64,000 nucleotides of DNA from an uncultured Methanosarcinales archaeon. GTDB taxonomy: Archaea > Nanobdellota > Nanobdellia > Woesearchaeales > CAXGTL01. The translations under genes and the position numbers were made by a program. The notes beneath the pieces were generated by a model that made no database searches, was not told the DNA's origin, and saw nothing but the letters and a program-made list of their open reading frames with translations. Below are positions 1 through 64,000 of the stretch, piece by piece. The stretch is from contig CAZHVK010000004.1 in assembly GCA_964535955.1 (NCBI GenBank), positions 70,222-134,221 of the forward strand, given 5' to 3'. Positions within the stretch are counted from its first letter, which is position 1. Each line of letters starts with the position of its first letter.

Positions 1-378
1 AGAATATTTAACAATTTATTTTGTGAAAAAGTAAAACCTATAGAAAGTAAAGATGAATTAGAAAAATACAAGGGTTTTGTTCTACTAAATGGAGTTTATG
101 TCAAAGATGTTAAAACAAGACATAAAAGAGAACACAGCCCAACTATTATTGGCCCTGATGGCAGGTTTGATAAATATTATACACTTTTTGACTGTGATTT
201 TAAAGGACAAAAACTAAAAGTTGTTTCAATTGATGAGGATATGTTTATGGGAAATACTGCCAAGGATGCTGTTAAAAAATTACTTTCATTAAAAGGCTCA
301 TATGTTTATTTAGGTGGTAAGGTTCGAAATAATCAAAATATGTTATTATATTCTTTTGGAAAAGCTTTAGAAAGGTGA
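1..378 (+). CDS. partial hypothetical protein (5' end outside window)
   Basis: Frame 1 is open from base 1 to TGA at 376-378; next gene starts 8 nt later. Confidence 0.6.
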   Translation, partial: RIFNNLFCEKVKPIESKDELEKYKGFVLLNGVYVKDVKTRHKREHSPTIIGPDGRFDKYYTLFDCDFKGQKLKVVSIDEDMFMGNTAKDAVKKLLSLKGSYVYLGGKVRNNQNMLLYSFGKALER

Positions 379-386
379 AATAAAGA

Positions 387-731
387 ATGGCACAACACTA
401 TAAACTAAAAGTAGGACAAAACTTGATGAAGTATTATGAAGAATTTAAAGAATCATGGATTAAAGAATTAATTGACATATTTAGAGGCACACCATCTGAA
501 CATGGAATCCAGGATCTTGTCTATTGTGGAATGTCACCAGAAGAATCTACTATTGAATTAAACATAAGCCATTATCAAGACGAAATAATGAAAGAAAGAC
601 ATATTCCTGTACATTATCCTGCAGATGCTAAAAAGATCACAGTAAATCATTATACATATAGAATAATAAGTGTAACACCAGAAGAACTTATTTTAGAATA
701 CATAATTAAGGAGAAAAATGAAAAATGCTAG
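387..731 (+). CDS. hypothetical protein
   Basis: 114-aa ORF with AGGTGA SD upstream; overlaps next gene. Confidence 0.65.
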   Translation: MAQHYKLKVGQNLMKYYEEFKESWIKELIDIFRGTPSEHGIQDLVYCGMSPEESTIELNISHYQDEIMKERHIPVHYPADAKKITVNHYTYRIISVTPEELILEYIIKEKNEKC

Positions 732-1135
732 ACATAGACACAATTTTAAACACAATGGCACAAACAAATCCATACTTAGCAAGCAATGCATGGAGGTCTA
801 TCGTAGGTTTTGGAACAGGCTTACTTTGTGGAATGATGGATATGTCATATAACAGAGCAAACAGAAGGATGACTAGGTGTTACTTAGATAAGAACACATT
901 CCACCAACTTGGCTTTGCAACTCTTATGGAAATTTCATCAAATGCTTTCATATATTTTGGAGGATTTGCAGAAAAAGCAAGCAAATATATGGTTAACCAA
1001 CACTTAGCAGACGATCTTGGTGGAATTATTGGTTTTATGTGTGGTTTTAAATTAGCACAAGCAGGAGATTACATAATAAAACAAGGTGAACAAGATTATC
1101 TGAAAAATCAAAAATCTCAGATTCAAGGTGAATAA
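725..1135 (+). CDS. hypothetical membrane protein
   Basis: Gly-rich hydrophobic segments; AGGAG SD. Confidence 0.6.
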   Translation: MLDIDTILNTMAQTNPYLASNAWRSIVGFGTGLLCGMMDMSYNRANRRMTRCYLDKNTFHQLGFATLMEISSNAFIYFGGFAEKASKYMVNQHLADDLGGIIGFMCGFKLAQAGDYIIKQGEQDYLKNQKSQIQGE

Positions 1136-1318
1136 AACATGAAAAAAACACATAAAAACACCTTCTCAAGCCCTCAAACCATCAAATTCATCAATTTCAA
1201 TTACTAACAAAAGCCCTAAACAAGGCTTCATTTACTACTTTAAAGTGACTAAAAATCAAAACATTTATATACTCCTTCTACACACTATATCCTATATAAC
1301 TATATATAAGGTGATAAT

Positions 1319-2074
1319 ATGAGAATTGCAAGAAATCTTATGGATGATAGGATAAAAGGTTCATATTTAGGAGTTAAACTAAGTCAAGTATTTGGTTGTT
1401 CTAGTAGAAGATCAAATTATAGAACACAAGACAAATACAAGACAAAAAAAGACAAAACAAAGTATGAAGTAAATCCATGCTTTGCAAAACCTGTTTATGA
1501 TTCTTTAGAAAGCATGTTTAATGGCACTGAAGATGAATTTGGTGCAGATAATGTCTTTCAAACATTAGTATTAAAAGACATGGGTTCTGCAGTAGAACAT
1601 TTTTCATTAGAAGATTATATTACAAAAGCATCAAAAGTACAAAAACAAGAACACAAGTTTGAAATACAAGGAAACAGCGACAAGACAGAATACATCTTAG
1701 ACTTTGGCAGAGAAGATATTGAACTTAAAGTTATCTATGAAAAAGGTAAAGATACAAGAATTCAGATTTCTAATCTTGCTTTTATTGATGAGATAACATT
1801 AGAATATCAAGTAGATCAAGATGGTAAAGTTAAGATAGTAGACAATGCTGGTTATAAAGACAAAGAAGCAATGACTGTTTTAGATGTTTACAAAGCATTC
1901 TTGTTAAGAGAAATACCAAATAAGTCATTCAAAGATTATACTTATAACTTAAACAGAGATGCATACACTTCTGAAAAACCAAAATCACAGAAACATCCAC
2001 AATTAGTTGTAGTAGGACCAAACTTAGTTTTAGAAAAACAGAAAGAAAAAGAAAAGATTTTTCCACAGATTTAA
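1319..2074 (+). CDS. hypothetical protein
   Basis: 251-aa ORF; AGGTGA SD; TTTATATA box near 1265. Confidence 0.7.
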   Translation: MRIARNLMDDRIKGSYLGVKLSQVFGCSSRRSNYRTQDKYKTKKDKTKYEVNPCFAKPVYDSLESMFNGTEDEFGADNVFQTLVLKDMGSAVEHFSLEDYITKASKVQKQEHKFEIQGNSDKTEYILDFGREDIELKVIYEKGKDTRIQISNLAFIDEITLEYQVDQDGKVKIVDNAGYKDKEAMTVLDVYKAFLLREIPNKSFKDYTYNLNRDAYTSEKPKSQKHPQLVVVGPNLVLEKQKEKEKIFPQI

Positions 2075-2130
2075 TTTTTAAAACATTTTTTTAGTTTTAA
2101 CATTTTTTCACAAAACAACAACAAACAAAA

Positions 2131-4212
2131 ATGAACTTAACAAACATAGTAAAAAGAGGCTGGAACAGTTTAGCCAAGAATTGGAAAAACACTGCAATAG
2201 TTTCACTTACAATTCCAATCATTGCGACAAGCACAATTGGTTATGCAATGAATTTTGGTGCTCAGTTAAAAAGAGATCAAGAAATACAAAGAATTCTTAC
2301 ATTATACAATCAGTTAGTAGAATTGAATTTTAGAACAGACTTTGATGATACTCTTAATGCAAGAATAAGCATAAACTATTTATTGAATTCAGATTCTTAT
2401 CAAGATAGGATAAATGAGATTGCAAGACTTAGAAAAGAGGTTAATGTAGAAGTATATAAATTAAAAACAAGGATTGACCATACAACAGGCATAGAACTAG
2501 AACAAGGACTTAGACAAATGAATCTTTTCACACCAGTTAAAGAAAGATCAACAGATCCAAACAGAGAAAAAGATGATGATTATGATATATTTGGAGAAGT
2601 ATATGATGATTTTGATCATACACAAGGAGAAAATATTTATCTAGAACAATTAACAGATGCTTTTTATAAAGAACACAAAGGCAAGACAGTAAGTGTAGGA
2701 AATAATTATACAATTAACATAAGTCAATTAAATGAGAAAGATGTTGAACCTATTGGTGAAGAAATATCAGTAACAGGGGTTGGTTTAACAATGAAATATG
2801 CAGTTATTGATGCATTATCAAGAATGAATGATATGCATGCAACAAGTAATTATCAGATGTTTGATATTATGGATAATGGTTTACAAGTTGGTTTTCTTGA
2901 GATGACTGGTAATTGTATAAAAGATTTTAAATTATATCCTCAACATAAAAAAATAGATGTTGGAGAAGACAATGGTGAAAGAGTCATAGTATATGAAGTT
3001 CTAGTAACAGGAAAACCAGGCAAGATAAAAAACATTCCATTGAATAAGGTGACAACTGTTAAGTTTTTGATAGAAGAACCAAAAGTAAGAAGAAATTTAG
3101 TAAGAAAGATAGATAAATCTAAATTAAGATCAAGTTCTGATTTCACTTTTTCTTATAATCTAAGAGATAAAGAAAGATTGGGTCATAATCCTAATCAAGA
3201 AGATATTATATATCTTGATTCTGATAAACTAGAAAATGGACAATTAGATTTTGTACATAATCATTTTGATGATGAAGAATACTTACTTGGACTTCAAAGA
3301 GACACACTTAACCATTCTGTTGATTTTCAACAGTTTAAGACAATCCCTACACCACAAATAACAAGAAAAACAAAAACAAGAAACCAAAAACAAGTAGAAA
3401 TACAAGACTTAGGAGAATTATTTGATGAAATATTTGAATTTTATTGGATGAGATATGGCGAACCATTCGGAGTCAGACTGGTTGACCTAGTAAAAGATGA
3501 GCCACAAGTAGAACAGATAGCAGGAAAATATACAACAAAAAAACTAAAAAAACACACTAAAAAAGGAATAAAGAGTTTATTAGACAGGCTTTACATAGGA
3601 AACAAACCAAAATCAGGATTTACAACAACAGCTGATAAAGGTAAAAACATTATTGATAAAATGAATAAAGACAAATATGAAAGTGTTTATGTTTCTTATG
3701 ATAGTGATTATAATCTCGGCGGGATTATGACAGTTGAAACATTGAATTATGATTCACAAGTATTTGAACAATTCAAACCAACAATTGAACAAAAACTAGA
3801 GGATATTGGTTTTGATAGAACAAGACCTGTAATCATAGTTGAATTATACACAGACAATGATGAGGAATCACACACAGAACACTTAATAAACAGATTTTCA
3901 CAAGATTATCAAGACGCAATCATATTTTCAACAGTCATAACAGATAATAAAGAATCATTAAGAATGCATGAAAGAACAGGTGAAAGATTAACACAAACAA
4001 CTATACAAAGACCTGAAAAATATATTCAAGATAATTTTAATGGTGAGCTAACATATGCTTTGTACATGCATGATAATCAAAAGCTAAGAAAAAAAACATC
4101 TTTAGGTAGAATGCTTAGGAAAAAAGCAAAACAAGAAATAAAAGCAGCTTACAAAGGTATGAAAGATTTAGCAAGATATTGTAGACAAGCAGTATCTTCA
4201 CAATTTGCTTAG
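2131..4212 (+). CDS. membrane-anchored hypothetical protein with possible C-terminal GNAT-like domain
   Basis: N-terminal TM helix; STVITDNKESLRMHERTG resembles the GNAT N-x-x-S-x-x-x-H-x-x-x-G motif. Confidence 0.5.
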   Translation: MNLTNIVKRGWNSLAKNWKNTAIVSLTIPIIATSTIGYAMNFGAQLKRDQEIQRILTLYNQLVELNFRTDFDDTLNARISINYLLNSDSYQDRINEIARLRKEVNVEVYKLKTRIDHTTGIELEQGLRQMNLFTPVKERSTDPNREKDDDYDIFGEVYDDFDHTQGENIYLEQLTDAFYKEHKGKTVSVGNNYTINISQLNEKDVEPIGEEISVTGVGLTMKYAVIDALSRMNDMHATSNYQMFDIMDNGLQVGFLEMTGNCIKDFKLYPQHKKIDVGEDNGERVIVYEVLVTGKPGKIKNIPLNKVTTVKFLIEEPKVRRNLVRKIDKSKLRSSSDFTFSYNLRDKERLGHNPNQEDIIYLDSDKLENGQLDFVHNHFDDEEYLLGLQRDTLNHSVDFQQFKTIPTPQITRKTKTRNQKQVEIQDLGELFDEIFEFYWMRYGEPFGVRLVDLVKDEPQVEQIAGKYTTKKLKKHTKKGIKSLLDRLYIGNKPKSGFTTTADKGKNIIDKMNKDKYESVYVSYDSDYNLGGIMTVETLNYDSQVFEQFKPTIEQKLEDIGFDRTRPVIIVELYTDNDEESHTEHLINRFSQDYQDAIIFSTVITDNKESLRMHERTGERLTQTTIQRPEKYIQDNFNGELTYALYMHDNQKLRKKTSLGRMLRKKAKQEIKAAYKGMKDLARYCRQAVSSQFA

Positions 4213-5192
4213 ATCAGATCCAAAGCAACACCAAAATCTTCTTTTAATTCTTTGAACAACATCAATGGTTTTATTTCTTTTATCATTCCAGGAAATTCAT
4301 GCCTCATCTTTTGAATCAGGTCTTGTAATTCAATCATTTTTCTAAACTCAACTCTTGTAGTAATGTTCCATTTACCAATAGTAAAGCTTATGCTGTTGAT
4401 ATTATCATGTTGTTTACAAAATCTTATTAATTTTTTTTCTTCATGTTCTGACAAGTTTCTAAAATCAATCAATAGTTTATACCTGTGCACATCTAGTTTA
4501 TCAGGATCATCTAATACAGAATAACCAGCAATAACACCTTGTTTTTGCATTCTTTTTATTCTAAATGCAATTGTCCTTAATGGTATTTCTAATTCCTTAT
4601 TCAATTCCACCAGACCAAGCCTTGAATTAGTTGCTAATAATCGCAATATATCTTTGTCCAATTGATCTAGGTGAACAATACTCTTCTTACCAGCATATTC
4701 TTTATGTTTTTCTTTTTTTACTTTAATATCTTTAAGATAATATGGCAAGAATTGGTGTGAATTTAGTCTAGGACTTATATAATAATCTTCTACTTCATCA
4801 TCTATATCATTTAATACTTGTTTAAACACCTCATTGGTGGATATGATATCTTTTCCACCTATTATAAAGAACAGATCATATTCTCCACCTACTAAAGCAA
4901 TATAACCTATTTTCTTATTATTTATTAGATTGTCTAAAACATGTTTTTCATGCCTATCTTTTTTTGTTTTTAGTTTTAGATATATTACAGAATGATACTT
5001 TATGCCTAGTCTAGATAAGTTGATAATTGTTCTAAATGTTTTGATTATTCCTTTATCTATTAAATTCTTTATTCTATAATTAACAACTTGTTTGCTCAAC
5101 CTGACTTTCTTAGCAATAGATGAATCACTTTGTCTAGAGTTAACAAATAAATTTGCTAATATCTTCATATCTTTTTTATCAATCTTGTTCAT
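4209..5192 (-). CDS. tandem (double) Lrp/AsnC family transcriptional regulator
   Basis: Two HTH+RAM units: IDKKDMKILANLFVNSR and LDQLDKDILRLLATNSR. Confidence 0.85.
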   Translation of the reverse strand: MNKIDKKDMKILANLFVNSRQSDSSIAKKVRLSKQVVNYRIKNLIDKGIIKTFRTIINLSRLGIKYHSVIYLKLKTKKDRHEKHVLDNLINNKKIGYIALVGGEYDLFFIIGGKDIISTNEVFKQVLNDIDDEVEDYYISPRLNSHQFLPYYLKDIKVKKEKHKEYAGKKSIVHLDQLDKDILRLLATNSRLGLVELNKELEIPLRTIAFRIKRMQKQGVIAGYSVLDDPDKLDVHRYKLLIDFRNLSEHEEKKLIRFCKQHDNINSISFTIGKWNITTRVEFRKMIELQDLIQKMRHEFPGMIKEIKPLMLFKELKEDFGVALDLI

Positions 5193-5335
5193 ATTTGACA
5201 GTATACAGTAACTAGTATATAAATCTTACGTTTTGTAAACAAAATCTATGAAAATCTTTAAATAAAGCAAAATATCTCCACTATATAATGACAAAAAGAG
5301 TGATAGAATACAAAAATCAAGAAGGTGAAAACAAA

Positions 5336-6019
5336 ATGGAAAGAAAAAAAACAAATTCAATAATCAACCTGTACTTAATACTGATGACTTTTTGTGCAGG
5401 AGCTTTTACAGGACATTGCCTGACTAAATACAACCAAAGGTCAAAAAGACCTGTTGCAGCACAATCAGTTCAAGTGTCTGGTCAAACAACAGAAATAAGA
5501 CCACAATATCCACAAGAATTCACATTAGATATGGTTGCTCAAGGTAAATATCATAAGATTGATACTGATCAAGACGGAGATTGGGATTATAATATTACTG
5601 TTAGTTCTGATCCAGAAACTGGTGACGATCGTTTTGTATTTTGGGAGCATGATGATCATGGAAATACAATAAGCTGTACATTCAAAGACAAAGATCTTAA
5701 TCCAATACAAAGGACAATATATGGAGCAGATATTGAGCTTAAAGATTCAAAATATATGAGTGTTGACCTTACTTACAGGATCAAGACAGTTGATGGTGTA
5801 GAATCAGAAACATTAAGTAAAATAGACACTAAAACATATGAAAGATTTGGTGACAAAGGAAAGATTCTTAGATATGTGTCAGAATCTTTATATGAAGATG
5901 GAACTACATGGGCTTTTTCTGATCTTGATTTTGTTACTGGTGCTCACAGAACAGTTTTTTATGATGAAGATGGCACTGTTAAAGAGGAAAGGTTAGATAC
6001 AATAGATGTTGATGAATAA
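5336..6019 (+). CDS. membrane-anchored hypothetical protein
   Basis: GGTGA SD before ATG 5336; single N-terminal TM; DTDQDGDWD Ca-loop-like motif. Confidence 0.6.
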   Translation: MERKKTNSIINLYLILMTFCAGAFTGHCLTKYNQRSKRPVAAQSVQVSGQTTEIRPQYPQEFTLDMVAQGKYHKIDTDQDGDWDYNITVSSDPETGDDRFVFWEHDDHGNTISCTFKDKDLNPIQRTIYGADIELKDSKYMSVDLTYRIKTVDGVESETLSKIDTKTYERFGDKGKILRYVSESLYEDGTTWAFSDLDFVTGAHRTVFYDEDGTVKEERLDTIDVDE

Positions 6020-6032
6020 AGGTGAAAACAAA

Positions 6033-6269
6033 ATGACAAAAAAATATAATATTAAAGACTACCTAGACCAGACAAAGGTTAGTTTAGCAAATGTCGCAGG
6101 AGTTGGAAGTTTATTTGGAATGGCTGCAGCATATGCTCATTCTGATGATAACTTGCTAATGGTTATGACAGGAACTTTGATAGCTTCAAATGTAATGAAA
6201 GGTGTTGATTACATAAAAGCATACTGCAATATGCAAGCTGATTTTTATAATAATGAAAAAAGTGAATAA
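6033..6269 (+). CDS. small membrane protein
   Basis: GGTGA SD before ATG 6033; two hydrophobic segments. Confidence 0.6.
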   Translation: MTKKYNIKDYLDQTKVSLANVAGVGSLFGMAAAYAHSDDNLLMVMTGTLIASNVMKGVDYIKAYCNMQADFYNNEKSE

Positions 6270-6272
6270 AAA

Positions 6273-6680
6273 ATGACTAACCTAGAAAACAAAATAGACA
6301 AAGAAAACAAAAAAGACAAACCAGAAATTAATGTTTTTGGTGTTTTGACAGTAGGTCTTGCATCAGTTGTTTTAACAATATGCGGGCTTTACATTGGGCT
6401 TGAGATGTATGAAACTGGAAGACATGCCAAAGTAAGACCAATAAAAGAATCTCTTTGGGATATCAAGGTTGCGAGAAGTTGTGATGAAAAAGACTATGGA
6501 TTCAATGCTTATATGGATGAAAAAACAGGAGAAATAATCTACTTAGATGAAAATCAAAGACTAGTAGATTCAGACGCACCACCAGGCATAGAATCAAGAG
6601 AAAAAGGAACATATTTTTCAGAAGAAGATTTGATAGATGACTGGAAATTCATAGGTAATAAGGAGTTGGATCAAGAATGA
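6273..6680 (+). CDS. membrane-anchored hypothetical protein
   Basis: MTNLENK start, single TM. Confidence 0.65.
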   Translation: MTNLENKIDKENKKDKPEINVFGVLTVGLASVVLTICGLYIGLEMYETGRHAKVRPIKESLWDIKVARSCDEKDYGFNAYMDEKTGEIIYLDENQRLVDSDAPPGIESREKGTYFSEEDLIDDWKFIGNKELDQE

Positions 6681-7987
6681 CAGACCTAGAAAACAAACTA
6701 GGATCAGAAGACCAGGACAAAACAGATCCAGAACTTTGGAAAGACATTTGTACAACCTTGATAAGTGGCTTAGTAATAGCAGCAGTAACTTTTTGTGCAT
6801 GTTACTTTGGTTCTGAATTCTACAAAAAAAGACCAGTACAATCATTCACTACAGATTCACAATACTCAGAACTAAGAACAAGACATAACAACAGAGTTCT
6901 TGAATACACAGACAAAAACAGAGACAATGATCCAGACACATTAAGAATAATAAAAAAAAACAAACTAGAAAAAGTTCTTGATCAAGAACAGATGACACCT
7001 CAACAAAGACAAACATACACTAAAGAAAGAGACAGATTAGTTCAGTATCATGTAGATAGATTCTTAGAACTTGGAACAGGAAAACTAGAAGCAAAACTAA
7101 TCAGTATAAGCAAAACAAGTAAGACAGACAAACATGGAGGAGATAAAAAGAGTTCAATAATAATTATCCATGACAAACTAGGTGGTAAATATATTGCTCA
7201 CCAGCGTGACGGCATAACAACAAACTTTTATTTTGGTGGTGAAGATCAAAAACAAAAAATAAGGATTAATTCCAATCATTCACAACAAATAACCAATATT
7301 ATAAAAGACATTACATCAAAAATAACAGAACACCACATAAAACAAACAAGTGTGTTTACAACAGACAAAATACTAAACAATCCAAACAACAGACTTACTT
7401 ACCAATCATTTGGTAATAAAGACCCAGCAATGAACCATTTCTTGACAAGATCTATTAATGAACGTTTTAAATTTTTTGGACCTATACTAGCACAGATGAA
7501 CATTGATTTGGAACAAGGTTATGCATTTTTCCTTGATGATAACAATGATAATAAACTGGATGGATTTTATCTAAGATACAGTTTACCAGACAATCCTAAT
7601 GTCACTTACTGTATAGAATGTATTGGTGAGCAAGCAGCAGAGACAGCAGCAGGTATTTTTTACAAAAAAACAAGAGATGAATTCATTAAATCACATGTTG
7701 ATCAATGTTTAGAAATCTTAGGAAATTCAAATTCTTATCCAGAGCCCAGACAAAAACAAGGTTTTGTAGAAGTTTATGCACACAATGATCAACAAAACCT
7801 TAATTATGTAGCACTAAGAACAGATGGATCAGGAACAACAACTTATTTCAAAGCAAGAAGAGGTAGTGACATGAATGATCATGCAGTTTTTATATGCAAT
7901 GATAAAACACCACACATGCGTGCTTTGATAGGTAATATTGTTGATAAAAGAACAGATCAGGTTGAAGAAAAATACAAAGGTGAATAA
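6677..7987 (+). CDS. membrane-anchored hypothetical protein
   Basis: MTDLENK start, single TM, two DxNxDxxxD loops. Confidence 0.7.
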   Translation: MTDLENKLGSEDQDKTDPELWKDICTTLISGLVIAAVTFCACYFGSEFYKKRPVQSFTTDSQYSELRTRHNNRVLEYTDKNRDNDPDTLRIIKKNKLEKVLDQEQMTPQQRQTYTKERDRLVQYHVDRFLELGTGKLEAKLISISKTSKTDKHGGDKKSSIIIIHDKLGGKYIAHQRDGITTNFYFGGEDQKQKIRINSNHSQQITNIIKDITSKITEHHIKQTSVFTTDKILNNPNNRLTYQSFGNKDPAMNHFLTRSINERFKFFGPILAQMNIDLEQGYAFFLDDNNDNKLDGFYLRYSLPDNPNVTYCIECIGEQAAETAAGIFYKKTRDEFIKSHVDQCLEILGNSNSYPEPRQKQGFVEVYAHNDQQNLNYVALRTDGSGTTTYFKARRGSDMNDHAVFICNDKTPHMRALIGNIVDKRTDQVEEKYKGE

Positions 7988-7989
7988 AA

Positions 7990-8664
7990 ATGCTCAACCT
8001 ATTCAAACCAAAAGACTATTTATCATCATCAGATGCATTAGATGCATTAGTAGTTCTTGCACTAGGCAAAGACATTGAGATATTTAATGGAAAAAGACAA
8101 GGAAAGATATTAGAACTTTTGCCAGACTTTACAACAAAACTTTTTGAACATAATAAAAATAATAAAAATATATTTTATAGGGTCAGAGACAGAACATTAT
8201 TCAGATCACACAGACCAACAGATAAGAATGCATTTGGCTTAAAGGTAGTTCCTGTTAAAAGATTAAGTGATGTAGACCCTTATAAATTTGATCATAGGGA
8301 AACTTTATTTTTCTTTAATAATTATGTTGTCAATAATCTGTCTCGTGCAATGGATTTTGGTAGAGATGAACATGGAAAAATTATCCTAGGGTCAGGTCCA
8401 TTAACATCAGAAGATGAGATCACTTTCCCAAGTTCACAATGTTGCTACCAATCACTTTTTCTTGAAGGAGATTTTAATAGTGAATACCTAGAATCAAGAG
8501 TAGAGACAAGGGACAAAAGATTTTGCAAAGATCTAAGAACAATCCAAAAACAGGATCATATATTTTTATTAGGTTATTTTAATGCATATGTTGGATCTTG
8601 GCAAGGCATGACAATTGTTGAGTTTGGTTCTGCTTTGAAAAAAGACTACTCTACTTCAACCTAA
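7990..8664 (+). CDS. hypothetical protein
   Basis: 224-aa ORF with GGTGA SD. Confidence 0.65.
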   Translation: MLNLFKPKDYLSSSDALDALVVLALGKDIEIFNGKRQGKILELLPDFTTKLFEHNKNNKNIFYRVRDRTLFRSHRPTDKNAFGLKVVPVKRLSDVDPYKFDHRETLFFFNNYVVNNLSRAMDFGRDEHGKIILGSGPLTSEDEITFPSSQCCYQSLFLEGDFNSEYLESRVETRDKRFCKDLRTIQKQDHIFLLGYFNAYVGSWQGMTIVEFGSALKKDYSTST

Positions 8665-10543
8665 TTGCTTCTAAATCCCTTGGACAAGTAGTTTCTAACC
8701 TAAACTGTTTATGCAAAGAAGAAGCTAAATCTAAACAACGAGAATTCTCACCATGATTAATTATGATCTTTCTAGGTCTTGGATCACATTTTTTAACAAA
8801 ATTAATCAATTCATTTCTATCAGCATGATTAGATATCTCAAGAGCACTATGAACTTGCATTTTTAGTTCTAACACATCTGTTCTTTGTCCATCTCTAAAT
8901 GCAATTTCTCTTTCACCTCTTTGAATACGTCTACCCATTGATCCTTCTCCTTGGTAACATGAAAATATCAAAGAATGTTTTTCATCAAAACCTAATTCTC
9001 TAAGATATTGCACAGATGGTCCTCCAACAAGCATACCTGAAGTAGCCAATATAACACAAGGCTTTTTTTCAAGTATCAAATCTTTTCTTTCTTTTTGTGA
9101 ACCAACTCTTTTAAAGATTGGAGATAAAAAAGGATTATTATCTTTATGAAATATTTGTTTAGTTATCTGCCTGTTCAAGAACTCAGGATAAGCAGTATGA
9201 ATAGCTGTAATATCCCAGACCATTCCATCAATATAAACAGGAACAGGTTTAATTTCTTTATTACTTACCATTGATTCAATCATCATCATTATTTCCTGTG
9301 CACGACCAGATCCTAGAACAGGCATCAAAACTTTACCTTTTCTAGCTAATGTATCCATCATGACTTTTTTAAGTTGTTTTTCAGATTCAAGCCTAGAAAT
9401 CAAAATATTTTCTCTTCCACCATATGTTGATTCCATCATAAGGGTTTCTAATCTAGGAAATTTATAAGCACAACCTTCTAATAATTGAGACCTATTAAGT
9501 TTAAGATCTCCTGTATATACAATATTATGCAAACCATTTCCAACATGAAGGTGTGCCATTGCAGAGCCAAGTATGTGCCCTGCATTGTACAATGTTAGTC
9601 TTACATCAGGTGTTACATCTGAAACTTCTTCATAATCTAAACAAATAGTGTGTTTAACCATTTCTTTTATATCATCAGTATCATATATTGGATTTTTACC
9701 TTCATTCTTCATTATCTTTACAGTATCTAATTGTAATAAAGACATCACATCACGGGTTGGTAAAGTACAATAAACAGGACCTTTGTAACCATACTTAAAA
9801 AGATAAGGCACCATACCACTATGATCAATATGAGAATGAGTAACTATTACAGCATCGAGTTCATTTATATTAAACTCAGGAGATTCTAAAAATGGATAAG
9901 CATGTTGTTCAGATGCAACATTTATTCCACAATCTAATAACACTCTTGACTCTGGTGTTTGTAAAAATAAACATGAACGGCCAACTTCTCTTGCACCACC
10001 AAGATAAGTTACCCTTATCCATTCTTGTTTCCTTCCGCGAATCCAACCATCATATATCCTGTGTCCTGATTTGTTAAGAAACTTTCTTCTTTCATCTGAA
10101 TTTTGATAAAGAACAGCACGAATGTTTTCAATTAATTTTGATCTTATTGATGGTGTTCTTTTTATCAAAGGCACCCATAATGTCTTACTTCTTATTTGCC
10201 TTAATAGTGAACCCTGCTTACCAATTGCTAATCCTGGCTTTTCAGCATGAATAATGACTTCAGATCTTTGTGAGTCAAAAATAATATCAGAGACTTTTGC
10301 TTCTTTTGGAATTATTTTTTTTATTTCTTTTTCAGCTTTTTCTATGTCTAAACAAATAGAAGGATCAGGTCTAAGCTCTATTCTTTTTTTAAATTCATCT
10401 ACAACCTTTTTTATTGTTCCTTTATTATCTAAGAAATATTCTTTATATTTAGTATATACAACTATGTTAGCAGCTTCAAAACTAATATCGCTTACTTTAC
10501 CACTAGGCAACCTTTTTGTAATCTCCTTAAGTATGTCCGGCAT
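8651..10543 (-). CDS. fttA: archaeal CPSF1 / FttA beta-CASP ribonuclease (KH + MBL + beta-CASP), transcription termination factor
   Basis: N-terminal KH region, LGGAREVGRS, THSHIDHSG, AGHILGSA, C-terminal HGE; adjacent to psmB as in many archaea. Confidence 0.95.
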   Translation of the reverse strand: MPDILKEITKRLPSGKVSDISFEAANIVVYTKYKEYFLDNKGTIKKVVDEFKKRIELRPDPSICLDIEKAEKEIKKIIPKEAKVSDIIFDSQRSEVIIHAEKPGLAIGKQGSLLRQIRSKTLWVPLIKRTPSIRSKLIENIRAVLYQNSDERRKFLNKSGHRIYDGWIRGRKQEWIRVTYLGGAREVGRSCLFLQTPESRVLLDCGINVASEQHAYPFLESPEFNINELDAVIVTHSHIDHSGMVPYLFKYGYKGPVYCTLPTRDVMSLLQLDTVKIMKNEGKNPIYDTDDIKEMVKHTICLDYEEVSDVTPDVRLTLYNAGHILGSAMAHLHVGNGLHNIVYTGDLKLNRSQLLEGCAYKFPRLETLMMESTYGGRENILISRLESEKQLKKVMMDTLARKGKVLMPVLGSGRAQEIMMMIESMVSNKEIKPVPVYIDGMVWDITAIHTAYPEFLNRQITKQIFHKDNNPFLSPIFKRVGSQKERKDLILEKKPCVILATSGMLVGGPSVQYLRELGFDEKHSLIFSCYQGEGSMGRRIQRGEREIAFRDGQRTDVLELKMQVHSALEISNHADRNELINFVKKCDPRPRKIIINHGENSRCLDLASSLHKQFRLETTCPRDLEAIRLK

Positions 10544-10574
10544 ATTTCTTCTTCTCCTATTTAGGTAGAAAGAT

Positions 10575-11210
10575 TCATTCTTTTAATCTGGTATCAAGTT
10601 CTTTTTCAAGAATTCTTTTAACACCATTTTGGGTAATAGATAAGATATCAATACCATTACCCGAAGCAATATCTCTTTGCATTGCAGCATTTACAGCTTT
10701 TAATGCAAGTTTCATTCCTTCCTCAACTGTTATATCTGGTTTGTATAAAGTTTCTAAAACTCCAAAAGCATACACAGATCCTGATCCTGAACAAGTATAA
10801 TCTTTATGTTCAGATAATGATCCATCTGGAAAAATATCATAAAGTGTAAATCCTAAATGATCAACACCAGCAAACAAGAAGTGTGATATTCCTGGTATTG
10901 TTGAAAACTTCCTTATATTTTGATAAACTAATCCTGCTAATAGATTGGCAGTCTCTTTTACAGTAGGTTCTCTATCAACTCTTAATGATTTTAATTTGAT
11001 TTCTGCTTTTACTAATTTAACCATTAATTGTATATCAGAAACTGTTCCAGCTGTTGTTAAAGCCATTTTATCTGTTATTTCATGTATTTTCTGTTCTTTT
11101 TTATGCATTACTAGGTAGCCAGCAGTAGCTCTTTTATCAGCAGCTAGTATTATTCCATCTTTACATTTTATTCCTATAGTTGTAGTGCCTGTTTTTAGAC
11201 TTTTTTCCAT
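10575..11210 (-). CDS. psmB: proteasome subunit beta
   Basis: KTG/TTT processing site, AADKRAT, GSGS, RDIASG. Confidence 0.97.
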   Translation of the reverse strand: MEKSLKTGTTTIGIKCKDGIILAADKRATAGYLVMHKKEQKIHEITDKMALTTAGTVSDIQLMVKLVKAEIKLKSLRVDREPTVKETANLLAGLVYQNIRKFSTIPGISHFLFAGVDHLGFTLYDIFPDGSLSEHKDYTCSGSGSVYAFGVLETLYKPDITVEEGMKLALKAVNAAMQRDIASGNGIDILSITQNGVKRILEKELDTRLKE

Positions 11211-11281
11211 GTTTTTACCCCTCTCACGAGAATTCCATATGTTGTTAGATAGAGGTTATTTATAAATGTTTTGTTTCATCT

Positions 11282-12733
11282 TTAATAACTCTTGCCAAAA
11301 TACATCCAGACCTTTGCCTTCTTACCGCAATGTACACAATTAGTCTTTTCCTTAGGTTGTTTTAATGGTGAGTTAAGAGTTTTTGCTCCACCAGACTTGT
11401 CCTTTATCCAATCTTCGCATTCAGAACCTTCACACCAAGGAGCAAATACTAATTTCTTATCTGAAATTGCTTTTTTAAACTCATCAAAGTCTTTTGGTTT
11501 TACAATATTACTCTCAAGCAAATGTTTTGCATTAACAAATAGGTCGTGTTGCATTTGATCTAACATTTCTCTAACTTTAACAATAACATCTTTCGATGGA
11601 ATGAAATCTTTTTTACCAGTATCTCTTCTAGCAATAACAACTTGATCCTTATCAACATCTTTAGGACCAATCTCCAACCTTAAAGGCATACCCTTCAACT
11701 CATGGTCATGAAACTTAAACCCAGGTGTAACATCTGAACGGTCATCTATAATTGGATTATATTTACCTAACATTGTAGCAATTTCTTTAACCTTTGTCAT
11801 TACCTTATCTTTACTATCTTCTCTATGAATTGGAACAATAACCAATTTATTGAAAGCTAACCTAGGCGGCATAACTAACCCTTTATCATCAGAGTGTATT
11901 GCAAACATCACTCCTAACATTCTAGTTGTAATTGCCCAAGTATTTTGATAAGCAAATTCTTCCTCACCTTTCTTATTCAAGAACTTTATATCATAAGCTT
12001 TTGAAAATATTTGTCCATCATGATGAAAATCTGGTCCTTGAATTGCTTTCCCACTTGGTAAAAAGAATTCCATTGTAATTGTATACTCTGCACCAGGAAA
12101 TGTTTCACTTTTTGATTTTTTCCCAATCAAAGATGGCAAAGCCATATAATTTTCACAAATATCATTGTATATTCCAATTATTTGTTTTCTTTCTGCTTCA
12201 GCTTCTTTTTTTGTAGCAAAAACTGTGTGCCCTTCATTCCATAAAAATTCTCTAGAACGTAAAATAGGAACAGGATGTTTAAATTCCCATCTAACCACAT
12301 TGTTCCATTGATTCAATTTTAAAGGCAGATCTCTATGAGAACGAATCCATTTAGAATACGATTCATACATAATTGTTTCAGATGTTGGCCTTATAGCTAA
12401 TTTTTCATTAAGTTTTGAACTACCTGAATGTGTAACCCATGCAACTTCTGGCGCAAAACCTTCAATATGTTTTGTTTCTTTCATCAAAGTTGTTTCAGGT
12501 ATAAACAATGGAAAATAAGCATTTTTAATTCCAATCTTTTTAAATCTTTTATCTGTTTCTTGTTGGATTTTTTCCCATATTGCATATGATCTAGGTCTGT
12601 ACACAATACATCCAGAAACATTAGTATAATCAGCTAACTCTGCTTTTAGCATTACTTGAACATACCATTCACTAAAATTTTCATCTTTCTTAATAGTGAT
12701 ACCAATATCTTTTTTATCTTTATTGCCACTCAT
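11282..12733 (-). CDS. proS: proline--tRNA ligase (archaeal/eukaryotic type)
   Basis: FSEWY, IRPTSET, HRDLPLKLNQWNNVVRWE, REFLWNEGH, C-terminal FGKSY; ATG 12733 follows the stop of the upstream microgene. Confidence 0.97.
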   Translation of the reverse strand: MSGNKDKKDIGITIKKDENFSEWYVQVMLKAELADYTNVSGCIVYRPRSYAIWEKIQQETDKRFKKIGIKNAYFPLFIPETTLMKETKHIEGFAPEVAWVTHSGSSKLNEKLAIRPTSETIMYESYSKWIRSHRDLPLKLNQWNNVVRWEFKHPVPILRSREFLWNEGHTVFATKKEAEAERKQIIGIYNDICENYMALPSLIGKKSKSETFPGAEYTITMEFFLPSGKAIQGPDFHHDGQIFSKAYDIKFLNKKGEEEFAYQNTWAITTRMLGVMFAIHSDDKGLVMPPRLAFNKLVIVPIHREDSKDKVMTKVKEIATMLGKYNPIIDDRSDVTPGFKFHDHELKGMPLRLEIGPKDVDKDQVVIARRDTGKKDFIPSKDVIVKVREMLDQMQHDLFVNAKHLLESNIVKPKDFDEFKKAISDKKLVFAPWCEGSECEDWIKDKSGGAKTLNSPLKQPKEKTNCVHCGKKAKVWMYFGKSY

Positions 12734-12738
12734 TTTAT

Positions 12739-12891
12739 TCAATACAAAGTACCGCAATCTTTACAATACTTATCTCCACCAAGTTTCTCAAAATTACCAC
12801 TTCCACACATCATACACTCAGACACACCTCTGTATGGTTGTTTTTTTGTCTTTTTGAATTTTGATTTTATTTTATTTAGTATATTTATCAT
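12739..12891 (-). CDS. 50-aa zinc-ribbon microprotein (not in ORF track)
   Basis: MINILNKIKSKFKKTKKQPYRGVSECMMCGSGNFEKLGGDKYCKDCGTLY; two CxxC pairs; stop lies 5 nt before proS ATG. Confidence 0.7.
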   Translation of the reverse strand: MINILNKIKSKFKKTKKQPYRGVSECMMCGSGNFEKLGGDKYCKDCGTLY

Positions 12892-12925
12892 TTTGAAAAT
12901 AGAGATTATTTAGTTATTTATAAAA

Positions 12926-13237
12926 TTAACCATAAGATAAGAACATTATTCCTATCATCATTGTAATAAAATTAGCAACAAGAGAAGCAATCATTGCTCT
13001 TGTATATGTGACCTCTAATAATTTTTTTAACAATAGTCCTTCTACAGCAATCACCAACACTTCAATCACCAAAAAGGCCAAGAAAAGTCCATAAAAAAAG
13101 TTTGCTAAAGGCCATGTAAAAATATTGATCAAAACAACATATAATAACACCTGTTTTACATCTTTTTTACATATAAAATAAACTACAATAAACTCAACCA
13201 GTACAAACAATATGAATCCAATTATGTGTTTGATCAT
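12926..13237 (-). CDS. small multi-pass membrane protein
   Basis: About four hydrophobic helices; start overlaps stop of upstream gene. Confidence 0.7.
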   Translation of the reverse strand: MIKHIIGFILFVLVEFIVVYFICKKDVKQVLLYVVLINIFTWPLANFFYGLFLAFLVIEVLVIAVEGLLLKKLLEVTYTRAMIASLVANFITMMIGIMFLSYG

Positions 13238-13812
13238 TTTTCAGGTTTTTTTTTAATTATATATAACATTATCAGTAATGATATCAAAGATAATAAGTAA
13301 GCAAAGCTTGCAAAAGACACATAATCTGCATCAACTTCTTTATCAACAACAAAACTATCTTCACCTTGCATCTTGAGTGTAAATATTTCAGTTACCTTAG
13401 ATCTAGGATCCCATGTTCCTGTTGATGTTCTTCTTTTGAAATCTACATTTAATGGAATTATAAAGTCTGATGATGATTCTATTATTGGTTCAAGATATCC
13501 TTGCGACAAATTCATATCTTCAATAGATTTAATTATATCAATGTCAGAATTTTTTACAGCATACAATTTTACCATATTAAACTTGTATCCAAAATAGATG
13601 CATTTATCTTGTTTAAGTTTCATGAATATGTTTTCAGAGCCACCTACTTTTTGATCATTATAAGCTAGAATAGTATAATCAGGAAAATCATCAATATTGT
13701 CAATCTTTGCACAGTATGAAACATCTTTAGTTCCAGGCATAATCAGATCAGCAGAAACAATCGAACCTAATAATATGATGATTCCAATTATGATTATTAA
13801 TCTATTTTTCAT
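13234..13812 (-). CDS. exported protein with C-terminal membrane anchor
   Basis: Signal peptide ending IVSA-D; C-terminal TM plus basic tail. Confidence 0.7.
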   Translation of the reverse strand: MKNRLIIIIGIIILLGSIVSADLIMPGTKDVSYCAKIDNIDDFPDYTILAYNDQKVGGSENIFMKLKQDKCIYFGYKFNMVKLYAVKNSDIDIIKSIEDMNLSQGYLEPIIESSSDFIIPLNVDFKRRTSTGTWDPRSKVTEIFTLKMQGEDSFVVDKEVDADYVSFASFAYLLSLISLLIMLYIIKKKPEK

Positions 13813-13813
13813 C

Positions 13814-14908
13814 TTATTTCTTTCCTTTCTTCTTCACCAACAACTTAAGCTGGCTTTCAATAGAACTTATTTTAATCTTTAATTGGTCATAAGTTTCTTT
13901 TAATTCTTTTTTGATCACTTTATTTGTAACTTGTTTTAATGCTTTTTCAAGATTTTCTTTTTTAGTTATCAATGTTCTTAGTTTATCTTCAAGTTTCTTT
14001 TTCTCTTTCAGAATCCTTCTTTCTTTTTCAGCTTTTTCAAACACCAATCTTTCAATATGTTTAGCCTTATCTTTTACCTCAGACACACTTTCTTTTACTT
14101 TGTATTTAGAAATAAATTTCTTTTTTTGAACATTTCTAATGTTAACAAAATTAGGTGAAACAATCTCAATATTTGCTTTATTACATTCATCCAATACATG
14201 TTTATGTAATTGGCTTCTCATTCCTGTAATTTGTTTAACATCTTTTAAAAAACCATTTATTTCATATGTGACTGAAAAATCTCCAAATTCTGTAATACTT
14301 ACAAAAGCTTCTTCTAAACCAATATTTTGTGCAGCTTTTAACAATACTTTTTCAACCTTAGGTCTTGGTAAATCATAACCAAGACTTACTTTTGTTGAAA
14401 TCACAGCACCTAATTCAGAATAATTAGTCATTTTTCCTGACATTACCAGACTATTTGGAATTGTTACTAATGTCCTTTTTTGTGTTTGTACTTCAGTATG
14501 AAACAAGCTTAATTCTGTTACTTCTCCTAATACACCTTGAAACTCTACAATATCTCCAATTTTATATTGTTTTAATAATTTCACCAACACTCCTGACATA
14601 CCATTTGCTATTATTGATGAAGAAGAAAAAGCAACAAGTCCTCCTGCAACCAAAATAAATACTTGGATTATGCCTGACTGAATTCCAGGAATATTTAATA
14701 AGAAAAAAATAACAGCAATAATATAAATCATAACTTTAATTGTGTATTTACTAAATAATGCTTTATACCCATAATGTTTTCTAATGAAATTATATATTTT
14801 GTCTGTGATAAAATTAGCAAAAAAAGCAACAACAATGATCATAAGAATATTGATTATATTTGGCATATAACCTTCAATAGCTTTTAAAAAAGATTCCAAC
14901 CCAATCAT
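13814..14908 (-). CDS. mscS: small-conductance mechanosensitive channel
   Basis: 3 TM then YKIGDIVEFQGVLGEV...VTIPNS...NYS; coiled-coil tail; start chosen from TATA spacing (ORF open to 14929). Confidence 0.9.
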   Translation of the reverse strand: MIGLESFLKAIEGYMPNIINILMIIVVAFFANFITDKIYNFIRKHYGYKALFSKYTIKVMIYIIAVIFFLLNIPGIQSGIIQVFILVAGGLVAFSSSSIIANGMSGVLVKLLKQYKIGDIVEFQGVLGEVTELSLFHTEVQTQKRTLVTIPNSLVMSGKMTNYSELGAVISTKVSLGYDLPRPKVEKVLLKAAQNIGLEEAFVSITEFGDFSVTYEINGFLKDVKQITGMRSQLHKHVLDECNKANIEIVSPNFVNIRNVQKKKFISKYKVKESVSEVKDKAKHIERLVFEKAEKERRILKEKKKLEDKLRTLITKKENLEKALKQVTNKVIKKELKETYDQLKIKISSIESQLKLLVKKKGKK

Positions 14909-15247
14909 ATATATAAAAAATAGAACCATATTATATAAATGTTTGTTGTTACTTTAGAATTGTCATAGAAATAAACTTAACAAGAATCTTCCTTAACAAA
15001 CATAAGAGGCCTTTTCTTCATCCTCATAAAAATCCTACCATCACGAACTTCTATCTGCCTGAATTTCATTACTAATCCTTCTATTTTTTGGAAATTGAAT
15101 AAAATAATATACACCCCCCACAACATGATAGCATAATACCACTATATGCACTCTTATATTGTACTTATTATATTAGTAATTTTGCTTTAAAAGTCTTTTG
15201 ATTTTATTATACAAAAACCTACACTAATGTAAATTAAAGTAGATTGA

Positions 15248-16090
15248 TTAAAGAATTTGAGCAACCACAACACACAAAAGAATAACAATTCCAGCTATTA
15301 ATTTCTTCATCTCAAGCTTTTCTTTTAACCAAACAAGAGCATAAATATAAAGCAGTATTGGCATCAAAGTCATTATCAGCATTGTATAGACAACTCCAAA
15401 CTTCTGAAAACTATAATATGTTAGAACAAGCTGGGTGATTATCAAGATCTGTGTAATAGTTAGATGAAAATATTTCTTTCTATCTAATTTCTTAAGATTT
15501 GGTCTAAAATATATCACAAGTATGATCATAATAAAAAAACATCTTATAAAATATAAAGTAAAGGCATTATATGTATATAATAAATATTTTACAATCACAT
15601 TTTCAACTGCAAATAATGCCATTGCACCTAAGATCATCAAAGCACTTTTATGAAACTTAAGATGATGCCTTTTCACATGAGACCATATCAATGCTAATGA
15701 TGCAATGAATGCAGGAATCAAGATATAAGGATTTCTTTCATCAATATAAATGATTGCAGAGAATAGTATAGTGAACATGTTTCCAAAAACAAGCAATGCA
15801 TCTGTTTCTGTTAATTGTTCAGATTTCATTCCATGAAAAAGCCAAACATTTGCAATTGTTCCTATAATAACTATGATCAATAAAAGGATAATATTCATAG
15901 GCAAAAGAAATCCTGCACTATATTCAAATAAAAAAGGTGAAATAATCAACATAATAAAAGAAAGAAGTATAAAAGACATAGCTGTAAATAATTTATAATT
16001 AACTTTATCTTTACTAAGTATAAATTTATTAAGAAACATTTCTAATGAACCAGACACAGCTGCAATTGTTGGTATTATGAATTGTAACAT
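15248..16090 (-). CDS. EamA/DMT family transporter
   Basis: About 10 TM in two repeats; WLKEKL..KKLIAG. Confidence 0.8.
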   Translation of the reverse strand: MLQFIIPTIAAVSGSLEMFLNKFILSKDKVNYKLFTAMSFILLSFIMLIISPFLFEYSAGFLLPMNIILLLIIVIIGTIANVWLFHGMKSEQLTETDALLVFGNMFTILFSAIIYIDERNPYILIPAFIASLALIWSHVKRHHLKFHKSALMILGAMALFAVENVIVKYLLYTYNAFTLYFIRCFFIMIILVIYFRPNLKKLDRKKYFHLTITQILIITQLVLTYYSFQKFGVVYTMLIMTLMPILLYIYALVWLKEKLEMKKLIAGIVILLCVVVAQIL

Positions 16091-16117
16091 TTAATCACTC
16101 TTTTTTTGTTTTTTTTC

Positions 16118-16819
16118 TCATATAATGCTTGTATACATCATTATTCCTAGCACAATAAGTATCAAACCTTCTGCCAGGTGAAGATACTTAATATTCTTTT
16201 CTTTCCATCCACTTACTTTTTCAACTGTTGTTAAGCCAAGATATATGACCATGGTAATCGCAATCATTGGCGCAACAAATATTAAATTATATAATAATAA
16301 CCAAGGAATTGATTCTAAAAAACTTAAACTTACAGAAACATCTCCTGAAAATATAATATATGGACCAATTGTGCATGGTAATAAAAATAATGTAACAATG
16401 ATTCCTGTAAAAAAAGCACCACGCGGTGTTTCTATGCCTTTAATTATTTTTTTAACAATTGGTCTTAGCTTGATTGGCATTTCTGTTGCAATTCCACCTG
16501 GTTTGTAATCAAAATAATCTCTCATATTAAGCAATCCTAGAATTATTGCAATCACTCCAAATCCTTGGAAAACAATGCTTGAATAAAAAGCACTTTCTTT
16601 TGGAATCAGGTGAGCAAAAAACTGAATCATTATTAGGCCATAAAGAAAATATAAAATATACACAGCCAATGTAAAAGACAATCCTCCTAAAAGAACATTT
16701 CTTTTTTTATCAGGATCAGCTACAAGTAATGACATGAGTACAATAACCATTACTGCTAATGCACATGGATTTATTGCATCAACACCTGCCAATCCTATTA
16801 ATTCTATCACACTAACCAT
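16118..16819 (-). CDS. CcdA/DsbD-type transmembrane thiol-disulfide protein
   Basis: DAINPCA and LLPCTIGPY Pro-Cys motifs, 6 TM. Confidence 0.85.
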   Translation of the reverse strand: MVSVIELIGLAGVDAINPCALAVMVIVLMSLLVADPDKKRNVLLGGLSFTLAVYILYFLYGLIMIQFFAHLIPKESAFYSSIVFQGFGVIAIILGLLNMRDYFDYKPGGIATEMPIKLRPIVKKIIKGIETPRGAFFTGIIVTLFLLPCTIGPYIIFSGDVSVSLSFLESIPWLLLYNLIFVAPMIAITMVIYLGLTTVEKVSGWKEKNIKYLHLAEGLILIVLGIMMYTSII

Positions 16820-16820
16820 A

Positions 16821-17189
16821 TTAACAACCTGTTAATTCTTTTAATACATCTATACTCTTAACACCAGAATGCTTTTCTCCATCTATAATCCATGTAGGAA
16901 CTCCTCTTATACTATTTTGACTGCATATCTCTGTTTCATCATAACAATCAGTCATGTCAAACAAATCAAGTGTTAAGTTAAATTGTTCAAGATGTTCACT
17001 TAATATTTGTTTTTGATTATGACAATGACCACATGTTTTTGAAACAAATAATTTAGAATTCTCAGCAATACATTTCATTGTATTTTCATCAGTGACATTA
17101 TTAATTTTAAGAGTATTAATACCTAAAATAACAAGAACTACTATAATTGCAAGTAAAAGTGTTTTTGCATTAGCACTTATTTTTTTCAT
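16821..17189 (-). CDS. membrane-anchored thioredoxin/glutaredoxin-like protein
   Basis: CGHC active site, GVPTW cis-Pro loop. Confidence 0.85.
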   Translation of the reverse strand: MKKISANAKTLLLAIIVVLVILGINTLKINNVTDENTMKCIAENSKLFVSKTCGHCHNQKQILSEHLEQFNLTLDLFDMTDCYDETEICSQNSIRGVPTWIIDGEKHSGVKSIDVLKELTGC

Positions 17190-17313
17190 ATAAATCCCCT
17201 AATTACTATAATTTGTGTTTTTATTTATATATCTTTTGATTGAAAATAGAATAAACACAAAAAATCATAAAAATATAAATTAAAAAAAAATACAACAAAA
17301 AACAAAAAAACAA

Positions 17314-17505
17314 TTAACTTTCTTCACTCAATCCTTCATCAATATCATCTAATGTTGACCCTACATTACTAATATCTTCACCAAGTTCACCTACTTTTGC
17401 AGCAGCTTCTTCATCAGACTTAACATCACTTGTTTCACAACCAGTTGCTGTTAAAACTACTATCACTAACATCATTATTATTAATAAACAAATTATCTTC
17501 TTCAT
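17314..17505 (-). CDS. small lipoprotein
   Basis: Signal peptide with ATGC lipobox-like Cys; overlaps stop of upstream gene. Confidence 0.65.
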   Translation of the reverse strand: MKKIICLLIIMMLVIVVLTATGCETSDVKSDEEAAAKVGELGEDISNVGSTLDDIDEGLSEES

Positions 17506-20500
17506 TGTTGTTCACCTCCTTGATTTGTTTCACCTTCTCCTTCAGATTCTCCTTCACCTTCTGCTTCTCCTTCTACTGGCTGTGGTGCTTCACCTTCTCC
17601 TTCACTTTCTCCTTCAGATTCTCCTTCACCTTCGCCCCCATCACTATCATCTCCTATATCTGGTTCATCAATATGATCATGAGGCATATCAGGATAACCT
17701 AAACACACACAATTATCATTTACACAATCTGTGTTTTGATCACCACATTCTTGATGACAACCATCTGCACATTCACTTACTTCATCTTCATAATAACATT
17801 CACACCTGTTATTTATACAATCTGTTCTTGAAGATCCTGGACAATCAGCAGCACAATCATCACACCCTGGTCCAACAGCTTCAACATCTGATAAATGTCT
17901 GTCACATGCTTCTCTTGAAAGTGCACCAACTCTTACACAATCAGGATCCAGTTTAGATGTATCTGGTTCAGGCTGTCTAAAGTCTATACATTTTATATCA
18001 ACAACACATTTGTAACCTTGTGATTCATCATATATTGGTTCATCACCTGCATTTGGTCCATACTTTCTCTGACATTCTGCTTTTTCCCTTTTCCAATCTG
18101 CATCTGTAAAACAAGGTCCTTCATAATGTTTAGTGCATTTTTCTTCACATTCTTTACACTTAGGGTTTTCATAACCATCACCAGGCATACAAAAAGTATC
18201 ACCAACACATTCCATGATGCATTGTTCTTCTTTACTTATTGGCATTGGTTGAGGTCCTGGATAATATACTCCAGAATCTCCTTCTTTTTCAGACCTACAA
18301 GATCCAGGTCCTTTACTTTTACTAGGATCTTTACAATATATTAGTTCACCTTTTCCCATAACACAATTACCACTACCACTTCCTTCAGGACATTCTCCAT
18401 CCAATACTTTTGATGTTCCTTTAGGACATTTGTCATTAATATCAACAATACATGCTTGTGGCAAACCTTGGCAGCATTTTCTTGTGAACATTGGTCCATA
18501 TGGATCTGGTCCTGCTCCACCACCAAAATGTCTAGGTTCTGGTCCTTCATCAGGTCTACCAAAACATTTTGCTTCACATCTTTGACAATCAGGGTCAGGA
18601 TCATACATTGGTCTGCATGGTTTATCAACACATTCCATCATACATCTTTCTGCTTCATTTCTTGGCTCTGGTCCACCTCTTGGTCCGCCAGGCCCTCCTG
18701 GCCCACCATGCATTTCAAACATCTCTTTCATCTTACCTTCACAATATGGCATAAGATCTTCTGGTCCCATCATTCCAAATGCATAATTTGGATAAAAACA
18801 AGTCATATCCATTTTACCCATTGGTGTATCAGCAAATGCATATATTTTACATTTTTTATTTTCCACTCCAACAATTTGAACAGTTGTTTTTGGATCTTCA
18901 GGTGGATGGAAATCATATGCTTTACATATTCTTAGATGTTCATCAAATATTCTTCCATCATCAGGATAATATTCATCACCATATTCATCTCTAAGCTCAT
19001 CAAATTCCAGATCAAATTCAGGCATTTCTATTTCACCTAATTCTTCAGCAGGTGTAAACATTACATAAAGAATATCATTTAAAATAACTTCTTTAATATA
19101 TTTGATATCATGTTTTATAGATATTAAATCTTCTTTTGATATTTTTCCTATCCTTCCTCTTATATCTAGCATTAGTTCATTGACTTTCCCTTTTGCACCT
19201 TCAAACATTCCTGCAACTCTTTGGAATTTTTCAGCATTTGCATCATCGCCTTGTGATTCATGATACTTTGCTAAATCTTCTGCTTTTGCACTTAATTTAT
19301 CAAATTCTACATTTAATTGTTCTAATTTTAATGCAATATCCATCAATGTTCCAACATCAATATTTTCTCTAACATCTTCATATTCAATTTTGTTTTCATC
19401 TCCTCTTCTTACACAATCAACAAAACCAACACATCCTTTATCATCAAAATTAACAATTAGTTTTCCACCTTCATATTCACATTTTTTATATGCTTTTTCC
19501 GGAGGTCCTTGTTTATTGCAAAATTCTCTTTTTCCTTGTGTTCCTCCTTCACATTTGATAAATTCAGTACATCCTTCTGTATTATATTTGATAATTAATT
19601 TTCCACCACTTGGCTCACAATTTTCAGTTTCTGGATTTTTTGGTGGAGGGCTACATCTCGCACCTTGTTTTTGTATTGTATGAGGTTTTTCACATAATGT
19701 GATTGGACATCCTTGAGGATCAAAACCTTTTATAGGTGTACCACCATTTTCTCCACACCTTGTTTTTATTTCCCTTCTAAAGGAATTATCATCTTCTGCA
19801 CATGCTCCAAATCCTCTTCCTTCATCAAACTCTTCATGAACACAATCAACAAAATTACATCCTCTTTCATTTTTAATTATTGTTTTTCCACCTGTTTCTT
19901 CACACTTTCTTTTTACATCATCTAATTCTTCAGGAGGAGGACATTCTGTTTCCCTTTGTTCAAAAAATGCTCTTTCTTTCTCATTTTCTTTAGGTCCTTT
20001 TCTACCAAACCTACAATCAACAAACATACATCCTCTATCACCAGGAAGTATTTTAGGATCACCACCATCTTTACCGCATTGTTTTGCTTTTTCACTAACT
20101 TCATAATTAGAAGGACAGTTTTCTTTTTTGAATTTTTTTTTTGTTTCTTTATTTTCATCACATATTATCCTAAAATTACCATATTTATCCTCTTTACCAA
20201 AACATCCAGGAGGCATATCTGGTTTTTTATCTTTCATTTCTTGTCTTTTTTGTTCATCTAATTCTCTCATTTCATCTTCAAATTTTAATCTTGATTTTTC
20301 ACTATCTTCTTCCCATTGTCTTCGTTCTTCTTCCCATTGTTTGTCTTTTTCTTCATCATGTCTTTGCCATTCATCTTCTTTTCTTTTCCAATCATATTCT
20401 CTTCTTTCATCTTCTGGTTTCCATCTTTCGTCTTCTCTCCATTCATCTGTTCTAGTTCTTTCACTTTCTTGTTCCCACCTTCTTTGGTCATCCTCTCTAT

Positions 20501-20975
20501 GATCATCTACATAATTATCATCTCTATGATCATCTACATAATGGTCATCTCTATGATCATCTACATAATTATCATCTCTATGATCATCTACATAATTATC
20601 ATCTCTATGATCATCTACATAATTATCATCTCTATGATCATCTACATAATGGTCATCTCTATGGTCATCTACGTAATTATCATCTCTATGATCATCTACG
20701 TAATTATCGTCTCTATGATCATCTACATAATGATCATCTTGTTGAAAATCATCTTTAGGTTCATCATGCATTACTGGCTCTTGATGCATTGGTTCAGAAC
20801 TTTGTTGTGGCTCAGGAGCCGGAGCAGTTTCACCACCAGCATCAACATTACCTTCATCAACTTGTCTTCCAGTGATTATATTTCCACTAAAGAAATCATC
20901 AAAAAACCCAGCGCTTGCAACACTCGCAAACAGAACAATTATCAAAAACACACTTAGAAATTTATTTTTATTCAT
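17502..20975 (-). CDS. large exported Cys-rich protein with Asp/His nonapeptide repeats and acidic GE tail
   Basis: AGGTGG SD before ATG 20975; signal peptide; 9x DD(H/N)YVDDHR; repeated C-x3-GG...GC-x3-C modules. Confidence 0.8.
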   Translation of the reverse strand: MNKNKFLSVFLIIVLFASVASAGFFDDFFSGNIITGRQVDEGNVDAGGETAPAPEPQQSSEPMHQEPVMHDEPKDDFQQDDHYVDDHRDDNYVDDHRDDNYVDDHRDDHYVDDHRDDNYVDDHRDDNYVDDHRDDNYVDDHRDDHYVDDHRDDNYVDDHREDDQRRWEQESERTRTDEWREDERWKPEDERREYDWKRKEDEWQRHDEEKDKQWEEERRQWEEDSEKSRLKFEDEMRELDEQKRQEMKDKKPDMPPGCFGKEDKYGNFRIICDENKETKKKFKKENCPSNYEVSEKAKQCGKDGGDPKILPGDRGCMFVDCRFGRKGPKENEKERAFFEQRETECPPPEELDDVKRKCEETGGKTIIKNERGCNFVDCVHEEFDEGRGFGACAEDDNSFRREIKTRCGENGGTPIKGFDPQGCPITLCEKPHTIQKQGARCSPPPKNPETENCEPSGGKLIIKYNTEGCTEFIKCEGGTQGKREFCNKQGPPEKAYKKCEYEGGKLIVNFDDKGCVGFVDCVRRGDENKIEYEDVRENIDVGTLMDIALKLEQLNVEFDKLSAKAEDLAKYHESQGDDANAEKFQRVAGMFEGAKGKVNELMLDIRGRIGKISKEDLISIKHDIKYIKEVILNDILYVMFTPAEELGEIEMPEFDLEFDELRDEYGDEYYPDDGRIFDEHLRICKAYDFHPPEDPKTTVQIVGVENKKCKIYAFADTPMGKMDMTCFYPNYAFGMMGPEDLMPYCEGKMKEMFEMHGGPGGPGGPRGGPEPRNEAERCMMECVDKPCRPMYDPDPDCQRCEAKCFGRPDEGPEPRHFGGGAGPDPYGPMFTRKCCQGLPQACIVDINDKCPKGTSKVLDGECPEGSGSGNCVMGKGELIYCKDPSKSKGPGSCRSEKEGDSGVYYPGPQPMPISKEEQCIMECVGDTFCMPGDGYENPKCKECEEKCTKHYEGPCFTDADWKREKAECQRKYGPNAGDEPIYDESQGYKCVVDIKCIDFRQPEPDTSKLDPDCVRVGALSREACDRHLSDVEAVGPGCDDCAADCPGSSRTDCINNRCECYYEDEVSECADGCHQECGDQNTDCVNDNCVCLGYPDMPHDHIDEPDIGDDSDGGEGEGESEGESEGEGEAPQPVEGEAEGEGESEGEGETNQGGEQQ
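20496..20738 (-). repeat. in-frame 27-bp tandem repeat, 9 copies
   Basis: Unit GATGAT(A/C)ATTATGTAGATGATCATAGA with a few synonymous changes; no unique spacers. Confidence 0.95.
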
Positions 20976-21104
20976 TAATACCACCTTCTTTTTTATTAAT
21001 AAAACAATGATTAGTATAATAATTACTAATCTCACTTATTTAGAAGGATGATATATATAAAGTTAACGTTAAAATTATAAGAATATATACCATAAAAATA
21101 AAAA

Positions 21105-21317
21105 TCATTTAAACTTATATTCCATTTGTTTTAATGCTTCTTTAAACAATTTTTCCATTAATTTAACAATTTTAAGTCCTTCAGCAAGAGTTGTGCCAGC
21201 ACCAAATTCAATTGCCACATTACCAAGTTTTTCTCTTGAAATTTTTCCACCCATAGTTTGGACATGCTTAAACAAAATATTTGCTATCTTTGCTTTTTGT
21301 GAATCACTAAGTTCCAT
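21105..21317 (-). CDS. small hypothetical protein
   Basis: GGAGGTGA SD and upstream TTTAAATA box. Confidence 0.7.
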   Translation of the reverse strand: MELSDSQKAKIANILFKHVQTMGGKISREKLGNVAIEFGAGTTLAEGLKIVKLMEKLFKEALKQMEYKFK

Positions 21318-21442
21318 ATCAAATTCACCTCCTTATATTTTACATTAATCCTTTTACAGTATTTAAAGATTTTGCATCTTTAACACATAAATATTTCCAA
21401 AACATTTATAAACTCAAAACAATCTTTATAATTTGATATAAC

Positions 21443-21571
21443 ATGACACAAAAAACACTTTTCATGGGCAAATAAAAGCATATTGCTTAGTCTAGAATGG
21501 AATGTGTTCATTTCATTTCTTGTGCAGTAATTACTCATCATCTAACCTACCACTGTAGAGACCCTAAGCAA
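21443..21571 (+). promoter_or_regulatory. putative leader: 10-aa uORF (21443-21475) followed by a multi-stem structure (21483-21571)
   Basis: MTQKTLFMGK* downstream of TTTATAAA; closing stem TTGCTTAG/CTAAGCAA with inner stems. Confidence 0.4.
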
Positions 21572-21618
21572 ATTTATCTTTATTTTACAAAAAACAAACA
21601 AAAACCGAGGAAATCAAA

Positions 21619-22611
21619 ATGCAATCAATAATAAAAGTAAAAAACTTAAAAAAAAGCTTTAAAACATTCAAAAGAGAAGCTGGTTTATTTAATGCATTCA
21701 AGTCAATGTTTACAAGAAAATATAAATTGACATATGCATTAAAAGGAATCAGTTTTGAAGTACCAAAAGGTGAGATATTAGGCTTTATAGGGCCTAATGG
21801 TGCTGGTAAATCAACCACAATTAAAGCCTTGTCAGGTATACTTTACCCTAGCTCAGGTATTGTTAAGGTAATGGGCTTTGTACCATGGAAAGATCGTGTA
21901 AAATATGTCAAGAACATAGGTGTAGTATTTGGGCAAAAGTCTCAGCTTCATTGGGATCTGCCTCCAATAGACACATATTACTTGAACAAGGAATTATATC
22001 AAACCCGTGATAAATCATTCAAAAGAAGACTAAAATATATGGTTGATTTATTAGACCTTCATGAGGTTATAAAAACACCTGTAAGAGATCTTTCCTTAGG
22101 TGAACGAATGAAATGCAAACTAGTAGCAGCATTACTACATAATCCTAGTATTGTGTTTTTAGATGAACCTACAATTGGGCTTGATGCAATTGCAAAACAC
22201 AAGCTAAGAGAGTTTGTTAAATATGTTAATGAGAAATATAAAACAACATTCATCATAACAACTCATAATATGGATGATATTGAGAAACTGTGTAAAAGAA
22301 TAATAATTATTAACAATGGTGCTATTGTATATAATGGTGCATTAGACAAGATCAAGAAAAGCTATGTCAAGTATAAATTATTAGATGTCAAATTTGATGA
22401 TAAAGCACCAGGCTTTAGATTCCCTGGGTGTAAAGTTATTTCAAGAGACAAGTATGAACTAAAGATAGAAGTAAACACAGAAAAACAATCAGTAAAATCA
22501 GTTGTTGATTACTTGATAAAACACTATCCTTTTGAAGATTTGATTATCAGTGATCCACCTATTGAAGAGATTATTCAACTTATTTATCAGTCAAAGAATA
22601 AGATAGAATAA
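21619..22611 (+). CDS. ABC transporter ATP-binding protein (ABC-2 exporter type)
   Basis: GPNGAGKST, LSLGER, FLDEPTIGLD, TTHNM. Confidence 0.95.
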   Translation: MQSIIKVKNLKKSFKTFKREAGLFNAFKSMFTRKYKLTYALKGISFEVPKGEILGFIGPNGAGKSTTIKALSGILYPSSGIVKVMGFVPWKDRVKYVKNIGVVFGQKSQLHWDLPPIDTYYLNKELYQTRDKSFKRRLKYMVDLLDLHEVIKTPVRDLSLGERMKCKLVAALLHNPSIVFLDEPTIGLDAIAKHKLREFVKYVNEKYKTTFIITTHNMDDIEKLCKRIIIINNGAIVYNGALDKIKKSYVKYKLLDVKFDDKAPGFRFPGCKVISRDKYELKIEVNTEKQSVKSVVDYLIKHYPFEDLIISDPPIEEIIQLIYQSKNKIE

Positions 22612-22620
22612 AAAAACAAA

Positions 22621-22730
22621 ATGAAACTGGCGTCTGTAAGACAAGTGAGTACCCACACAGATCATAAGAAAACAAGGACTTTCAATACAACATTAGAAAA
22701 ACATTGAAAGTACGAACGAGCCAGTTTCAT
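22621..22730. ncRNA. putative structured element, copy 1 (homologous to 45795-45908)
   Basis: Terminal IR ATGAAACTGGC/GCCAGTTTCAT; inner hairpin ACTTTCAAT/ATTGAAAGT; core CGTCTGTAAGACAAGTGA and GAACGAG shared with copy 2. Confidence 0.6.
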
Positions 22731-22820
22731 GATCCTTCCATACCTACCCCCAACCTCCCACCCTAGCAAGGTATAAGGTAAATAAAGGGTAAATAAAATA
22801 AAACAAAAACCAAAAGAAAA

Positions 22821-23621
22821 ATGAACATAAAAAAATACACAGCATTAATGAGAATAGGATTTAAAATAGCTGTGGCTTACAGATTCCATGGCATAGTTTC
22901 AATAATCATGACTCCAGTTTCATTGATTGTGTTTTATTTTTTATGGCAATCTATTTATTCATACACAGGAGAAACATTGATAAGAGGTTTTACATTTGAA
23001 GCATTGATAGGTTATTATGCACTTTCAATGATAATTGCCTTTTTTACGTGGAGCCATGTTGATAAAGATATAGAATCTGATGTAAGGCATGGTCACCTAA
23101 TCTTTAAAATGTTACAGCCAGTAAGTCATTGTTTGAATAGTTTTTTCATTGAACTGGGTATTCATAGTTATACAATTTTAATAGAAACAATTCCAATATT
23201 TTTGATAGGATATTTATTTTTTTATGTACCATTAGTTTCAGCAATAACAATAACTTTATTTTTCATATCATTGATGATGGCAGCTGTCTTATATTACCAG
23301 TTTGCATATTTTTTAGGATTATCAGCATTCTGGTTAAAAAGAATAGATGGAATCAGAAGGATGAGATCTCCATTGATAGCATTTTTATCAGGAGGAATCC
23401 TACCATTAACATTTTTTCCAGTATGGTACACAGACATACATCATTTACTACCATTCCAATACATGAGATATGTTCCAATCATGATTTATTTAGAACAAGT
23501 GCCATTTAACAATGTTTTATTATTAATGTTAGGTCAGTTTTTATGGATACTTGGCTTTGCATTTATCATAAAAATAATTTGGAACATTGCATATAAAAAA
23601 TTTTCAGGTGTAGGAACATGA
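22821..23621 (+). CDS. ABC-2 family permease
   Basis: 6 TM; FLSGGILPLTFFP..LPFQY. Confidence 0.9.
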   Translation: MNIKKYTALMRIGFKIAVAYRFHGIVSIIMTPVSLIVFYFLWQSIYSYTGETLIRGFTFEALIGYYALSMIIAFFTWSHVDKDIESDVRHGHLIFKMLQPVSHCLNSFFIELGIHSYTILIETIPIFLIGYLFFYVPLVSAITITLFFISLMMAAVLYYQFAYFLGLSAFWLKRIDGIRRMRSPLIAFLSGGILPLTFFPVWYTDIHHLLPFQYMRYVPIMIYLEQVPFNNVLLLMLGQFLWILGFAFIIKIIWNIAYKKFSGVGT

Positions 23622-24400
23622 GATATTTTAGAATATTTTGGAAATATGTAAGTCTTGATTTAAGTAGTGAATTCAGGTATAAGCTAAACATAGCTATGAA
23701 ATTCCTAAGCTTGATTATAATGGATTTCATAGGTCCATTGATAGCATTACTTATCTATGCAAATACTTTAGGAATTCCTGGTTGGACATTGTATGAGTTT
23801 TTACTATTCCAAGGAACTCTTACAATAGTGCTTGGTTTAGGCCATGCATTTGCATTCAGGTTTGCTTGGGAAGTGATGGACATGGTCAGACATGGTGAAC
23901 TGGATAAAATAATGGTTAAACCATTAAAACCTTTGACAAATCTGATGCTAGGATCATTTAATTTTCCAGGTGTAGCAGAAATAACAGCAGGCTTAGTTAT
24001 AATAGTTATAGCACTATCAAACCTTAACCTTGGTTTTACATGGAACTATATTCCTTATATAATGTTTATCTTACTAGGTGTCTTGTTTCAGCTTGGTGTG
24101 GCAACTTTGATATCAGCATCTGCAATATTATTCATAAAATCATGGGCATTGTTTGATGTTTGGTTCCATACTATCAATTTTGCTAGATACCCTGCTATGA
24201 TATTCAGCCTTGGAATCAGGTTCATAATCACATTTATATTTCCAATTGCAGTTGCATCATTTTTTCCAGCAGCAGCATTATTAGGAAGACTATCATTATG
24301 GGAAACTACATTACCAATGCTTTCAGTGATTGTGTTTTATATAGTGACACGTATATTTTGGTACATGGCAATGAGAAAGTATACAAGTGCTGGTGGGTGA
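23618..24400 (+). CDS. ABC-2 family permease
   Basis: GELDKIMVKP, FARYP, C-terminal YTSAGG. Confidence 0.9.
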   Translation: MRYFRIFWKYVSLDLSSEFRYKLNIAMKFLSLIIMDFIGPLIALLIYANTLGIPGWTLYEFLLFQGTLTIVLGLGHAFAFRFAWEVMDMVRHGELDKIMVKPLKPLTNLMLGSFNFPGVAEITAGLVIIVIALSNLNLGFTWNYIPYIMFILLGVLFQLGVATLISASAILFIKSWALFDVWFHTINFARYPAMIFSLGIRFIITFIFPIAVASFFPAAALLGRLSLWETTLPMLSVIVFYIVTRIFWYMAMRKYTSAGG

Positions 24401-24443
24401 TGTAATTATTTTCTTTTCTTTTCTTTTGTCAACCATATATCAC

Positions 24444-26756
24444 TTAAATAGAAACATACTTATGCACAACTTCTTTGATATAATCTAGATCATGCAATCC
24501 ATTAACAAATCTAGAAGGGACCTTTTCAAATCCATTATATGCACCGCTTATTGCACAAGCCATTGCACCAATTGAATCAGAATCACCAGAATGATTGATT
24601 GAAGTTATCAATGTTTTTTCAAAATCATCAGGACTGTGTAAAAAACTATACAAAGCACATGGTATTGTTCCAAGTGTACCTTTTCCTTTTCTTTTTTTGA
24701 CATCACGTGTTAAAGGCAGCTGCTCCAATGCTTCTGCTGGGTCTTGATCAATCATTTGGTTAAGGTATTGAAGTTCTGTTGCAAGTTCTAGTGATATTGG
24801 CTTTATTTTTTCAATTATTTCATCTAAATATTTTTGTTTATCAAATCCTGGTTTAAGATCATATGCTTTTTGTATTGCATAACCAATTGCCAGAGAACCT
24901 GCAATTGCTAGATTATTTTTGTGAGTTATTTTAGCTTGCTTGATAAGATCTTCTTCTAAATCCTTTGCTTGGGCAGATACAGGAGCAACCCTCATTGCAG
25001 CACCGCAACCAGTTGAATCATTTCCAGTGAATCTCCAATTAACACCTGCATACAATTTTCTAAAAGCCATTAGTGCCATGTATCCATAACCAATGTTTTT
25101 ATCAAAATCATCATCTATTTGTTTTCCAATTTCTCCAAATCTTTTTGATATGTCATATGGATCTATATATCCTCTGTCCACAACAGAATTTATTATTTCT
25201 AGAGCAAGTTCTCCATCATCACTATAACTTCCTGCAGGCATTTGATATCCTCTTCTGTGAAGATTATCAACATAGTCATCAACAGTACCGAATATTCTTT
25301 TTATTTTTTCAATAGGTAGTCCTTCAATAGGCAATCCCATTGCATCTCCAATTATTGTTCCATAGATACTTCCTTTAACTTTATCCTTATTATTGTTTAA
25401 CCTTGGTTTTACTTGTTTTTCCAACTTTTCAGAATCAACCATTGATTCAACAAAATTTAAAATATCTTTATCTCTTTCTTTTGAAAAATCATAAGACTTC
25501 ACAATTTTAGGATTTAATCTAGACATAAGTCTTATTGCTTCTTCTCTTACACCAGGATCTTTGTCACTAAAATAATTTAATATTCTTTTTTGACCAGCTT
25601 CATCAATATTTTTCATTCTTCCAATCATATTGATTGCAAGCGACCTTATGTATGGATCTTCTGAATCAAGTCCTTGAGATATTTCTGTTTTATACTCATT
25701 TAGGTTTGTCTCATGCAACAAAAGCGCAGCATATGTCCATTTATCTCTATCATCTTCTGATAAATATTCTAATGCAAGTTTACTTACTTTTTCATGTTTA
25801 AACCTTGATAACGCTCTTCCTGTAGTCCATCTGACAAGCATATCAGAATCATCTAATCTTTTGACAAGATAATCAATTGATTTAGGATTTTGTATATAAC
25901 CAAGTGTTTGAGCAGCATATTTTCTTATTCTTCCGCTGTTATCATTTAATAATTTATGAAGTAATATCATTGTTCTTCTGATTGGTGTGTGTTTTATTTT
26001 TTTCATAGCTTTTATTTTTTTGTCTCTTGAATCCCCATTTATCATCTCTAGTGTTTTTACATAATCCTCTACTTCATCAGATAAAGGCATTAATTCATCT
26101 GTTGGAACAAAAACAGCATATGATATTTTTTCTTTTTTAAGATGTTCTATAACTTTTCCATTTAACAAGTGTCTAAGACCTAAAATTTGAAACTTTTTTT
26201 CTGGAAACTTAGTGATTCCAAAATCTCCATATACAAAATTATAATCTCTTTGATCATTTATTTTTTGGAATTCTTCTACAATTCTTTCATTTTCCTCAGT
26301 CATTTGTAGATAATTCTCAGGCAGTTTATTTCTTATTTCTCTCAATTTTTCAACTAATTTATGATCATCATTAAATACACATATAACATTTCTATTACCT
26401 AGTTGTTTTTTAATATCATGTATATAACTTTCAGAAACATTAAAATATTTATAGATCACTTTTCCATTAAACCCTTCCATAAGTATTATATTTTCATGTT
26501 CAACACAGTCTAAGAGCACTTTTTCAATATTCTCAGCAAACCATTCAATATTTTGAGGATGATAATCACCTATTAATATTACATCAGGATCATCAGAAGT
26601 ATGATCATACAATACAAAACCTTCTTGTTCCATATTTTTATTTATATTATCTAGATAAGAATCTTCTACAATAGCAGTTAAATTTCGAGACTCATGACTC
26701 TTTTTTAATCTGTCTAATGATTCTCTTGAATTAAGTTCTTCTGGTCTTTTTTTCAT
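24444..26756 (-). CDS. three-part fusion: possible TraB/EreA/ChaN-like N-domain + HEAT repeats + ADP-ribosylglycohydrolase
   Basis: C-term IGDAMGLPIEG, YSDDG, GCGAAMRVAP, ITH, GDSDSIGA; central VRW..GRAL / VREEAI HEAT repeats; N-term LIGDYH..MEG..LGLRH (N-domain call weak). Confidence 0.85.
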   Translation of the reverse strand: MKKRPEELNSRESLDRLKKSHESRNLTAIVEDSYLDNINKNMEQEGFVLYDHTSDDPDVILIGDYHPQNIEWFAENIEKVLLDCVEHENIILMEGFNGKVIYKYFNVSESYIHDIKKQLGNRNVICVFNDDHKLVEKLREIRNKLPENYLQMTEENERIVEEFQKINDQRDYNFVYGDFGITKFPEKKFQILGLRHLLNGKVIEHLKKEKISYAVFVPTDELMPLSDEVEDYVKTLEMINGDSRDKKIKAMKKIKHTPIRRTMILLHKLLNDNSGRIRKYAAQTLGYIQNPKSIDYLVKRLDDSDMLVRWTTGRALSRFKHEKVSKLALEYLSEDDRDKWTYAALLLHETNLNEYKTEISQGLDSEDPYIRSLAINMIGRMKNIDEAGQKRILNYFSDKDPGVREEAIRLMSRLNPKIVKSYDFSKERDKDILNFVESMVDSEKLEKQVKPRLNNNKDKVKGSIYGTIIGDAMGLPIEGLPIEKIKRIFGTVDDYVDNLHRRGYQMPAGSYSDDGELALEIINSVVDRGYIDPYDISKRFGEIGKQIDDDFDKNIGYGYMALMAFRKLYAGVNWRFTGNDSTGCGAAMRVAPVSAQAKDLEEDLIKQAKITHKNNLAIAGSLAIGYAIQKAYDLKPGFDKQKYLDEIIEKIKPISLELATELQYLNQMIDQDPAEALEQLPLTRDVKKRKGKGTLGTIPCALYSFLHSPDDFEKTLITSINHSGDSDSIGAMACAISGAYNGFEKVPSRFVNGLHDLDYIKEVVHKYVSI

Positions 26757-26842
26757 TATTCTGCCTATGTTTATATATGACTTTATTTTAATATTATATT
26801 GATATTATATAGCACCTACATATATATAATTACTAGAACTAG

Positions 26843-26858
26843 TATATAAATCTTTTGT
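26843..26858 (-). promoter_or_regulatory. BRE/TATA promoter for the ARH fusion gene
   Basis: Minus strand ACAAAAGATTTATATA in the intergenic gap upstream of the gene. Confidence 0.5.
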
Positions 26859-26913
26859 TTTTTACTACTCAAAAGTAATCCTTCAAAACCCTTCAATTAT
26901 ACCTCTACAAGCT

Positions 26914-29900
26914 CTAAGAAGCTGCTTTCAGCATTTTTATTGCTTCTTCCCTTGTATGTATCAGGCCTTTAGCTTGCCAAGATTTAACCATGTTCATGTA
27001 CTTGCCTACTTCTGGTCCTGGCTTGACCTCTTTTATACTCATTATGTCACCACCTGTCAAGAATGGTTTTGCTTTAGGAGCTGGTTTAAGACTGAAATCA
27101 CCCAATGGTTTGGGCTTTAATTTAACAATATTATTGCCAAGATCCACCACATCTCCTCCTTCTAGACCAGATAAATGGGCATAAACACTCATCCTAGTCT
27201 CAGGACTTACATGTTCAGGTACACTCTTTCCTGGAATACATCTTCCCCACCCATCACCTTCAACCAAAACAACCTTTACTTTGCCTAACTGTCCTGTTTT
27301 TTTAAGTAATTCAATTACTTCATCTCTTCTTTCCATACTAGCTACAATCACACCTTTTGATAGGTCTGTTTGTTCAAATGGATGATGTCCTTCTATTCTT
27401 CCAAAAGCAGTATAATCATTTGCTCTTGCAGCACCACTTTCACCAAGTGTACTAGCATAATATTCATACCTTGATTCCGGTGTGTCTAATATTTCTTCTA
27501 GTTTTTCTCCTTGTTTTATTCTTTGTTTAATTTGTTCTTCAACTGGGTTTTTTTGTTTATTTGGTTTTGATTCTACATACTGTCTATACTTTGGATCATT
27601 TAATATGTCTTCTAATTTTTCACCTTGTGATAGTCTTTTGTTCATTTGTTCTAAAAATTGATTTTTTGGTGATTTTGGATTTGTTTCTAAATAATATCTA
27701 TACATATCTTGTTCAGTGAATGAACCTTTTTTTATCTGTTCTAAAGAATAACCTTTTTGTAATTTTCTTTCTACCATATCAATTACCATATTTTCACTAA
27801 GAAACTCTTTTGCATTTTCAGCATCCATAACACCATCTATTTTTTTACCAAAAGAGGTTCCTCCTTTTTGTAAAGCTATATTTTTTTGCACACCATTTTT
27901 AAGATCGCCAGGTAAATAAACACTTCCATCATCCAGAATTCTGGGCAGATAAAAAAATTCTACATCACCATATTGGTACGATGGATCAAGCATAGTAAAC
28001 ACATCTCCTTTAGATCCTTTTAAAGCATCTCTTGGACTTGGAATATCACGAGGTTTTAAAGAACCTGTTTCCAAGATTCTTTCAAGATTTTCAAAACTAG
28101 TTGAATGTGAATAACCTAAACTTTCTACTACTGCTTTTGACTGCCCTCTAAATTCCTGCATCAATGCTTGTATTTCTTCTGGTTTGACACCTGTTCTTGC
28201 AGCTACTTGTTGTATTTGTTGTTGTACTAATACTTCTCTGTTGTGCACAGAATTTTTCATTGCATTTTCCCTATACACTCTGAACATTGCTTCATCAAAA
28301 GCAGCATTATCTTCTTGTCTTAGTTTTAATAGATCATGTTCTTCTTTTATCACACTTTTTCTATCTGTATCTTGAGTCAATGTGTGTTCTATTTTTTGTC
28401 TCATTGATGCAACACTTTCTTCAGAAGCTTTTGCAGTGCTAAACCCTTCCATGTCAGACTGAAGTACTACACTAAATTCTCCCTTTTTTGTCACAAACAA
28501 TATTGTTTCCAAACCATTTTCAGATTTTATCACATATCCTGGACAACCATTTTTAACACTCCTGAACTCAATATTAGGATCATTAAGATTTATCTCTTTT
28601 CCTTGATAAACAATCACAGGACTACCATCACTGCCTTTTAAAACAGAAAGATCATCATCAAGATTTTCAAATGATATAAGTGCTGCTTGATCAGCTTTAT
28701 ATTCTCCTTGTAATAATACTGCTGCTTTTTCTGAAAATCTATCTTTTCCAATCTTTAGCTCTTGTCTTATCTTATCATCTAATGCATCTGCCACACCTGC
28801 ATCTTCTGTAACTGCATCATTCACTTTTTGTTCCAAGCTTGCATCAACTTGTTCTCCTTTTAGATAGAATTCAGTTTGAATTTCTTTTGCAGTCATCAAT
28901 CTTTTTAGGTCATCTGTTGTAGGTTCAGACATTTCAGCATTAAAAAGTGCTTGCAAAGTCATTGGTTCATCTATTGTTTTTCCATCTAATGCTGCTATTG
29001 CTTGTTCAAATTTATACTGTGCATCTGCTGCTTTGAACATTTGTTCCATGCCTTGTTTGACTTCAGTAATATCATGAAACCTTGGACTATTAAGATCAAC
29101 ATTTTTTGCAATAAAGAATGAATTGCCATTAGGATCCATGACTTTCCATCCACCTTCAAGTACTTCCATGTTTTTTAGAGCTAATTTACCTGCATTAAAT
29201 GTAGTGTCAGCTGCAAGAACATTCAATGTTTCACCATCAATAACAGTAAGTTTTGAAGTAGCTTCTAGACCTTGTTCAAGAAGATAATCAGCATCAGGCC
29301 CACCATCCAGAGCCATAACAAGTAATTCTAATGATGGATGAATATATCCTGCACCTTCTTCTATTACTTCGACACCAACTTCTGCTAATACTTTTGTAAC
29401 AACTCCTCCAGCATGTCCTAATTTTGCTTTAGCCAGAGCAAGTGTTTTTACCATCTTAGCACCAGTTGTTGTTGATGACAACAAAGCACCACCACCTTTT
29501 GCAATCAAACCATATCCTGCTAATGCAGCAGGGTTTGCAATTGCAAAAGCAGTTGAACCAATGCTGTATTGAGCAAATTCATCACCTACTAAGAATGCAT
29601 CTTTGAATTTTGATCCAGACCCTTCACCAGTTATACTTACATAAAGTTCTTTTGCTTGAGCAGCGATCTTTTCATCAGTTGAAGCCATTAATTGTTTTGA
29701 TATTACTGATGCTGCTGCTTGAAAATTATCTTGTGATCTGTATTTGATAGCAGCTTGAAGTTTTTTTGCTTCTATTTCCTCAACACTTGGTAATTCTTTG
29801 TTCCATCCTTGTGTTTGTATTGCAACTTGCATCATTGGATTATTTTCCAAAGATTCAGAAACAGCTTGTGTATACAATATTGTTTCTCTTGTTCTTGGGT

Positions 29901-32439
29901 CAGCGATTCTTAGTTCAGAATTAATTCCAGTAATTCCTTCTCTTTCAAAAATATTAACTGTTTCTCCTGTATCAATGTCAAAACTCATCCCATTATTTTT
30001 AATCAAATGGATAGCTGTAGGAATATCAGGTGCAATTCCTTTTTGTATAAGTTCAGAAGCAAAATTAAGCCCTTGTGACAAAACAACTTTATCATACTCA
30101 ACAATGTCTAATGCACTAAACTGTTCTTGTACAACATCTACTCCAAAATCAGCAATATTTCCAGGATTTAAAGCTGCAAATGCATTTGCTATGGAGATGT
30201 CTTTTGAAAAATCTTTATAAGGTTTTTTTAATCTTTGTTCCCATTGTTGATATCCTACTTCATTATTTTTTAATGCAACCCCAATATAATTTAATGAATC
30301 TAATTTTGTGATTGTTTTTTTAGCTTGTTTTCCTTCAGTGCTAATAGGATCATGTTTGATAATATCATTAAGATATTGTCTTGCAATATCAGTATTTCCA
30401 TGCCTGGAATAATATGCTGCAAGTTCTAATGAAGCAATACTAGCTTGTCTACTTCCTTTATGTTGAGAAGCTACTGATATTAATTCTTTTCTTCCTTTAG
30501 ACAAGTCACCTTTTGCAAAATATGCATGCGCTTTCATCAGATCCTGCATATTCTCTCCTAAAAACAATTGTGATTTTTTTGCACTTAACAAGTTTACAGA
30601 AGTTCCTTGTTTTAATTCTAGTTTTCTTATTCTGTTTTTAAGTTCTTTATAAAATTTCTCTCTTCCTTCAAGATGAAAAATAGCTTTTTCTTCCTGACTA
30701 TCTAGTTCAGTTAACTTTTTCTTTAACAACTTTAGTTCTTTTTCTTCAGATTCAGTCAGCCTGCTCTCAATATTATTGCCATACCTTATACCAAATATAT
30801 GATTAACACCAAAATATGCTTGTCTATCACCTAATTCTACCATTATGTCTTTATCAATTGCTAAAAATTTATCAGGATCAATATCAATATCTGCTAACAA
30901 TGCAAGGCTTTGTTTATCAAACTCTAGTTCTGGTTTGCCATCCTTGTTGACAACAGTTGTTTTGATTCTCATTGTGCCAGATACAAATCCTTGTTCTGCT
31001 GATAAGTCACCTGTCTTTACTTTTTTTGTTACTTCTGCAACAGCTCCATCCTGATCACTTTTTATATGGATTGACTCATCATCTTTGCTTACAATTATCT
31101 TACTATTTGTTCTATCCTGTAATCCTTTGCAATTACTATGTGGAGTATCAACTTCTACTTTTCCTACTGTTGCAACACCTTGTATCTCTCCTGCATCAAT
31201 GATCATTACCAATGATTCACCAGGAACCACACTCTTTTTTAGTTTAGCTGCCTTTTCTCCAACCACATTTATATCAAAATAAAGATTAGCAGCTGCAGAA
31301 TCGTGCTTGACCTTTATATCATTCTTTTTATCAGAATATTTTCCATCCTTTGACAATAATTTTGCTGTTCTAAGATAATTGCCTCCTCCAAACTCTACTT
31401 CAAACTCTCCTGAAAACAAATGCTGTCTGTCATCACTTGCTTCACTGAATATTTCACCAAACTCTGTTTCAGCATCTTTTGCACTCAACTTTTTCCAGCT
31501 ACCATCTTGGTTAAATTCAATTTGTGAAACTCCTTTAATCCTACCATGTAATAAGTCAGTTAATGAAGAACTCTTATCCAATAATTCAACACTACTAAGT
31601 TTTTCATTTTCTAGCTTAGCTACAAACTTACCTCTTATCTCTTTCATGCCCATTACAACTTCTGCATTGTCAGCACTTATCTCTTCAGAACTTATCATAA
31701 GTGTTCCTTCAAAATTAATAAACTCACCTAATTCAAACTCTCCTTCAGCATAGCCTTTGACAATTGTCTTAAGTTCTTCTATCTTCATATTTGTACCAGG
31801 AGCAATCTCAGAAACAACAAGTCCTGTCTTAGGGTCGACAACAGCACCGCCTGTGTTAAATGTGATAGAGCCGTCTTTTTCTAATACCATTTGTTCTCCT
31901 TGAACACCCATATTTCTTGGTTCAAACACAAACTCATTGTCTTCAGAATCATAACTTATCTTTGTCGCACCGTATGGAATCTTTCCTTGTTCTTCATCAC
32001 CTATTGTTAAGATAAGTTCACTGGTCTTTTCTTGATCACCATCATCATACTTAAACTTTATTTTAGCAGGATCATCTGAAAACTTCATACCTTTTACAAC
32101 ATTAAATTCAATCTCTTCATTACCAATCAAGTTTTGCATGTGCTTGTTAAATGCTTCAGCATTTTCACTTATGTCAACTTTAGAAAAATACTTATTGATA
32201 GATTCTCTATTTTCTTCAACATCTAGATTTTCCAGGTCACTAAAAAACTTTTTAGCACATTCAAGACACTCTTCAACATTCTTGGGATCTTTGAAAAATT
32301 CTATCTGTTTTTCATGAGGATACGCTTCAAACCAGCTTATATCTTTTTCTTCAGCATTAGCCTCATCACCATTTTCTCCAATAACATATAGGCTACATAA
32401 AACAATTACAATCATTAAAAAATACATTATTTTCTTCAT
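26914..32439 (-). CDS. giant exported protein, putative polymorphic toxin (stalk, TPR-like segment, hydrophobic region, ART-like domain, CCA-enzyme-like tail)
   Basis: Signal peptide; TPR-like LELAAYYSRHGNTDIARQYL; Ala/Gly-rich hydrophobic region; YSHSTSFENLERILETGSLKP...YGDVEF...RIEGHH; terminal PFLTGGDIM..KPGPEVGK...TREEAI. Confidence 0.7.
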   Translation of the reverse strand: MKKIMYFLMIVIVLCSLYVIGENGDEANAEEKDISWFEAYPHEKQIEFFKDPKNVEECLECAKKFFSDLENLDVEENRESINKYFSKVDISENAEAFNKHMQNLIGNEEIEFNVVKGMKFSDDPAKIKFKYDDGDQEKTSELILTIGDEEQGKIPYGATKISYDSEDNEFVFEPRNMGVQGEQMVLEKDGSITFNTGGAVVDPKTGLVVSEIAPGTNMKIEELKTIVKGYAEGEFELGEFINFEGTLMISSEEISADNAEVVMGMKEIRGKFVAKLENEKLSSVELLDKSSSLTDLLHGRIKGVSQIEFNQDGSWKKLSAKDAETEFGEIFSEASDDRQHLFSGEFEVEFGGGNYLRTAKLLSKDGKYSDKKNDIKVKHDSAAANLYFDINVVGEKAAKLKKSVVPGESLVMIIDAGEIQGVATVGKVEVDTPHSNCKGLQDRTNSKIIVSKDDESIHIKSDQDGAVAEVTKKVKTGDLSAEQGFVSGTMRIKTTVVNKDGKPELEFDKQSLALLADIDIDPDKFLAIDKDIMVELGDRQAYFGVNHIFGIRYGNNIESRLTESEEKELKLLKKKLTELDSQEEKAIFHLEGREKFYKELKNRIRKLELKQGTSVNLLSAKKSQLFLGENMQDLMKAHAYFAKGDLSKGRKELISVASQHKGSRQASIASLELAAYYSRHGNTDIARQYLNDIIKHDPISTEGKQAKKTITKLDSLNYIGVALKNNEVGYQQWEQRLKKPYKDFSKDISIANAFAALNPGNIADFGVDVVQEQFSALDIVEYDKVVLSQGLNFASELIQKGIAPDIPTAIHLIKNNGMSFDIDTGETVNIFEREGITGINSELRIADPRTRETILYTQAVSESLENNPMMQVAIQTQGWNKELPSVEEIEAKKLQAAIKYRSQDNFQAAASVISKQLMASTDEKIAAQAKELYVSITGEGSGSKFKDAFLVGDEFAQYSIGSTAFAIANPAALAGYGLIAKGGGALLSSTTTGAKMVKTLALAKAKLGHAGGVVTKVLAEVGVEVIEEGAGYIHPSLELLVMALDGGPDADYLLEQGLEATSKLTVIDGETLNVLAADTTFNAGKLALKNMEVLEGGWKVMDPNGNSFFIAKNVDLNSPRFHDITEVKQGMEQMFKAADAQYKFEQAIAALDGKTIDEPMTLQALFNAEMSEPTTDDLKRLMTAKEIQTEFYLKGEQVDASLEQKVNDAVTEDAGVADALDDKIRQELKIGKDRFSEKAAVLLQGEYKADQAALISFENLDDDLSVLKGSDGSPVIVYQGKEINLNDPNIEFRSVKNGCPGYVIKSENGLETILFVTKKGEFSVVLQSDMEGFSTAKASEESVASMRQKIEHTLTQDTDRKSVIKEEHDLLKLRQEDNAAFDEAMFRVYRENAMKNSVHNREVLVQQQIQQVAARTGVKPEEIQALMQEFRGQSKAVVESLGYSHSTSFENLERILETGSLKPRDIPSPRDALKGSKGDVFTMLDPSYQYGDVEFFYLPRILDDGSVYLPGDLKNGVQKNIALQKGGTSFGKKIDGVMDAENAKEFLSENMVIDMVERKLQKGYSLEQIKKGSFTEQDMYRYYLETNPKSPKNQFLEQMNKRLSQGEKLEDILNDPKYRQYVESKPNKQKNPVEEQIKQRIKQGEKLEEILDTPESRYEYYASTLGESGAARANDYTAFGRIEGHHPFEQTDLSKGVIVASMERRDEVIELLKKTGQLGKVKVVLVEGDGWGRCIPGKSVPEHVSPETRMSVYAHLSGLEGGDVVDLGNNIVKLKPKPLGDFSLKPAPKAKPFLTGGDIMSIKEVKPGPEVGKYMNMVKSWQAKGLIHTREEAIKMLKAAS

Positions 32440-32474
32440 CTTTTTATTTTCTTCTTCTCTTTATCTTTCCTTCA

Positions 32475-33509
32475 TCATCTCTCTTCAATACTCAACCTTA
32501 ACTTTTTCTCAACTTCATTCACACCATCACTTATTGTGATTGGTATTTCATAATTACCTACATCACCTGAAACAGGTGTAAACATTATTTTTCCATTCAT
32601 TCCAATATCAAACAACACTGTCTCATCTTCATATGTCAGTCTTTGATTTTCAGGATCATGACCACCAACATCCAAATAAAACAATTCACTAACATAAGCT
32701 GTCTGGTCACTTATATCATTAACAATAGGAATCTTATTTTCTACAAAACTATTTTCAACAGCAAAATTAAAAACAAAAACCTTATCATTAACATTAGAAT
32801 CAAGATCATATATTGAATAGACTAATGTGCTTTCATCATATGACATAAGACTAACATCAACACCGTGTGATGATAATTCTCCTAGATTAATTTTATCATT
32901 ATTCTTTGTTTTTTCTAGGATAGTATTTTTAACATCAAGAACATAACCAAGCCTTATAGGTAATACTTTGCTAAACTCAGACAACTCAGTCTTTTTGCTT
33001 CCTTCTATAATGGTGATTGGATAATTAATATTTACTTCAACATTATCCTCATTTACTCTGGTCTTAACATCTATTTCTCCATATTCAAAATCAAAATATT
33101 CTCTAAACAATTCAAAATCACTTAAGCACCCTTTGAATGAATCTGCAATAAACTTGTTTAGTTCATCTTGAATTTGTTTTTTTTCAGAAACAGGATCTAT
33201 ATTATTTTCATCATGATAATTAAGAATATATTTTTCAGTGATCAGCATTCCTGTGCTTGGAAAATAATCAGGATCATATACAAATCCTCCATTTTTTGCC
33301 AAAAGATATATTCCTGGTGCACTAACTTTTTCAACACAAGACTCTGCAAAATATTTAACAGAACTTTTGTCTGAAACTTTTACCACAAATTGTTGTTCTC
33401 CTTGTTGTTCTGTATACTTTGACACTAAAAAAAACAAACATGTTATTAGAATTACCAATACAATACCAATTATTATAAATACAGTCAATTGCCCTCTTTT
33501 ATTACTCAT
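32475..33509 (-). CDS. class III (pilin-like) signal peptide protein with C-terminal Ig/cadherin-like domain
   Basis: KRG/QLTVFIIIG prepilin-type motif; NKIP..DQT...DPENQRLTY...FTP...ITISDG. Confidence 0.75.
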   Translation of the reverse strand: MSNKRGQLTVFIIIGIVLVILITCLFFLVSKYTEQQGEQQFVVKVSDKSSVKYFAESCVEKVSAPGIYLLAKNGGFVYDPDYFPSTGMLITEKYILNYHDENNIDPVSEKKQIQDELNKFIADSFKGCLSDFELFREYFDFEYGEIDVKTRVNEDNVEVNINYPITIIEGSKKTELSEFSKVLPIRLGYVLDVKNTILEKTKNNDKINLGELSSHGVDVSLMSYDESTLVYSIYDLDSNVNDKVFVFNFAVENSFVENKIPIVNDISDQTAYVSELFYLDVGGHDPENQRLTYEDETVLFDIGMNGKIMFTPVSGDVGNYEIPITISDGVNEVEKKLRLSIEER

Positions 33510-33591
33510 AATACTATATTTATCCAACATATATATATAAATCTTACTTATTTATGTGTTGGTGCAACCACAAAGCTTACTTATTTTGACA

Positions 33592-34122
33592 TTACTTAGA
33601 AAGCTTTTTCTTTACTTTTTTTATTATTCCAGGAATCTTTTTTTCATCAATTCTTTTATACAAAGGGCCTATATAATCAAGAGCTTTATTATAACTTGTT
33701 ACAAAGTCTCTTATAGAAATAGCTATCAATACATTTCTTTGTTCTTTATTTTTTGGAAGCATCTTTTTAAGATCAGTCAGAAAATAATCAAGACTTTTGT
33801 CAAAAAACTCATTAATCGTCTCTTTATCAGACTTCCATCTGTATGGAATTATATCAATCTGTTTTATTAATTCATCATATACAGATTTATCTTTATCAAG
33901 ACAATAAACATTTAATTCAACAAATCCTTTATCATGTACATATTTTGAATTAAGGATCTTTTTATGGTTCTTGACAATTTCACACAATTTATTGAATATC
34001 TTTTCAAACTTAGTTTTCTCAATTCTATACTTCCACTTGCCTAATCTTTCTGTTTCAGTCAATACAAGATAATCTCCTTTAAGTTTCTTGCTTTTCTTAA
34101 GAATATATGTCCAAGCTTTCAT
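33592..34122 (-). CDS. hypothetical protein
   Basis: 176-aa ORF. Confidence 0.6.
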   Translation of the reverse strand: MKAWTYILKKSKKLKGDYLVLTETERLGKWKYRIEKTKFEKIFNKLCEIVKNHKKILNSKYVHDKGFVELNVYCLDKDKSVYDELIKQIDIIPYRWKSDKETINEFFDKSLDYFLTDLKKMLPKNKEQRNVLIAISIRDFVTSYNKALDYIGPLYKRIDEKKIPGIIKKVKKKLSK

Positions 34123-34234
34123 ATTATATAGTAGAATACTTCATAATATAAAAATTTAGCTTTTTACCTCATAATAATCACGAAATATGCAATATATACG
34201 AAACCTTTATATAGGTAAATTACTATAATACTTA

Positions 34235-34360
34235 TTGAAATTGAGGATTAGGACGGTTTCTAACGAAGATTTGGATAGTGAGGAAGATTTACACAAAGAG
34301 GAGACTGATTCTCTTGAAAATAAATACAATAAAACAAAAAAAACATGTCTTGAATTCTGA
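34235..34360 (+). CDS. possible 41-aa acidic microprotein (TTG start)
   Basis: Open frame about 22 nt downstream of a TTTATATA box at 34206; no homology recognised. Confidence 0.25.
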   Translation: MKLRIRTVSNEDLDSEEDLHKEETDSLENKYNKTKKTCLEF

Positions 34361-34361
34361 C

Positions 34362-34970
34362 TTAATTTATCTTAAAACTACTAATCATCTCTGTATACAC
34401 ATCAAAATTATCACATTGTCTAGGACATGAATATGTTATTGTGTATAACTTGTTATTAGCAATTGCAAATATCTGGTTTATTTCTGTTGTTTCTCCTTCA
34501 ATTATTTGTACAAATTTTAGAGTAGCTGCTTTATTATTATCAAGAGTGTCATCAACATTGCTCTTTATTAAGATAAAGTCTTCCACTTGCTCCTGTGTAG
34601 CTTTTATACTTACATCTAATAATTCTTTAAGATCTTTAACATATGTATCATCAATCTCTAGAACCACTATATTGATAACTTCATCATTTTCTGCTTGTTC
34701 TGGTACATAATTATAGATACCTTGCATAAGTAAAGTCTCTTTCCAGTCTTTTGGAATATTTACTTTAAAATCATCATTAGACACTGTTTCAAATTCTTCT
34801 GTTTTTTCTTGACTTGGTTTTTCTTGTTTTGGAAGAACATTTACTTTGTTTTGTTCTATGCTTTCACCTGGATCAGAATACAATTCTTGTTTATCAGGAG
34901 TCCCACACCCTGCAATAGGTAACATAATCATTAATAATCCTAAAAATATTATTAAAAAATTCTTTTTCAT
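34362..34970 (-). CDS. PsbP/DcrB-like lipoprotein
   Basis: IAGC lipobox; FKVNIPKDW...LYTITY...MISSFKI pattern. Confidence 0.75.
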   Translation of the reverse strand: MKKNFLIIFLGLLMIMLPIAGCGTPDKQELYSDPGESIEQNKVNVLPKQEKPSQEKTEEFETVSNDDFKVNIPKDWKETLLMQGIYNYVPEQAENDEVINIVVLEIDDTYVKDLKELLDVSIKATQEQVEDFILIKSNVDDTLDNNKAATLKFVQIIEGETTEINQIFAIANNKLYTITYSCPRQCDNFDVYTEMISSFKIN

Positions 34971-35109
34971 TATACAACACCTCTTGATTTTATTTATTAT
35001 TTATCTTTTGATTTATTATTTATTTAATATTATTAAATTGATTAATATTATTTAATTATATTAATAAATAACAAAATCATTTATAAACTTTTTCTTATTA
35101 ATTAAAGAT

Positions 35110-35838
35110 TCATGAATTTTCTATAAAATTATTTTCACCTAACAATCTTACAGCATTTCTAAACAAAATATTATTTTTATCTTTTTCACTAATATCGCAT
35201 CTTAACACTTTTTCCAACTCCAACTCTTGATCAGAATATGGAAAATCAGATCCAAACAATATCTTTTCACTTCCACACATCTTGACACCCATCTTGATAA
35301 TCATTGGTGATGAAACAATAGATGTTTCTAAATACAGATTCTTTAATTCTTTTGCTTTGCTGATCACAGATTCAACTCCATTTGCAAAATGTCCAAATAT
35401 AAAATTAATCTTAGGATATCTTTCAACCAACTCAATCAACCTGTCTGGATCTGTAGATGGAAGATTTTCTTTTCTTGTATGTATTAATACAACCAATCCA
35501 CTTTTCTCAATAATCCTAAATATTGGATCATACTTTTTGTCTAATGGGTCAAAGTTCTGCATTCTTGGATGAAGTTTTATTCCATCAAAACTTTTTAATT
35601 TGTTCTCTAGTTTATTCAGATCAATATTATTAGGATCTAGCCAAAAAAAAACAAAAAAAGAAAAACATGATTCATTGCATGCTTTTCTTAACTCATCACT
35701 TGCTTTTACCACATCATCACTCAACTTAAAACAAGCACAATGATTTACTTTGTTTTTCTTCATTTGTACTTCTAAGTCCCTCAGATCTACTGCAACATTC
35801 TTGTCCTTGCCAATATGTGTGTGTATGTCTATGATCAT
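35110..35838 (-). CDS. amidohydrolase family metal-dependent hydrolase
   Basis: IIDIHTH, GIKLHP, GH, YLETS, KILFGSDFP. Confidence 0.9.
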   Translation of the reverse strand: MIIDIHTHIGKDKNVAVDLRDLEVQMKKNKVNHCACFKLSDDVVKASDELRKACNESCFSFFVFFWLDPNNIDLNKLENKLKSFDGIKLHPRMQNFDPLDKKYDPIFRIIEKSGLVVLIHTRKENLPSTDPDRLIELVERYPKINFIFGHFANGVESVISKAKELKNLYLETSIVSSPMIIKMGVKMCGSEKILFGSDFPYSDQELELEKVLRCDISEKDKNNILFRNAVRLLGENNFIENS

Positions 35839-36425
35839 TTTTTCATCTCTAGGTATATCATAAAGTTTATTGTGTCTCCTTGTTCATAGTTCAGCACATC
35901 AAATATCTTATCTATTTCTTTTACACCACATTTTGGTTTTCCATCATTCAACATCCTTCCGCATACTTTTTCTTTTAACACTGTTTTTATACTATAACCA
36001 ATGATCTTTTTTTTTTGGACATAGCTATCTAGATTACTTTTCATCCCTTTAAAGACTATTGGATTTTGTGTATTGAATCCTAGTGCCTTTGTTTTATGCT
36101 TTAATGCTTCTTCAATTCCTTTACTCATCATTGCTTTTCCTATACCTTTCATTTGCGACTTTTGTCTTACAGCAGCTCCGCATAGGTAAACATGGTCAGG
36201 TTTGATCGTAGTGGTCTCAAATCCTTGGATCTCTTCACCTTCATAAACCAGGTACAATGTATCTGTCCCATACACATGATCAAACACTTCCTGAACAGTC
36301 ATCCCAGGACCAAATGCATCAAATGCTATATCTACTATCTGATTTATTGTTTTTTGCGGTAAAGATTCATACTCTTTCTTACCAATTACTTCTATGTCAA
36401 ATCCATTATACATTTTAGTTTTCAT
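35835..36425 (-). CDS. GNAT family N-acetyltransferase
   Basis: AVRQKSQMKGIGK acetyl-CoA motif. Confidence 0.8.
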   Translation of the reverse strand: MKTKMYNGFDIEVIGKKEYESLPQKTINQIVDIAFDAFGPGMTVQEVFDHVYGTDTLYLVYEGEEIQGFETTTIKPDHVYLCGAAVRQKSQMKGIGKAMMSKGIEEALKHKTKALGFNTQNPIVFKGMKSNLDSYVQKKKIIGYSIKTVLKEKVCGRMLNDGKPKCGVKEIDKIFDVLNYEQGDTINFMIYLEMKK

Positions 36426-36478
36426 TTTAACAGCCTCCGATCTATTTAGATCAATTTTTATTTCATAAAAAAAATAAG

Positions 36479-36574
36479 TGGGGTTGTTGGGACTTTCAAC
36501 AGACTGTCGTCTATATTTGAACCCAAACTTACTGGTCTGGAGCCAGCCGTGCTGCCAGACTACACCACAACCCC
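36479..36574 (-). tRNA. trnW: tRNA-Trp(CCA) with 23-nt intron in the T-loop (59/60)
   Basis: Acceptor GGGGTTG/CAACCCC-A; anticodon arm GCTGG-CTCCAGA-CCAGT; T stem TTGGG/CCCAA; splicing restores TTCAAAT; 3' CCA not encoded. Confidence 0.93.
36493..36515 (-). other. non-canonical tRNA intron with strict bulge-helix-bulge motif
   Basis: TTGGG-TTCA-AA/T-ATAGAC-GACA-GTCTGT-TGAA-AG/T-CCCAA: 4-bp central helix and two 3-nt bulges. Confidence 0.9.
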
Positions 36575-36795
36575 ATCATCAAAATTACAACTAACACCAA
36601 AATTTAGAATTAAATTTAATTTTTATAAGATGAAAAAAATTATGTTGTCTTGAATTTATTTTCAGTTTATCGTCTATAAAAATCTCAGAATTAATACTTC
36701 CAGGTACAATCACCGAATATGTTTGTGTTTGTCATATATGGAATGGTAAGTAAAGAAACTATTTAAAGTTTGTGATTTTGTGTTCGTGATTATTC

Positions 36796-37089
36796 CTAAG
36801 TCCAAACAACTACACATTCATTTCCGACAGTTTCACAATGACCTTGACCACAGTCCATTGTTTCTGGTTTACAATCCATTGTACACATTGTCATAGCACA
36901 GTCAGGTGCTTGCTGTTTCAGAACACAAGAAGTTGGATGACAGCATTGTTCAGGAACACATTGTCCTATAGAAGGTTGTACAGGAACATTTCCATCTTCT
37001 TCACCATTCTCAATATCAGTTTCACAGCCAATGATAGATACCAAAACAATTGCCATAACCGTCATCATGATCAATCTTATCTTTATCAT
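36796..37089 (-). CDS. small Cys-rich lipoprotein
   Basis: IIGC lipobox; CVPEQCCHPTSCV...CTMDC...C...C. Confidence 0.75.
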   Translation of the reverse strand: MIKIRLIMMTVMAIVLVSIIGCETDIENGEEDGNVPVQPSIGQCVPEQCCHPTSCVLKQQAPDCAMTMCTMDCKPETMDCGQGHCETVGNECVVVWT

Positions 37090-37144
37090 ACTTGTCTTAT
37101 TAATCACCATTATATTTAAATGTTGCTTATTATACCCACACAGC

Positions 37145-38083
37145 ATGGATAAAGATACATTAAAACAGACAATACATCAGATTGTGACAGATCATATAGA
37201 TTGTGATCCTAATATTTATACTGATCTTAAAGTGTTTGATAATCTAGAGATTATGAAAACTGATAATTTACTTGAATGTTGTTTTCAGATCATCAATTAT
37301 AAATATTTTTACAAACATCCTGTACTGGTTATGATGGAAGATGGAGATCTTTTTTATCATGAAACAGCACATTATATTACAAATGTAAGTCCTATTTTTG
37401 ATTTTTTAATAGAAAAAGGAGACAAGCTTGATTATTTTTGTGTAAAAGATTTAATTTATTATATTGCTGTCAATATCCTTGATCTTAATCCTAAAAACAG
37501 AGAAAAAAGAACTTTTACTACTATCACTCCTAATGCAGATGCATGGTCTGGTTATTTTTATATTTTGAATGAAGCTTTTTCTCAATATATCGAATCTGTA
37601 TACAATTCCCAAGATTTATCAAAATATTGTCTAGAAAATTATCTAGGTAAGACAAAGATCTTTCCAAAATATGTTCCTGATAAAGAAAACAAACTATTTT
37701 GTGATTTTAGAGACAAGGTTCTGATACCTTTTAAAGAAAATAAGACATATGATGTTGATACAATAAAAGATTTTGGCATAAAATTTCATAAGTATCCTAA
37801 TTCTTCTCTTATACATGAGATTGGTTTTATGCTTTCAAAAAAAGTTTCAGATGATTTGGAAAATAATAAGATAACTAAACAAGACATAGGAAAATACTTT
37901 ATCAAAGATTTGATAGAATTTTCATTCTTAAGATTTAATTATGCTTTTAAAGAATACAATGGAAATCATAAACATTTTAAAAAAAGAAAACAATTCTTCT
38001 CATCAATCCAAGACCTAGACATGGACTCAACAGAACTAAAATATAATCCTATGAATACATTTATAGAACTTTATATGAGGTGA
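37145..38083 (+). CDS. hypothetical protein with HExxH motif (possible zincin)
   Basis: YHETAHY and downstream LNEAFS; ATG 37145 chosen because the longer ORF overlaps the divergent gene. Confidence 0.55.
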   Translation: MDKDTLKQTIHQIVTDHIDCDPNIYTDLKVFDNLEIMKTDNLLECCFQIINYKYFYKHPVLVMMEDGDLFYHETAHYITNVSPIFDFLIEKGDKLDYFCVKDLIYYIAVNILDLNPKNREKRTFTTITPNADAWSGYFYILNEAFSQYIESVYNSQDLSKYCLENYLGKTKIFPKYVPDKENKLFCDFRDKVLIPFKENKTYDVDTIKDFGIKFHKYPNSSLIHEIGFMLSKKVSDDLENNKITKQDIGKYFIKDLIEFSFLRFNYAFKEYNGNHKHFKKRKQFFSSIQDLDMDSTELKYNPMNTFIELYMR

Positions 38084-39283
38084 TCACTCAAGAAAACAAT
38101 ACAGATTATAATCTTTCTCAATAAGATCGCAAACTTTTATCAATCTTATGTCAAGACCATCTTCTTTAGCTCTTATAGCTTCTTCATAAGAACCATCTTC
38201 ACCATGTGAAAAAGAAAAAGCAATAACAACACCTTTTGTCTTACCTTTTCTTCTCATCGCTGTTTCAAACTTATCAACCCATTCTCTTCCAACTTTTTCT
38301 ACTTTTTTTATAGAGATAGCGACTTGTGGATCATTTATAGGATACATCCCATCAATTCCTTTATCTCTTGTTGCTGGTGACCTTTGTGCACCTAAAATAT
38401 CGCAGATATAATGCTCAAATGCAATTGGTTTTAATTTTTCTAATTTCCTAATACTTAATTTTTCTAATTCATTTATGTCTGGTTTAAGATTAATACTTTC
38501 AACATATGAAACATTTCCATGCTTTTCCATTCTTTCCATTATGTCTTTACATAATATAGGAGAAATATCAATTCCAATATACTTTCTACCTAATGATTGC
38601 GCAATCTCTAGTGTCTGACCATTGCCGCACATTGGATCAACCACATTATCATTTTCATCAGTGCTTAATAATATTAATAATTCAACAAGATTTCTAGGTT
38701 TTCTTCTTTTATAACATTTGTATAATTGTTTATCTTGTTTATCAGGATCAATTTCCCACACATCACCATTTATTTCAATACCTTGTTTATTATTATATTC
38801 TTCAATAATCTCTTTATTAAATGTGATTAGTTTTTTATCACTTGGTTTTCTTATCTTAACATATCTTAGAATTACATCATATTTTTTATCAATATCTTTT
38901 TCTCTTGGTCTTCCTGATTTTTTCTTAACACTCCACACAATTCTGTTCCTGCACTTATCTCTTCCATTAAAAATATCATCCATCTTCATCTTAAGATAAT
39001 CAACATAATCAGGATTACAATGCAGATACATTGTGCCACCAGGTTTTAAAACCCTATGACATTGTTCTAATCTGAGTTCTACCCATGACAGATAATGCCT
39101 TATGCCGCCTTTTTTCATTTCTTCAAACATTTCTAATGTGTATTCATCATACTCTATTCCTTTTTTTCTTTTTACAGGAATATCAGCATATATAATATCA
39201 ATAATATTACTTTCAAAACCATCTCTAAAAACATCATAACAATCTCCACAGCATATTAAATTGTCTTCTAAACTGATTTGCAT
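38084..39283 (-). CDS. N6/N4 DNA methyltransferase fused to Mrr-like endonuclease, with degenerate motifs
   Basis: IIYADIPV, RVLKPGG, RNRIVW, VVDPMCGNGQT, IGIDIS; C-term FEHYIC..DKGIDG..ISIKK..KGVVIAFSFS. Confidence 0.85.
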   Translation of the reverse strand: MQISLEDNLICCGDCYDVFRDGFESNIIDIIYADIPVKRKKGIEYDEYTLEMFEEMKKGGIRHYLSWVELRLEQCHRVLKPGGTMYLHCNPDYVDYLKMKMDDIFNGRDKCRNRIVWSVKKKSGRPREKDIDKKYDVILRYVKIRKPSDKKLITFNKEIIEEYNNKQGIEINGDVWEIDPDKQDKQLYKCYKRRKPRNLVELLILLSTDENDNVVDPMCGNGQTLEIAQSLGRKYIGIDISPILCKDIMERMEKHGNVSYVESINLKPDINELEKLSIRKLEKLKPIAFEHYICDILGAQRSPATRDKGIDGMYPINDPQVAISIKKVEKVGREWVDKFETAMRRKGKTKGVVIAFSFSHGEDGSYEEAIRAKEDGLDIRLIKVCDLIEKDYNLYCFLE

Positions 39284-39364
39284 ATATATATAGTGGGTGA
39301 TTTTTATGTTTATAAGTATTATTAGGTTTGAGAGGATACTTACATTAGGTTTGAAAATACCTTT

Positions 39365-40183
39365 TCACAACTTCTGTATAGACTTCAAATTCTCAATCCT
39401 TTTTTTAGCAGAGATTGCTGTAGAAAACAGGTGCCAGAACACTTTTTGCATCCACTTTACCCAATCTTCATCATATATTGAATAAAACAAATAATTATAT
39501 GATTCTGTTTTTTTAAAAAAACATTTTTCTTTTAACCTGATAAGTGAATTATCAACAATAAAAGCTCTTAATGCTTGTTCGTGATGTCTTATTTCAATCA
39601 AATCTTTTCCTAGTTTATGGTTTAGGTTTAATATTTTTTCCACATTTTTCAATGAATTAAGATCAATATTAGCCATAATTTTTATTGGTATATTGTTTTT
39701 TATCAAATATTCAAAACCAGAGATCAATGGAACATTGTTTTGTTTGCCCTGAGCCCATGTCAGATCTCCTGCAAATATCAATAATTGTTTTTTACTTGAT
39801 TTTACAGTTCCAATCAAGTCTTGCTTAATATTAAGATTTTTTTCTTGTTTTTCTAGAAAAGCTCCTCTTTTATCATTGTCAATGTATTGGTAAATATCAA
39901 ATGCACTAAAATGCTTTTTTGAATAAATAATCTTGTTAAACAATTTTTCCTGAAATGTTGACTGGTTTTTATCTACAAGATTCCAATATACAATCTTTAA
40001 AGCACCCCTTGTACCACCTCTGAATGTTCTTACATCAATTGTTCCATATTCTTGTGATATTTTGCTTACATAAGAATCAGCAGTATGCCAGCTTTTGCTG
40101 ATTAATTGTGCTATTTCCTGGACTGTTCTAGGTTTTTGCGCAACAAAATCATTGATCTTGTTTATTATTTGTTTATTAAGCAT
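39365..40183 (-). CDS. HTH transcriptional regulator with TrmB/PLD-like C-terminal domain
   Basis: N-terminal PRTVQEIAQLISKSWHTADSY; C-terminal RAFIVDN...WMQKVFWHLF. Confidence 0.65.
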   Translation of the reverse strand: MLNKQIINKINDFVAQKPRTVQEIAQLISKSWHTADSYVSKISQEYGTIDVRTFRGGTRGALKIVYWNLVDKNQSTFQEKLFNKIIYSKKHFSAFDIYQYIDNDKRGAFLEKQEKNLNIKQDLIGTVKSSKKQLLIFAGDLTWAQGKQNNVPLISGFEYLIKNNIPIKIMANIDLNSLKNVEKILNLNHKLGKDLIEIRHHEQALRAFIVDNSLIRLKEKCFFKKTESYNYLFYSIYDEDWVKWMQKVFWHLFSTAISAKKRIENLKSIQKL

Positions 40184-40283
40184 GTATATAGAAAATGCAA
40201 CACCTTTATAAATTTTTTGTAAGAAATATCCATATATTATGCAACACTATTATAATATATCTAATGGTTTGGGGGTAATAAAC

Positions 40284-40745
40284 ATGGATAAAAAAGAATT
40301 ACAAATGCTTGCGCATTTAAGGACAAATGGTAGAATGAGACTGACAATCATGAGCAAAAAAATACATGTACCAGTTTCAACTTTGTATGACAAACTAAAA
40401 CAATTTCAAAAAGGTTTGATAAAAAAACACACAGCTCTTATTGATTTTAAAAAACTTGGTTTTCACACAAAGTCCAGAACAATGATCAAAGTTGATAAAC
40501 ATGATAGAAATTCTGTAAAATTATATTTGTCAAATCATCCAAACATAAACTCTGTGTACAAGATAAATAATGGCTATGACTTCTTAATAGAAGGAATATT
40601 CAGACATATAAGAGATGTTGAAGATTTTCTTGAAAAACTTGATCAAAAATTCAATATAAAAGAAGAAAAGACATATTATGTTGTAGATGAAATCAAAGAA
40701 GAAGGATTTTTGTCAAACCCTGATTTGTTGTTGGTTGTGATGTGA
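40284..40745 (+). CDS. Lrp/AsnC family transcriptional regulator
   Basis: LRTNGRMRLT..VPVSTLYDKL; VYKINNGYDFLIE; paralog of 42710-43186. Confidence 0.9.
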   Translation: MDKKELQMLAHLRTNGRMRLTIMSKKIHVPVSTLYDKLKQFQKGLIKKHTALIDFKKLGFHTKSRTMIKVDKHDRNSVKLYLSNHPNINSVYKINNGYDFLIEGIFRHIRDVEDFLEKLDQKFNIKEEKTYYVVDEIKEEGFLSNPDLLLVVM

Positions 40746-41278
40746 TGAACATAACAAAACCAATTGGAAAAAGAAACAGACTTTATACTAAAGAAGAAGC
40801 AATGGCTATGTTAGAAAAACAAAAAAAAGAAGAAAAGAAAAAAGAACAAAAACAACAAAATACAAAACAACAAAAAAACAAAAAACAACAAAAAAACAAG
40901 AAAACAAAAAGAGATGAAGAAGAAATCATAATAAAAGGACCACATTCCTACACAAACCATTATCTCTTTAAACTGTTTCCATTATTAGACCAAGCAAGAT
41001 GTGTCATAAACAATAACAAAGACGCACCTGATGAAATTGAGATTATTCATGAGGACAAAGTAAGTGAACATGTTTACCTCGCAACACACCTATACATATT
41101 AAAGCATTATTCTGGTTTGATCAGGCACAGGTTTGGTAGCCATCCTTATGAAGGAAGAATGGATTATGGAAGAGACTATTGTTCTCTTCAGGAGATTGTA
41201 GATAATAATTGGATTGAAGAAAAAAGTCTTGAGGTAATGTATAATAATTTGTTGGATATTGTTGATAAGTATTCTTAA
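40742..41278 (+). CDS. hypothetical protein, NITKPIG-leader family (paralog of 42151-42696)
   Basis: Shared N-terminus, K/Q-rich linker, C-terminal MYNNLLDIVDKYS. Confidence 0.7.
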   Translation: MMNITKPIGKRNRLYTKEEAMAMLEKQKKEEKKKEQKQQNTKQQKNKKQQKNKKTKRDEEEIIIKGPHSYTNHYLFKLFPLLDQARCVINNNKDAPDEIEIIHEDKVSEHVYLATHLYILKHYSGLIRHRFGSHPYEGRMDYGRDYCSLQEIVDNNWIEEKSLEVMYNNLLDIVDKYS

Positions 41279-41281
41279 AAA

Positions 41282-42157
41282 ATGATAAACATAACAAAGC
41301 CGATCGGAGAGAGAAAAAGATTGTTGAGTAAAGAAGAAGCTAAAGCAATGTTAGAAATATATGAAGCTGTTGGTAAAAGAATTCAAGATAAAAATCCAGT
41401 ATCCATAACCTATGATTCAGATTATTTTGTAATAGATGATTTTGTAAGAAAAGATGCAAATGGAAACATAATCGAGCAATATGATAAATTAGGCGTGATG
41501 AATGATGTTGTAAGATATAAAACAGAAACTTATAATAATAATACTCAACCTAGGCATAAAAGCAAAACACCTTATCTCTGGACTACTGTTTTTGAAAAAC
41601 AAGAAAATTTATGGCTGCCGAGCAGTGCTACACTAGCTGGAATCATGATCTGTTTGTTTAGAAAAGCTGTTGAAAAAGGTAAAAATGGTAATTTTATTGT
41701 TGTTGATGAAAAAGCAGCAAGATTGTTAGAACAGTTCAAAGATTATGGAAAAGTCACTGGATGGCATGCATGCAATACTGTTTTCATTGATAATAAAATA
41801 ATACATTATCCTGGTACAGATGATTATCCTGGTATTTATACAAATAACATCAATCAAAAATTAGATAGAAAAGTATTGCCATTTAATAGAGTATTAGAAT
41901 TACAATATCTGGGTAATTTTCTTAGATCTGATAAAGGAAGAATGAATATAATTAATTTTACAGGTGAGTATGATGAACCTGAAATTTTACTAGATATTGG
42001 TAAATATTTTAAAAGAACACCAATAATCCATGGACCTTTAAGCAGGTATATCAGAGCATGTTGGTTTGGCTGTGATAGTAGATCCCTTGAGCTTTATGCT
42101 GTTAAGAAGATTCATTTCGATGCTGGTGCCCGAGGAGTATGTAAAATAAAATGCTAA
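41282..42157 (+). CDS. hypothetical protein, NITKPIG leader plus CLec/DGR-target-like C-terminus
   Basis: Ends RACWFGCDSRSLELYAVKKIHFDAGARGV. Confidence 0.6.
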   Translation: MINITKPIGERKRLLSKEEAKAMLEIYEAVGKRIQDKNPVSITYDSDYFVIDDFVRKDANGNIIEQYDKLGVMNDVVRYKTETYNNNTQPRHKSKTPYLWTTVFEKQENLWLPSSATLAGIMICLFRKAVEKGKNGNFIVVDEKAARLLEQFKDYGKVTGWHACNTVFIDNKIIHYPGTDDYPGIYTNNINQKLDRKVLPFNRVLELQYLGNFLRSDKGRMNIINFTGEYDEPEILLDIGKYFKRTPIIHGPLSRYIRACWFGCDSRSLELYAVKKIHFDAGARGVCKIKC

Positions 42158-42696
42158 ACATAACAAGACCAATTGGAGAAAGAAACAGACTTTACACAAA
42201 ACAAGAAGCAATAGCTATGTTAAAAAAACATAAAAAAGAAGAAAAGAAAAAAGAACAAAAACAACAACACATGAAACAAGAACAAAAAGCAAAAGAGAAA
42301 AACAAAAAACCAGACAAATACACACAACAAGATCAACAAAAACAAGAAAACATAAGACCAGATTATTACAAACAAAACCTTGTCTCTTTATTAAAAAAAG
42401 CACAAAAAATAATAAAAAACAACAACAAAACACCAAACAAGTTTCTTATACTAAAACAATATTTTAAAGAAGATTCTTGTTTGCGTAATGGCAATCATTT
42501 CTATTTGTCAAAGCATTGTGATATAGGCTATATAATGAGGCATCATTTTTATTATCTTTCGTCATGTGTAGAAGTAGATTGTGGTAAAGAACCAGCAAAA
42601 CTTGAAGATCTTTTAAAAAATAATTTTGATAATTCAGAAGGAATTAAGATCATGTATGATAATTTGTTGGATATAATAAAGAAGTATTCAGTCTAA
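42151..42696 (+). CDS. hypothetical protein, NITKPIG-leader family
   Basis: Shared N-terminus; C-terminal MYDNLLDIIKKYSV. Confidence 0.7.
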   Translation: MLNITRPIGERNRLYTKQEAIAMLKKHKKEEKKKEQKQQHMKQEQKAKEKNKKPDKYTQQDQQKQENIRPDYYKQNLVSLLKKAQKIIKNNNKTPNKFLILKQYFKEDSCLRNGNHFYLSKHCDIGYIMRHHFYYLSSCVEVDCGKEPAKLEDLLKNNFDNSEGIKIMYDNLLDIIKKYSV

Positions 42697-42709
42697 ACTT
42701 TTATTCTAC

Positions 42710-43186
42710 CTAACCATCACTCTCTCCAACAATCTCAACCAATTCAGGACTACTCAGAAAACCTTCTCTTTTTATTTCATCTATAATATAATAGGCTTTC
42801 TGATCTATGATTGTAAACTTTTCATCTAATTTTTCAATAAAGTCCTCTGCATCTTTGACATGCTTAAATATGCCTTCAACTAAAAAATCATAACCATTAT
42901 TAATCCTAAACACAGAATTAACAAGATGATGTTTTTCTAGATAACTTCTCACCAAATCCCTGTCTGTTTTATTAACTTTTACCATGATATTTGCTTTGGT
43001 ATGAAACCCTAGTGCTTTGAAATCAAGCAAAACAGTATGTTTTCTAATTAATAATTTCTGAAAATTTTTCAACTTATCATATAATGTAGTCACAGGCATG
43101 TGTATTTTTTTGCTTAGCTTTGTTAATTTAATTCTTCCACTTTGCCTTAAATGTGCTAACATTATTAGTTCTTTTGGTTTTAACAT
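42710..43186 (-). CDS. Lrp/AsnC family transcriptional regulator
   Basis: LRQSGRIKLT..MPVTTLYDKL; VFRINNGYDFLVE; GGTGA SD. Confidence 0.9.
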   Translation of the reverse strand: MLKPKELIMLAHLRQSGRIKLTKLSKKIHMPVTTLYDKLKNFQKLLIRKHTVLLDFKALGFHTKANIMVKVNKTDRDLVRSYLEKHHLVNSVFRINNGYDFLVEGIFKHVKDAEDFIEKLDEKFTIIDQKAYYIIDEIKREGFLSSPELVEIVGESDG

Positions 43187-43197
43187 ATTTATTTCAC

Positions 43198-43470
43198 CTA
43201 ATTAAATATCCATATCCTTCTACCCTTAACCTTGCTCCACACATAGATATTTCTTATTCTTTTATCTTTCCTATCAAATGTACTTCCAATAGTAATGTCA
43301 AAATTTGTAATAGGAGCACCTGTTCTTCTTTTTCTCACATCTATCTCACTAAACTCTCTCCATTCTTTACCAAAGTCTATAGGTGCATCATCAACTACAT
43401 TTCCGCACCTAGTACAATAGACTATGGTTGATTCAACTTTCAATATTCCATTACATTCTCGACATTTCAT
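43198..43470 (-). CDS. stand-alone TFB/TFIIB N-terminal module (zinc ribbon + B-reader)
   Basis: KCREC...YCTRCGNVVDD..IDFGKEWREF...RRTGAP; ATGA overlap with upstream gene. Confidence 0.88.
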   Translation of the reverse strand: MKCRECNGILKVESTIVYCTRCGNVVDDAPIDFGKEWREFSEIDVRKRRTGAPITNFDITIGSTFDRKDKRIRNIYVWSKVKGRRIWIFN

Positions 43471-45773
43471 TTTATAGTTGTGAGGGCTTTTTCGATCTTT
43501 TCAACATCTACATCTGCTGCTTCACTTATATCTTTCATGTCATACTTAACATTGTTCTTTTCATAGATCCTACACATAGCAACAGCTACCAAGATCTTCA
43601 TGTTCTTGTCTCTTAACCTTCCTTGTTTGATAAATTCTCCTAACTTCAGCATAAGTTCTTCTTTTTCTTTTATGCTTAGGTTAAGCATTGCAGACACTAT
43701 TTTTGTCTGTCTTAGCAAGATTCCAATGCACCTGTTAGCACGGTCTTCCCAAGTACCTATCTTGTACTTGGTTCCACTATATGCTGTTCTAAGATCCTCC
43801 AGTGTAATACCAAACTCACCGTATGGCATAAAATGTGTGCCTATTGTTACACCACGTTCATGAATGTCTGTACCAAGTCCTCTGTCATATTCTGTGTATT
43901 TTTCACTTCCAAATATTGCTCCAAGACCAGCTCTTCCACTATCTTTTCTTGAAACCTTAGAGAGTTGCATCCTTAACTTCCTTTCTATAGGAGTGCTTGA
44001 ACGATTCTGCCATCTTCTTAGTCTGTAGAATTTCCCACTACTAGGCATTTTTCTGCAAGCATGGAGTCCACTCAAAACACCAACTCTTGCACCAGCCATA
44101 ACAGGATCCACATCTTGCGGAACTTCATTACCAATCTCTGCATCAATCACAGCTTTTTCACCTTTTTCAGTATCAACAGCAACAAGAGATGTATATTGTG
44201 ACATCAGATGATACTTTAATGCAATCTTTGTAATCTTTGCTTCTAATTCTTTGTTCAGACCTCTTGCATGGTGTGCAATATAATCTTCAGACATTAGTTT
44301 AGCAATATGTTTTCTAGCCCATAACATTGATATTGCACTTCCTTGTTTTTTCTTACTAAACTTGATTTTGATCTTTTTCTCAAATCCATCTGCTTTTATC
44401 ACTAAGATGCCATCTTTTTTTGTTTTACCATACACAACAACAGGTTTATTACTAAACAGATCATTTACCATTTTCGGATATATTTCTGCACCCGCCATAT
44501 TAATTTGTATATTTTTTAGCAATGGATTAGCAATCATGCTATAAAATTTCTTAGCAGCTTGTTTTGCATCATCATCAGTTGTTACATACAATATTTCCCC
44601 TCTTCCTTCTTCAGCCATTTTTTCAGTAAGATACCTGTTAGAAGAATAACCTACCCCAAACACAAAAAACCTTGCATGTTTTGACCTTGCTTTGATTTCT
44701 TCAATCACTTCAAACTCATTTCCAATTGCACAGTCAGACATAAAACAAACAATCCTTAATCTGTCTTTATCATATGGTAATCCTAATGCTTCTCTTACAG
44801 CAGGAACCATTTGTGTTCCACCATTACCATATCTTTGCACTAAAAATTGTAGTGCTTGTTCAACATTTTCTTCTGTATTCTTTCTTGGAGCTTCAAATAC
44901 TTTTATCATATCATTTGAAAAAGATATCAATTGAAATGTATCATCTTTATTCATATTCTTAATACAATGTTTCATTGTTTCTTTTGCTTTTTCAATAGGC
45001 CATCCACTCATTGAACCAGAATCATCTATCACAAAGATCATTTCTTTTGGCAAAACTTTTTCTTTATCAATTTTCTCAGGAGGATGTATAACAGCCATAA
45101 AAAATTTTTCTTTACCAGCATTTTGTGTAATCACAGCATCTGATATTTCTTTTTCAGTTACATTATATGTTAAGATGAAATCCTTGTTTCTTCTTGCTTT
45201 TTTAACAAGGATCTTATCTTCTTTTACATTTATCTTATGAGACTTTGACTTGATCTTTGTAGGTTTTTTACCAGGATTTAATACTATCTCAAAATCAGCA
45301 ACACATTCTCTTTTAAGACTAAACAATGTAGTGACTTTTTTAGTATCCTCAACACCATGAGGCACAAACTTAGGCATCATTGTCAATGGATGTACATAAG
45401 TATAAGTATTATCTTGTCTTTTTATTTGTTGCAGAAACTTGATTGTTACTTTAATTTCTTGCTTTGGCTGCATATTTGCAATGTTTTGCGTAAACAGGTT
45501 AGGCCTTTCTTGTTCTATCAAGCTTGCCACTTTTCCTTGTTCTTGAGCTTTTTCAAATATTTTTCTAGCTTCTTTTCTTTCTTTAATCTGTGACACAATT
45601 TTTCTTTTTCCTATTTCTATAACACTTTCATATACAGCAGAATTCTCTGGTAATGGAAACTGATATACAACATTTGTAGCTTGTTCTAGATCATTTCCAA
45701 AACATTGTTCTACTTCTACTTCAGCTATATGATTCAATATTTGTGTTTTTATATTCATTTGTTTTAGTTTCAT
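43467..45773 (-). CDS. VIT + vWA domain protein with C-terminal TFB-derived segments
   Basis: VIT: YQFPLPENSAV..IKERKEARKIFEKA..ASLIEQERPNLFT; MIDAS DDSGSMSG, GGT, SD; LWAR, SQYTSLVAVD; TFB-like tail from ~44039; GGTGG SD before ATG 45773. Confidence 0.88.
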   Translation of the reverse strand: MKLKQMNIKTQILNHIAEVEVEQCFGNDLEQATNVVYQFPLPENSAVYESVIEIGKRKIVSQIKERKEARKIFEKAQEQGKVASLIEQERPNLFTQNIANMQPKQEIKVTIKFLQQIKRQDNTYTYVHPLTMMPKFVPHGVEDTKKVTTLFSLKRECVADFEIVLNPGKKPTKIKSKSHKINVKEDKILVKKARRNKDFILTYNVTEKEISDAVITQNAGKEKFFMAVIHPPEKIDKEKVLPKEMIFVIDDSGSMSGWPIEKAKETMKHCIKNMNKDDTFQLISFSNDMIKVFEAPRKNTEENVEQALQFLVQRYGNGGTQMVPAVREALGLPYDKDRLRIVCFMSDCAIGNEFEVIEEIKARSKHARFFVFGVGYSSNRYLTEKMAEEGRGEILYVTTDDDAKQAAKKFYSMIANPLLKNIQINMAGAEIYPKMVNDLFSNKPVVVYGKTKKDGILVIKADGFEKKIKIKFSKKKQGSAISMLWARKHIAKLMSEDYIAHHARGLNKELEAKITKIALKYHLMSQYTSLVAVDTEKGEKAVIDAEIGNEVPQDVDPVMAGARVGVLSGLHACRKMPSSGKFYRLRRWQNRSSTPIERKLRMQLSKVSRKDSGRAGLGAIFGSEKYTEYDRGLGTDIHERGVTIGTHFMPYGEFGITLEDLRTAYSGTKYKIGTWEDRANRCIGILLRQTKIVSAMLNLSIKEKEELMLKLGEFIKQGRLRDKNMKILVAVAMCRIYEKNNVKYDMKDISEAADVDVEKIEKALTTIK

Positions 45774-45794
45774 ATTAACCACCTTTGTTAGTTC

Positions 45795-45908
45795 TGCTGA
45801 AACCCTCGTCTGTAAGACCAGTGAACCAAGGTTAAACCTCGTCAGATGACATTGGTGCTCCATTTGATTTTGCATAGATTGGAGCAGGTGAACGAGTGGG
45901 TTTCAGCA
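45795..45908. ncRNA. putative structured element, copy 2, in the 5' leader of the VIT-vWA-TFB operon
   Basis: Terminal IR TGCTGAAACC(C)..CTCGT / ACGAG..GGTTTCAGCA; hairpin TGCTCCA/TGGAGCA; core CGTCTGTAAGACCAGTGA and GAACGAG. Confidence 0.6.
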
Positions 45909-45974
45909 TACTTTTCAATACTATTATTATAACAATACTCTATATCATCAACCCCATACTATGGTAGGTTATAC

Positions 45975-46030
45975 TCCTATTTAAAGATTTCGGTTTTTTC
46001 GTGGTAAAAATAGATACATTTATATACTAC
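45975..46030. promoter_or_regulatory. divergent BRE/TATA promoters
   Basis: Minus GAAATCTTTAAATA toward the VIT operon; plus ACATTTATATA toward the AbrB gene. Confidence 0.55.
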
Positions 46031-46056
46031 TTCTACTATTATATCTTATATATCTT

Positions 46057-46359
46057 ATGAGGCTGGTAAAAATAGACATAAAAGATGAAGACATTGTAAA
46101 GGAAAAGATCAATGAAATAGAAAATGACTGTCTTAGACAAGAGCTTGAGGTTATAATGAAACACATGAAAGTCAACAGAGACCAAGCCTACACGCTTCTG
46201 ATGAAGTATCGGGATATATGGGAATTTACTAATAATGTCTCAACATCAGGCTCTAGTCTTATTATCACTCTTCCTAAGAAAGATGCAAAAGAAAAAGGCA
46301 TTGAAAAAGGCACTCCAGTGTTTATTGCTCTGAAAAGGCTAAGATTTAAGCATATTTGA
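46057..46359 (+). CDS. AbrB/MazE/SpoVT-type DNA-binding protein
   Basis: VSTSGSSLIITLPKKDAKEKGIEKGTPV. Confidence 0.8.
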   Translation: MRLVKIDIKDEDIVKEKINEIENDCLRQELEVIMKHMKVNRDQAYTLLMKYRDIWEFTNNVSTSGSSLIITLPKKDAKEKGIEKGTPVFIALKRLRFKHI

Positions 46360-46401
46360 TTTCTGATAAAGTTTATATATCATAAAACACTCCCAATTAC
46401 T

Positions 46402-47289
46402 ATGGAACCAAAACTAGACCTTGTCAAAGGCTGTATATTTGGACTGGCAATAGGAGATGCACTTGGAGCAACAGTTGAAAACCTAAATTCTACACAAATA
46501 AAAAACAAGTTTGGTATATTGAAAGATATTCTAGGTGCTGGATGGTTAGGTCTAAGACCAGGCCAGTTCACAGATGATACACAAATGATGTTATGCTTAG
46601 CACATTCTTTAGTAGAAAAAAAAGGTTTTGATATAAATGACATTGCACATAGATATGTTATATGGAAAAATTCTAATCCACCAGACATTGGCAGAACAGT
46701 TAGAAAAGCAGTTACTAATCTAGAAAATGGTGTTCCACCTACAAAGTCAGGCATTCCTGCACCAGCAGCTGGAAACGGCAGTGTAATGAGATGTGCACCA
46801 ATTGGAATAGCATTTTGTAATTCTAAGTTTTTAGAAGAATATTCAATGCTTGACTCAGGAATAACACACGCAAACCCAATGTGCAGAGAATTGTGTGCAA
46901 TGATTAATCTTATGATTTCAAAATTAATAAAAGGTGAAGAACTTAAACAGGTTTTTAAATCAGTAACTTCAAAAATAGATTACAAAGACAATCAAACAAT
47001 TGTTTTTGGAACACAACCTGCTAATTATCCATCTGCATACATACTAGACACATTACCAACAGTATTTGCAGCACTTAATAATAATTCAGACTTTGAATCA
47101 ACATTAATAACAGTTGTTAATTATGGTGGTGACGCAGACACAACAGGTGCAATTTGCGGTGCAATTGCAGGCGCTTATTATGGTTTTAGTTCTATACCTA
47201 AAAAATGGTTAGATAAGATAGATTGTTATGAAGAATTAGAAAAGGTTAGTATTGGTTTGCTTGAGTTGAGTAAAAAGATAAAGAAATAA
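46402..47289 (+). CDS. ADP-ribosylglycohydrolase (DraG/ARH family)
   Basis: GLAIGDALGATVE, FTDDTQM, GNGSVMRCAP, ITH, GGDADTTGA. Confidence 0.95.
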   Translation: MEPKLDLVKGCIFGLAIGDALGATVENLNSTQIKNKFGILKDILGAGWLGLRPGQFTDDTQMMLCLAHSLVEKKGFDINDIAHRYVIWKNSNPPDIGRTVRKAVTNLENGVPPTKSGIPAPAAGNGSVMRCAPIGIAFCNSKFLEEYSMLDSGITHANPMCRELCAMINLMISKLIKGEELKQVFKSVTSKIDYKDNQTIVFGTQPANYPSAYILDTLPTVFAALNNNSDFESTLITVVNYGGDADTTGAICGAIAGAYYGFSSIPKKWLDKIDCYEELEKVSIGLLELSKKIKK

Positions 47290-47344
47290 TAAAAGAATCA
47301 ACTAACATTAAATTTATATACAAGAACCTCTTTGTAAATAGAAT

Positions 47345-48070
47345 ATGAAAGAAGAAGTCCTTAAAGAAATTGGGTTTAGTAAAAACCAAGCAAAAGTATA
47401 TCTAGCTTTATTGGACCTAGGTTCTGCTACTGCCAATAGGATTGCAGACAAAAGCAAAGTCCATAGGACAAATGTATATGATACACTAAAAGGATTGATT
47501 AAAAAAGGACTTGTTACTTATGTTTTCAAAGACAAGATAAGATATTATCAAGCAACAGATCCAAAAAATCTTATAAACTTGTTAAAAGAAAAAGAACTTC
47601 ATTTATTAGAGATTCTGCCTCAGCTTTCTTTGACAAACAAGATGACTAAGACAAAACCAAGAGCAAAGATATATGAAGGCATGGCCGCATTCAAGCTTTT
47701 TTGTTATGACATACTTAAGTATAAAGATGAAATTACTATTTTTGGCATACCTAAAAGAGTTCCTAATTTAGTTAAACATTGGATTGATAATTATCATAGA
47801 GAACATGCAAGACAAAAGATACTTATGACTCACATCTATAATTCTGGTGCAAAAGAAAGAATTAAATATCTTAATACACTTCCATATTGTAGGGCAAGAT
47901 CATTACCAAAACAATATGATTCTCCTGTTTCGACTTTTGTCTGTGGTGATGAAGTAGTTCTTGTAATGTGGGACATAGATCCTTTGCTTTTTGTAAGGAT
48001 AAATAACCGCGCTCTTGCAGACTCATATAAAAAATATTTTTCTTTGATGTGGAAGATTGCAAAAGAGTGA
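47345..48070 (+). CDS. TrmB family transcriptional regulator
   Basis: LKEIGFSKNQAKVYLALL..HRTNVYDTLKGL..KGLV. Confidence 0.9.
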   Translation: MKEEVLKEIGFSKNQAKVYLALLDLGSATANRIADKSKVHRTNVYDTLKGLIKKGLVTYVFKDKIRYYQATDPKNLINLLKEKELHLLEILPQLSLTNKMTKTKPRAKIYEGMAAFKLFCYDILKYKDEITIFGIPKRVPNLVKHWIDNYHREHARQKILMTHIYNSGAKERIKYLNTLPYCRARSLPKQYDSPVSTFVCGDEVVLVMWDIDPLLFVRINNRALADSYKKYFSLMWKIAKE

Positions 48071-49129
48071 TTAGATTTCCTCTCTTAAGGCCTTCTCAGA
48101 TTTTTGAATGTAATTTTCTAAAGCTTTGTAAGTATCTCTGACTTTGGAAGTGCTTAAACCTCTTTCTATTGCATATTTAATTTCTCCATTTTCAACGCCC
48201 ATTTCATAACCATAAACAATCAACTTTAAATTATTTATATCTTCCCACGAATCTAACAAACTCATTTCATTTATTTCTTTTTGAACCCTATCTAAACGAG
48301 ATTCCCAAGAGGCACAACTAAATTCACCTAAAAAGATATATTTAAGTTTATGAAGATCATAATTCGTAGAATTCTTTAACCTCTTGATATAATCAGTAAA
48401 ACTAAAATAACTATCCTCATCTTCACAACCCGTATCTGTTTGTAATCTAAGGCGATCAATCCTATCAGATAATAATTGCATTAATTTCTCTTTTTTATTT
48501 TCATACATTTTTTGTAATTCTTCAAAATTTTTGTTAAACTTTTCAACTTTATTTTTTAATAATTTACCAGCATAAAATATATTATTAACATAAAATTCAT
48601 TACTTTCAAAAACAGATGCTTGTTTCTTAATTTCCTTTAGTCTATCTAGAGTTATTTCGTTAAGATTATCTACAACAATATTCTCCAGTTTTGCTTTGAT
48701 TTGATTTATTGTATCATATGAATCTTCAAGATTTCTTTTCTTTCTCAAGGTAGAATAATATCTTTCAATCTTGTCTGTCACATAATCTTCTGCATCATTA
48801 AATTGTTTAGGCAGTGGCAAACCTTTATTTAGTTTAATATAATCTTTTTTTAGATTAAATATATCTTCTAACCTGTTTTTAATTGATTCAATATAAGGCT
48901 TTACTTGATTAAGTGTTTTTGGTTCATCTTCACAATAAGAACAGATTTCACCTAATTGGATAAGCAAATAGTCTCTTTTCTTATGAATGTTTGGATCTTT
49001 TTTTATTTTATGGATTTTTTGGTTTTCTTTTTTTTCAGCTTTTTTTTTAACATCCAAAACATCTTTTATTGAATCATCTACAAAAGATACCAATTCTGAC
49101 AATGTGTTTGTAAACATATTTTTTTTCAT
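48071..49129 (-). CDS. hypothetical helical/coiled-coil protein
   Basis: 352-aa ORF, GGAGG SD. Confidence 0.65.
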   Translation of the reverse strand: MKKNMFTNTLSELVSFVDDSIKDVLDVKKKAEKKENQKIHKIKKDPNIHKKRDYLLIQLGEICSYCEDEPKTLNQVKPYIESIKNRLEDIFNLKKDYIKLNKGLPLPKQFNDAEDYVTDKIERYYSTLRKKRNLEDSYDTINQIKAKLENIVVDNLNEITLDRLKEIKKQASVFESNEFYVNNIFYAGKLLKNKVEKFNKNFEELQKMYENKKEKLMQLLSDRIDRLRLQTDTGCEDEDSYFSFTDYIKRLKNSTNYDLHKLKYIFLGEFSCASWESRLDRVQKEINEMSLLDSWEDINNLKLIVYGYEMGVENGEIKYAIERGLSTSKVRDTYKALENYIQKSEKALREEI

Positions 49130-49247
49130 TTTGTAACCTCCTCCACCAACCTCTTAATAGAAATATAGGTAGTAAATTATAGATATAAACTTATGTTGTA
49201 GTAAGAAATACAGCAGAATTAAATAGAAAAAGAAAATACAAAAAAAA

Positions 49248-49682
49248 TCAACTAACTTCTAAAATCTTTATCTTAAAATTAAGATTCTTCCCAGCCAATG
49301 GATGATTAAGATCAACAGTTATCTCTGTGTCACTTATTTCAACAATCTTTGCAGGAAACTGTTTTCCTTCAGGTGTTGCAAACATCAGCATCATGCCAGG
49401 TTTTGGCTCTGGTTCTTTTGGTAATTTATCTCTAGGAACCTTTTGCATTAACTGTGGATTTGGTTGTCCATATGATTGTTCAGGTGTTAGTTTGAATGTC
49501 TTTTCTTCATCTTTTTCCATACCAACAACTGCATCATCAAACCCTTGTACAACTTTACCAGCACCTACTTCAAATTCTAATGGATGAGAATGATCACCAT
49601 GCTTAGATGAGTCAAAAACAGTACCATCATCAAATGTTCCTTCATAATCAACTTTTACCTTGTCTCCTTTCTTAATTGCCAT
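49248..49682 (-). CDS. slyD: FKBP-type peptidyl-prolyl isomerase (SlyD-like)
   Basis: VDYEGTFDDGTVFDSS, PEQSYG, DLNHPLAGKNLNF. Confidence 0.95.
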   Translation of the reverse strand: MAIKKGDKVKVDYEGTFDDGTVFDSSKHGDHSHPLEFEVGAGKVVQGFDDAVVGMEKDEEKTFKLTPEQSYGQPNPQLMQKVPRDKLPKEPEPKPGMMLMFATPEGKQFPAKIVEISDTEITVDLNHPLAGKNLNFKIKILEVS

Positions 49683-49751
49683 ATTGAATTCCTCCTATAT
49701 TGTTATTTATGAAGAAAATTAAGATTGGTTTATAAGTGTTTGTGTGAACAA

Positions 49752-50441
49752 TCAAGGATTAACAACTACAAACACCATCTTTGATTCGTATATGTTTTCA
49801 GAATTTTCTTGCATTGCATCAAAATGACATACATAAGTTCCTAAAGAAAGACCTTTTTCTTTTATTATTATTTTAAACCCAATTGCTTCATTTTGTTGAA
49901 CATCTCTTTTTATTGATAATATCTCTGGTATTAATGCATCATCCATAACTTGTTCAGTATCAACATTTGTACATTCTCTAAACCTAAACCTAACATCTTG
50001 TGCAATGGACTCGTTTCTGTTATAAAATTGCACTTTTTCTTCTTCAGAATCTAATGGTTTTAGGTATATATTATCTTTTGTTATCAATGGATCATAAGCT
50101 GTTGCTGGGATTGCCTCAACAGGGATTATCACTGGTGGACGTATAGGTACATATGTAAACACCATTACATAAGCAAACACAATCAATACAAATATAATTC
50201 CACTTAATACCAGACCAATTATAGCAAACCATTTACCTTTTAATTCATTAGTACTTATTTTTACTAGACCAATAATACCAAACACTATTGATAAGATTAT
50301 TAGTAAAGGTGATAATATTGGTGGTGGTGGTGCTGCACCAACCATACCAAAATTAAGTATAAACCACAGAAATAATGAACAAAGTCCTGTTATGCTTAAT
50401 ACTAAGGACCATATTGCAAGTTTTGATGTTTTTTTTTCCAT
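49752..50441 (-). CDS. DUF4190-like membrane protein with extracellular beta domain
   Basis: TSKLAIWSLVLS...FGIIGLVKI..KGKWFAIIG. Confidence 0.7.
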   Translation of the reverse strand: MEKKTSKLAIWSLVLSITGLCSLFLWFILNFGMVGAAPPPPILSPLLIILSIVFGIIGLVKISTNELKGKWFAIIGLVLSGIIFVLIVFAYVMVFTYVPIRPPVIIPVEAIPATAYDPLITKDNIYLKPLDSEEEKVQFYNRNESIAQDVRFRFRECTNVDTEQVMDDALIPEILSIKRDVQQNEAIGFKIIIKEKGLSLGTYVCHFDAMQENSENIYESKMVFVVVNP

Positions 50442-50545
50442 AATAATATTTATGTTAAAAGAATTTATAAGATTTGTGGTTTGTTCCGCGATAATCACAT
50501 TAATCAACCAAAATCTTTATTAAAAGCAAGAGATTCACACACTTT

Positions 50546-50908
50546 ATGACAAACCCATACCATGCAATATTATTAGACACACAATTCACAGACAAAAGTT
50601 TCATACAAAAATGGAAAGGTTTGAGTTCAAAAAAGTCTCGTAATAATCCTTGGTGGCAGATAAAGATTGAAGTTCCTGAAGAAAGATTAGAAGAACTTGT
50701 AAAAGACGGACAAAAATTATTAAAAAATAATAAATTCTATTTCCATGCTTATAGAGATAATGAACTTATTGTTGTCTTTCCAGAAAAAGTATTCTATATC
50801 ACACCAGACAGATCTACATGGGATGAAATGTTGAAATATTGCAGACAATGTGGCATTCCAGAAGATCAAGATGTAGAACCCGCAAGATTTGAAGATGAAA
50901 AATATTAA
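50546..50908 (+). CDS. hypothetical protein (paralog of next gene)
   Basis: WWQIKIEV..FYFHAY..IVVFPEKVF..GIPEDQ. Confidence 0.7.
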   Translation: MTNPYHAILLDTQFTDKSFIQKWKGLSSKKSRNNPWWQIKIEVPEERLEELVKDGQKLLKNNKFYFHAYRDNELIVVFPEKVFYITPDRSTWDEMLKYCRQCGIPEDQDVEPARFEDEKY

Positions 50909-50912
50909 TAAA

Positions 50913-51299
50913 ATGTACAAAGGAATCATAATTGAGGAAAGCTTGGAAAACAAAAATGTTCTTGATAAACTAAAGATAATATCAACAGAGATAGACCCAG
51001 TCACAGAATCACACAAAACACCTTGGGTCAAACAATGGACAATGCATCTTGTAGAGATTGAAGATGAACAAGCAGATGAAATAGCACAAGAACTAAGTCA
51101 ATCATTAGATCCAGACCATGTTTGGTATTGTGACTTTTGTAACAAGACAACGCATTACATAGTGTTTAGAAATAAAATCTTTAAAGTCGATAGAACTAAC
51201 CAGGAACAATATGATAAAGCAAAAGATTATGGCATATCATTGGGCATACCAGCACACCAAGTGGATTTTCATCCTGGTGTAAAGAGATGGGAAAGATGA
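50913..51299 (+). CDS. hypothetical protein (paralog of previous gene)
   Basis: WTMHLVEI..WYCDF..IVFRNKIF..GIPAHQVDF. Confidence 0.75.
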   Translation: MYKGIIIEESLENKNVLDKLKIISTEIDPVTESHKTPWVKQWTMHLVEIEDEQADEIAQELSQSLDPDHVWYCDFCNKTTHYIVFRNKIFKVDRTNQEQYDKAKDYGISLGIPAHQVDFHPGVKRWER

Positions 51300-52246
51300 A
51301 ATCAAAAATATTAGGAATAATCAATACAAAAGATTCTGTTTGGTTTAAATTCAGACCTACTGCATTTATATTAAGAGATTTGGACAAGATATTTGACTTT
51401 AGTTATGATCAAGATATACATGACTTGTCATACAAATCTTGTTTTAGTACTCATCTTTACAGATATTTTGTTATTGGTAATGATGAGTATGATGCATTTG
51501 TTCTTTTGACTAAATCTAGATTGCATTTTATACTTCTAAAAACAAAGAGATATAAAAAATTCGTTGATAAAATCCTAGCATCTTCTTCATTAAAAAGATT
51601 TGAAGAAAAAATAAAACAAAAAAAGAAAGGAGTTATTCATATTTTTAAAAACATGATCAAACCTAAAAAAAAGATTGTTCATTATAAAATCCCTGTTTGT
51701 AATGATATAATATATAAGAAGGATAAAAAAGAATTCATATGTAAAGGTTGCGGCTTGGTATTATCATGTGTAGAATGTAATAATGATGATCTTGTAAAAA
51801 AAGGTGATAAGTTTGCATGCAAACACTGCGGTCTTGTCCAAACATCAAAACAGATACATAAAATAGCTGATAAAGCATTAATACACATGTACACAGAAAA
51901 AGCAATGACAAAAAAGCCAAAGATAAAAAGTGTGTTAAACACTGATGATTGTGTTTGGCTTAGGATTGAGCCTAGTGATTATGTGATACCTCATCTAGAG
52001 AAAATCTTTGGAATATTTGAACATTTGAAAAAGGTTTGTTCTCCTAGAGTAGAATTGAGTAATTATTTTTTATACAATCGCTGGCTAAGACCAGTATTAG
52101 GTGATTTTGTTATGGAAAAACCAGGATTCACTGTTTATTTAATATTCGCACCAAATGAATTACATCTCATATTAAGAAAAACCAAGAAATATAAATCTTA
52201 TAAAGAAAAGATTTTGAAGAGTTTTGTGTTTGGTAAGTATGAGTGA
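51287..52246 (+). CDS. hypothetical protein: duplicated domain flanking zinc ribbons
   Basis: KILGIINTKDSVW...LHFILLKTKRYK repeated as KIKSVLNTDDCVW...LHLILRKTKKYK; central CKGCG, CVEC, CKHCG. Confidence 0.7.
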   Translation: MGKMKSKILGIINTKDSVWFKFRPTAFILRDLDKIFDFSYDQDIHDLSYKSCFSTHLYRYFVIGNDEYDAFVLLTKSRLHFILLKTKRYKKFVDKILASSSLKRFEEKIKQKKKGVIHIFKNMIKPKKKIVHYKIPVCNDIIYKKDKKEFICKGCGLVLSCVECNNDDLVKKGDKFACKHCGLVQTSKQIHKIADKALIHMYTEKAMTKKPKIKSVLNTDDCVWLRIEPSDYVIPHLEKIFGIFEHLKKVCSPRVELSNYFLYNRWLRPVLGDFVMEKPGFTVYLIFAPNELHLILRKTKKYKSYKEKILKSFVFGKYE

Positions 52247-52295
52247 ATATATTTCTACCAATATCTTTAAATAATCAAAAACAATCCCATTTAAT

Positions 52296-53102
52296 ATGCA
52301 AACAAAACAAATAGATTCTATTGCAAATGTTTATCTTTTTCTAGATTATAAAATAAAACACAAAGATGAGTTAATAAAAAGTATATTAAAAGACAATCCA
52401 AGTAATGTTGGTTTTAACAATAAAACACATCTTAAACAGTATCTTAACTTTATGATGTTTGATTATGATCAACAACCAGAATTACCTGTTTATAGTTTTG
52501 ATCAGAAAAAGATCATGTCTCTTATAAAAAGCACAATAACAAAGTGTCATAAGACAATTCCTTCAAAACCTACAAACATGTTTGTATATCCTAATTATAG
52601 TTCTTTTATAAAACAGACAATGTCTGGTGTTCATGGTGATTCTAGAAAAGAAAATGTTTTTGCTTTAGGCATTAATCCTAGTGCAAAACATTGGAAAACA
52701 GGATTAAAAAATGTAATATGTCATGAATATCTTCATTCAGTAACTCTTGATTATCATCAAAAAAACACTTTATTAGACATGATCATCTATGATGGTTTGG
52801 CAGAACATTTTAGAGAATCTGTAATTGGTGGAAAAAAAGCACCATGGTCTAATTCAGTATCAAAACAAGAATGTATAAAACATTTCAAATCATTAAAAGA
52901 CAAACTAGATTCAAAAGATGACATTCTTTACAGAGAAGTTTTCTTTTTTGGTAAGCAATATCCTAAATGGTTAGGTTATTCTTTAGGTTATCATATTGTA
53001 GCATCATTTCTAAATAAAAACAAATTATCTTGGCCAGACATAATAAAGATAAAACCTAAGTATGTGTTTGAGAAGAGTGGGTTTCAACACATAAATCTTT
53101 AA
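52296..53102 (+). CDS. DUF2268-type putative Zn-dependent protease
   Basis: ICHEYLH, TLLD.IIYDGLAEHF, APW, GYSLGY. Confidence 0.85.
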   Translation: MQTKQIDSIANVYLFLDYKIKHKDELIKSILKDNPSNVGFNNKTHLKQYLNFMMFDYDQQPELPVYSFDQKKIMSLIKSTITKCHKTIPSKPTNMFVYPNYSSFIKQTMSGVHGDSRKENVFALGINPSAKHWKTGLKNVICHEYLHSVTLDYHQKNTLLDMIIYDGLAEHFRESVIGGKKAPWSNSVSKQECIKHFKSLKDKLDSKDDILYREVFFFGKQYPKWLGYSLGYHIVASFLNKNKLSWPDIIKIKPKYVFEKSGFQHINL

Positions 53103-53128
53103 AAATAAACATAGATCTCTATCTTAAC

Positions 53129-54019
53129 ATGAAAAAACATAGTCATAAATCCATGGCACAACATTTTAAAGAATTAGAAGAATATGTAGAATCATTACCA
53201 ATAGAGATAAGACCAGTAGCCAGATACAAGTTTAGGTATGAAAAAACAAGAAGATTGACAACAATATTTCCAGATTTCTGTGATCATGTACTAAAACACT
53301 ATCCTAATCATACTTATATATTCATTGATAGAGATGCAAGACCATTATATAATACAATGGAGATATTTAAAAAACAAAAACAACTTGGCATAGAGAACAG
53401 GATAATAACATTGACAAGAGACATGCTGCCTGTAGAGATCTGTGCTATAACAGACAAACTTTCTTTTATATCACAAGATGCATCACTGACATTTGGAGAG
53501 ATTGAAAAACAAATCTCTGAATTTGTAAAACAAAACAAACAATATGAAACAGACTTACACAGATACTTATCACAAGAATTTGATAATCTTGAAAACATGT
53601 TATTTATTGATATTGGTTATTGGGGAAGATGTACTTCTTATCTCATGAATTATTTTGATGATTCTGATTATATGTTGGTTAGAGGCCCTAGATCATCAAA
53701 GTGTTTTAATTCAGATGATTTTGGTGGTGAATCTGTGAATGGTCTGGAAAACCAGATAAAGCATGGTTTTGAAATAAAAGGTTTAGTAGAACAAGATGGT
53801 ATGATAATCATCAGAACAGAACCAGAACATTATTACAAAAACCATAACCTTCACATTGTAGATTACATGGCTATTGAAGCAAATGCTTATGATCATCTTA
53901 GTTTACTTACAGATGAAAAAGAGTTTGAGATCAAGAAAGAATACAGTAAACACATAAAAGAATTTCCAAAACCAAGACCAGTAGATCCATTGATAGATGC
54001 TGGTTTGGGTTTGTGTTAG
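53129..54019 (+). CDS. hypothetical protein
   Basis: FIDRDARPL and FIDIGYWG motifs; family not certain. Confidence 0.6.
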   Translation: MKKHSHKSMAQHFKELEEYVESLPIEIRPVARYKFRYEKTRRLTTIFPDFCDHVLKHYPNHTYIFIDRDARPLYNTMEIFKKQKQLGIENRIITLTRDMLPVEICAITDKLSFISQDASLTFGEIEKQISEFVKQNKQYETDLHRYLSQEFDNLENMLFIDIGYWGRCTSYLMNYFDDSDYMLVRGPRSSKCFNSDDFGGESVNGLENQIKHGFEIKGLVEQDGMIIIRTEPEHYYKNHNLHIVDYMAIEANAYDHLSLLTDEKEFEIKKEYSKHIKEFPKPRPVDPLIDAGLGLC

Positions 54020-54103
54020 TGTGTAGTTGTATTTCTTTATTCCAGCACATAAATCTTTAAAAACACTTTCTGATTCTTCTACTGTAATTAGGAGGATGAT
54101 AAT

Positions 54104-54463
54104 ATGGAACATAAAATAGAAATTCAAGAATTTGTCAGTAAATTAGGGTCAAGATATTCTGATGCAAAGGTTGAAGAAGCATATAGAATGAACAATTGTA
54201 TACAAGATGCTATACAGGATTTATCAAATGCTGAGTGTGAGACAAAGCTTCGTTTTCATTTACGTACTAAAGGTATAGGTATAATGGGTGATTATAAAGA
54301 TGGTGGTGTGATTGGGTCTGGTCCAGTAGCAGTTTTAGCAAGTGCAGAGCATTTTGATGGTGCTCCTTCGCATATGTACCTTATCACTCTTCGACCAGAA
54401 AAATTTAGTCATGAATATTTAGGACCAGATATTTTAGAAACACTTAAAAAATATATTGTTTAA
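54104..54463 (+). CDS. hypothetical protein
   Basis: AGGAGG SD. Confidence 0.65.
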   Translation: MEHKIEIQEFVSKLGSRYSDAKVEEAYRMNNCIQDAIQDLSNAECETKLRFHLRTKGIGIMGDYKDGGVIGSGPVAVLASAEHFDGAPSHMYLITLRPEKFSHEYLGPDILETLKKYIV

Positions 54464-54478
54464 TGGAGGTTTATTAAA

Positions 54479-54925
54479 ATGAGATTTAAAATATATCTAG
54501 ATGATGAATTAGTTGATAAGTTGGTTGAAATGGCACCAGAAGAAATAACTGGTAGAATTGCTGAGGTTAATAAACAAACTATTAGAGATTTAGTTGCAAG
54601 ATTAAAGACTGATGACAAATCTTATAAGAGATTTAGAGACATGGATAATTATGTTATGAGGGTCAATGATCAGTTTTATGATACTGAAGGATGGAACTGC
54701 GGCATTTGTATCAAGAATACTGTAAGAGAAGGAGATCCATTAGGTCACCATCCAGGAGACAAGAACTATTCATTCCGTGAGATAACTAACTTGCCATTCA
54801 GTCTTACAATTAAAGAAGGAAAAAAGACAACTGTTTCAGTAAAAATGGACACTCTGCCTTTGATCGCATCTGTAAGACAAATAGGTGATTACTGCAAACA
54901 AATAGGTTATATCTATAAAGAATAA
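54479..54925 (+). CDS. hypothetical protein
   Basis: GGAGG SD. Confidence 0.65.
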   Translation: MRFKIYLDDELVDKLVEMAPEEITGRIAEVNKQTIRDLVARLKTDDKSYKRFRDMDNYVMRVNDQFYDTEGWNCGICIKNTVREGDPLGHHPGDKNYSFREITNLPFSLTIKEGKKTTVSVKMDTLPLIASVRQIGDYCKQIGYIYKE

Positions 54926-54927
54926 AA

Positions 54928-55284
54928 ATGCAAGGAAGATTTTATAATTCATTTGATGCATTTGGGTCATTGTGTGAGACTGATTTATGTTATATCTGCG
55001 GATGTTATCAAGATGCAGGAAGAGCAAAAGGTCGTTATAAGATTGGTGATCAAGTAAAAGAATGCAATATGACTACTTTCTGGAATGATTCTAGATTTGT
55101 CAGGTCTTTATTATCACAAGGCGGTTCAATAGATATATATTGTGGTGTGTGTTGTTCTCGTGTTGAGCTTACGCAAGATCTTCTTGATAAGATTAGTGAT
55201 GATTTGCCAGGTGAACATGCTATGAGAAGTTCTAGACCTGAGTTTCTTAGAAAGATTTTGTCTAAAGAAGTTGGTTATTGGTGA
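54928..55284 (+). CDS. hypothetical zinc-finger protein
   Basis: CYICG and CGVC pairs. Confidence 0.6.
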   Translation: MQGRFYNSFDAFGSLCETDLCYICGCYQDAGRAKGRYKIGDQVKECNMTTFWNDSRFVRSLLSQGGSIDIYCGVCCSRVELTQDLLDKISDDLPGEHAMRSSRPEFLRKILSKEVGYW

Positions 55285-55310
55285 AAAATAATATGAAGAT
55301 CTTAATATCA

Positions 55311-55646
55311 TCACTTCTTTCTTCTAAAATGCTTTCGTTTAAAATATATAAGATATACCTTAGCCCATAACGCTAACAAAAATATCAAGAAAAACGATGC
55401 ACCAAATATGATAAGGAAAACATTGCCTATGATAAGGACAACTTCCAGGTCTAGCAAAAATGCAATGCCATAGGTTATAAGTCCTAAAAATAATGGTATT
55501 GTTGCAAATGCTAACAATATAGGTATAGCTCCTTCCTTAGAGTCTTCTATGGTGTTCTTAACTATTAGTATGAACATCTTTGGAAAGTTCCAGATTACAA
55601 AACCAGTTATCTTTATGAATTCTTTTAGACTGAATTTCTTTTTCAT
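55311..55646 (-). CDS. small membrane protein
   Basis: Two to three TM helices, basic tail. Confidence 0.65.
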   Translation of the reverse strand: MKKKFSLKEFIKITGFVIWNFPKMFILIVKNTIEDSKEGAIPILLAFATIPLFLGLITYGIAFLLDLEVVLIIGNVFLIIFGASFFLIFLLALWAKVYLIYFKRKHFRRKK

Positions 55647-55753
55647 ATCTTATGGTATAATCATTGTTTTTATTTAAATTATTGGATGTTTTTCGTGATA
55701 ATCACATCATGTTTATCAATACTTTTAAAAACTGATACAACCCACCTATATAT

Positions 55754-56185
55754 ATGAACCCTGAAAAGATATACAAAGAGCTTATGGAAAAGATCAAAGA
55801 ACTAGGTGTTGAAGACAAGATAAAGATAAGGAAAGACACCATCATTAAGATATTTAATATACTAAAACATCCTAACAAAAACTTTCTTAGCTCGCATAAC
55901 ATCTGGGTTGAGATCAAAAGTTTAAAACAAGAACATCTCATGAGATTAGATAAGATAAAACAAAACACAGAACTAAGAAAGTTTCACCCAGCATGCCCAA
56001 ACTGTGAAAATGCTTTGATTGCTACGGGTTTAGGAAGCGGACACACTGTTAGTGTCACTTATTATATATGCTTAAACTGTGGCAAATGTTATTCTTCATC
56101 TAATGTTTGTGGTTTTTCAGAAGACATGGGCAAAGTTAGCTATAAAGAACTTGCAGAACCTTGTTTTGATCAATGGATAGAGTGA
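55754..56185 (+). CDS. hypothetical protein with C-terminal zinc ribbon
   Basis: CPNC...CLNCG. Confidence 0.7.
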   Translation: MNPEKIYKELMEKIKELGVEDKIKIRKDTIIKIFNILKHPNKNFLSSHNIWVEIKSLKQEHLMRLDKIKQNTELRKFHPACPNCENALIATGLGSGHTVSVTYYICLNCGKCYSSSNVCGFSEDMGKVSYKELAEPCFDQWIE

Positions 56186-56222
56186 ATAGGTTTTGATTTT
56201 ATTCTTTGAATGGGTGTATTTG

Positions 56223-56246
56223 TTTCTTTTTATATGTTGCCAGCAT
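56223..56246 (-). repeat. fragment copy of microgene 61248-61394 (CWQH region)
   Basis: 23/24 identity to 61282-61305. Confidence 0.75.
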
Positions 56247-56300
56247 GTTTTTTAACCTTTACAGAAACATTTATATAATCTAAACATATCATCAATAATA

Positions 56301-56684
56301 ATGAATAAAAACAAATTTTTCAAATCATTATTCTTAATAGCAGCATTGTATGACTTGATACTAGGTGTGGTTTTCTTAACAATGTACAAGTTTATATATT
56401 CTTATTTTAATATTGCATTACCTACATATCCAATGTATTTGCAATTATCAGCAGCATTTGTCATTGCAATTGGTATTGCATATTATTTTGTTTATTTGAA
56501 TATGTATAGAAACATTGACTTGGTTAAGTTAGGTATAATCTATAAATTGATATATATTTTAGTTGCTGGTTATTATTATTTAATTGGTATTGCTCATGTA
56601 ATCTTCTTTTGGTTTGTTGTGTTTGACATTATATTCTTAGTATTGTTTGTATGGTTTTTGGTTTATGCTAAGAAAAGAAAATAA
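56301..56684 (+). CDS. 4-TM membrane protein
   Basis: AALYDLILG...FDIIFLVLF. Confidence 0.75.
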   Translation: MNKNKFFKSLFLIAALYDLILGVVFLTMYKFIYSYFNIALPTYPMYLQLSAAFVIAIGIAYYFVYLNMYRNIDLVKLGIIYKLIYILVAGYYYLIGIAHVIFFWFVVFDIIFLVLFVWFLVYAKKRK

Positions 56685-56690
56685 ATTTTA

Positions 56691-58199
56691 TCACACTAAC
56701 ATATAAGGCTGCAGACCTAGTTCAGAATCAGTTGTCACATTTAATTTTAATTTATTTAATCCTGCTTCATCACCATGCTTAGGAATATGTGTTAGATGAA
56801 GGTTAAGGTTTTCTAACTTATTAAGATTATCTATTGCACGTTTCATATAAGAATTAGTACGTGCACCAATTGCCAACAATATCAGGGTTTCTTCTGCATT
56901 CAAAGAAGCAGTCAAAGAACCAAATTTTTTTTTATAATCAATCATCTGTTTTATCAAATATTTTGGCAATAATTTTCTTTTTTTAGGAATACCTGATATT
57001 TGTTTAAGTGATTTTAATATCATTGCAGACTCTGCATGCAGTAGATGAGAATTATGTGCTTTGATAATTTTTTCATTAGGCAGTTCAATAGCAGCGCCGC
57101 AATATACACCTTCATTACCTTCTTTATTTTTTTCTGTTTGTATTTTAGCTTGCCTTGCTTTTTTGATCAATGGATATATTTTTTCATTAACTTTTGCTTT
57201 TTTCATGATAAGTTTTATCTGATCAATTGTTTCTTGTGTTTCAATCCCTAGCACAAACTCTTGTTTATAACGAAAATACCTTCTTACTATCTCTTGTTTT
57301 GATTTTTTTCTTACCACCTTATCATTAACAATACCATGTTTTGCCATGTTCACACCCATGTCAGTCGGAGAATTATATTTATTGACAAAATTTTCACTTT
57401 TTGTGATTGATCTCATTATTCTTTTTAAGATATAAAAATTTTCAATATCCCTGTTATAATTAACAGCTTTTTTTTTATATTTTTTTAGGTGGTAAGGATC
57501 AATAATATTAACATCTTTTAAGTCAGCTGTAGCAGATTCATAAGCAATATTAACTTCATGATTAAGTGAAAGGTTCCAGATAGGAAATGTTTCAAACTTA
57601 GCATACCCTGCATTTATGTTTCTTTTTTGCTCATGATACAATTGTGTAAGACACACAGCCATCTTACCACTTCCACCACCAGTACCAGTCACAATTATTA
57701 AAGGTTGTTTGGTTTTGATATATGGTCGTTTATTAAACCCTTTTAATAATTTTTTTATGTTTTTAGGATAACCAGGAATATTTTTATAAATATACACTTT
57801 ATTGCCTGCATTTTCTAATTTTCTTTTAAACCTCATTGCAAGGTTTTCGTTTTCATACCTAGTTATCACTATTGCAGACACTTTAAGTCCTTTTGCCCTG
57901 ATCTCACTTATTTCTTTTATTGCTTGCAGATCATATGTCAATCCAAAATCATGCCTGATCCTTCCTTTTTGAATATCTTTTGCACTTATACAATAGATTA
58001 TTTCAAGATTCTTTAGATTCTTTAGAAGTTGTACTTTTGCATCTGGTTCATATCCTGGCAAAATTCTTTGCGCATGACCATCATATAATAATTTTCCACC
58101 AAACTCCAGATAAAGCTTATTATCAAACTTTGCTAATCTTTGTTTTATTTCTTTAGTCTGATGTTTAAGATATTTTTTAGTGTCAAAACCTCTTTTCAT
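56691..58199 (-). CDS. DUF1846 family protein
   Basis: KLYLEFGGKL, GSGKMAVCLTQLYHE, YAKFETFPIWNL, NYNRD, SPTDMGVNM. Confidence 0.92.
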   Translation of the reverse strand: MKRGFDTKKYLKHQTKEIKQRLAKFDNKLYLEFGGKLLYDGHAQRILPGYEPDAKVQLLKNLKNLEIIYCISAKDIQKGRIRHDFGLTYDLQAIKEISEIRAKGLKVSAIVITRYENENLAMRFKRKLENAGNKVYIYKNIPGYPKNIKKLLKGFNKRPYIKTKQPLIIVTGTGGGSGKMAVCLTQLYHEQKRNINAGYAKFETFPIWNLSLNHEVNIAYESATADLKDVNIIDPYHLKKYKKKAVNYNRDIENFYILKRIMRSITKSENFVNKYNSPTDMGVNMAKHGIVNDKVVRKKSKQEIVRRYFRYKQEFVLGIETQETIDQIKLIMKKAKVNEKIYPLIKKARQAKIQTEKNKEGNEGVYCGAAIELPNEKIIKAHNSHLLHAESAMILKSLKQISGIPKKRKLLPKYLIKQMIDYKKKFGSLTASLNAEETLILLAIGARTNSYMKRAIDNLNKLENLNLHLTHIPKHGDEAGLNKLKLNVTTDSELGLQPYMLV

Positions 58200-58261
58200 T
58201 CTGATATAAATAAAGAAAATAGTTTATATATCTTTCTGTTAGTACTAGTTTGTTTATTTCT

Positions 58262-58277
58262 TAGCCCTTACTCTATG
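58262..58277 (-). repeat. fragment copy of microgene 3' end
   Basis: TAGCCCTTACTCTATG identical to 61253-61268. Confidence 0.7.
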
Positions 58278-58375
58278 GAACTGTTTTTTAGTGTGTTGTT
58301 GGGGGGACCACAGATCCTAGAATTGTTTATTAGTGGTCACCTGTTTTAGAGTTTTCTTGTATTATTTTTCTCAAA

Positions 58376-59430
58376 TTTAACCACTACATTTTATATACAA
58401 ATTATGATTTTGATTATCATTTAACCACTACATAAACTTATACTGTTCAAGATATTCTTTTAAACAGAATTTACAGATTGCCTCTACTTTACCTTTTCTT
58501 GAATTTTCTAAAGCTTCTAGGTAGTCTGTTCTTTTTCTTACATGTATTGCTAATGGAGCAAGTTTCTTGTACATCAAAAGCCAACAAAGAACCAATCTCC
58601 CCACCCTTCCATTACCATCAACAAAAGGGTGTATTATCTCAAATTGTGCATGTGATTGAAAAGCAACCTCAAAATCATTTATTTTCTTAAAACCTTGTTT
58701 TATCCATCTTAACAATGTTTCCATCCTTTCTTTGATAAATAAATAAGAGGAAGTATAAACATCGCCTACATAATTCTGAACTTTTTTGTATTTGCCTAAT
58801 GTTTCATCAGATTCAATATCTTTGTTTACTAGTTTGTGAAGTTCAAACAGATCTTTGTGCTTAGGTAATCTCTTATGATTAGCTTCAACATAGTTCCATG
58901 CTTTTAACAGATTATCTGCCATATGGAGTTCTTTTTTCTTATGACCTTTTGGAACAGTATCTTTGAATAAGTAATTGAATGTTTCTTTGACTGTCAAGGT
59001 AGAACCTTCTATTGCATTGCTGTTTGATATGAATATACTTAAGAATTTCTCTTTTTCTTTTTGTTTTGACACTTTGTCTAATTCTTTTATATATCTCTTG
59101 TATGTGTCTGAAGCTTTTTTTAGTCTATTATGGTCTTGGTAAGATAAAGTATCTTTGTATTCTTTAAGTATCCAGTCTTGTTTACTGTATGAGTATTTCA
59201 TACATTCAAACTCATCTTTGGTTATTGGTCTCTTTTTTCCAATATATTTTATAGTCTTTTGTATTACTTTGTTTTTTTTTCTTATACTATGTACTAGATA
59301 AAGATATTCATTTCCATTGATCTTCTTTGTTACTATGCTTACCATGAAAGATATTAACCACTACATATATTTAAATCTTTCGTCATAAAATATAAAATAA
59401 TAAGAAATGCAGATGAATTTAACCACTACA
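58376..59430. repeat. four direct copies of TTAACCACTACA bracketing the Fic gene
   Basis: Copies at about 58376-58389, 58420-58433, 59353-59366 and 59418-59430. Confidence 0.85.
58428..59345 (-). CDS. Fic family protein (AMPylase)
   Basis: HPFVDGNGRVGR catalytic motif; SNAIEG autoinhibitory motif. Confidence 0.95.
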   Translation of the reverse strand: MVSIVTKKINGNEYLYLVHSIRKKNKVIQKTIKYIGKKRPITKDEFECMKYSYSKQDWILKEYKDTLSYQDHNRLKKASDTYKRYIKELDKVSKQKEKEKFLSIFISNSNAIEGSTLTVKETFNYLFKDTVPKGHKKKELHMADNLLKAWNYVEANHKRLPKHKDLFELHKLVNKDIESDETLGKYKKVQNYVGDVYTSSYLFIKERMETLLRWIKQGFKKINDFEVAFQSHAQFEIIHPFVDGNGRVGRLVLCWLLMYKKLAPLAIHVRKRTDYLEALENSRKGKVEAICKFCLKEYLEQYKFM

Positions 59431-59438
59431 GTTCAATA

Positions 59439-59467
59439 TTTACCTAGCCCTTACCATATGAAACACT
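59439..59467 (-). repeat. fragment copy of microgene 3' end including its stop codon
   Basis: 27/29 identity to 61247-61275. Confidence 0.8.
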
Positions 59468-59474
59468 ATTCACC

Positions 59475-60134
59475 TTATATCAATCTACTCCTATTGATAA
59501 ACAATTCAAATTTACAACCAAGTGAACTTGCAGCTCTTTTGCAAGCAATCATTCTTTCTAGAAAAATCTCAAAATATTCCATGACTGAAGCTATTTTTTT
59601 ATCAGTAGTTAAGCTTAGCCTGATTGTTTTCTTTTTCTTATTAACACTTAGTTTTGAGGATTTAGTAGCATAATTAACCCTGTCATGGATGTCAAGATCC
59701 ATTGTTTTTACATTCCTAACCCTGGACCTTCTAACATCTGATTTATCAGCAATGATCACAGCTGCTCCTAAAGCATTAACAGGATCACCTTGTGTTTCAT
59801 GATGATTTCCAATTGCTGTTGTTATTCTTATTAGCTCTTCTACTCCAATATCTCTATGAAATATTGAATAAACAATTAAAGCAGATGATTGAGCATGTTG
59901 GTGTCTGCTAACAATATTGCCTATATCATGAAGATATCCTGCAATTGCTGCTAGTTCAGCACCTTGTTTTGAATAATTAAGTTTTAGTAATATATCCTGT
60001 GCTCTTTTTGACACTATTTCAGCATGTTTAAATCCATGCTCTGTTATACCTACTTTTCCCATGTATTTATCGCTCTTTGTAAGAAGCATCTTTACTTCAG
60101 GAATCTTTTTTATTTCATTTAATGTTAGTTTCAT
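59475..60134 (-). CDS. HD-domain metal-dependent phosphohydrolase
   Basis: TEHGFKH, LHDIGN, GNH, IIADKSDV, DIHDRVNYA. Confidence 0.9.
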   Translation of the reverse strand: MKLTLNEIKKIPEVKMLLTKSDKYMGKVGITEHGFKHAEIVSKRAQDILLKLNYSKQGAELAAIAGYLHDIGNIVSRHQHAQSSALIVYSIFHRDIGVEELIRITTAIGNHHETQGDPVNALGAAVIIADKSDVRRSRVRNVKTMDLDIHDRVNYATKSSKLSVNKKKKTIRLSLTTDKKIASVMEYFEIFLERMIACKRAASSLGCKFELFINRSRLI

Positions 60135-60187
60135 TTTGTATCACCTTTTTATGTATTTATGTTTATAGAATTTATAAGAGTTTTGGT

Positions 60188-60652
60188 TTATTCTAATTTT
60201 TCTAATATCTTTTTCTTAAGTAGATTAATGTAAACATTTAATTGCAATTCTATTTCTTTAAAATCATTATAACTAACTGGCTGGCCATAATAATTGATCC
60301 CATTTCTTTTTGTTCTAATTTTCTCAAAGAATTCCCAGCTTAATTCTAGTTCTGGATGTTTTATGCATAAGTATGCAAACAAACATTGGTGGTTCAGAGA
60401 TTTTATTTTATCAAATCTTATGAAAGCTTCTACAAGTTGTCTCAACACATCATAATAATTTCTAAAGATTATACTCCATCCATAACTCTCTTTAGGAGTC
60501 TTTTTAATTAATTGTTGTATTACTTCAAGACCTGCCACCGAGATATTTAACATAGTTTTAATTTTATCTAAATCAATTTTCTCCATAAATATAAACATGC
60601 CATTTTGTTCGCATTTATTAAATATTTCCTCTTTAGTTTTTTCTTTAGGCAT
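60188..60652 (-). CDS. HEPN-like protein (partner of MNT)
   Basis: YYDVLRQL..NHQCLF..IRTKRNGINYYG; overlaps MNT gene. Confidence 0.7.
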   Translation of the reverse strand: MPKEKTKEEIFNKCEQNGMFIFMEKIDLDKIKTMLNISVAGLEVIQQLIKKTPKESYGWSIIFRNYYDVLRQLVEAFIRFDKIKSLNHQCLFAYLCIKHPELELSWEFFEKIRTKRNGINYYGQPVSYNDFKEIELQLNVYINLLKKKILEKLE

Positions 60653-61193
60653 TTAATTTCACCTCGAAGAAATTTATCTCACCTTTAACAAGATGACCTT
60701 CTATAATGTTTCCTATTAATCCAGGACCCATCTTCTTTAAATCTCTTTTATTTTTTGCAGTAAATAACTGTATCTCTCTATGCAGTTTTAATTCATATTT
60801 CCCTAACTCAAAATCATCATCATCACCATATATAAACAAATCAATATCACTTTCTTTGTACCAGTCTGATCTTGCCATACTTCCGAATATAATAACAGTT
60901 TTTGCTTTTTTTAGTGATAGTAGATGGTTTAGAAAACCTGTTTTATAGAATTGCTGTAATGTGAAGAGTTTTTTTCTATTTCTGTATGAGGGGTGTTCAT
61001 AATTGCTAATATAATAAGGCATTTTTCCTTTTTCTTTAATTCTTTTTATTATATTTTCTTTTATTAATCTTTTTAACCAATTATTTGTTTTATCTCTACT
61101 TACCTTACTTTGCTTTAATATATCTTTAAAATACCAATATTTGGTAGGTTGGTTAAAGAATAGTTCTAGTATTTGGTATTCTTTACTTCTCAT
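60645..61193 (-). CDS. HTH + minimal nucleotidyltransferase (MNT) protein
   Basis: N-terminal wHTH; IIFGSMARSDWYKESDIDLFI. Confidence 0.9.
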   Translation of the reverse strand: MRSKEYQILELFFNQPTKYWYFKDILKQSKVSRDKTNNWLKRLIKENIIKRIKEKGKMPYYISNYEHPSYRNRKKLFTLQQFYKTGFLNHLLSLKKAKTVIIFGSMARSDWYKESDIDLFIYGDDDDFELGKYELKLHREIQLFTAKNKRDLKKMGPGLIGNIIEGHLVKGEINFFEVKLNA

Positions 61194-61247
61194 ATTAGTA
61201 CCTATAATAGGGACTATTATTTAAATCTTTTGGTTTTGTGGTTAGCT

Positions 61248-61394
61248 TTACCTAGCCCTTACTCTATGAAACACTGGTTTCTTTCTTTTTGTATGTTGCC
61301 AGCATCTTTTCTTGAAAGTTCTTCTGTCACATTTTCCATATTTTTTATAGTTTTTGCATCTTACTCCGCACTTGTGTGCTTTTTTCTTAGCCAT
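61248..61394 (-). CDS. 48-aa basic Cys/His microprotein (not in ORF track)
   Basis: GAGGTGA SD; MAKKKAHKCGVRCKNYKKYGKCDRRTFKKRCWQHTKRKKPVFHRVRAR. Confidence 0.75.
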   Translation of the reverse strand: MAKKKAHKCGVRCKNYKKYGKCDRRTFKKRCWQHTKRKKPVFHRVRAR

Positions 61395-61409
61395 GATTAT
61401 TCACCTCTT

Positions 61410-61835
61410 TTATTCACATAATGAACATAATTCTTCAGTCATTGGTTCTTCATGTCTACAATAACTTTCAAAACCTTTTTCACAAAACTCTTCAACTGTT
61501 TTGAAGTTTGATTTATCTTTACCTATACAATCTTCACAATTACAAGGATTTTCTTGTTCTTCACATACACCATTGCCACAGTTAATACAAGTACCTACTG
61601 GATAACCAGACATTAGTCCTGTGTCATAACACTTATCTGCAACAGATATACTAGTATCATGTCCAGACTCCCATTCAGTCAATCCTTCACAGCATGTTTC
61701 AGGATGTTCTTCTTTGTATACAACTGAGAATCTTTCACCTTCTTGTGCACAGTCTGCTGTTATTATTCCAGCTGGTCTTGTACAACCACTCAGAACTAAT
61801 ATTGATATTATTGTTAGTATTATTAATAGTTTCAT
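61410..61835 (-). CDS. Cys-rich lipoprotein
   Basis: LSGC lipobox; CCEGL, CGNGVCE..ENPCNC..DC; GAGGTGA SD. Confidence 0.8.
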   Translation of the reverse strand: MKLLIILTIISILVLSGCTRPAGIITADCAQEGERFSVVYKEEHPETCCEGLTEWESGHDTSISVADKCYDTGLMSGYPVGTCINCGNGVCEEQENPCNCEDCIGKDKSNFKTVEEFCEKGFESYCRHEEPMTEELCSLCE

Positions 61836-61888
61836 AAGTATCACCTCTTTACACTATTTATATCAACAGAATTTATAAAAGCTTTGGT

Positions 61889-62713
61889 TTATTCTAATCT
61901 TTTTTTCTTTTCAGGCTCTTTTAAATAATTTTCATCAGAAACAATTGTTTTGCCTAACCTTTTTTCAATATCTTTTCTAGTTGCACCTGCAACATCACCA
62001 CCATCTTTTGCATCTTTTTTCAAACTAGGAAATTTTTCAGAATCTTTCTCTTTAGTAAACTTTGTAGTAGTTGCTTCACCAAGCATAGTAAGAACTAATT
62101 CCATGTCATCCATATGATCTCTTAGGTTATGATGTTTTAAACCTTTAAAGTTTTTATATTCAGATGGAGTCATATTAAAAGTTGCTTTGCTGATTTCTGC
62201 TGTTAATATTGAAAAATCATTTGGCTTTTTTACTCCTCTGTTTCTCCATTCATCTGTTAATTCATCTCTTATTGCAATTCCTCTCACTCTTTTCTCTATC
62301 CATTGATCAGAATATCCTTTTAATTTGTATAATGTTTTCATACGTTTTTGTGCTAATTCAGGATTTTCTATTTCTTGTACTCTTTCATAACCAACCTTAG
62401 CAAGCCACCTTTTGAATGGTTCTGCTTTTTTAGACGGTATTGATTGAACTAATCTAAAAGCACCCCTTGTAGAAACACAATTAAGCTTCTGCATGCCTCC
62501 TGATGTTTTTATAGGAAGGGGGGTGGCAATTTGCACCCACCCTTGTGAAAAGCCTTCATCTCTCCTTCTCATATCTTTTAAATAACCAGAAGGATTAACA
62601 CTATCTGTTAAAACTGCAATAATATCAACAGCAACAAACCACCATTCATCATTAAACCAAGTTCTTCTAATCTTATTTCCTTGAAATATAACTAATGCTT
62701 TATCTTGATCCAT
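61889..62713 (-). CDS. BRO-N domain protein (phage antirepressor-like)
   Basis: FQGNKIRRTW...WWFVAVDII; RLVQSIPSKKAEPFKRWLA; NLRDHM. Confidence 0.9.
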   Translation of the reverse strand: MDQDKALVIFQGNKIRRTWFNDEWWFVAVDIIAVLTDSVNPSGYLKDMRRRDEGFSQGWVQIATPLPIKTSGGMQKLNCVSTRGAFRLVQSIPSKKAEPFKRWLAKVGYERVQEIENPELAQKRMKTLYKLKGYSDQWIEKRVRGIAIRDELTDEWRNRGVKKPNDFSILTAEISKATFNMTPSEYKNFKGLKHHNLRDHMDDMELVLTMLGEATTTKFTKEKDSEKFPSLKKDAKDGGDVAGATRKDIEKRLGKTIVSDENYLKEPEKKKRLE

Positions 62714-62884
62714 TTAAACCACCTTGTATATATAGAAAGTACTTCTCCTTTATAAATCTCACGCGCATCTGACCAGTGACCAGTGAGAACCTTCTAAGAA
62801 GCTGTATTGCTAGGATTAAAGTGTCTAAGGTCAGTGGACATGTGTTTTTGAGATGTCTAGTGAGAAATGTTTAGAAGCTTTGCT

Positions 62885-63265
62885 TTATAACAAATACCTA
62901 TCCAATGTATGACATTTTCTTATTAAACACTTCATCACTATTGGATCATTCTCAAGTTCTTGTCTTGTATCTTTGGTAGCAAGGTCAACAACTGCACTAT
63001 ATACTGGTTCCTTTCCTTGTGAGCCAAAAGGAATTCCTCTAGAATCAACATAATCTTGTTCTGCATCTAATAATGTTTGCATTGCTACAGCTTCTTCTTG
63101 TCCTGACTTGTTACCTAAGATAATGTTTCTTGTTGTTAAATATTCTAGCATTTTTATTGCATCATATGCTCTTTTTAGTATTTCATCTGTTTTAATTAAA
63201 TCTCTTAATGTTGTTACATCTTCTGGTTTGTCTAGGTTAAAGGTTTGCATTTTGTATTTTATCAC
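62885..63265 (-). CDS. hypothetical protein
   Basis: 126-aa ORF; start uncertain. Confidence 0.55.
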   Translation of the reverse strand: MIKYKMQTFNLDKPEDVTTLRDLIKTDEILKRAYDAIKMLEYLTTRNIILGNKSGQEEAVAMQTLLDAEQDYVDSRGIPFGSQGKEPVYSAVVDLATKDTRQELENDPIVMKCLIRKCHTLDRYLL

Positions 63266-63381
63266 AAATCTATCATTTTACATTAGTCTATCAGAATGTC
63301 TTTTTTTAGTATTTGGAGTGGAAGGAAGTATTTAAAGGTTTTGTCCTAATCTTTATATACTTCCATACCTTCCCCTTTATC

Positions 63382-63906
63382 ATGAACCTAGAAATCATAA
63401 ACAAAGACATAACAACCTTAGATGTAGATGCAATTGTGAATGCAGCAAACTCAGGATTATTAGGTGGTGGAGGAGTAGATGGAGCAATACACAGAGCAGC
63501 AGGACCAAATCTTATTGCAGAGTGCAAAGAGATAAGAGAAAAAACCTATCCAGAAGGATTACCAACAGGACAAGCTGTGATAACAAAAGGATATGATCTC
63601 AAAGCAAGACATGTTATTCACACAGTTGGTCCTGTTTATGGTAAAGGTAAATTGCCATCTAAATTACTTGCAGATGCTTACATCAACTCATTAAATCTTG
63701 CAGAACAACATAATCTAAAGTCAATAGCATTTCCTGCTATAAGCACAGGAATATTCAGTTATCCAAAGAGAGAAGCTGTTAGAGTAGTAAAGGAAGTTAT
63801 GGAAGAATATGATTTCAAATCCTTGGAAAGAGTAATACTTTGTTTCTATTCTAAAGAAGATATGGAGATTGCAGTGGGAGTGTTTAAGGAAGAGGGTATG
63901 TGTTGA
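63382..63906 (+). CDS. macrodomain protein (MacroD/YmdB type ADP-ribose hydrolase)
   Basis: DIT, DAIVNAAN..LLGGGGVDGAIH, VIHTVGP, AFPAISTGIF. Confidence 0.95.
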   Translation: MNLEIINKDITTLDVDAIVNAANSGLLGGGGVDGAIHRAAGPNLIAECKEIREKTYPEGLPTGQAVITKGYDLKARHVIHTVGPVYGKGKLPSKLLADAYINSLNLAEQHNLKSIAFPAISTGIFSYPKREAVRVVKEVMEEYDFKSLERVILCFYSKEDMEIAVGVFKEEGMC

Positions 63907-64000
63907 GGTTGTGTAAGTGGGTATTGAAGGGTTTTGTGAATATTTTATTACAATTCTTCTCTTTTGATAAAATCCTTTATTTCAGTTACAAACTTACTTT

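Follow-up and report, generated by a model that had tools for sequence, protein, structure and literature searches.

The window, by which we mean the whole 64-kb stretch of archaeal DNA analysed here, contains two sequences of about 110 nucleotides that share a core and complementary ends while carrying stems of different sequence, and it raises the question of whether these are functional RNAs, such as ribozymes or riboswitches, or copies of a mobile element that acts as folded single-stranded DNA. Both sequences lie on the + strand (Table 1), and most of the anatomy given in the initial annotation was borne out. The shared core CGTCTGTAAGAC(A/C)AGTGA occupies positions 22631-22648 and 45807-45824, the termini of both copies pair (TGG/CCA in copy 1 versus CCC/GGG in copy 2), and GAACGAG is common to the two. 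The internal hairpins, ACTTTCAAT/ATTGAAAGT in copy 1 and TGCTCCA/TGGAGCA in copy 2, are unlike in sequence and sit at equivalent positions. When up to three mismatches are allowed in the 18-nt core, the window yields two matches against 0.09 expected, without a third site, and two matches were reached in one of 100 shuffles. As initially described, the neighbours of copy 1 are an ABC ATPase (PF00005) and an ABC-2 permease (PF06182); the copy begins 8 nt downstream of the ATPase gene and stands upstream of two ABC-2 permease genes. Copy 2 sits in a divergent gap, flanked by a VIT-vWA gene on the − strand and by a small gene on the + strand.

Table 1 Features of the two element copies in the 64-kb window (positions are those of the window; CM, covariance model).
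Feature	Position	Strand	Details
Copy 1, complete element, interior type A	22621-22730	+	CM R1 match 22620-22731, 107.6 bits
Copy 1, P1 5′ arm (terminal inverted repeat)	22621-22631	+	pairs with 22720-22730
Copy 1, P2 hairpin GTCT-GTA-AGAC	22632-22642	+	second pair covaries
Copy 1, conserved 5′ core AAGTGA and P3 5′ strand GTA	22643-22651	+	GT pairs with AC 22716-22717; tandem G·A/A·G opposite 22714-22715; P3 pairs with 22711-22713
Copy 1, P5 mini-hairpin (T-C-ATAA-G-A)	22662-22669	+	lone covarying pair, 4-nt loop
Copy 1, P4 hairpin	22679-22710	+	CTTTCAA, 18-nt A/T-rich loop, TTGAAAG
Copy 1, P3 3′ strand TAC and conserved 3′ core GAACGA	22711-22719	+	
Copy 1, P1 3′ arm	22720-22730	+	pairs with 22621-22631
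Copy 2, complete element, interior type B	45795-45908	+	CM R1 match 45796-45907, 95.4 bits
Copy 2, P1	45795-45805 with 45898-45908	+	
Copy 2, P2	45808-45818	+	
Copy 2, P5	45839-45846	+	
Copy 2, P4	45857-45863 with 45880-45886	+	
Copy 2, 3′ core	45887-45895	+	

The initial description of a two-copy element holds for the window and fails for the genome. The source genome (G000, Woesearchaeota; 1.49 Mb in 31 contigs, 29.7% GC) contains 24 matches to the core motif at up to two mismatches, versus one match for a reversed control, and these include GCCT...AGGC variants that compensate for GTCT...AGAC. A covariance model, R1, built from an alignment of 27 clean copies (A2), finds 56 copies in this genome at E ≤ 0.01, 55 of which span the whole model. 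The element is 100-143 bp long and non-coding, and the highest pairwise identity among the 56 copies is 0.85. Every match below 77 bits that was inspected carries an insertion, and no decay was seen. A C-rich tract (19 C in 30 nt) directly follows copy 1 at window positions 22735-22770, and a second one follows the copy at G000:C1:4153; since a strongly C-rich neighbour is found in only two of the 56 copies, an association of the element with a C-rich mini-repeat was rejected.

The initial annotation had proposed a covariance-model search for homologues, and it returned many, in relatives as well as in the source genome. Among 41 relatives, R1 detects 14, 21 and 18 copies in three congeners as well as members in two other families. 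In two order-wide draws of 151 genomes each, which overlap and both include the source genome, the element is present in at least seven genomes (first draw) and at least five (second draw), these counts being minima with 25 candidates scored per genome. In total, at least 13 genomes with eight family labels carry it: four of the source genus and nine genomes of seven other families of the order. The distribution is nevertheless patchy, as most sampled genomes of the order are without the element. A core-pattern search of viral contigs returned 14 loci, none of which is a member; the best scores 20.9 bits, has a broken closing helix and lies in sequence of 57% GC.

How such a family spread is most readily seen in another family of the order. 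In the genome G240, five 143-bp copies are near-identical exactly from arm to arm (the arms being 18 bp long), while their flanks are unrelated. Nine arm-to-arm units of G240 and G235 are flanked by 9-bp direct repeats, exact in seven units and with one or two mismatches in the other two, whereas unrelated 9-mers average 6.2 mismatches. P1, the closing helix, can thus be identified as the terminal inverted repeat of a MITE that duplicates 9 bp of its target. Flanking repeats of at least 8 nt accompany 11 of the 56 source-genome copies (null expectation 4.7%; lengths 6-17 nt), a sparseness that fits old insertions. Empty sites complete the picture. The ABC ATPase/permease junction orthologous to that of copy 1 is without the element in the congeners G001, G002 and G003, the spacer in G002 being 8 nt, and contigs of a related population from three metagenome runs also lack it. 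Likewise, the site orthologous to the copy at C1:40062 is empty in relatives, the sites of three clustered copies at C1:159-161 kb are empty in G002 and G003, and, conversely, relatives carry copies where the source genome has none. The element displays inverted repeats, a fixed-length target duplication, no coding capacity, small size, many copies and presence/absence variation, as expected of a MITE.

The 9-bp staggered cut suggests that the mobilizing transposase is a DDE-type enzyme. We found no multi-copy transposase family in an all-against-all comparison of source-genome proteins, in which the small paralog groups look like TrmB-type and Lrp/AsnC-type regulators. Transposases of the IS256, ISL3, IS1595 and TnpB types are absent from all five carrier genomes searched, and IS4/IS5-type genes occur among the searched carriers only in G240 and G094, with ends unrelated to the element. 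An autonomous partner, sought as arm pairs 1-2 kb apart, was not found in G240 or G235, the assemblies being fragmented metagenome bins of the kind in which repeats are often lost. Y1 transposases (PF01797) have no match in the source genome and are present in G240, G235, G249 and G094. They were rejected as the mobilizer: 56 of the 151 genomes of the order have Y1, with no enrichment in the genomes found element-positive (2 of 7) over the others (54 of 144).

Covariation shows that the fold of the family is conserved. In A2, RNAalifold predicts 28 pairs, 24 of which show compensatory double changes. In an alignment of 98 copies from six genomes, aligned to R1 (A3), 96.9% of the pair cells are canonical versus 69.1% in shuffles, 27 of the 28 pairs have changed on both sides, and compensatory cells number 773 versus 238 in shuffles, none of 500 shuffles reaching the observed value. 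When the partners are shifted by one to three columns, 27-44% of the cells remain paired.

The fold is asymmetric and consists of five helices. P1, the closing helix, has 12 pairs in the model and arms of 11-20 bp; all 12 pairs have changed on both sides and 95.7% of their cells are paired. P2, a hairpin of 4-5 bp, has a GUA(A)-type loop, and its second pair is C-G in 75 copies and U-A in 19; in other genera it retains a 4-5-bp stem with a GUAA, GUAU or GUUA loop. It is followed by a CA junction and then by a G-U/A-C step with tandem G·A/A·G pairs, which leads into P3, a helix of 3 bp (four of the five pairs counted as helix 3 show double changes). P5 lies in a variable stretch and is a lone covarying pair that closes a G-U-N-A loop. 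The P4 hairpin has a stem of 7-9 bp and a loop of 12-20 nt; all of its seven pairs show double changes, and 98.2% of the cells are paired. A conserved GAACGA precedes the 3′ arm of P1. The interior occurs in two types, A and B, which differ in the sequence of P3, P5 and P4 and are equal in layout. Copies 1 and 2 are of different types. The CAGAT that the initial annotation listed among their common elements is not a feature of the family; the conserved motif of the middle region is instead the P5 pair with its loop (U-A 14, C-G 12 and G-C 7 in type A; C-G 30, U-A 9 and G-C 2 in type B), and the 2-bp P5 is the only consensus helix that RNAalifold places there.

Both strands of copies 1 and 2 fold better than their shuffles (z of −3.0 to −4.3), so that minimum free energy alone does not single out a strand. 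The substitutions do. Across the 98-sequence fold, G·U/U·G cells outnumber A·C/C·A cells 41 to 10 (p = 1.5e-5). Of the 98 copies, 80 have a sense strand that is the more stable of the two with DNA parameters, and 63 with RNA parameters. The window copies thus fold on their + strand. A conserved fold, specific to one strand, is strongly supported.

These data bear directly on the simplest account of the family, according to which the fold is incidental to an ordinary palindromic MITE and the apparent conservation reflects the recent spread of a few masters. The covariation of P1 could indeed arise from the need for matching inverted repeats. Furthermore, MITE transcripts are described as generally folding stably in a 2024 review (PMC10969869), and a 2024 survey (PMC11602168) counts "a Woesearchaea genome" among those archaea in which automatically detected MITEs are densest. 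Yet P2, P3, P4 and P5 covary independently of the inverted repeat, and about 97% of the pairs are intact although the source-genome copies are at most 85% identical. Compensatory swaps, moreover, distinguish orthologous copies; G001 and the source genome, for instance, differ by two such swaps in P4. As this account also leaves the strand-specific G·U excess and the polarity described below unexplained, we consider it very improbable.

The orthologues also explain the pattern of replaced stems that first drew attention to the locus. In one orthologous pair, the arms, P2 and the cores are identical, and the interior is of type A in one species and of type B in the other, which implies that interiors are exchanged between copies.

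We then turn to whether the folded strand is used as RNA. All 56 source-genome copies are intergenic with genes called crudely as ATG-initiated ORFs of at least 70 amino acids. Of these, 21 lie between two genes on the strand of the element, ten between two genes on the opposite strand, 20 in divergent and three in convergent gaps, and two at contig ends. At the gathering threshold, Rfam 15 has no match anywhere in the 64-kb window, not even a tRNA, and with E-value thresholds the best scores around both copies are 17-18 bits against thresholds of 110-153, so the comparison with known RNA families suggested initially, which covers hammerhead, twister, pistol, HDV, riboswitches and C/D sRNA among others, finds none that matches the element. 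A self-cleaving ribozyme or a riboswitch would be in keeping with the conserved junction and its unpaired purines, and the UGA...GAA arrangement may resemble the hammerhead core; the position corresponding to hammerhead A15.1, however, is a C in our reading. Considering (i) the lack of an Rfam match and (ii) the presence of 56 copies in every intergenic context and orientation, including antisense to both neighbours, nothing supports such a function, and we regard it as hardly credible. The two options of the initial annotation thus fared differently: the mobile element stands, with its inverted repeats, target duplications and empty sites, and so does the one-strand fold, whereas the ribozyme or riboswitch is without support.

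A broader RNA reading deserves more weight. The family could comprise small structured RNA genes of about 110 nt riding on a MITE, their RNA being read from nearby promoters or by read-through, acting in protein binding or regulation, and spread by the DNA vehicle. The tandem G·A pairs within a three-way junction, the GUAA-type, GNRA-like loops of P2 and P5, the lone covarying closing pair and the one-strand G·U excess are classic features of RNA, and these RNA-like motifs keep the RNA reading alive. Copies have also stayed intact at orthologous sites across species, although identity between the flanking genes is no more than 75-86%. TATA-like boxes are most frequent 21-30 nt upstream of the 5′ arm (18 matches in two 5-nt bins), but a mirror-image peak lies at 18-30 nt on the downstream side, on the opposite strand. 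This symmetry fits a preference for certain targets rather than a promoter, and the unit itself contains no conserved promoter. Ten copies, furthermore, lie antisense between two genes. A terminator role was considered and rejected, since T5 and A5 runs beside the element, found at 6 and 5 of 28 copies, respectively, show only a mild excess over a background of about 7%.

A further peculiarity of the family is its orientation in the chromosome. The GC skew was decomposed into a component that follows the coding strand (about 0.2) and one that is independent of genes. In 45 of the 51 source-genome copies with data, the folding strand is the one with negative gene-corrected skew. For the other five of the 56 copies, where one gene strand is available, the one-strand skews appear to point the same way. 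Orientation is uniform across contigs in which the gene strands are mixed, with 0 plus and 15 minus copies in C1 and 6 plus and 0 minus in C4. Among 51 loci of congeners, 35 fit the polarity rule, 4 violate it, 11 are ambiguous and 1 is unmapped. The rule also holds in G249 and G094 at loci with both gene strands available, and the polarity is seen in at least four families.

This polarity is not a general property of RNA genes, as the 16S rRNA gene, a single data point, lies on the G-rich strand, with a polarity opposite to that of the element, and the few tRNA genes found by ARAGORN are mixed, without polarity. The element is in this respect unlike a stable-RNA gene family. As a side observation, ARAGORN reports only 11 tRNA candidates in the whole source genome.

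The asymmetry would reflect replication. The only Cdc6_C match, at G000:C3:95209-95478, has negative gene-corrected skew on both sides, without a switch, and a possible skew switch at the end of contig C16 is based on two genes. As the skew does not switch at the sole cdc6 gene, the folding strand may be assigned to either the leading or the lagging strand. One copy of the element and an intron-bearing tRNA-like sequence are located less than 1.5 kb upstream of cdc6.

Mapping of the flanks of congener copies onto the source genome gave ten well-supported orthologous pairs with both flanks collinear (the pair of L237 of G002 and C1:40062, with one flank mapped, was left out of the count). In seven pairs from G002 and G003, the skew of the flanking genes differs by at most 0.07; six of these copies have the same orientation and one, in G003, is inverted without a change in asymmetry. 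In the three pairs from G001, the asymmetry is reversed (skew differences of 0.24-0.33), and all three copies are inverted. The inverted G001 copies are 0.70-0.86 identical to their orthologues when reversed versus 0.57-0.65 when compared directly, and one pair has a nested insert in common, by which they are clearly the same elements. The reversal is not confined to these sites: 8 of 11 informative loci or syntenic blocks of G001 have reversed gene-independent skew, with differences of 0.15-0.33 (L036, L041, L209, L210, L212, L213, L215 and L216), and most of the G001 chromosome may be replicated in the opposite direction, while the skew of G002 and G003 agrees with that of the source genome. 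Orientation thus follows asymmetry after insertion, which points to in-place inversion between the arms combined with either selection or an orientation-dependent rate of inversion.

The orientation and its reversal weigh against RNA genes carried by a MITE, which would explain neither the tracking of strand asymmetry nor the flips. We therefore view that reading as a real but lesser possibility, and prefer a role at the level of DNA for a unit that lacks a promoter of its own.

The same observations raise the prospect that the elements have been domesticated as a polarity signal of the host, their one-strand fold being read by the replication, repair or segregation machinery and the host keeping them intact and correctly oriented. 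Such a signal would amount to a structured version of polar motifs or single-strand initiation sites. The occurrence of the polarity in at least four families, the flips that follow a reversed asymmetry and the lack of decayed relics among the low-scoring matches inspected would all be expected of it, as would the occupation of sites in several of the four congeneric species (C1:9672 in four, C1:4153 in three and C2:124116 in three). A signal needed by the host, however, agrees less well with an element that most genomes of the order are without, whose copy number varies from 14 to 56 among congeners with many species-specific insertions, and which is represented by young, identical, actively spreading copies in G240. 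As patchiness, copy-number differences and young copies fit a selfish element better than an essential signal, we think domestication unlikely.

Combining these findings, we propose, with moderate confidence, the following model. The element is a non-autonomous, MITE-type transposon that generates a 9-bp target duplication and would be moved by a transposase supplied in trans. Its asymmetric interior, comprising P2, the tandem G·A junction, P3, P5 and P4, is the fold of one strand, kept intact in every copy. This strand coincides with the C-rich strand of the chromosome, its orientation being locked to the gene-independent asymmetry. Copies at fixed sites turn round where the asymmetry has reversed, for which recombination or template switching between the P1 arms would be the simplest mechanism. 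The polarity may be kept either by selection or by orientation-biased inversion. The fold would act while single-stranded in a process tied to replication, most likely not as a trans-acting RNA but as folded ssDNA that affects the survival or copying of the element at the fork. Against the model, polarity has no obvious reason in a cut-and-paste transposon whose ends are symmetric, and the known ssDNA transposons (IS200/IS605, REP/RAYT) generate no target duplication.

In a stronger form of this model, which we consider unlikely, the element would be more than a parasite, namely a structured single-strand signal that is read one way by the replication machinery, spread by transposition and kept in register with replication by in-place inversion between its own arms. 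If true, the family would represent a new kind of chromosome-polarity element that also records, from within the genome, changes of replication direction in DPANN archaea.

The family shares features with several known systems and coincides with none. Like the prokaryotic MITEs QMITE2 of Coxiella, Correia/CREE of Neisseria, ERIC, RUP and BOX, it is small, non-coding, multi-copy and intergenic, with terminal inverted repeats, a short target duplication that fades with age, a presence that varies among relatives and a stable fold. Unlike these, it has an asymmetric five-helix interior with conserved unpaired bases and covariation helix by helix, its copies remain intact despite their age (at most 85% identity), its orientation is locked to strand asymmetry and flips in place, and no parent insertion sequence was found for it in the genomes searched. 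IS200/IS605, PATE and REP/REPIN-RAYT elements depend on a folded single strand, are coupled to replication and have an orientation bias relative to the fork. The folded single strand is a feature in common, but these elements are without terminal inverted repeats or target duplication, both of which are present here. Assignment to the REP/REPIN-RAYT or PATE type is contradicted by the 9-bp duplications and by the results for Y1, which is absent from the source genome and not associated with the element across the 151 genomes.

Integron attC sites and the sso/ssi sites of plasmids and phages measure about 60-200 nt, keep a one-strand structure rather than a sequence, with a few conserved unpaired bases, and have one working orientation relative to replication. 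The element resembles them in the conservation of one-strand structure rather than sequence, but it is dispersed by transposition instead of being arrayed or plasmid-borne and has no linked integrase or rolling-circle replicon. KOPS, Chi and the archaeal ASPS likewise have an orientation tied to strand asymmetry across whole contigs; these, however, are short double-strand words, whereas the element is a 110-nt folded mobile unit.

MITEs are usually regarded as decaying junk in random orientation. The family departs from this view by its one-strand multi-helix fold, by a chromosome-wide polarity rule in several Woesearchaeota families and by its in-place flips; MITE-type elements are not known to turn in place when the strand bias is reversed. 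It offers a testable link between the single-strand structure of a mobile element and replication, in archaea whose replication is hardly known and in which no switch of the strand bias coincides with the expected origin. Past reversals of replication direction might be traced through the element, and its covariance model is a ready annotation tool for copies that standard pipelines miss. Full-text searches of the literature returned neither this fold nor a replication-polar MITE for DPANN archaea. The supplements of PMC11602168 may list the 110-nt family, and the review PMC10969869 treats general features of MITEs without using the words orientation or replication.

Several smaller observations concern variants and companions of the element. 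Two longer variants in G240, at C87:285-525 (L186) and C40:1-188 (L183), have the same arms with a structured expansion of about 55 nt replacing the P2 loop; one longer G240 variant is 241 bp long and has a 9-bp flanking repeat with one mismatch. Two 49-bp arm-to-arm units of the same genome (C57:20017-20065 and C75:10095-10143; L184 and L185) contain NN and are flanked by 9-bp repeats; they are probably assembly gaps within collapsed copies and not real mini-elements.

A second, tiny repeat has a unit of about 53 nt composed of two similar hairpins (TG-TCAnRAAT..ATTYnTGA, a 6-nt palindromic linker, the second hairpin, CA). A regular expression finds it at 24 loci in the source genome, none of them in the window: C2:773-822 (L002), C1:38013-38062, C11:216-265, C20:7412-7459 and 20 others. 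No canonical bulge-helix-bulge motif, with two 3-nt bulges 4 bp apart and exon-intron pairing at both junctions, could be drawn by eye from the junctions of the nested units, which do not form an obvious archaeal intron of that kind. Eleven of the 24 loci are nested within copies of the 110-nt element, where they occupy at least four positions (after P2, in the P2 loop, near P5 and in the P4 loop), and other loci lie within repeated sequence on C8, C9, C15 and C17.

Follow-up and report, generated by a model that had tools for sequence, protein, structure and literature searches.

A 64,000-nucleotide stretch of archaeal DNA, which we call the window, carries a minus-strand cassette of three genes that encode, in order, a pilin-like protein (P0015), a giant protein with an export leader (P0001) and a partner (P0002) in which an ADP-ribosylglycohydrolase (ARH) domain follows HEAT repeats. 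We propose that the giant is an exported effector directed at RNA or tRNA, that it probably acts by ADP-ribosylation and that the partner is its enzymatic, ARH-based protector, and we give this reading a probability of roughly 0.4. Specifically, the variable stalk of the Sec-exported giant would present a conserved C-terminal effector module, which would enter another cell, either a host or a competitor (sister cells included), and there modify tRNA or some other structured RNA, with NAD+-dependent ADP-ribosylation as the likeliest chemistry. P0002 would remain in the cytoplasm of the producer, where its ARH domain would reverse the modification and its HEAT repeats and N-terminal domain might also bind the effector. 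An initial annotation of this DNA had described a giant ADP-ribosyltransferase (ART)-like toxin of 1,841 amino acids with a co-oriented ARH gene downstream. Both ORFs are present as described (Table 1), and the interpretation built on them is, overall, partly supported.

Table 1. Features of the three-gene cassette, with positions in the window.
Feature	Position	Strand	Evidence
P0015, 351 aa, first cassette gene; pilin-like N-terminus NKRGQ/LTVFIIIGIVLVIL, then beta-rich extracellular part	32475..33530	-	
Giant P0001, 1841 aa	26914..32439	-	ORF
N-terminal leader, residues 1-25 (MKKIMYFLMIVIVLCSLYVIGENGD); Sec-type signal peptide or signal anchor	32365..32439	-	hydropathy
Weak TPR-like segment, residues 629-701	30337..30555	-	TPR_21, TPR_14, YbgF-like TPR
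Gly/Ala-rich, moderately hydrophobic region, residues 955-1040	29320..29577	-	Kyte-Doolittle peaks 1.23, 1.09
C-terminal module (P0012), residues 1161-1841, ~680 aa, common to all giants	26917..28959	-	BLASTP, alignments
H-x-T core, residues 1436-1589; candidate catalytic domain, most conserved part of the giant	27673..28134	-	alignments
P0001-specific insertion, residues ~1600-1665; two similar helical units (QGEKLEDILNDPKYRQY, QGEKLEEILDTPESRYEYY)	27445..27642	-	alignment A2
GRIEGH motif and beta-alpha-beta unit (LGKVKVVLVEGDGWG), residues 1670-1735	27235..27432	-	alignment, model
Tail domain, residues ~1780-1841, homologous to class II CCA/A-adding enzyme tail	26917..27102	-	profile vs PDB
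A+T-rich spacer between giant and ARH gene, 157 bp, TATA-like strings	26757..26913	-	read directly
Partner P0002, 770 aa, three domains	24444..26756	-	ORF
P0002 N-terminal domain, residues 1-250; invariant ILIGDYHP...LMEG	26007..26756	-	
P0002 HEAT repeats, residues 260-420	25497..25979	-	HEAT_2, E=3.6e-21
P0002 ARH domain, residues 462-749	24510..25373	-	PF03747, E=1.5e-53

This gene order is kept in all three genomes in which the surroundings of a giant are known, namely the window and two Woesearchaeota MAGs (loci L001 and L002); the fourth giant, P0007, is left out of this count. L001 and L002 are the only two loci confirmed among 380 pattern matches in a search of 185,579 species genomes. 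Conservation of the ARH gene next to the giant had been put forward with the initial annotation as a point on which its reading could fail, and the adjacency holds in each of these genomes. The two ORFs are co-oriented, and the spacer between them measures 157 bp in the window but only 64 bp (L001) and 32 bp (L002) in the MAGs.

The gene that opens the cassette is also shared. In L001 and L002 the gene ahead of the giant encodes a homologue of P0015 (27% identity, E=1.5e-18, and 32%, E=2.8e-21, respectively), and all three proteins begin with K(K)RGQ(L/V)T(V/I)FI. We take the N-terminus of P0015, whose hydropathy reaches a maximum of 3.4 at residue 18, to be a class III signal peptide; no Pfam family matches the protein. 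This pilin-like gene, the putative tRNA-binding tail of the giant and the three-domain make-up of the partner are all additional to the initial annotation.

No orphan tips or additional immunity genes occur in the window, L001 or L002, the gene set conserved among these three lacks a transporter, and the cassette includes no known delivery machine. ABC genes at positions 21619-24400 of the window are convergent and are not shared by L001 and L002. The window also holds a stand-alone ARH gene (46402-47289) and a macro-domain protein, and no tRNA or Rfam family was found within it. A tblastn search of plasmids and phages with the module returned no match.

P0001 is an 1,841-codon frame in DNA of 30% G+C that has homologues elsewhere, and its features are therefore real rather than products of chance. 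Its relatives are three further giants, P0004 (1,436 amino acids), P0005 (3,014) and P0007 (1,877), together with one fragment of 109 amino acids, and a search of 1.84 billion representatives gives no others for the module itself. The family may nevertheless exceed the four giants seen. Within P0001, the leader is the sole strongly hydrophobic 19-residue stretch, with Kyte-Doolittle values of up to 2.31 and no other stretch above 1.4. An equivalent leader (peaks of 1.98-2.6) begins each of the four giants, in agreement with the signal-peptide protein that was initially annotated, and is found in none of the three partners. This topology, with a leader on the giants and none on the partners, suits a weapon with an antidote. 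Judged by hydropathy, P0001 is probably exported or anchored, and leader cleavage is predicted on the same basis.

Two features annotated in the stalk were recovered in weaker form. TPR matches do exist, but the Pfam scores lie under their curated cut-offs: TPR_21 aligns with residues 629-692 at E=3.9e-4 (20.6 bits against a cut-off of 25.5 bits) and TPR_14 matches at E=3.1e-3, alongside the NCBIfam model for YbgF-like TPR at E=1.3e-5. Likewise, the Ala/Gly-rich hydrophobic region is present, but its Kyte-Doolittle maximum (residues 962-1030) is only 1.23, so it forms no clear membrane helix and a transmembrane reading was dropped. The region could still take part in membrane interaction. Similar Gly-rich segments are found in P0005 (1031 and 1116) and P0007 (1011 and 1101), and P0004 is without a comparable pair.

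The initial annotation expected homologues that share a stalk and differ in their tips, whereas BLASTP reveals the reverse. Residues 1161-1840 of P0001 align with P0004, P0005 and P0007 at 31-42% identity, making the tip common to all four giants, and the stalks differ; outside the module, the single shared stretch is a short one between P0001 (residues 421-553) and P0004. From its N-terminal end, the module would consist of a beta-rich pre-domain and a helical linker, then the H-x-T core, next the beta-alpha-beta unit with GRIE-H, and last a tail that binds the tRNA elbow.

Conservation within the module is greatest at residues 1461-1520, where 37-40% of positions are invariant among three giants. 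The invariant residues of the core include H1445, T1447, E1453, R1470, D1471, K1474, D1479, F1481, Y1490, G1491, D1492, the LPGDL string (1509-1513), N1515 and G1516. Because this stretch is charged, Gly-rich and the most conserved of the module, it looks catalytic, as an active site would. The strings that had drawn attention to the region are all in place in P0001 (YSHSTSF at residue 1443, base 28113; DVFT at 1479; YGDVEFFY at 1490; RIEGHH at 1681), and H-x-T..L..IL..G.L is kept in each of the four homologues. A strict pattern for this string, which was designed post hoc, occurs once in the 23,172 amino acids of the window's frames as against 0.01 times in shuffles. Searches of Pfam, NCBIfam and PDB profiles place the core in no family, PADLOC and PHROGs have nothing for the giant, and the best ESM Atlas score for the module (0.75) is under lead level. 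A word-indexed protein search with P0001 residues 1401-1841 or with the module alignment (A2) gave no matches, blanks that carry no information because relatives do exist. Further copies of the core inside the other giants were also sought: an HMM search found none, and the hhalign candidates are weak (P0005 near residue 1357, E=0.033; P0007 near 1202, E=0.51).

Beyond the core, the insertion of P0001 is absent from P0004 and P0005 (A2 columns 439-516). R1681, I1682, E1683 and H1685 of the GRIEGH unit that follows are invariant in three of three sequences, and AlphaFold2 models the P0004 counterpart of this unit at pLDDT 82-91. The tail is similar to those of solved class II enzymes. A profile built from A2 matches PDB entries 3wfo (E=2.3e-8) and 9ns4 (E=6.5e-5), and positions 105-145 of the 149 in Pfam tRNA_NucTran2_2 align with the tail at E=1.4e-3 (19.1 bits, under the 27-bit cut-off). 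The same Pfam segment is carried by all four proteins that match through the tail only (P0008-P0011), and the AlphaFold2 model of P0012 gives the tail a pLDDT of 85-87. According to PMC3925840, class II CCA/A-adding enzymes use their tail to anchor the elbow of the tRNA, at its T-psi-C and D loops. By analogy, the tail of the giant may grip the tRNA elbow.

The partner is presumably cytoplasmic, since it has neither leader nor hydrophobic segment. Its orthologues P0013 (50% identity) and P0014 (44%) come after the giant in L001 and L002, and the three partners, of 760-770 amino acids, are better conserved (44-50%) than the tip (30-42%). HEAT repeats are present in both orthologues. The ARH domain with intact acidic motifs that was initially annotated is fully borne out: PF03747 matches P0002 over its entire profile (1-287 of 287) at 182.8 bits against a cut-off of 26.2 bits, and the orthologues score 180.3 and 186.9 bits. 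Among PDB entries, the domain matches MJ1187 (1t5j, E=4.6e-40), ARH3 (about 5e-18), DraG (1.1e-14) and Tri1 (6dre, 5.9e-9). Its motifs GDAMG..E, SDDGE and GDSDS align with GD..G..E, TDD and GDTD(S/T) of MJ1187 and ARH3, and D471, E478, S510, D513, D514, E516, D725, S726, D727 and S728 are invariant in the three partners. The domain shares only 28% identity with the genome's other ARH, encoded by the stand-alone gene.

The N-terminal domain of the partner is more obscure. Pfam at E<=10 gives a best value of 0.0084 and no family common to the three orthologues, and ESM Atlas scores (at most 0.79) are under lead level. A TraB/Tiki-like fold was considered and rejected, as hhalign with E. coli YbaP yields E=0.014 and Prob 3% and aligns an unexpected segment. 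A word-indexed search with the partner alignment (A4) recovered only two truncated partner copies and one unrelated HEAT protein.

The assignment of residues 1436-1589 to an ART, which was central to the initial annotation, finds neither sequence nor fold support in Pfam, NCBIfam, PADLOC, PHROGs, PDB profile or Foldseek searches. Specifically, Pfam at E<=10 returns no ART family for any of the five members scanned, PTS_2-RNA has no match in the module, and NCBIfam, PADLOC and PHROGs find no ART in the giant. The 21 sequences matched at E<=10 in the PDB profile search include no ART chain, and the only hit is the CCA-enzyme tail. AlphaFold2 models, both built from alignments of only five sequences, have a mean pLDDT of 51.7 for P0012 (681 amino acids) and 60.6 for the 342-residue C-terminus of P0004, which lacks the insertion. 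Block means fall to 24-30 over P0001 residues 1440-1527 (model positions 280-367), and the core segments of P0004 are below 50. With these two low-confidence models, Foldseek against the PDB gives no match at E<=0.001 among the 496 listed for P0004 and the at least 500 listed for P0012. In a blind hhalign run, THTTTFKSLEDILKVGEIKA pairs with the H-G-T segment of the NAD lobe of E. coli KptA over 20 columns (Prob 0.06%, E=0.77). These are exactly the 20 residues that the initial annotation had picked out, and the alignment is not significant.

The glutamate of YGDVEFFY (E1494), also highlighted at the outset, reads E, M, V and V across the homologues, occurring in one of four, and thus cannot be a conserved catalytic residue. 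H1445, F1481 and the candidate acids D1492 and D1512 are conserved in all four, and E1683 in the three sequences that cover it, with any assignment of these residues to strands being guesswork without a fold. Small ARTs of the H-Y-D and H-F-D types that have no detectable sequence similarity exist, for example Arr and AcrIF11, according to a section of PMC8120803. Because ART clades often share no detectable similarity, the missing resemblance is weak evidence against an ART. Two other enzyme types were rejected by eye: the second H-x-T/S motif of a 2H phosphoesterase is not conserved in the homologue alignment, and the R-x4-6-H spacing of HEPN proteins is found only in P0001.

An effector with an ARH protector is favoured by the linkage in three of three genomes, the dedicated ARH, the topology, the catalytic-looking core, the tRNA tail, the precedent of Tre1/Tri1 and the weak KptA hint. 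The same reading is weakened by the missing ART match, the unconfident fold, the conserved tip on a variable stalk, the large and well-conserved partner, the absence of orphan tips and extra immunity genes from the three loci, the lack of a delivery machine and a Gly/Ala region that is no clear membrane segment. Proteins of the ARH fold are, moreover, widespread in housekeeping roles, and the window has another one besides a macro-domain protein. A more specific version, in which the core is a new ART clade with a borrowed tRNA-elbow anchor and the cassette encodes the first contact-delivered, pilus-associated tRNA-ADP-ribosylating effector of DPANN archaea, neutralized by the ARH, we regard as rather unlikely. 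The tail, which alone within the module has a significant known relative, would also serve an exported RNA-directed effector that is not an ART, such as a tRNA nuclease or phosphotransferase of new fold, whose partner would protect mainly by binding through its HEAT repeats and N-terminal domain, with the ARH as an accessory or at work on some other ribose product, small-molecule or RNA-linked. Residues of the His/Lys/His type suit acid-base RNA cleavage, as would, by eye, the conserved H1445, K1474 and H1685, and the ART searches and AlphaFold2 models described above are in keeping with such an enzyme. However, no nuclease family was matched, the second motifs of 2H and HEPN proteins are not conserved, and unless ADP-ribose chemistry is involved, there is little to account for a dedicated ARH with fully conserved metal and catalytic motifs and linkage in three of three genomes. 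We consider a non-ART effector quite unlikely.

The giant might instead be no weapon at all, serving an episymbiont in surface attachment or host interaction, with a head that captures extracellular or host RNA, nucleotides or NAD-derived compounds and a cytoplasmic HEAT-ARH protein that processes imported ADP-ribose-containing material or regulates the apparatus. DPANN archaea rely on hosts for nucleotides and bear giant surface proteins, the pilin-like gene and the giant are conserved together, a conserved head on a variable stalk suits a constant ligand rather than an arms race, and orphan tips and immunity genes are absent from the three loci. This role, which we hold to be rather unlikely, leaves unexplained why a large dedicated cytoplasmic ARH stands beside an exported protein in three of three genomes; furthermore, the invariant charged motifs of the core suggest catalysis rather than adhesion, and the conserved set has no transporter, as the convergent ABC genes lie outside it. 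An intracellular writer-eraser pair is far less probable still. Here the Gly/Ala region would carry the giant across the membrane, so that the module lies in the cytoplasm and reversibly ADP-ribosylates a target of the cell itself, which the ARH would reset in the manner of DraT/DraG. Three of the four giants do have moderately hydrophobic Gly-rich segments and the P0002 ARH does match DraG, but these segments reach Kyte-Doolittle values of only 1.1-1.36 as against 2.0-2.6 for the leader, P0004 is missing the pair, and such a system would have no need of a variable extracellular stalk of more than 1,000 residues.

Little is known of the dealings that Woesearchaeota and other DPANN archaea have with hosts or rivals, and their giant surface proteins are not known to be tied to an effector of defined chemistry. 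The cassette offers a compact, testable case, in which a domain that is enzyme-like and familyless is joined to a tail that hints at its target and is accompanied by a dedicated ARH that hints at its chemistry. If the favoured reading is true, ART/ARH conflict systems and RNA ADP-ribosylation would extend to archaea and a new catalytic family would be added; a new ART clade in the core would, moreover, provide a molecular entry point to the ways in which these tiny archaea manipulate or kill their hosts. If it is refuted, the module remains a conserved, uncharacterized, RNA-directed head on archaeal giant proteins. A literature search found nothing that links DPANN archaea with an ADP-ribosylglycohydrolase, and what it turned up on DPANN archaea, ADP-ribosyltransferases and toxins together is reportedly a defence-system survey.

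Among known systems, RNA- and tRNA-targeting ART tips include Tre-Thr, RhsP2 and Photorhabdus Tre23S. Modification of tRNA and rRNA by ART toxins is documented in PMC13617354. The Tre1/Tri1 pair of Serratia proteamaculans resembles the cassette in that a secreted effector gene adjoins that of a cytoplasmic DraG-like ARH with extra N-terminal parts; as recounted in a section of PMC8120803, an extension of Tri1 occludes the ART toxin Tre1 and the ARH reverses its mark. However, the NCBIfam Tri1 model matches P0002 at E=4.1e-14 and 52 bits, far under its 490-bit cut-off, MJ1187 and ARH3 are much nearer to the P0002 ARH than Tri1 is, and P0002 has 450 extra residues in its N-terminal domain and HEAT repeats. 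Also unlike Tre1, the giant has no recognizable R-S-E ART and no T6SS delivery, and its host is an archaeon.

Polymorphic toxins of the CdiA/CdiI, Rhs and MafB types share with the cassette an exported giant, a C-terminal candidate enzyme and a candidate protective gene immediately downstream. Such systems combine a conserved stalk with variable tips and matching variable immunity genes, often with orphan modules, whereas the giants have a constant tip on a variable stalk, and the candidate immunity protein is large and enzymatic. None of the Rhs/YD, FHA, PT-VENN or HINT pre-toxin Pfam families occurs in the cassette proteins.

Tpt1/KptA likewise acts on tRNA, and the H-G-T of its NAD lobe, with a helix ending in G-L, aligns with the H-x-T helix of the core (E=0.77), although its N-terminal RNA lobe, which carries the R-H-R-R tetrad, has no counterpart in the module. 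The ARH domain of P0002 is like MJ1187-type ARH, ARH3 and DraG (PF03747) in its full-profile match and in having all metal and catalytic motifs, and unlike them in being fused behind an N-terminal domain and HEAT repeats. Finally, the last 60-75 residues of the giant share homology with the tail of class II CCA-, CC- and A-adding enzymes, but here that tail sits behind an unrelated module in an exported protein, and the head, neck and body of the enzymes are absent.

Both open reading frames at the centre of the locus are present as the initial annotation had drawn them, and the motifs that it quoted lie at the bases it had assigned to them. The adjacency of the giant and ADP-ribosylglycohydrolase (ARH) genes is conserved in all three genomes of known context, namely that of the window and two Candidatus Woesearchaeota MAGs, the only relatives found among 185,579 species genomes searched. 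In the two MAG loci (L001 and L002), the partner gene lies 3′ of the giant gene in the same orientation, across gaps of 64 and 32 bp. A third conserved gene is located upstream of the giant gene and has homologues at the same place in both MAG loci (27–32% identity). All three upstream proteins have the same type of start, K(K)RGQ(L/V)T(V/I)FI, and directly after it a helix of strong hydrophobicity; we take this to be an archaeal pilin-type signal. No further gene is common to the three loci. Genes for an ABC ATPase and two ABC-2 permeases, which converge on the ARH gene, are absent from L001 and L002 and thus fall outside the cassette. In L001, an ORF some 470 bp upstream of the cassette looks DDE transposase-like by eye.

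The window has a G+C content of 28–35% and carries archaeal genes for aCPSF1/FttA, a proteasome subunit and an archaeal-type ProRS. In another of its genes an N6/N4 DNA methylase (E = 7.5e-40) is fused to an Mrr-type restriction endonuclease domain (E = 1.5e-7), and a further one codes for a protein with VIT and von Willebrand A domains.

In the giant of the window (P0001), strong hydrophobicity is confined to the N-terminal leader (Kyte–Doolittle 2.31); the Ala/Gly region peaks at only 1.23. The TPR-like segment described initially does return a match, but a weak one under the Pfam cut-offs. Relatives were sought by an exhaustive phmmer search of 1.84 billion representatives with residues 1401–1841 as the query, which yielded eight proteins at E ≤ 0.001: three further giants (P0004, 1436 aa; P0005, 3014 aa; P0007, 1877 aa), a 109-aa fragment and four proteins that align to the last ~60 residues only. 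The family sample is four giants only, P0001 included. Pairwise BLAST reveals a module common to all giants in their C-terminal ~680 aa (P0001 1161–1841, 31–42% identity); the N-terminal and central regions are for the most part unrelated from one giant to the next. Outside the module, similarity between P0001 and P0004 is confined to P0001 residues 421–553, and P0004 and P0007 also have their first 400 residues in common. Thus, the module constitutes a conserved head on variable stalks, the opposite of the pattern of one stalk with different tips that had been anticipated. Neither orphan tips nor extra partners occur in the window, L001 or L002. A 1177-aa protein without a Pfam family, encoded 3.4 kb from the cassette, is a candidate second large surface protein; it combines a leader with roughly ten DDHRDDNYV repeats in tandem, a segment rich in Glu, Arg and Trp, numerous Cys-rich units and an acidic tail of Gly and Glu.

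Conservation of the module is densest in the H-x-T core, where 37–40% of positions 1461–1520 are invariant in three giants. Invariant core residues include H1445, T1447, E1453, R1470, D1471, K1474, D1479 and F1481, together with Y1490, G1491, D1492, L1509–L1513 (LPGDL), N1515 and G1516; beyond the core, R1681, E1683 and H1685 are also invariant. The Glu of YGDVEFFY, a string quoted initially, varies as E/M/V/V across the four giants and thus is no conserved catalytic residue. An insertion seen in the window's giant alone separates the core from the GRIEGH unit. A possible diverged second H-x-T core, WTHNAPITSINAIFDSGVIKS...YGEIKFVM, lies in the middle of P0005 (hhalign to the core, 51 columns, non-significant at E = 0.033); the FHGSSSKSLSGIF stretch near residue 1203 of P0007 does not align to the core (hhalign E = 0.51).

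Coordinates of the cassette, of the C-terminal module of P0001 and of other features
Feature	Protein residues or length	Nucleotide position (strand)
Giant exported protein P0001	1841 aa	window 26914–32439 (−)
HEAT-ARH partner P0002	770 aa	window 24444–26756 (−)
Conserved upstream ORF		window 32475–33530
Beta-rich pre-domain	P0001 about 1250–1330	
Long helical linker with LRLRxQDPxxFDEAM	P0001, between pre-domain and core	
H-x-T core	P0001 1436–1589	
P0001-specific insertion, two similar helical units QGEKLEDILNDPKYRQY and QGEKLEEILDTPESRYEYY	P0001 ~1600–1665	window 27445–27642 (−)
GRIE-H motif and beta-alpha-beta unit	P0001 1670–1735	
Two hairpins	P0001, between beta-alpha-beta unit and tail	
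Three-helix tail	P0001 1780–1841	
Giant P0005		L002 2618–11689
Possible second core	P0005 ~1357–1410	
ABC ATPase and two ABC-2 permeases		window 21619–24400 (+)
Exported repeat protein		window 17502–21035 (−)
Methylase–Mrr fusion		window 38084–39283 (−)
VIT–von Willebrand A protein	802 aa	window 43467–45875 (−)
Stand-alone ARH	295 aa	window 46402–47289 (+)
Fic/DOC protein		window 58428–59345 (−)
Minimal nucleotidyltransferase		window 60645–61193 (−)
Bro-N protein		window 61889–62713 (−)
Macro-domain protein		window 63313–63906 (+)
DDE transposase-like ORF	342 aa	L001 5274–6302 (−)

The core had been likened to ADP-ribosyltransferases (ARTs) on the basis of its H-x-T segment. This resemblance is real, because hhalign pairs the core segment THTTTFKSLEDILKVGEIKA with residues 104–123 of KptA (the E. 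coli K-12 protein), but it is limited to 20 columns, with E = 0.77 and a probability of 0.06%. Pfam contains no ART family matching any of the five alignment members at E ≤ 10, searches of NCBIfam, PADLOC and PHROGs return no ART, and none is present among the 21 PDB sequences matched by the module profile at E ≤ 10. No family of any kind in these four collections accounts for the core. Two AlphaFold2 models built from 5-sequence alignments have mean pLDDT values of 60.6 and 51.7, with the core below 50 in both (block means of 24–30 in the window's protein). In Foldseek searches of the PDB with these low-confidence models, none of the 496 and at least 500 matches reaches E ≤ 0.001, and no ART is among the matches listed. 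Small H-Y-D and H-F-D ARTs that lack detectable sequence similarity, such as Arr and AcrIF11, are known (PMC8120803), and the spacing of H1445, F1481 and D1512 would be compatible with this type.

The tail provides the sole significant tie of the module to anything known. In the PDB, the module profile hits the tail of 3wfo, a class II nucleotidyltransferase from Aquifex (E = 2.3e-8), and the CCA enzyme 9ns4 (E = 6.5e-5). The C-terminal portion of Pfam tRNA_NucTran2_2 is present in all four tail-only phmmer matches, three of which also contain poly(A)-polymerase head and/or HD domains. In class II enzymes of this kind the tail anchors the tRNA elbow (PMC3925840), and this homology suggests tRNA, or a structured RNA of a similar kind, as the probable ligand of the module. 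An exported giant fused to a CCA-enzyme tail appears not to have been described before.

The assignment of the partner is firm: an ARH domain covers the whole PF03747 profile (E = 1.5e-53) and matches MJ1187 (4.6e-40), ARH3 (~5e-18), DraG (1.1e-14) and Tri1 (5.9e-9) in the PDB. As had been proposed, its acidic motifs are intact, with GD..G..E, SDD.E and GDSDS invariant in the three partners and alignable to MJ1187 and ARH3. The orthologues in the MAG loci (760/761 aa) are 50% and 44% identical over ~740 residues, and all three proteins consist of an N-terminal domain with an invariant ILIGDYHP...LMEG, HEAT repeats and the ARH domain. No Pfam, NCBIfam, PHROGs or PADLOC family covers the N-terminal domain, and a hydrophobic leader is absent from all three partners. 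A second, stand-alone ARH in the window (PF03747, E = 6.6e-75) is only 28% identical to the partner's domain, which is thus a dedicated paralogue in a genome with two distinct ARHs. Another ADP-ribose-binding or -removing protein of the window contains a macro domain (PF01661, E = 1.9e-44); near its gene lie genes for a Fic/DOC protein and a minimal nucleotidyltransferase and, close to these two, a Bro-N protein (E = 3.8e-12) of a family frequent in viruses and mobile elements.

An explanation has to accommodate three things: a giant that is exported and combines a conserved head of catalytic appearance with a putative tRNA anchor, an adjoining leaderless partner with intact ARH motifs, and a pilin-like companion. 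The best fit, to which we assign a probability of roughly 0.4, is an effector that would be delivered into another cell and there ADP-ribosylate tRNA or RNA, with the ARH protein protecting the producer and its sister cells. We infer each of these elements, from delivery and target to chemistry and protection. The stronger conservation of the partner relative to the tip would be explained if a protector that works as an enzyme does not have to co-vary with its toxin.

Other readings start from the same gene order, domains and conservation, which are all that is observed directly. An attachment or scavenging apparatus with no antagonistic role, to which the exported giant and pilin-like companion could belong, would have to account for the intact ARH motifs beside it, and we consider it unlikely. 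Somewhat less probable again is an RNA-directed effector with chemistry other than ADP-ribosylation, a reading favoured by the putative tRNA anchor and the negative ART searches and disfavoured by the ARH partner. A writer–eraser pair acting inside its own cell is highly improbable.

We found no literature joining DPANN with ADP-ribosylglycohydrolase. Literature listings for DPANN with ADP-ribosyltransferases and toxins yielded nothing beyond a defence survey, and those for giant proteins of DPANN and for polymorphic toxins of archaea nothing that matches. As a proposed effector with an ARH protector, the cassette would belong to a kind already known. ART tips acting on tRNA or rRNA are reported (PMC13617354), resembling the modification of tRNA or RNA proposed for the giant's head. 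In Tre1/Tri1, immunity comes from an ARH protein that blocks the toxin by occlusion and also undoes the modification made by it (PMC8120803), and the likeness to the present cassette lies in a proposed effector paired with a putative ARH-type protector.

Follow-up and report, generated by a model that had tools for sequence, protein, structure and literature searches.

A CCA-adding-enzyme-type tail and an ADP-ribosylglycohydrolase neighbour suggest a putative archaeal toxin aimed at tRNA

The 64,000-nt stretch of DNA analysed here (hereafter the window) encodes, on its minus strand, a giant protein of 1841 aa (26914..32439) between a downstream gene for a 770-aa protein (24444..26756, minus strand) and an upstream gene for a 351-aa protein (32475..33530, minus strand). 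The host is a Woesearchaeota-type (DPANN) archaeon: the window has archaeal markers, namely the KH domain of FttA and a ProRS of archaeal type, and relatives occur in MAGs of Woesearchaeota. GC content stays near 0.30 from end to end, and by composition the cassette does not stand out as foreign. A scan for promoters and terminators returned fewer sites than shuffled sequences and was uninformative, as it applied a bacterial consensus to an archaeal host.

The giant protein is a putative secreted or surface protein, whose one hydrophobic segment in a Kyte-Doolittle scan (residues 1-25; 32365..32439, minus strand) is a predicted signal peptide or membrane anchor; the same pattern recurs in the relatives P0003, P0004, P0005 and P0011. 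An N-terminal trunk (residues 72-562; 30754..32226, minus strand) is followed by TPR-like repeats (~629-709), a pre-tip region (~1225-1439; 28123..28767, minus strand), the conserved core of the C-terminal tip (~1440-1790; 27070..28122, minus strand) and, at the very end, a tail of the CCA-enzyme type comprising residues 1791-1841 (26917..27069, minus strand, or 26914..27069 with the stop codon). Translation of 26914-27069 on the minus strand yields KPFLTGGDIMSIKEVKPGPEVGKYMNMVKSWQAKGLIHTREEAIKMLKAAS (51 residues) and then a stop; the plus-strand reading of this interval gives a meaningless peptide, and the feature was thus assigned to the minus strand.

The earlier note had likened this tail to the C-terminus of class II CCA-adding enzymes and poly(A) polymerases, a match that was borne out by phmmer, by Pfam PF13735 in the CCA-type matches, by profile comparison with the structure 3wfo_A and by hhalign. 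Searching 1.84e9 representative proteins with the last 461 aa, phmmer returned eight matches at E<=1e-3, namely four family members and four CCA-type proteins (E 9.3e-5 to 6.7e-4), the latter aligned in the tail only (~398-459 of the 461-aa query). PF13735 exceeds its cutoff in all four CCA-type matches, two of which (P0007 and P0009) also possess PF01743. As for the HMM search that the note had proposed against C-terminal profiles of tRNA nucleotidyltransferases, two such profiles matched the window's tail: NCBIfam TIGR02692 at positions 414-462 of 466 (E 1.8e-4) and PF13735 (tRNA_NucTran2_2) at positions 105-145 of 149, albeit with 21 bits (E 3.6e-4) where the gathering score is 27. This shortfall is compensated by the library-wide phmmer matches, by an E-value of 2.3e-10 in a PDB profile search and by hhalign, in which the family tails aligned with the four CCA-type proteins at 98.5% over 52 columns with 40% identity.

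In the PDB, the single sequence matched 3wfo_A at residues 451-501 with E 5.5e-4, and a 62-position profile built from four family tails strengthened this signal to 2.3e-10, adding 9ns4_A (9.8e-7) and 9ns2_A (5e-3); another profile search with the family placed 3wfo_A at 2.1e-7. The entry 3wfo was deposited as 'Poly A polymerase', and we take it to be the CC-adding enzyme of Aquifex aeolicus. An iota-carbonic anhydrase (7c5x_A, E 1.9e-4) headed the single-sequence search and was dropped; its E-value is a sum over three repeats with individual values of 8 or worse, mostly on the linker preceding the tail, and it did not reappear in the PDB searches with family profiles.

A short helical peptide rich in lysine and glutamate might resemble an enzyme tail by chance or composition, with no evolutionary meaning attached. 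The segment spans just ~50 residues, it lies under the Pfam gathering score, and the final 111 aa, run in a word-indexed search against longer proteins, gave no match at E<=0.01. Yet four independent CCA-type proteins stand at E<1e-3 in the library of 1.84e9, the 3wfo_A match improves by orders of magnitude with the family profile, and hhalign concurs. The real tail moreover scored 37-41 bits against the four CCA-type proteins, compared with 8.9 for the best of 200 shuffles; given that these four targets had been preselected as best matches, the library-wide phmmer E-values are the fairer measure. Finally, the match on the enzyme side always falls at the extreme C-terminus, be it in PF13735, TIGR02692, 3wfo_A or the CCA-type proteins. 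A chance likeness, already disfavoured, is in our estimate highly improbable, and sequence comparison confirms the 51-residue tail as a true homologue of the C-terminal tip of the tail domain in class II, i.e. bacterial-type, CCA-adding enzymes.

Within the tail motif the alignment is gap-free, and the window's tail shares 33-46% identity with the CCA-type tails and 41-56% with those of its own family. It has in common with the tail tip of class II CCA-, CC- and A-adding enzymes and poly(A) polymerases (PF13735; 3wfo_A, 9ns4_A, 9ns2_A) the ~50-residue motif L-x-G ... P-G-P-x-V-G-K ... T-x-E-E-A-I, the extreme C-terminal position and three predicted helices. The Pol-beta-type head with its catalytic carboxylates (PF01743) was found neither in the 1841-aa protein (E<=1) nor in its last 461 aa (E<=10), and the neck or RNA-binding domain (PF12627) and the helical body likewise had no match in either. 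The giant protein thus matches a class II CCA enzyme over ~50 terminal residues only, and head, neck and body are absent. The CCA-adding enzymes normally found in archaea are of class I, and those of class II are cytoplasmic enzymes of tRNA maturation, whereas here the tail sits on an archaeal protein of 1841 aa that is predicted to be secreted. A narrow literature search returned no printed description of a fusion between a CCA-type tail and a giant protein, no mention of the Pfam name tRNA_NucTran2_2 and, among the papers listed, nothing relevant on giant surface proteins or toxins of Woesearchaeota.

The tail is the sole part of the tip that AlphaFold models confidently (pLDDT 81-90), with three predicted helices at 1796-1803, 1809-1823 and 1830-1839. 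In this model, Gly1796 would open helix 1, Gly1808 would lie just ahead of helix 2 and Gly1812 would fall within its first turn. All three glycines are invariant in the eight aligned tails (four of the family, four CCA-type), and so is Ala1833. According to PMC3925840, the enzymes hold the tRNA elbow by means of their tail domain; for human TRNT1, 10.64898/2026.03.02.709036 describes glycines, one set where alpha19 begins and the other at the N-terminal end of alpha20, that stack on G19:C56, an elbow contact termed very similar to that of the Aquifex CC-adding enzyme. Both sources thereby bear out, for the enzymes, the tRNA contact on which the earlier note had drawn. In TRNT1 chains, the same profile columns fall within the ~35 residues at the C-terminus, in weak PDB-profile matches (E 0.58-0.77). 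Basic residues do not prevail in every tail, the count of K+R against D+E being 9/5 in the window and 6/9 in P0004. Targeting of tRNA by the tail is plausible. Both the CCA-like identity and the invariant glycines at the helix starts would be easier to explain if an ancestral elbow contact had been kept.

Evidence on the remainder of the protein came from its relatives. The trunk is common to P0011 (30% identity, E 5e-55), the one swapped-tip relative found, which terminates in a RelA_SpoT domain and not in the window's tip; conversely, P0003, P0004 and P0005 carry the same tip on bodies of differing length. A common trunk with a different tip is the pattern of polymorphic toxins, and toxins of the RelA/SpoT type are described, in the accessible portions of the literature, as acting on tRNA CCA ends or making (pp)pApp. 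A search for related loci with the single protein found no relative, and one with a closer family alignment gave two loci (L001 and L002). In all three loci with DNA, a gene encoding HEAT repeats and an ADP-ribosylglycohydrolase (ARH) lies directly downstream of the giant gene on the same strand, its orthologues being 44-50% identical, and the 351-aa gene is kept upstream in L001 and L002 (BLASTP E 1e-22 and 3e-17). The three-gene cassette is therefore conserved. The 351-aa protein, for which no Pfam family was found, has one N-terminal hydrophobic segment (10-42) after KRGQ, presumably a pilin-type signal.

Judged by sequence, a putative secretion signal, a conserved N-terminal part with exchangeable tips and a candidate cognate protective gene directly downstream would mark the giant protein as a polymorphic toxin. 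The "toxin" of the earlier note thus gained ground as a framing, through the signal-like segment, the exchanged tip of P0011 and the HEAT-ARH gene found at 3/3 loci; delivery into another cell is a step that we infer from this architecture.

The downstream 770-aa protein, a candidate enzymatic immunity protein, consists of an N-terminal domain (1-245) with no match in PDB or Pfam, HEAT repeats (~265-418; HEAT_2, E 3.6e-21) and an ADP-ribosylglycohydrolase domain (462-749; PF03747, E 1.5e-53) that is full-length and retains the invariant acidic motifs. A hydrophobicity scan found no hydrophobic or transmembrane segment in it. The nearest PDB structures of the hydrolase are MJ1187 (6.8e-40), ARH3 (~1e-18), DraG (1e-14) and the Tri1-type 6dre (9e-9), and it also matches models of DraG (1e-21) and Tri1 (4e-14). 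Among the immunity types recorded for polymorphic toxin systems in PMC3482391 are both ARG proteins and HEAT proteins. A separate, stand-alone ARH gene is present in the window at 46402-47289.

Taken together, the tail homology and the neighbour expected to remove ADP-ribose suggest a toxin aimed at tRNA, and attention turns to the chemistry of the core. Aligned with P0003, P0004 and P0005, this candidate catalytic domain, which belongs to no described family, displays the motifs H1446-x-T, S-x-RDA-x-KG, (G)DVF, YGD, LPGDL-x-NG-x-QK, SFG-x-K, GRIE-x-H (E1683) and LGK-x-KV, of which H1446-x-T, Y-G-D and GRIE-x-H are invariant in the family alignments. By motif resemblance, H1446-x-T, Y-G-D and E1683 could conceivably form the catalytic triad of an ADP-ribosyltransferase (ART), of the H-Y-E or R-S-E type; the pattern H-x-T ... 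I-L-x-x-G ... G-D-V-F in particular is reminiscent of ARTs of the H-Y-E clade. The alignment also revealed an insertion within the core of the window's copy only (~1590-1665; 27445..27672, minus strand), made of two similar units QGEKLE[DE]IL..P..R and absent from P0003 and P0004. The preceding pre-tip region, common to P0003, P0004 and P0005 by alignment, is modelled as beta-rich and then long-helical; its strands have pLDDT values of 50-66, and the final helices reach 87.

The "ART-like domain" of the earlier note found no support in profile, fold or structure searches with Pfam, PADLOC, the PDB, AlphaFold and Foldseek. No ART family matched the core in Pfam (E<=10) or PADLOC (E<=1), and no ART emerged from PDB sequence and profile searches (E<=10). 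AlphaFold reached a mean pLDDT of 50.7 with a 617-aa alignment and 50.4 with the P0003 tip, which lacks the insert (352 aa), the core being below 50 in both. Foldseek searches with these models, twice against the PDB and once against BFVD, gave nothing at E<=0.001 (best E 0.04, 0.53 and 0.01); the top rows (a ribosomal protein, PCH-2 and unnamed viral proteins) had TM values of 0.05-0.25 and were taken as noise, and the BFVD rows 'PARP catalytic domain' (rank 26, E 1.1) and a phage 'ADP-ribosyltransferase' (rank 40, E 1.7) were not significant. A first Atlas comparison returned unnamed viral clusters only (0.75). Later Atlas rows for the core named the DarT/PARP, OspC and Arr families at 0.75-0.77; all Atlas scores are below 0.8, a level to which shuffled proteins come a third of the time, and these are leads only. 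A 76-column profile of the segment H-x-T ... YGD retrieved only dynein and kinase rows from the PDB (E 0.2-0.5) and nothing from Pfam, and a 1877-position profile including full-length P0005 had no matches. Two other folds were discarded, the 2H phosphoesterase, which needs a second H-x-[ST] that is not conserved at GRIE-x-H, and the Pol-beta nucleotidyltransferase head, whose required G-S ... D-x-D pattern is absent. In tblastn searches, the tip had no match among plasmids and one among phages, a 2025-aa hypothetical protein of a Vibrio jumbo phage at E 0.06 that was taken as chance; a word-indexed search with residues 1380-1841 against proteins of near length found nothing. With four detectable relatives among 1.84 billion representatives, the core is a candidate new enzyme family. 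Its ART identity, for which the hydrolase neighbour, the motif resemblance and the noise-level Atlas leads speak, is not demonstrated by them.

Alternatively, the core could be a tRNA-acting enzyme of a new family other than an ART, e.g. a nuclease, a transferase or some other modifying enzyme that the tail would direct to its target. The HEAT-ARH protein would then either neutralise it by binding or have an unrelated role. The absence of an ART signal from every profile and fold test fits this reading, as does the swapped RelA/SpoT tip of P0011, which indicates that the scaffold carries non-ART enzymes. HEAT-only immunity proteins exist as well, according to the accessible part of PMC3482391, and the stand-alone ARH at 46402-47289 implies that ARH genes here need not all partner toxins. 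What speaks for an ART is that the gene placed directly downstream at 3/3 loci is a fused HEAT-ARH gene with a full-length hydrolase and invariant acidic motifs, that the Atlas leads name families which use NAD and have the ART fold, and that the core pattern is reminiscent of the H-Y-E clade. We consider a non-ART core rather unlikely.

If the core is an ART, its substrate might still be a protein. The tail would then be a genuine homologue reused off tRNA, as a folding cap, a handle for the HEAT repeats or a protein-recognition surface, and the tip a protein-directed ART reversed by the hydrolase, as in Tre1-Tri1. The accessible text of PMC3482391 describes ARG-type immunity strictly with protein-modifying R-S-E ARTs, and bacterial ARTs usually hold their specificity within the catalytic domain, as the accessible text of PMC12340436 has it. 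The matches of the hydrolase to the DraG and Tri1 models agree with this, the HEAT repeats and the conserved N-domain of the 770-aa protein suggest a binding role, and the tails are not uniform in net charge, that of P0004 being acidic. On the other hand, the window's tail is about as CCA-like as it is family-like, its elbow-site glycines are invariant, and among PDB structures the hydrolase is nearer to ARH3 than to DraG or the Tri1-type 6dre. A protein target is possible, though in our view doubtful.

The reading that we prefer, with tRNA as the target, would run as follows. The tip would enter another cell, be it a neighbour or a host, and in its cytoplasm the tail would dock the tip on the tRNA elbow, i.e. 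the corner of D-loop and T-loop; the ~350-aa core would then modify the tRNA, with NAD-dependent ADP-ribosylation as the most probable chemistry. In the producer, the cytoplasmic HEAT and ADP-ribosylglycohydrolase protein would remove the modification and so confer protection, and it may also bind the tip. ARH-like hydrolases reverse ADP-ribosylation of RNA at phosphate ends, as described in the accessible text of PMC11833690, and RNA marks on the 2'-OH or on the guanine base are reported not to be reversed by such enzymes. This last point weighs against tRNA ADP-ribosylation, together with the description of ARG immunity alongside protein-modifying ARTs, a core that matched no ART by family, fold or structure, two AlphaFold models that are poor outside the tail, Atlas scores that are all under 0.8, the inconsistent charge of the tail, the PF13735 cutoff missed by the window's copy and a gene context drawn from three loci only. 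We therefore hold the proposal as a whole, from the delivered tip to the HEAT-ARH antidote, as tentative and slightly less probable than its negation. A fuller version, in which a contact-delivered toxin-immunity pair of a DPANN archaeon reversibly ADP-ribosylates tRNA in general, the new enzyme family being targeted by an elbow reader of 50 residues acquired from bacterial-type CCA-adding enzymes and the mark being erased by a HEAT-fused, ARH3-like hydrolase, is conceivable but on balance improbable.

Parts of this arrangement have precedents. ART toxins directed at RNA or tRNA exist, namely RhsP2, Tre23 and Tre-Thr, with CmdT as an example from a defence system; as far as the accessible accounts go, the first three resemble the window's protein in being C-terminal tips of large secreted proteins with a protective gene directly downstream and in having a structured RNA or tRNA as target, which for the window's tip is only proposed. 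They are, in these accounts, bacterial, delivered by T6SS or Rhs systems and of demonstrated ART fold, whereas the window's protein is archaeal and its ART fold a candidate. These toxins read RNA via the catalytic domain, RhsP2 through a basic surface that adjoins its active site (PMC12340436); unlike these, the window's protein would have a separate, borrowed tRNA-reading module appended. The 2'-OH modification made by RhsP2 is, in the portions available, reversed by PARG-type macrodomains and not by ARH enzymes, whereas the window's toxin candidate is paired with an ARH. Tre1-Tri1 and the 'Imm-ARG' class, for which immunity by enzymatic removal of ADP-ribose is established in the accessible part of PMC3482391, share with the window the order of a toxin tip and then a gene with an intact ARH domain. 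The toxins of this class are R-S-E ARTs acting on proteins, and the window's hydrolase, unlike Tri1, is fused to HEAT repeats and a 245-aa N-domain and is nearer in sequence to MJ1187 and ARH3. A precedent for the move of a tRNA-arm or elbow module from a CCA enzyme into another tRNA-acting protein is the beta subunit of bacterial glycyl-tRNA synthetase, where the module is related to the body and tail of the archaeal (class I) enzyme and the host protein is a housekeeping one (10.1101/2023.05.29.542759, accessible text). The window's protein differs in having the class II tail tip only, on a toxin-like tip.

DPANN archaea depend on other cells, and the proposal, if true, would give a testable handle on how they affect the translation machinery of their neighbours. 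If the tail aims the tip at tRNA, the elbow reader of CCA-adding enzymes would be a portable module of ~50 residues, and a prokaryotic toxin would have gained its target by an added recognition domain and not by its catalytic domain, a mode of target choice that the accessible text of PMC12340436 presents as not typical of bacterial ARTs. The core itself is a candidate new enzyme family, for the study of which a hypothesis and a natural candidate antidote already exist.

The minus strand of positions 26914-27069 encodes 51 residues (KPFLTGG...KMLKAAS) and a stop codon, corresponding to residues 1791-1841 of an 1841-aa ORF (26914..32439, minus strand; here the giant protein); a plus-strand reading of this interval was dropped, as the translated peptide was not sensible. 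The earlier note had likened this tail to that of CCA-adding enzymes, and phmmer, PDB profile searches and hhalign indicated the resemblance to be real. Querying 1.84 billion representative proteins with the last 461 residues of the giant protein (phmmer) gave only eight matches at E<=1e-3. Four of these (P0003-P0006) were related to it across the whole C-terminal region, and in the other four (P0007-P0010) the tail alone aligned (E 9.3e-5 to 6.7e-4). Pfam assigned the latter as class II nucleotidyltransferase-type proteins or fragments thereof, with a PolyA_pol head, RNA-binding neck, HD domain and PF13735 over cutoff among their domains, and hhalign aligned the family tails with these four across 52 columns (40% identity), scoring 98.5%. 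In a single-sequence PDB search, the tail matched residues 451-501 of 3wfo_A (E 5.5e-4; 20/51 identical, counted by hand on the alignment) as well as 9ns4_A and 9ns2_A, and the 3wfo_A match strengthened to 2.1e-7 with a three-member family profile and to 2.3e-10 once four tails were combined in a 62-position profile. We take 3wfo, whose molecule name is given as 'Poly A polymerase', to be the Aquifex CC-adding enzyme. The top row of the single-sequence search, iota-carbonic anhydrase 7c5x_A (E 1.9e-4), was rejected as probably spurious: it fell mostly on the linker before the tail (26917-27249, minus strand; residues 26-92 of the last 111), summed three repeats that each alone reached E 8 or worse, and was absent with both profiles.

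When compared with C-terminal profiles of tRNA nucleotidyltransferases, as the note had proposed, the tail aligned to positions 105-145 of 149 in PF13735 (tRNA_NucTran2_2; E 3.6e-4, Pfam) and to positions 414-462 of 466 in an NCBIfam actinobacterial CCA model (E 1.8e-4), although its PF13735 score of 21 bits stayed below the curated cutoff of 27. In a shuffle control the tail reached 37-41 bits against 8.9 for the best of 200 shuffles; the library-wide phmmer search is the fairer statistic, since the shuffle targets were preselected. A chance similarity appears extremely improbable. Because the head, neck and body of CCA-adding enzymes were not found in the giant protein by Pfam, it is a carrier of the enzyme's tail tip rather than a member of that family. 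No account of a fusion like this turned up in a narrow literature search.

The tail was the sole part modelled confidently by AlphaFold (pLDDT 81-90), with predicted helices at residues 1796-1803, 1809-1823 and 1830-1839. In an alignment of four family and four CCA-type tails, the motif was free of gaps and Gly1796, Gly1808, Gly1812 and Ala1833 were invariant, the window's tail being 33-46% identical to the enzyme tails versus 41-56% to its own family. Passages of the structural literature describe the class II tail domain as anchoring the tRNA elbow (PMC3925840); in human TRNT1, Gly390/His391 of helix alpha19 contact the elbow and Gly401, Lys402 and Gly405 at the alpha20 N-terminus stack on the G19:C56 pair, a contact called very similar to that of the Aquifex CC-adding enzyme (10.64898/2026.03.02.709036, in part). 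Likewise, bacterial GlyRS is described, in part of the source, as reusing the CCA-enzyme body and tail for tRNA arm/elbow contact (10.1101/2023.05.29.542759). In weak matches of the 62-position profile to TRNT1 chains (E 0.58-0.77), the tail columns fell on their final ~35 residues. We infer that the conserved tail glycines, located at helix starts, probably correspond to the TRNT1 contact glycines.

Only one hydrophobic segment was seen in the giant protein, at the N-terminal end; Pfam and NCBIfam also mark TPR-like repeats in it, around residues 629-709. Its conserved C-terminal region starts near residue 1225 and is common to P0003 (1436 aa), P0004 (3014 aa), P0005 (1877 aa), which stops short of the tail, and P0006 (a 109-aa piece). 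Within it, a core (~1440-1790) shares the motifs H1446-x-T, S-x-RDA-x-KG, GDVF, YGD, LPGDL-x-NG-x-QK, SFG-x-K, GRIE-x-H and LGK-x-KV, and is interrupted only in the window's copy, not in P0003 or P0004, by a ~76-residue insert of two similar units (QGEKLE[DE]IL..P..R; 27445-27672, minus strand). A search with residues 1-1250 yielded one relative, P0011 (1619 aa), which matches residues 72-562 (30% identity, E 5e-55) but carries a RelA_SpoT domain at its end (PF04607, E 2.7e-14). A common body with swapped enzymatic tips is the hallmark of polymorphic toxins. RelA/SpoT-type toxins are described, in the portions of the literature consulted, as targeting tRNA CCA ends or synthesizing (pp)pApp. 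A glycine/alanine-rich, mildly hydrophobic stretch (residues ~975-1060; ~29260-29520, minus strand), for which P0003-P0005 and P0011 show counterparts on visual inspection, lay under the TM threshold of a hydropathy scan; it may serve in membrane interaction or translocation.

The ART-like domain that the note had placed before the tail was not recovered. No ADP-ribosyltransferase (ART) family was found for the giant protein or its core in Pfam or PADLOC, nor an ART for the core in PDB by sequence and profile searches; the core had pLDDT < 50 in both AlphaFold models, with which Foldseek returned nothing at E<=0.001 against PDB and BFVD. A first Atlas search was blank, and the P0003 core scored 0.77 with DarT/PARP, 0.76 with OspC and 0.75 with the rifampin-ART Arr, among six rows of named clusters, all within the range reached by shuffled sequences. 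The core pattern H-x-T, I-L-x-x-G, G-D-V-F resembles, in our assumption, H-Y-E clade ARTs. With no ART match and Atlas scores at shuffle level, the case for ADP-ribosylation rests mainly on a conserved hydrolase neighbour, and a tip that keeps tRNA targeting and uses chemistry other than ADP-ribosylation is conceivable, if rather improbable.

This neighbourhood was compared across three loci, the window and two from Woesearchaeota MAGs (L001 and L002) encoding P0003- and P0004-type proteins, and its layout was identical in 3/3. Following the giant gene in the same orientation is a gene for a protein of 760-770 aa (24444..26756, minus strand, in the window; 44-50% identical among loci), comprising an N-terminal domain of no known family, HEAT repeats and a full-length ADP-ribosylglycohydrolase (ARH) domain (PF03747, E 1.5e-53, 8.8e-53 and 8.2e-55). 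A hydropathy scan found no hydrophobic segment in it. The acidic motifs of its hydrolase domain, presumably the metal site, are invariant across the loci; the closest solved structures were MJ1187 (6.8e-40) and then ARH3 (~1e-18), with DraG (1e-14) and the Tri1-type entry 6dre (9e-9) more distant. The classic polymorphic-toxin survey, in the sections consulted, lists ADP-ribosylglycohydrolase as the only enzymatic immunity type, paired with R-S-E ARTs, and HEAT-repeat immunity proteins as known too (PMC3482391). According to part of another source (PMC11833690), ARH-like hydrolases can strip ADP-ribose off phosphate ends of RNA, whereas they do not reverse 2'-OH and guanine-base modification. 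The main rival reading retains the tail homology but assigns the tail a different role, with a protein as the target, like Tre1-Tri1; we consider it unlikely, yet the strongest competitor.

All three loci also keep the gene that lies upstream of the giant one (32475-33530, minus strand; L001 6132-6854; L002 1029-2105; E 1e-22 and 3e-17). Its product opens with KRGQ/KKGQ ahead of a strongly hydrophobic stretch, which looks to us like an archaeal pilin-type signal and may hint at an export or display route. Near the cassette, L002 carries a gene for an ADP-ribose-handling Macro-domain protein (14059-14577, minus strand; PF01661, E 1.8e-41), and L001 a HEPN-domain gene just downstream (13998-14717, plus strand) and a DDE transposase upstream (4632-5660, minus strand).

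The window is archaeal, encoding the FttA transcription termination factor with KH domain, an archaeal-type prolyl-tRNA synthetase and a proteasome subunit, with GC ~0.30 throughout; no tRNA or Rfam families were found in it. The genome also has a stand-alone ADP-ribosylglycohydrolase gene (46402-47289, plus strand; 295 aa; PF03747, E 6.6e-75), distinct from the HEAT-fused ARH beside the giant gene. Conflict- or surface-type genes encode a fusion of a DNA methylase with an Mrr-type restriction endonuclease domain (38084-39283), a Fic/DOC family protein (58428-59345) and a VIT plus von Willebrand A protein (43467-45875), all on the minus strand, and two large ORFs (17502-21035, minus strand, 1177 aa; 2131-4212, plus strand, 693 aa) matched no Pfam family at E<=0.001.

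Tentatively, we favour a tRNA-directed tip: a secreted protein with exchangeable tips would send its tip into another cell, where the borrowed tail would sit on the tRNA elbow and the core, of a new family, would modify the tRNA, probably with ADP-ribose, while the HEAT-ARH protein would shield the producer. The general idea is not new, since RNA- and tRNA-directed ART toxins are known in bacteria, namely RhsP2, Tre-Thr, Tre23 and CmdT, as reported in the excerpts consulted. The chief novelty would be a separate, putative tRNA-reading module; the occurrence in a DPANN archaeon, a core without detectable family and the fusion of HEAT repeats to an ARH domain are new as well.
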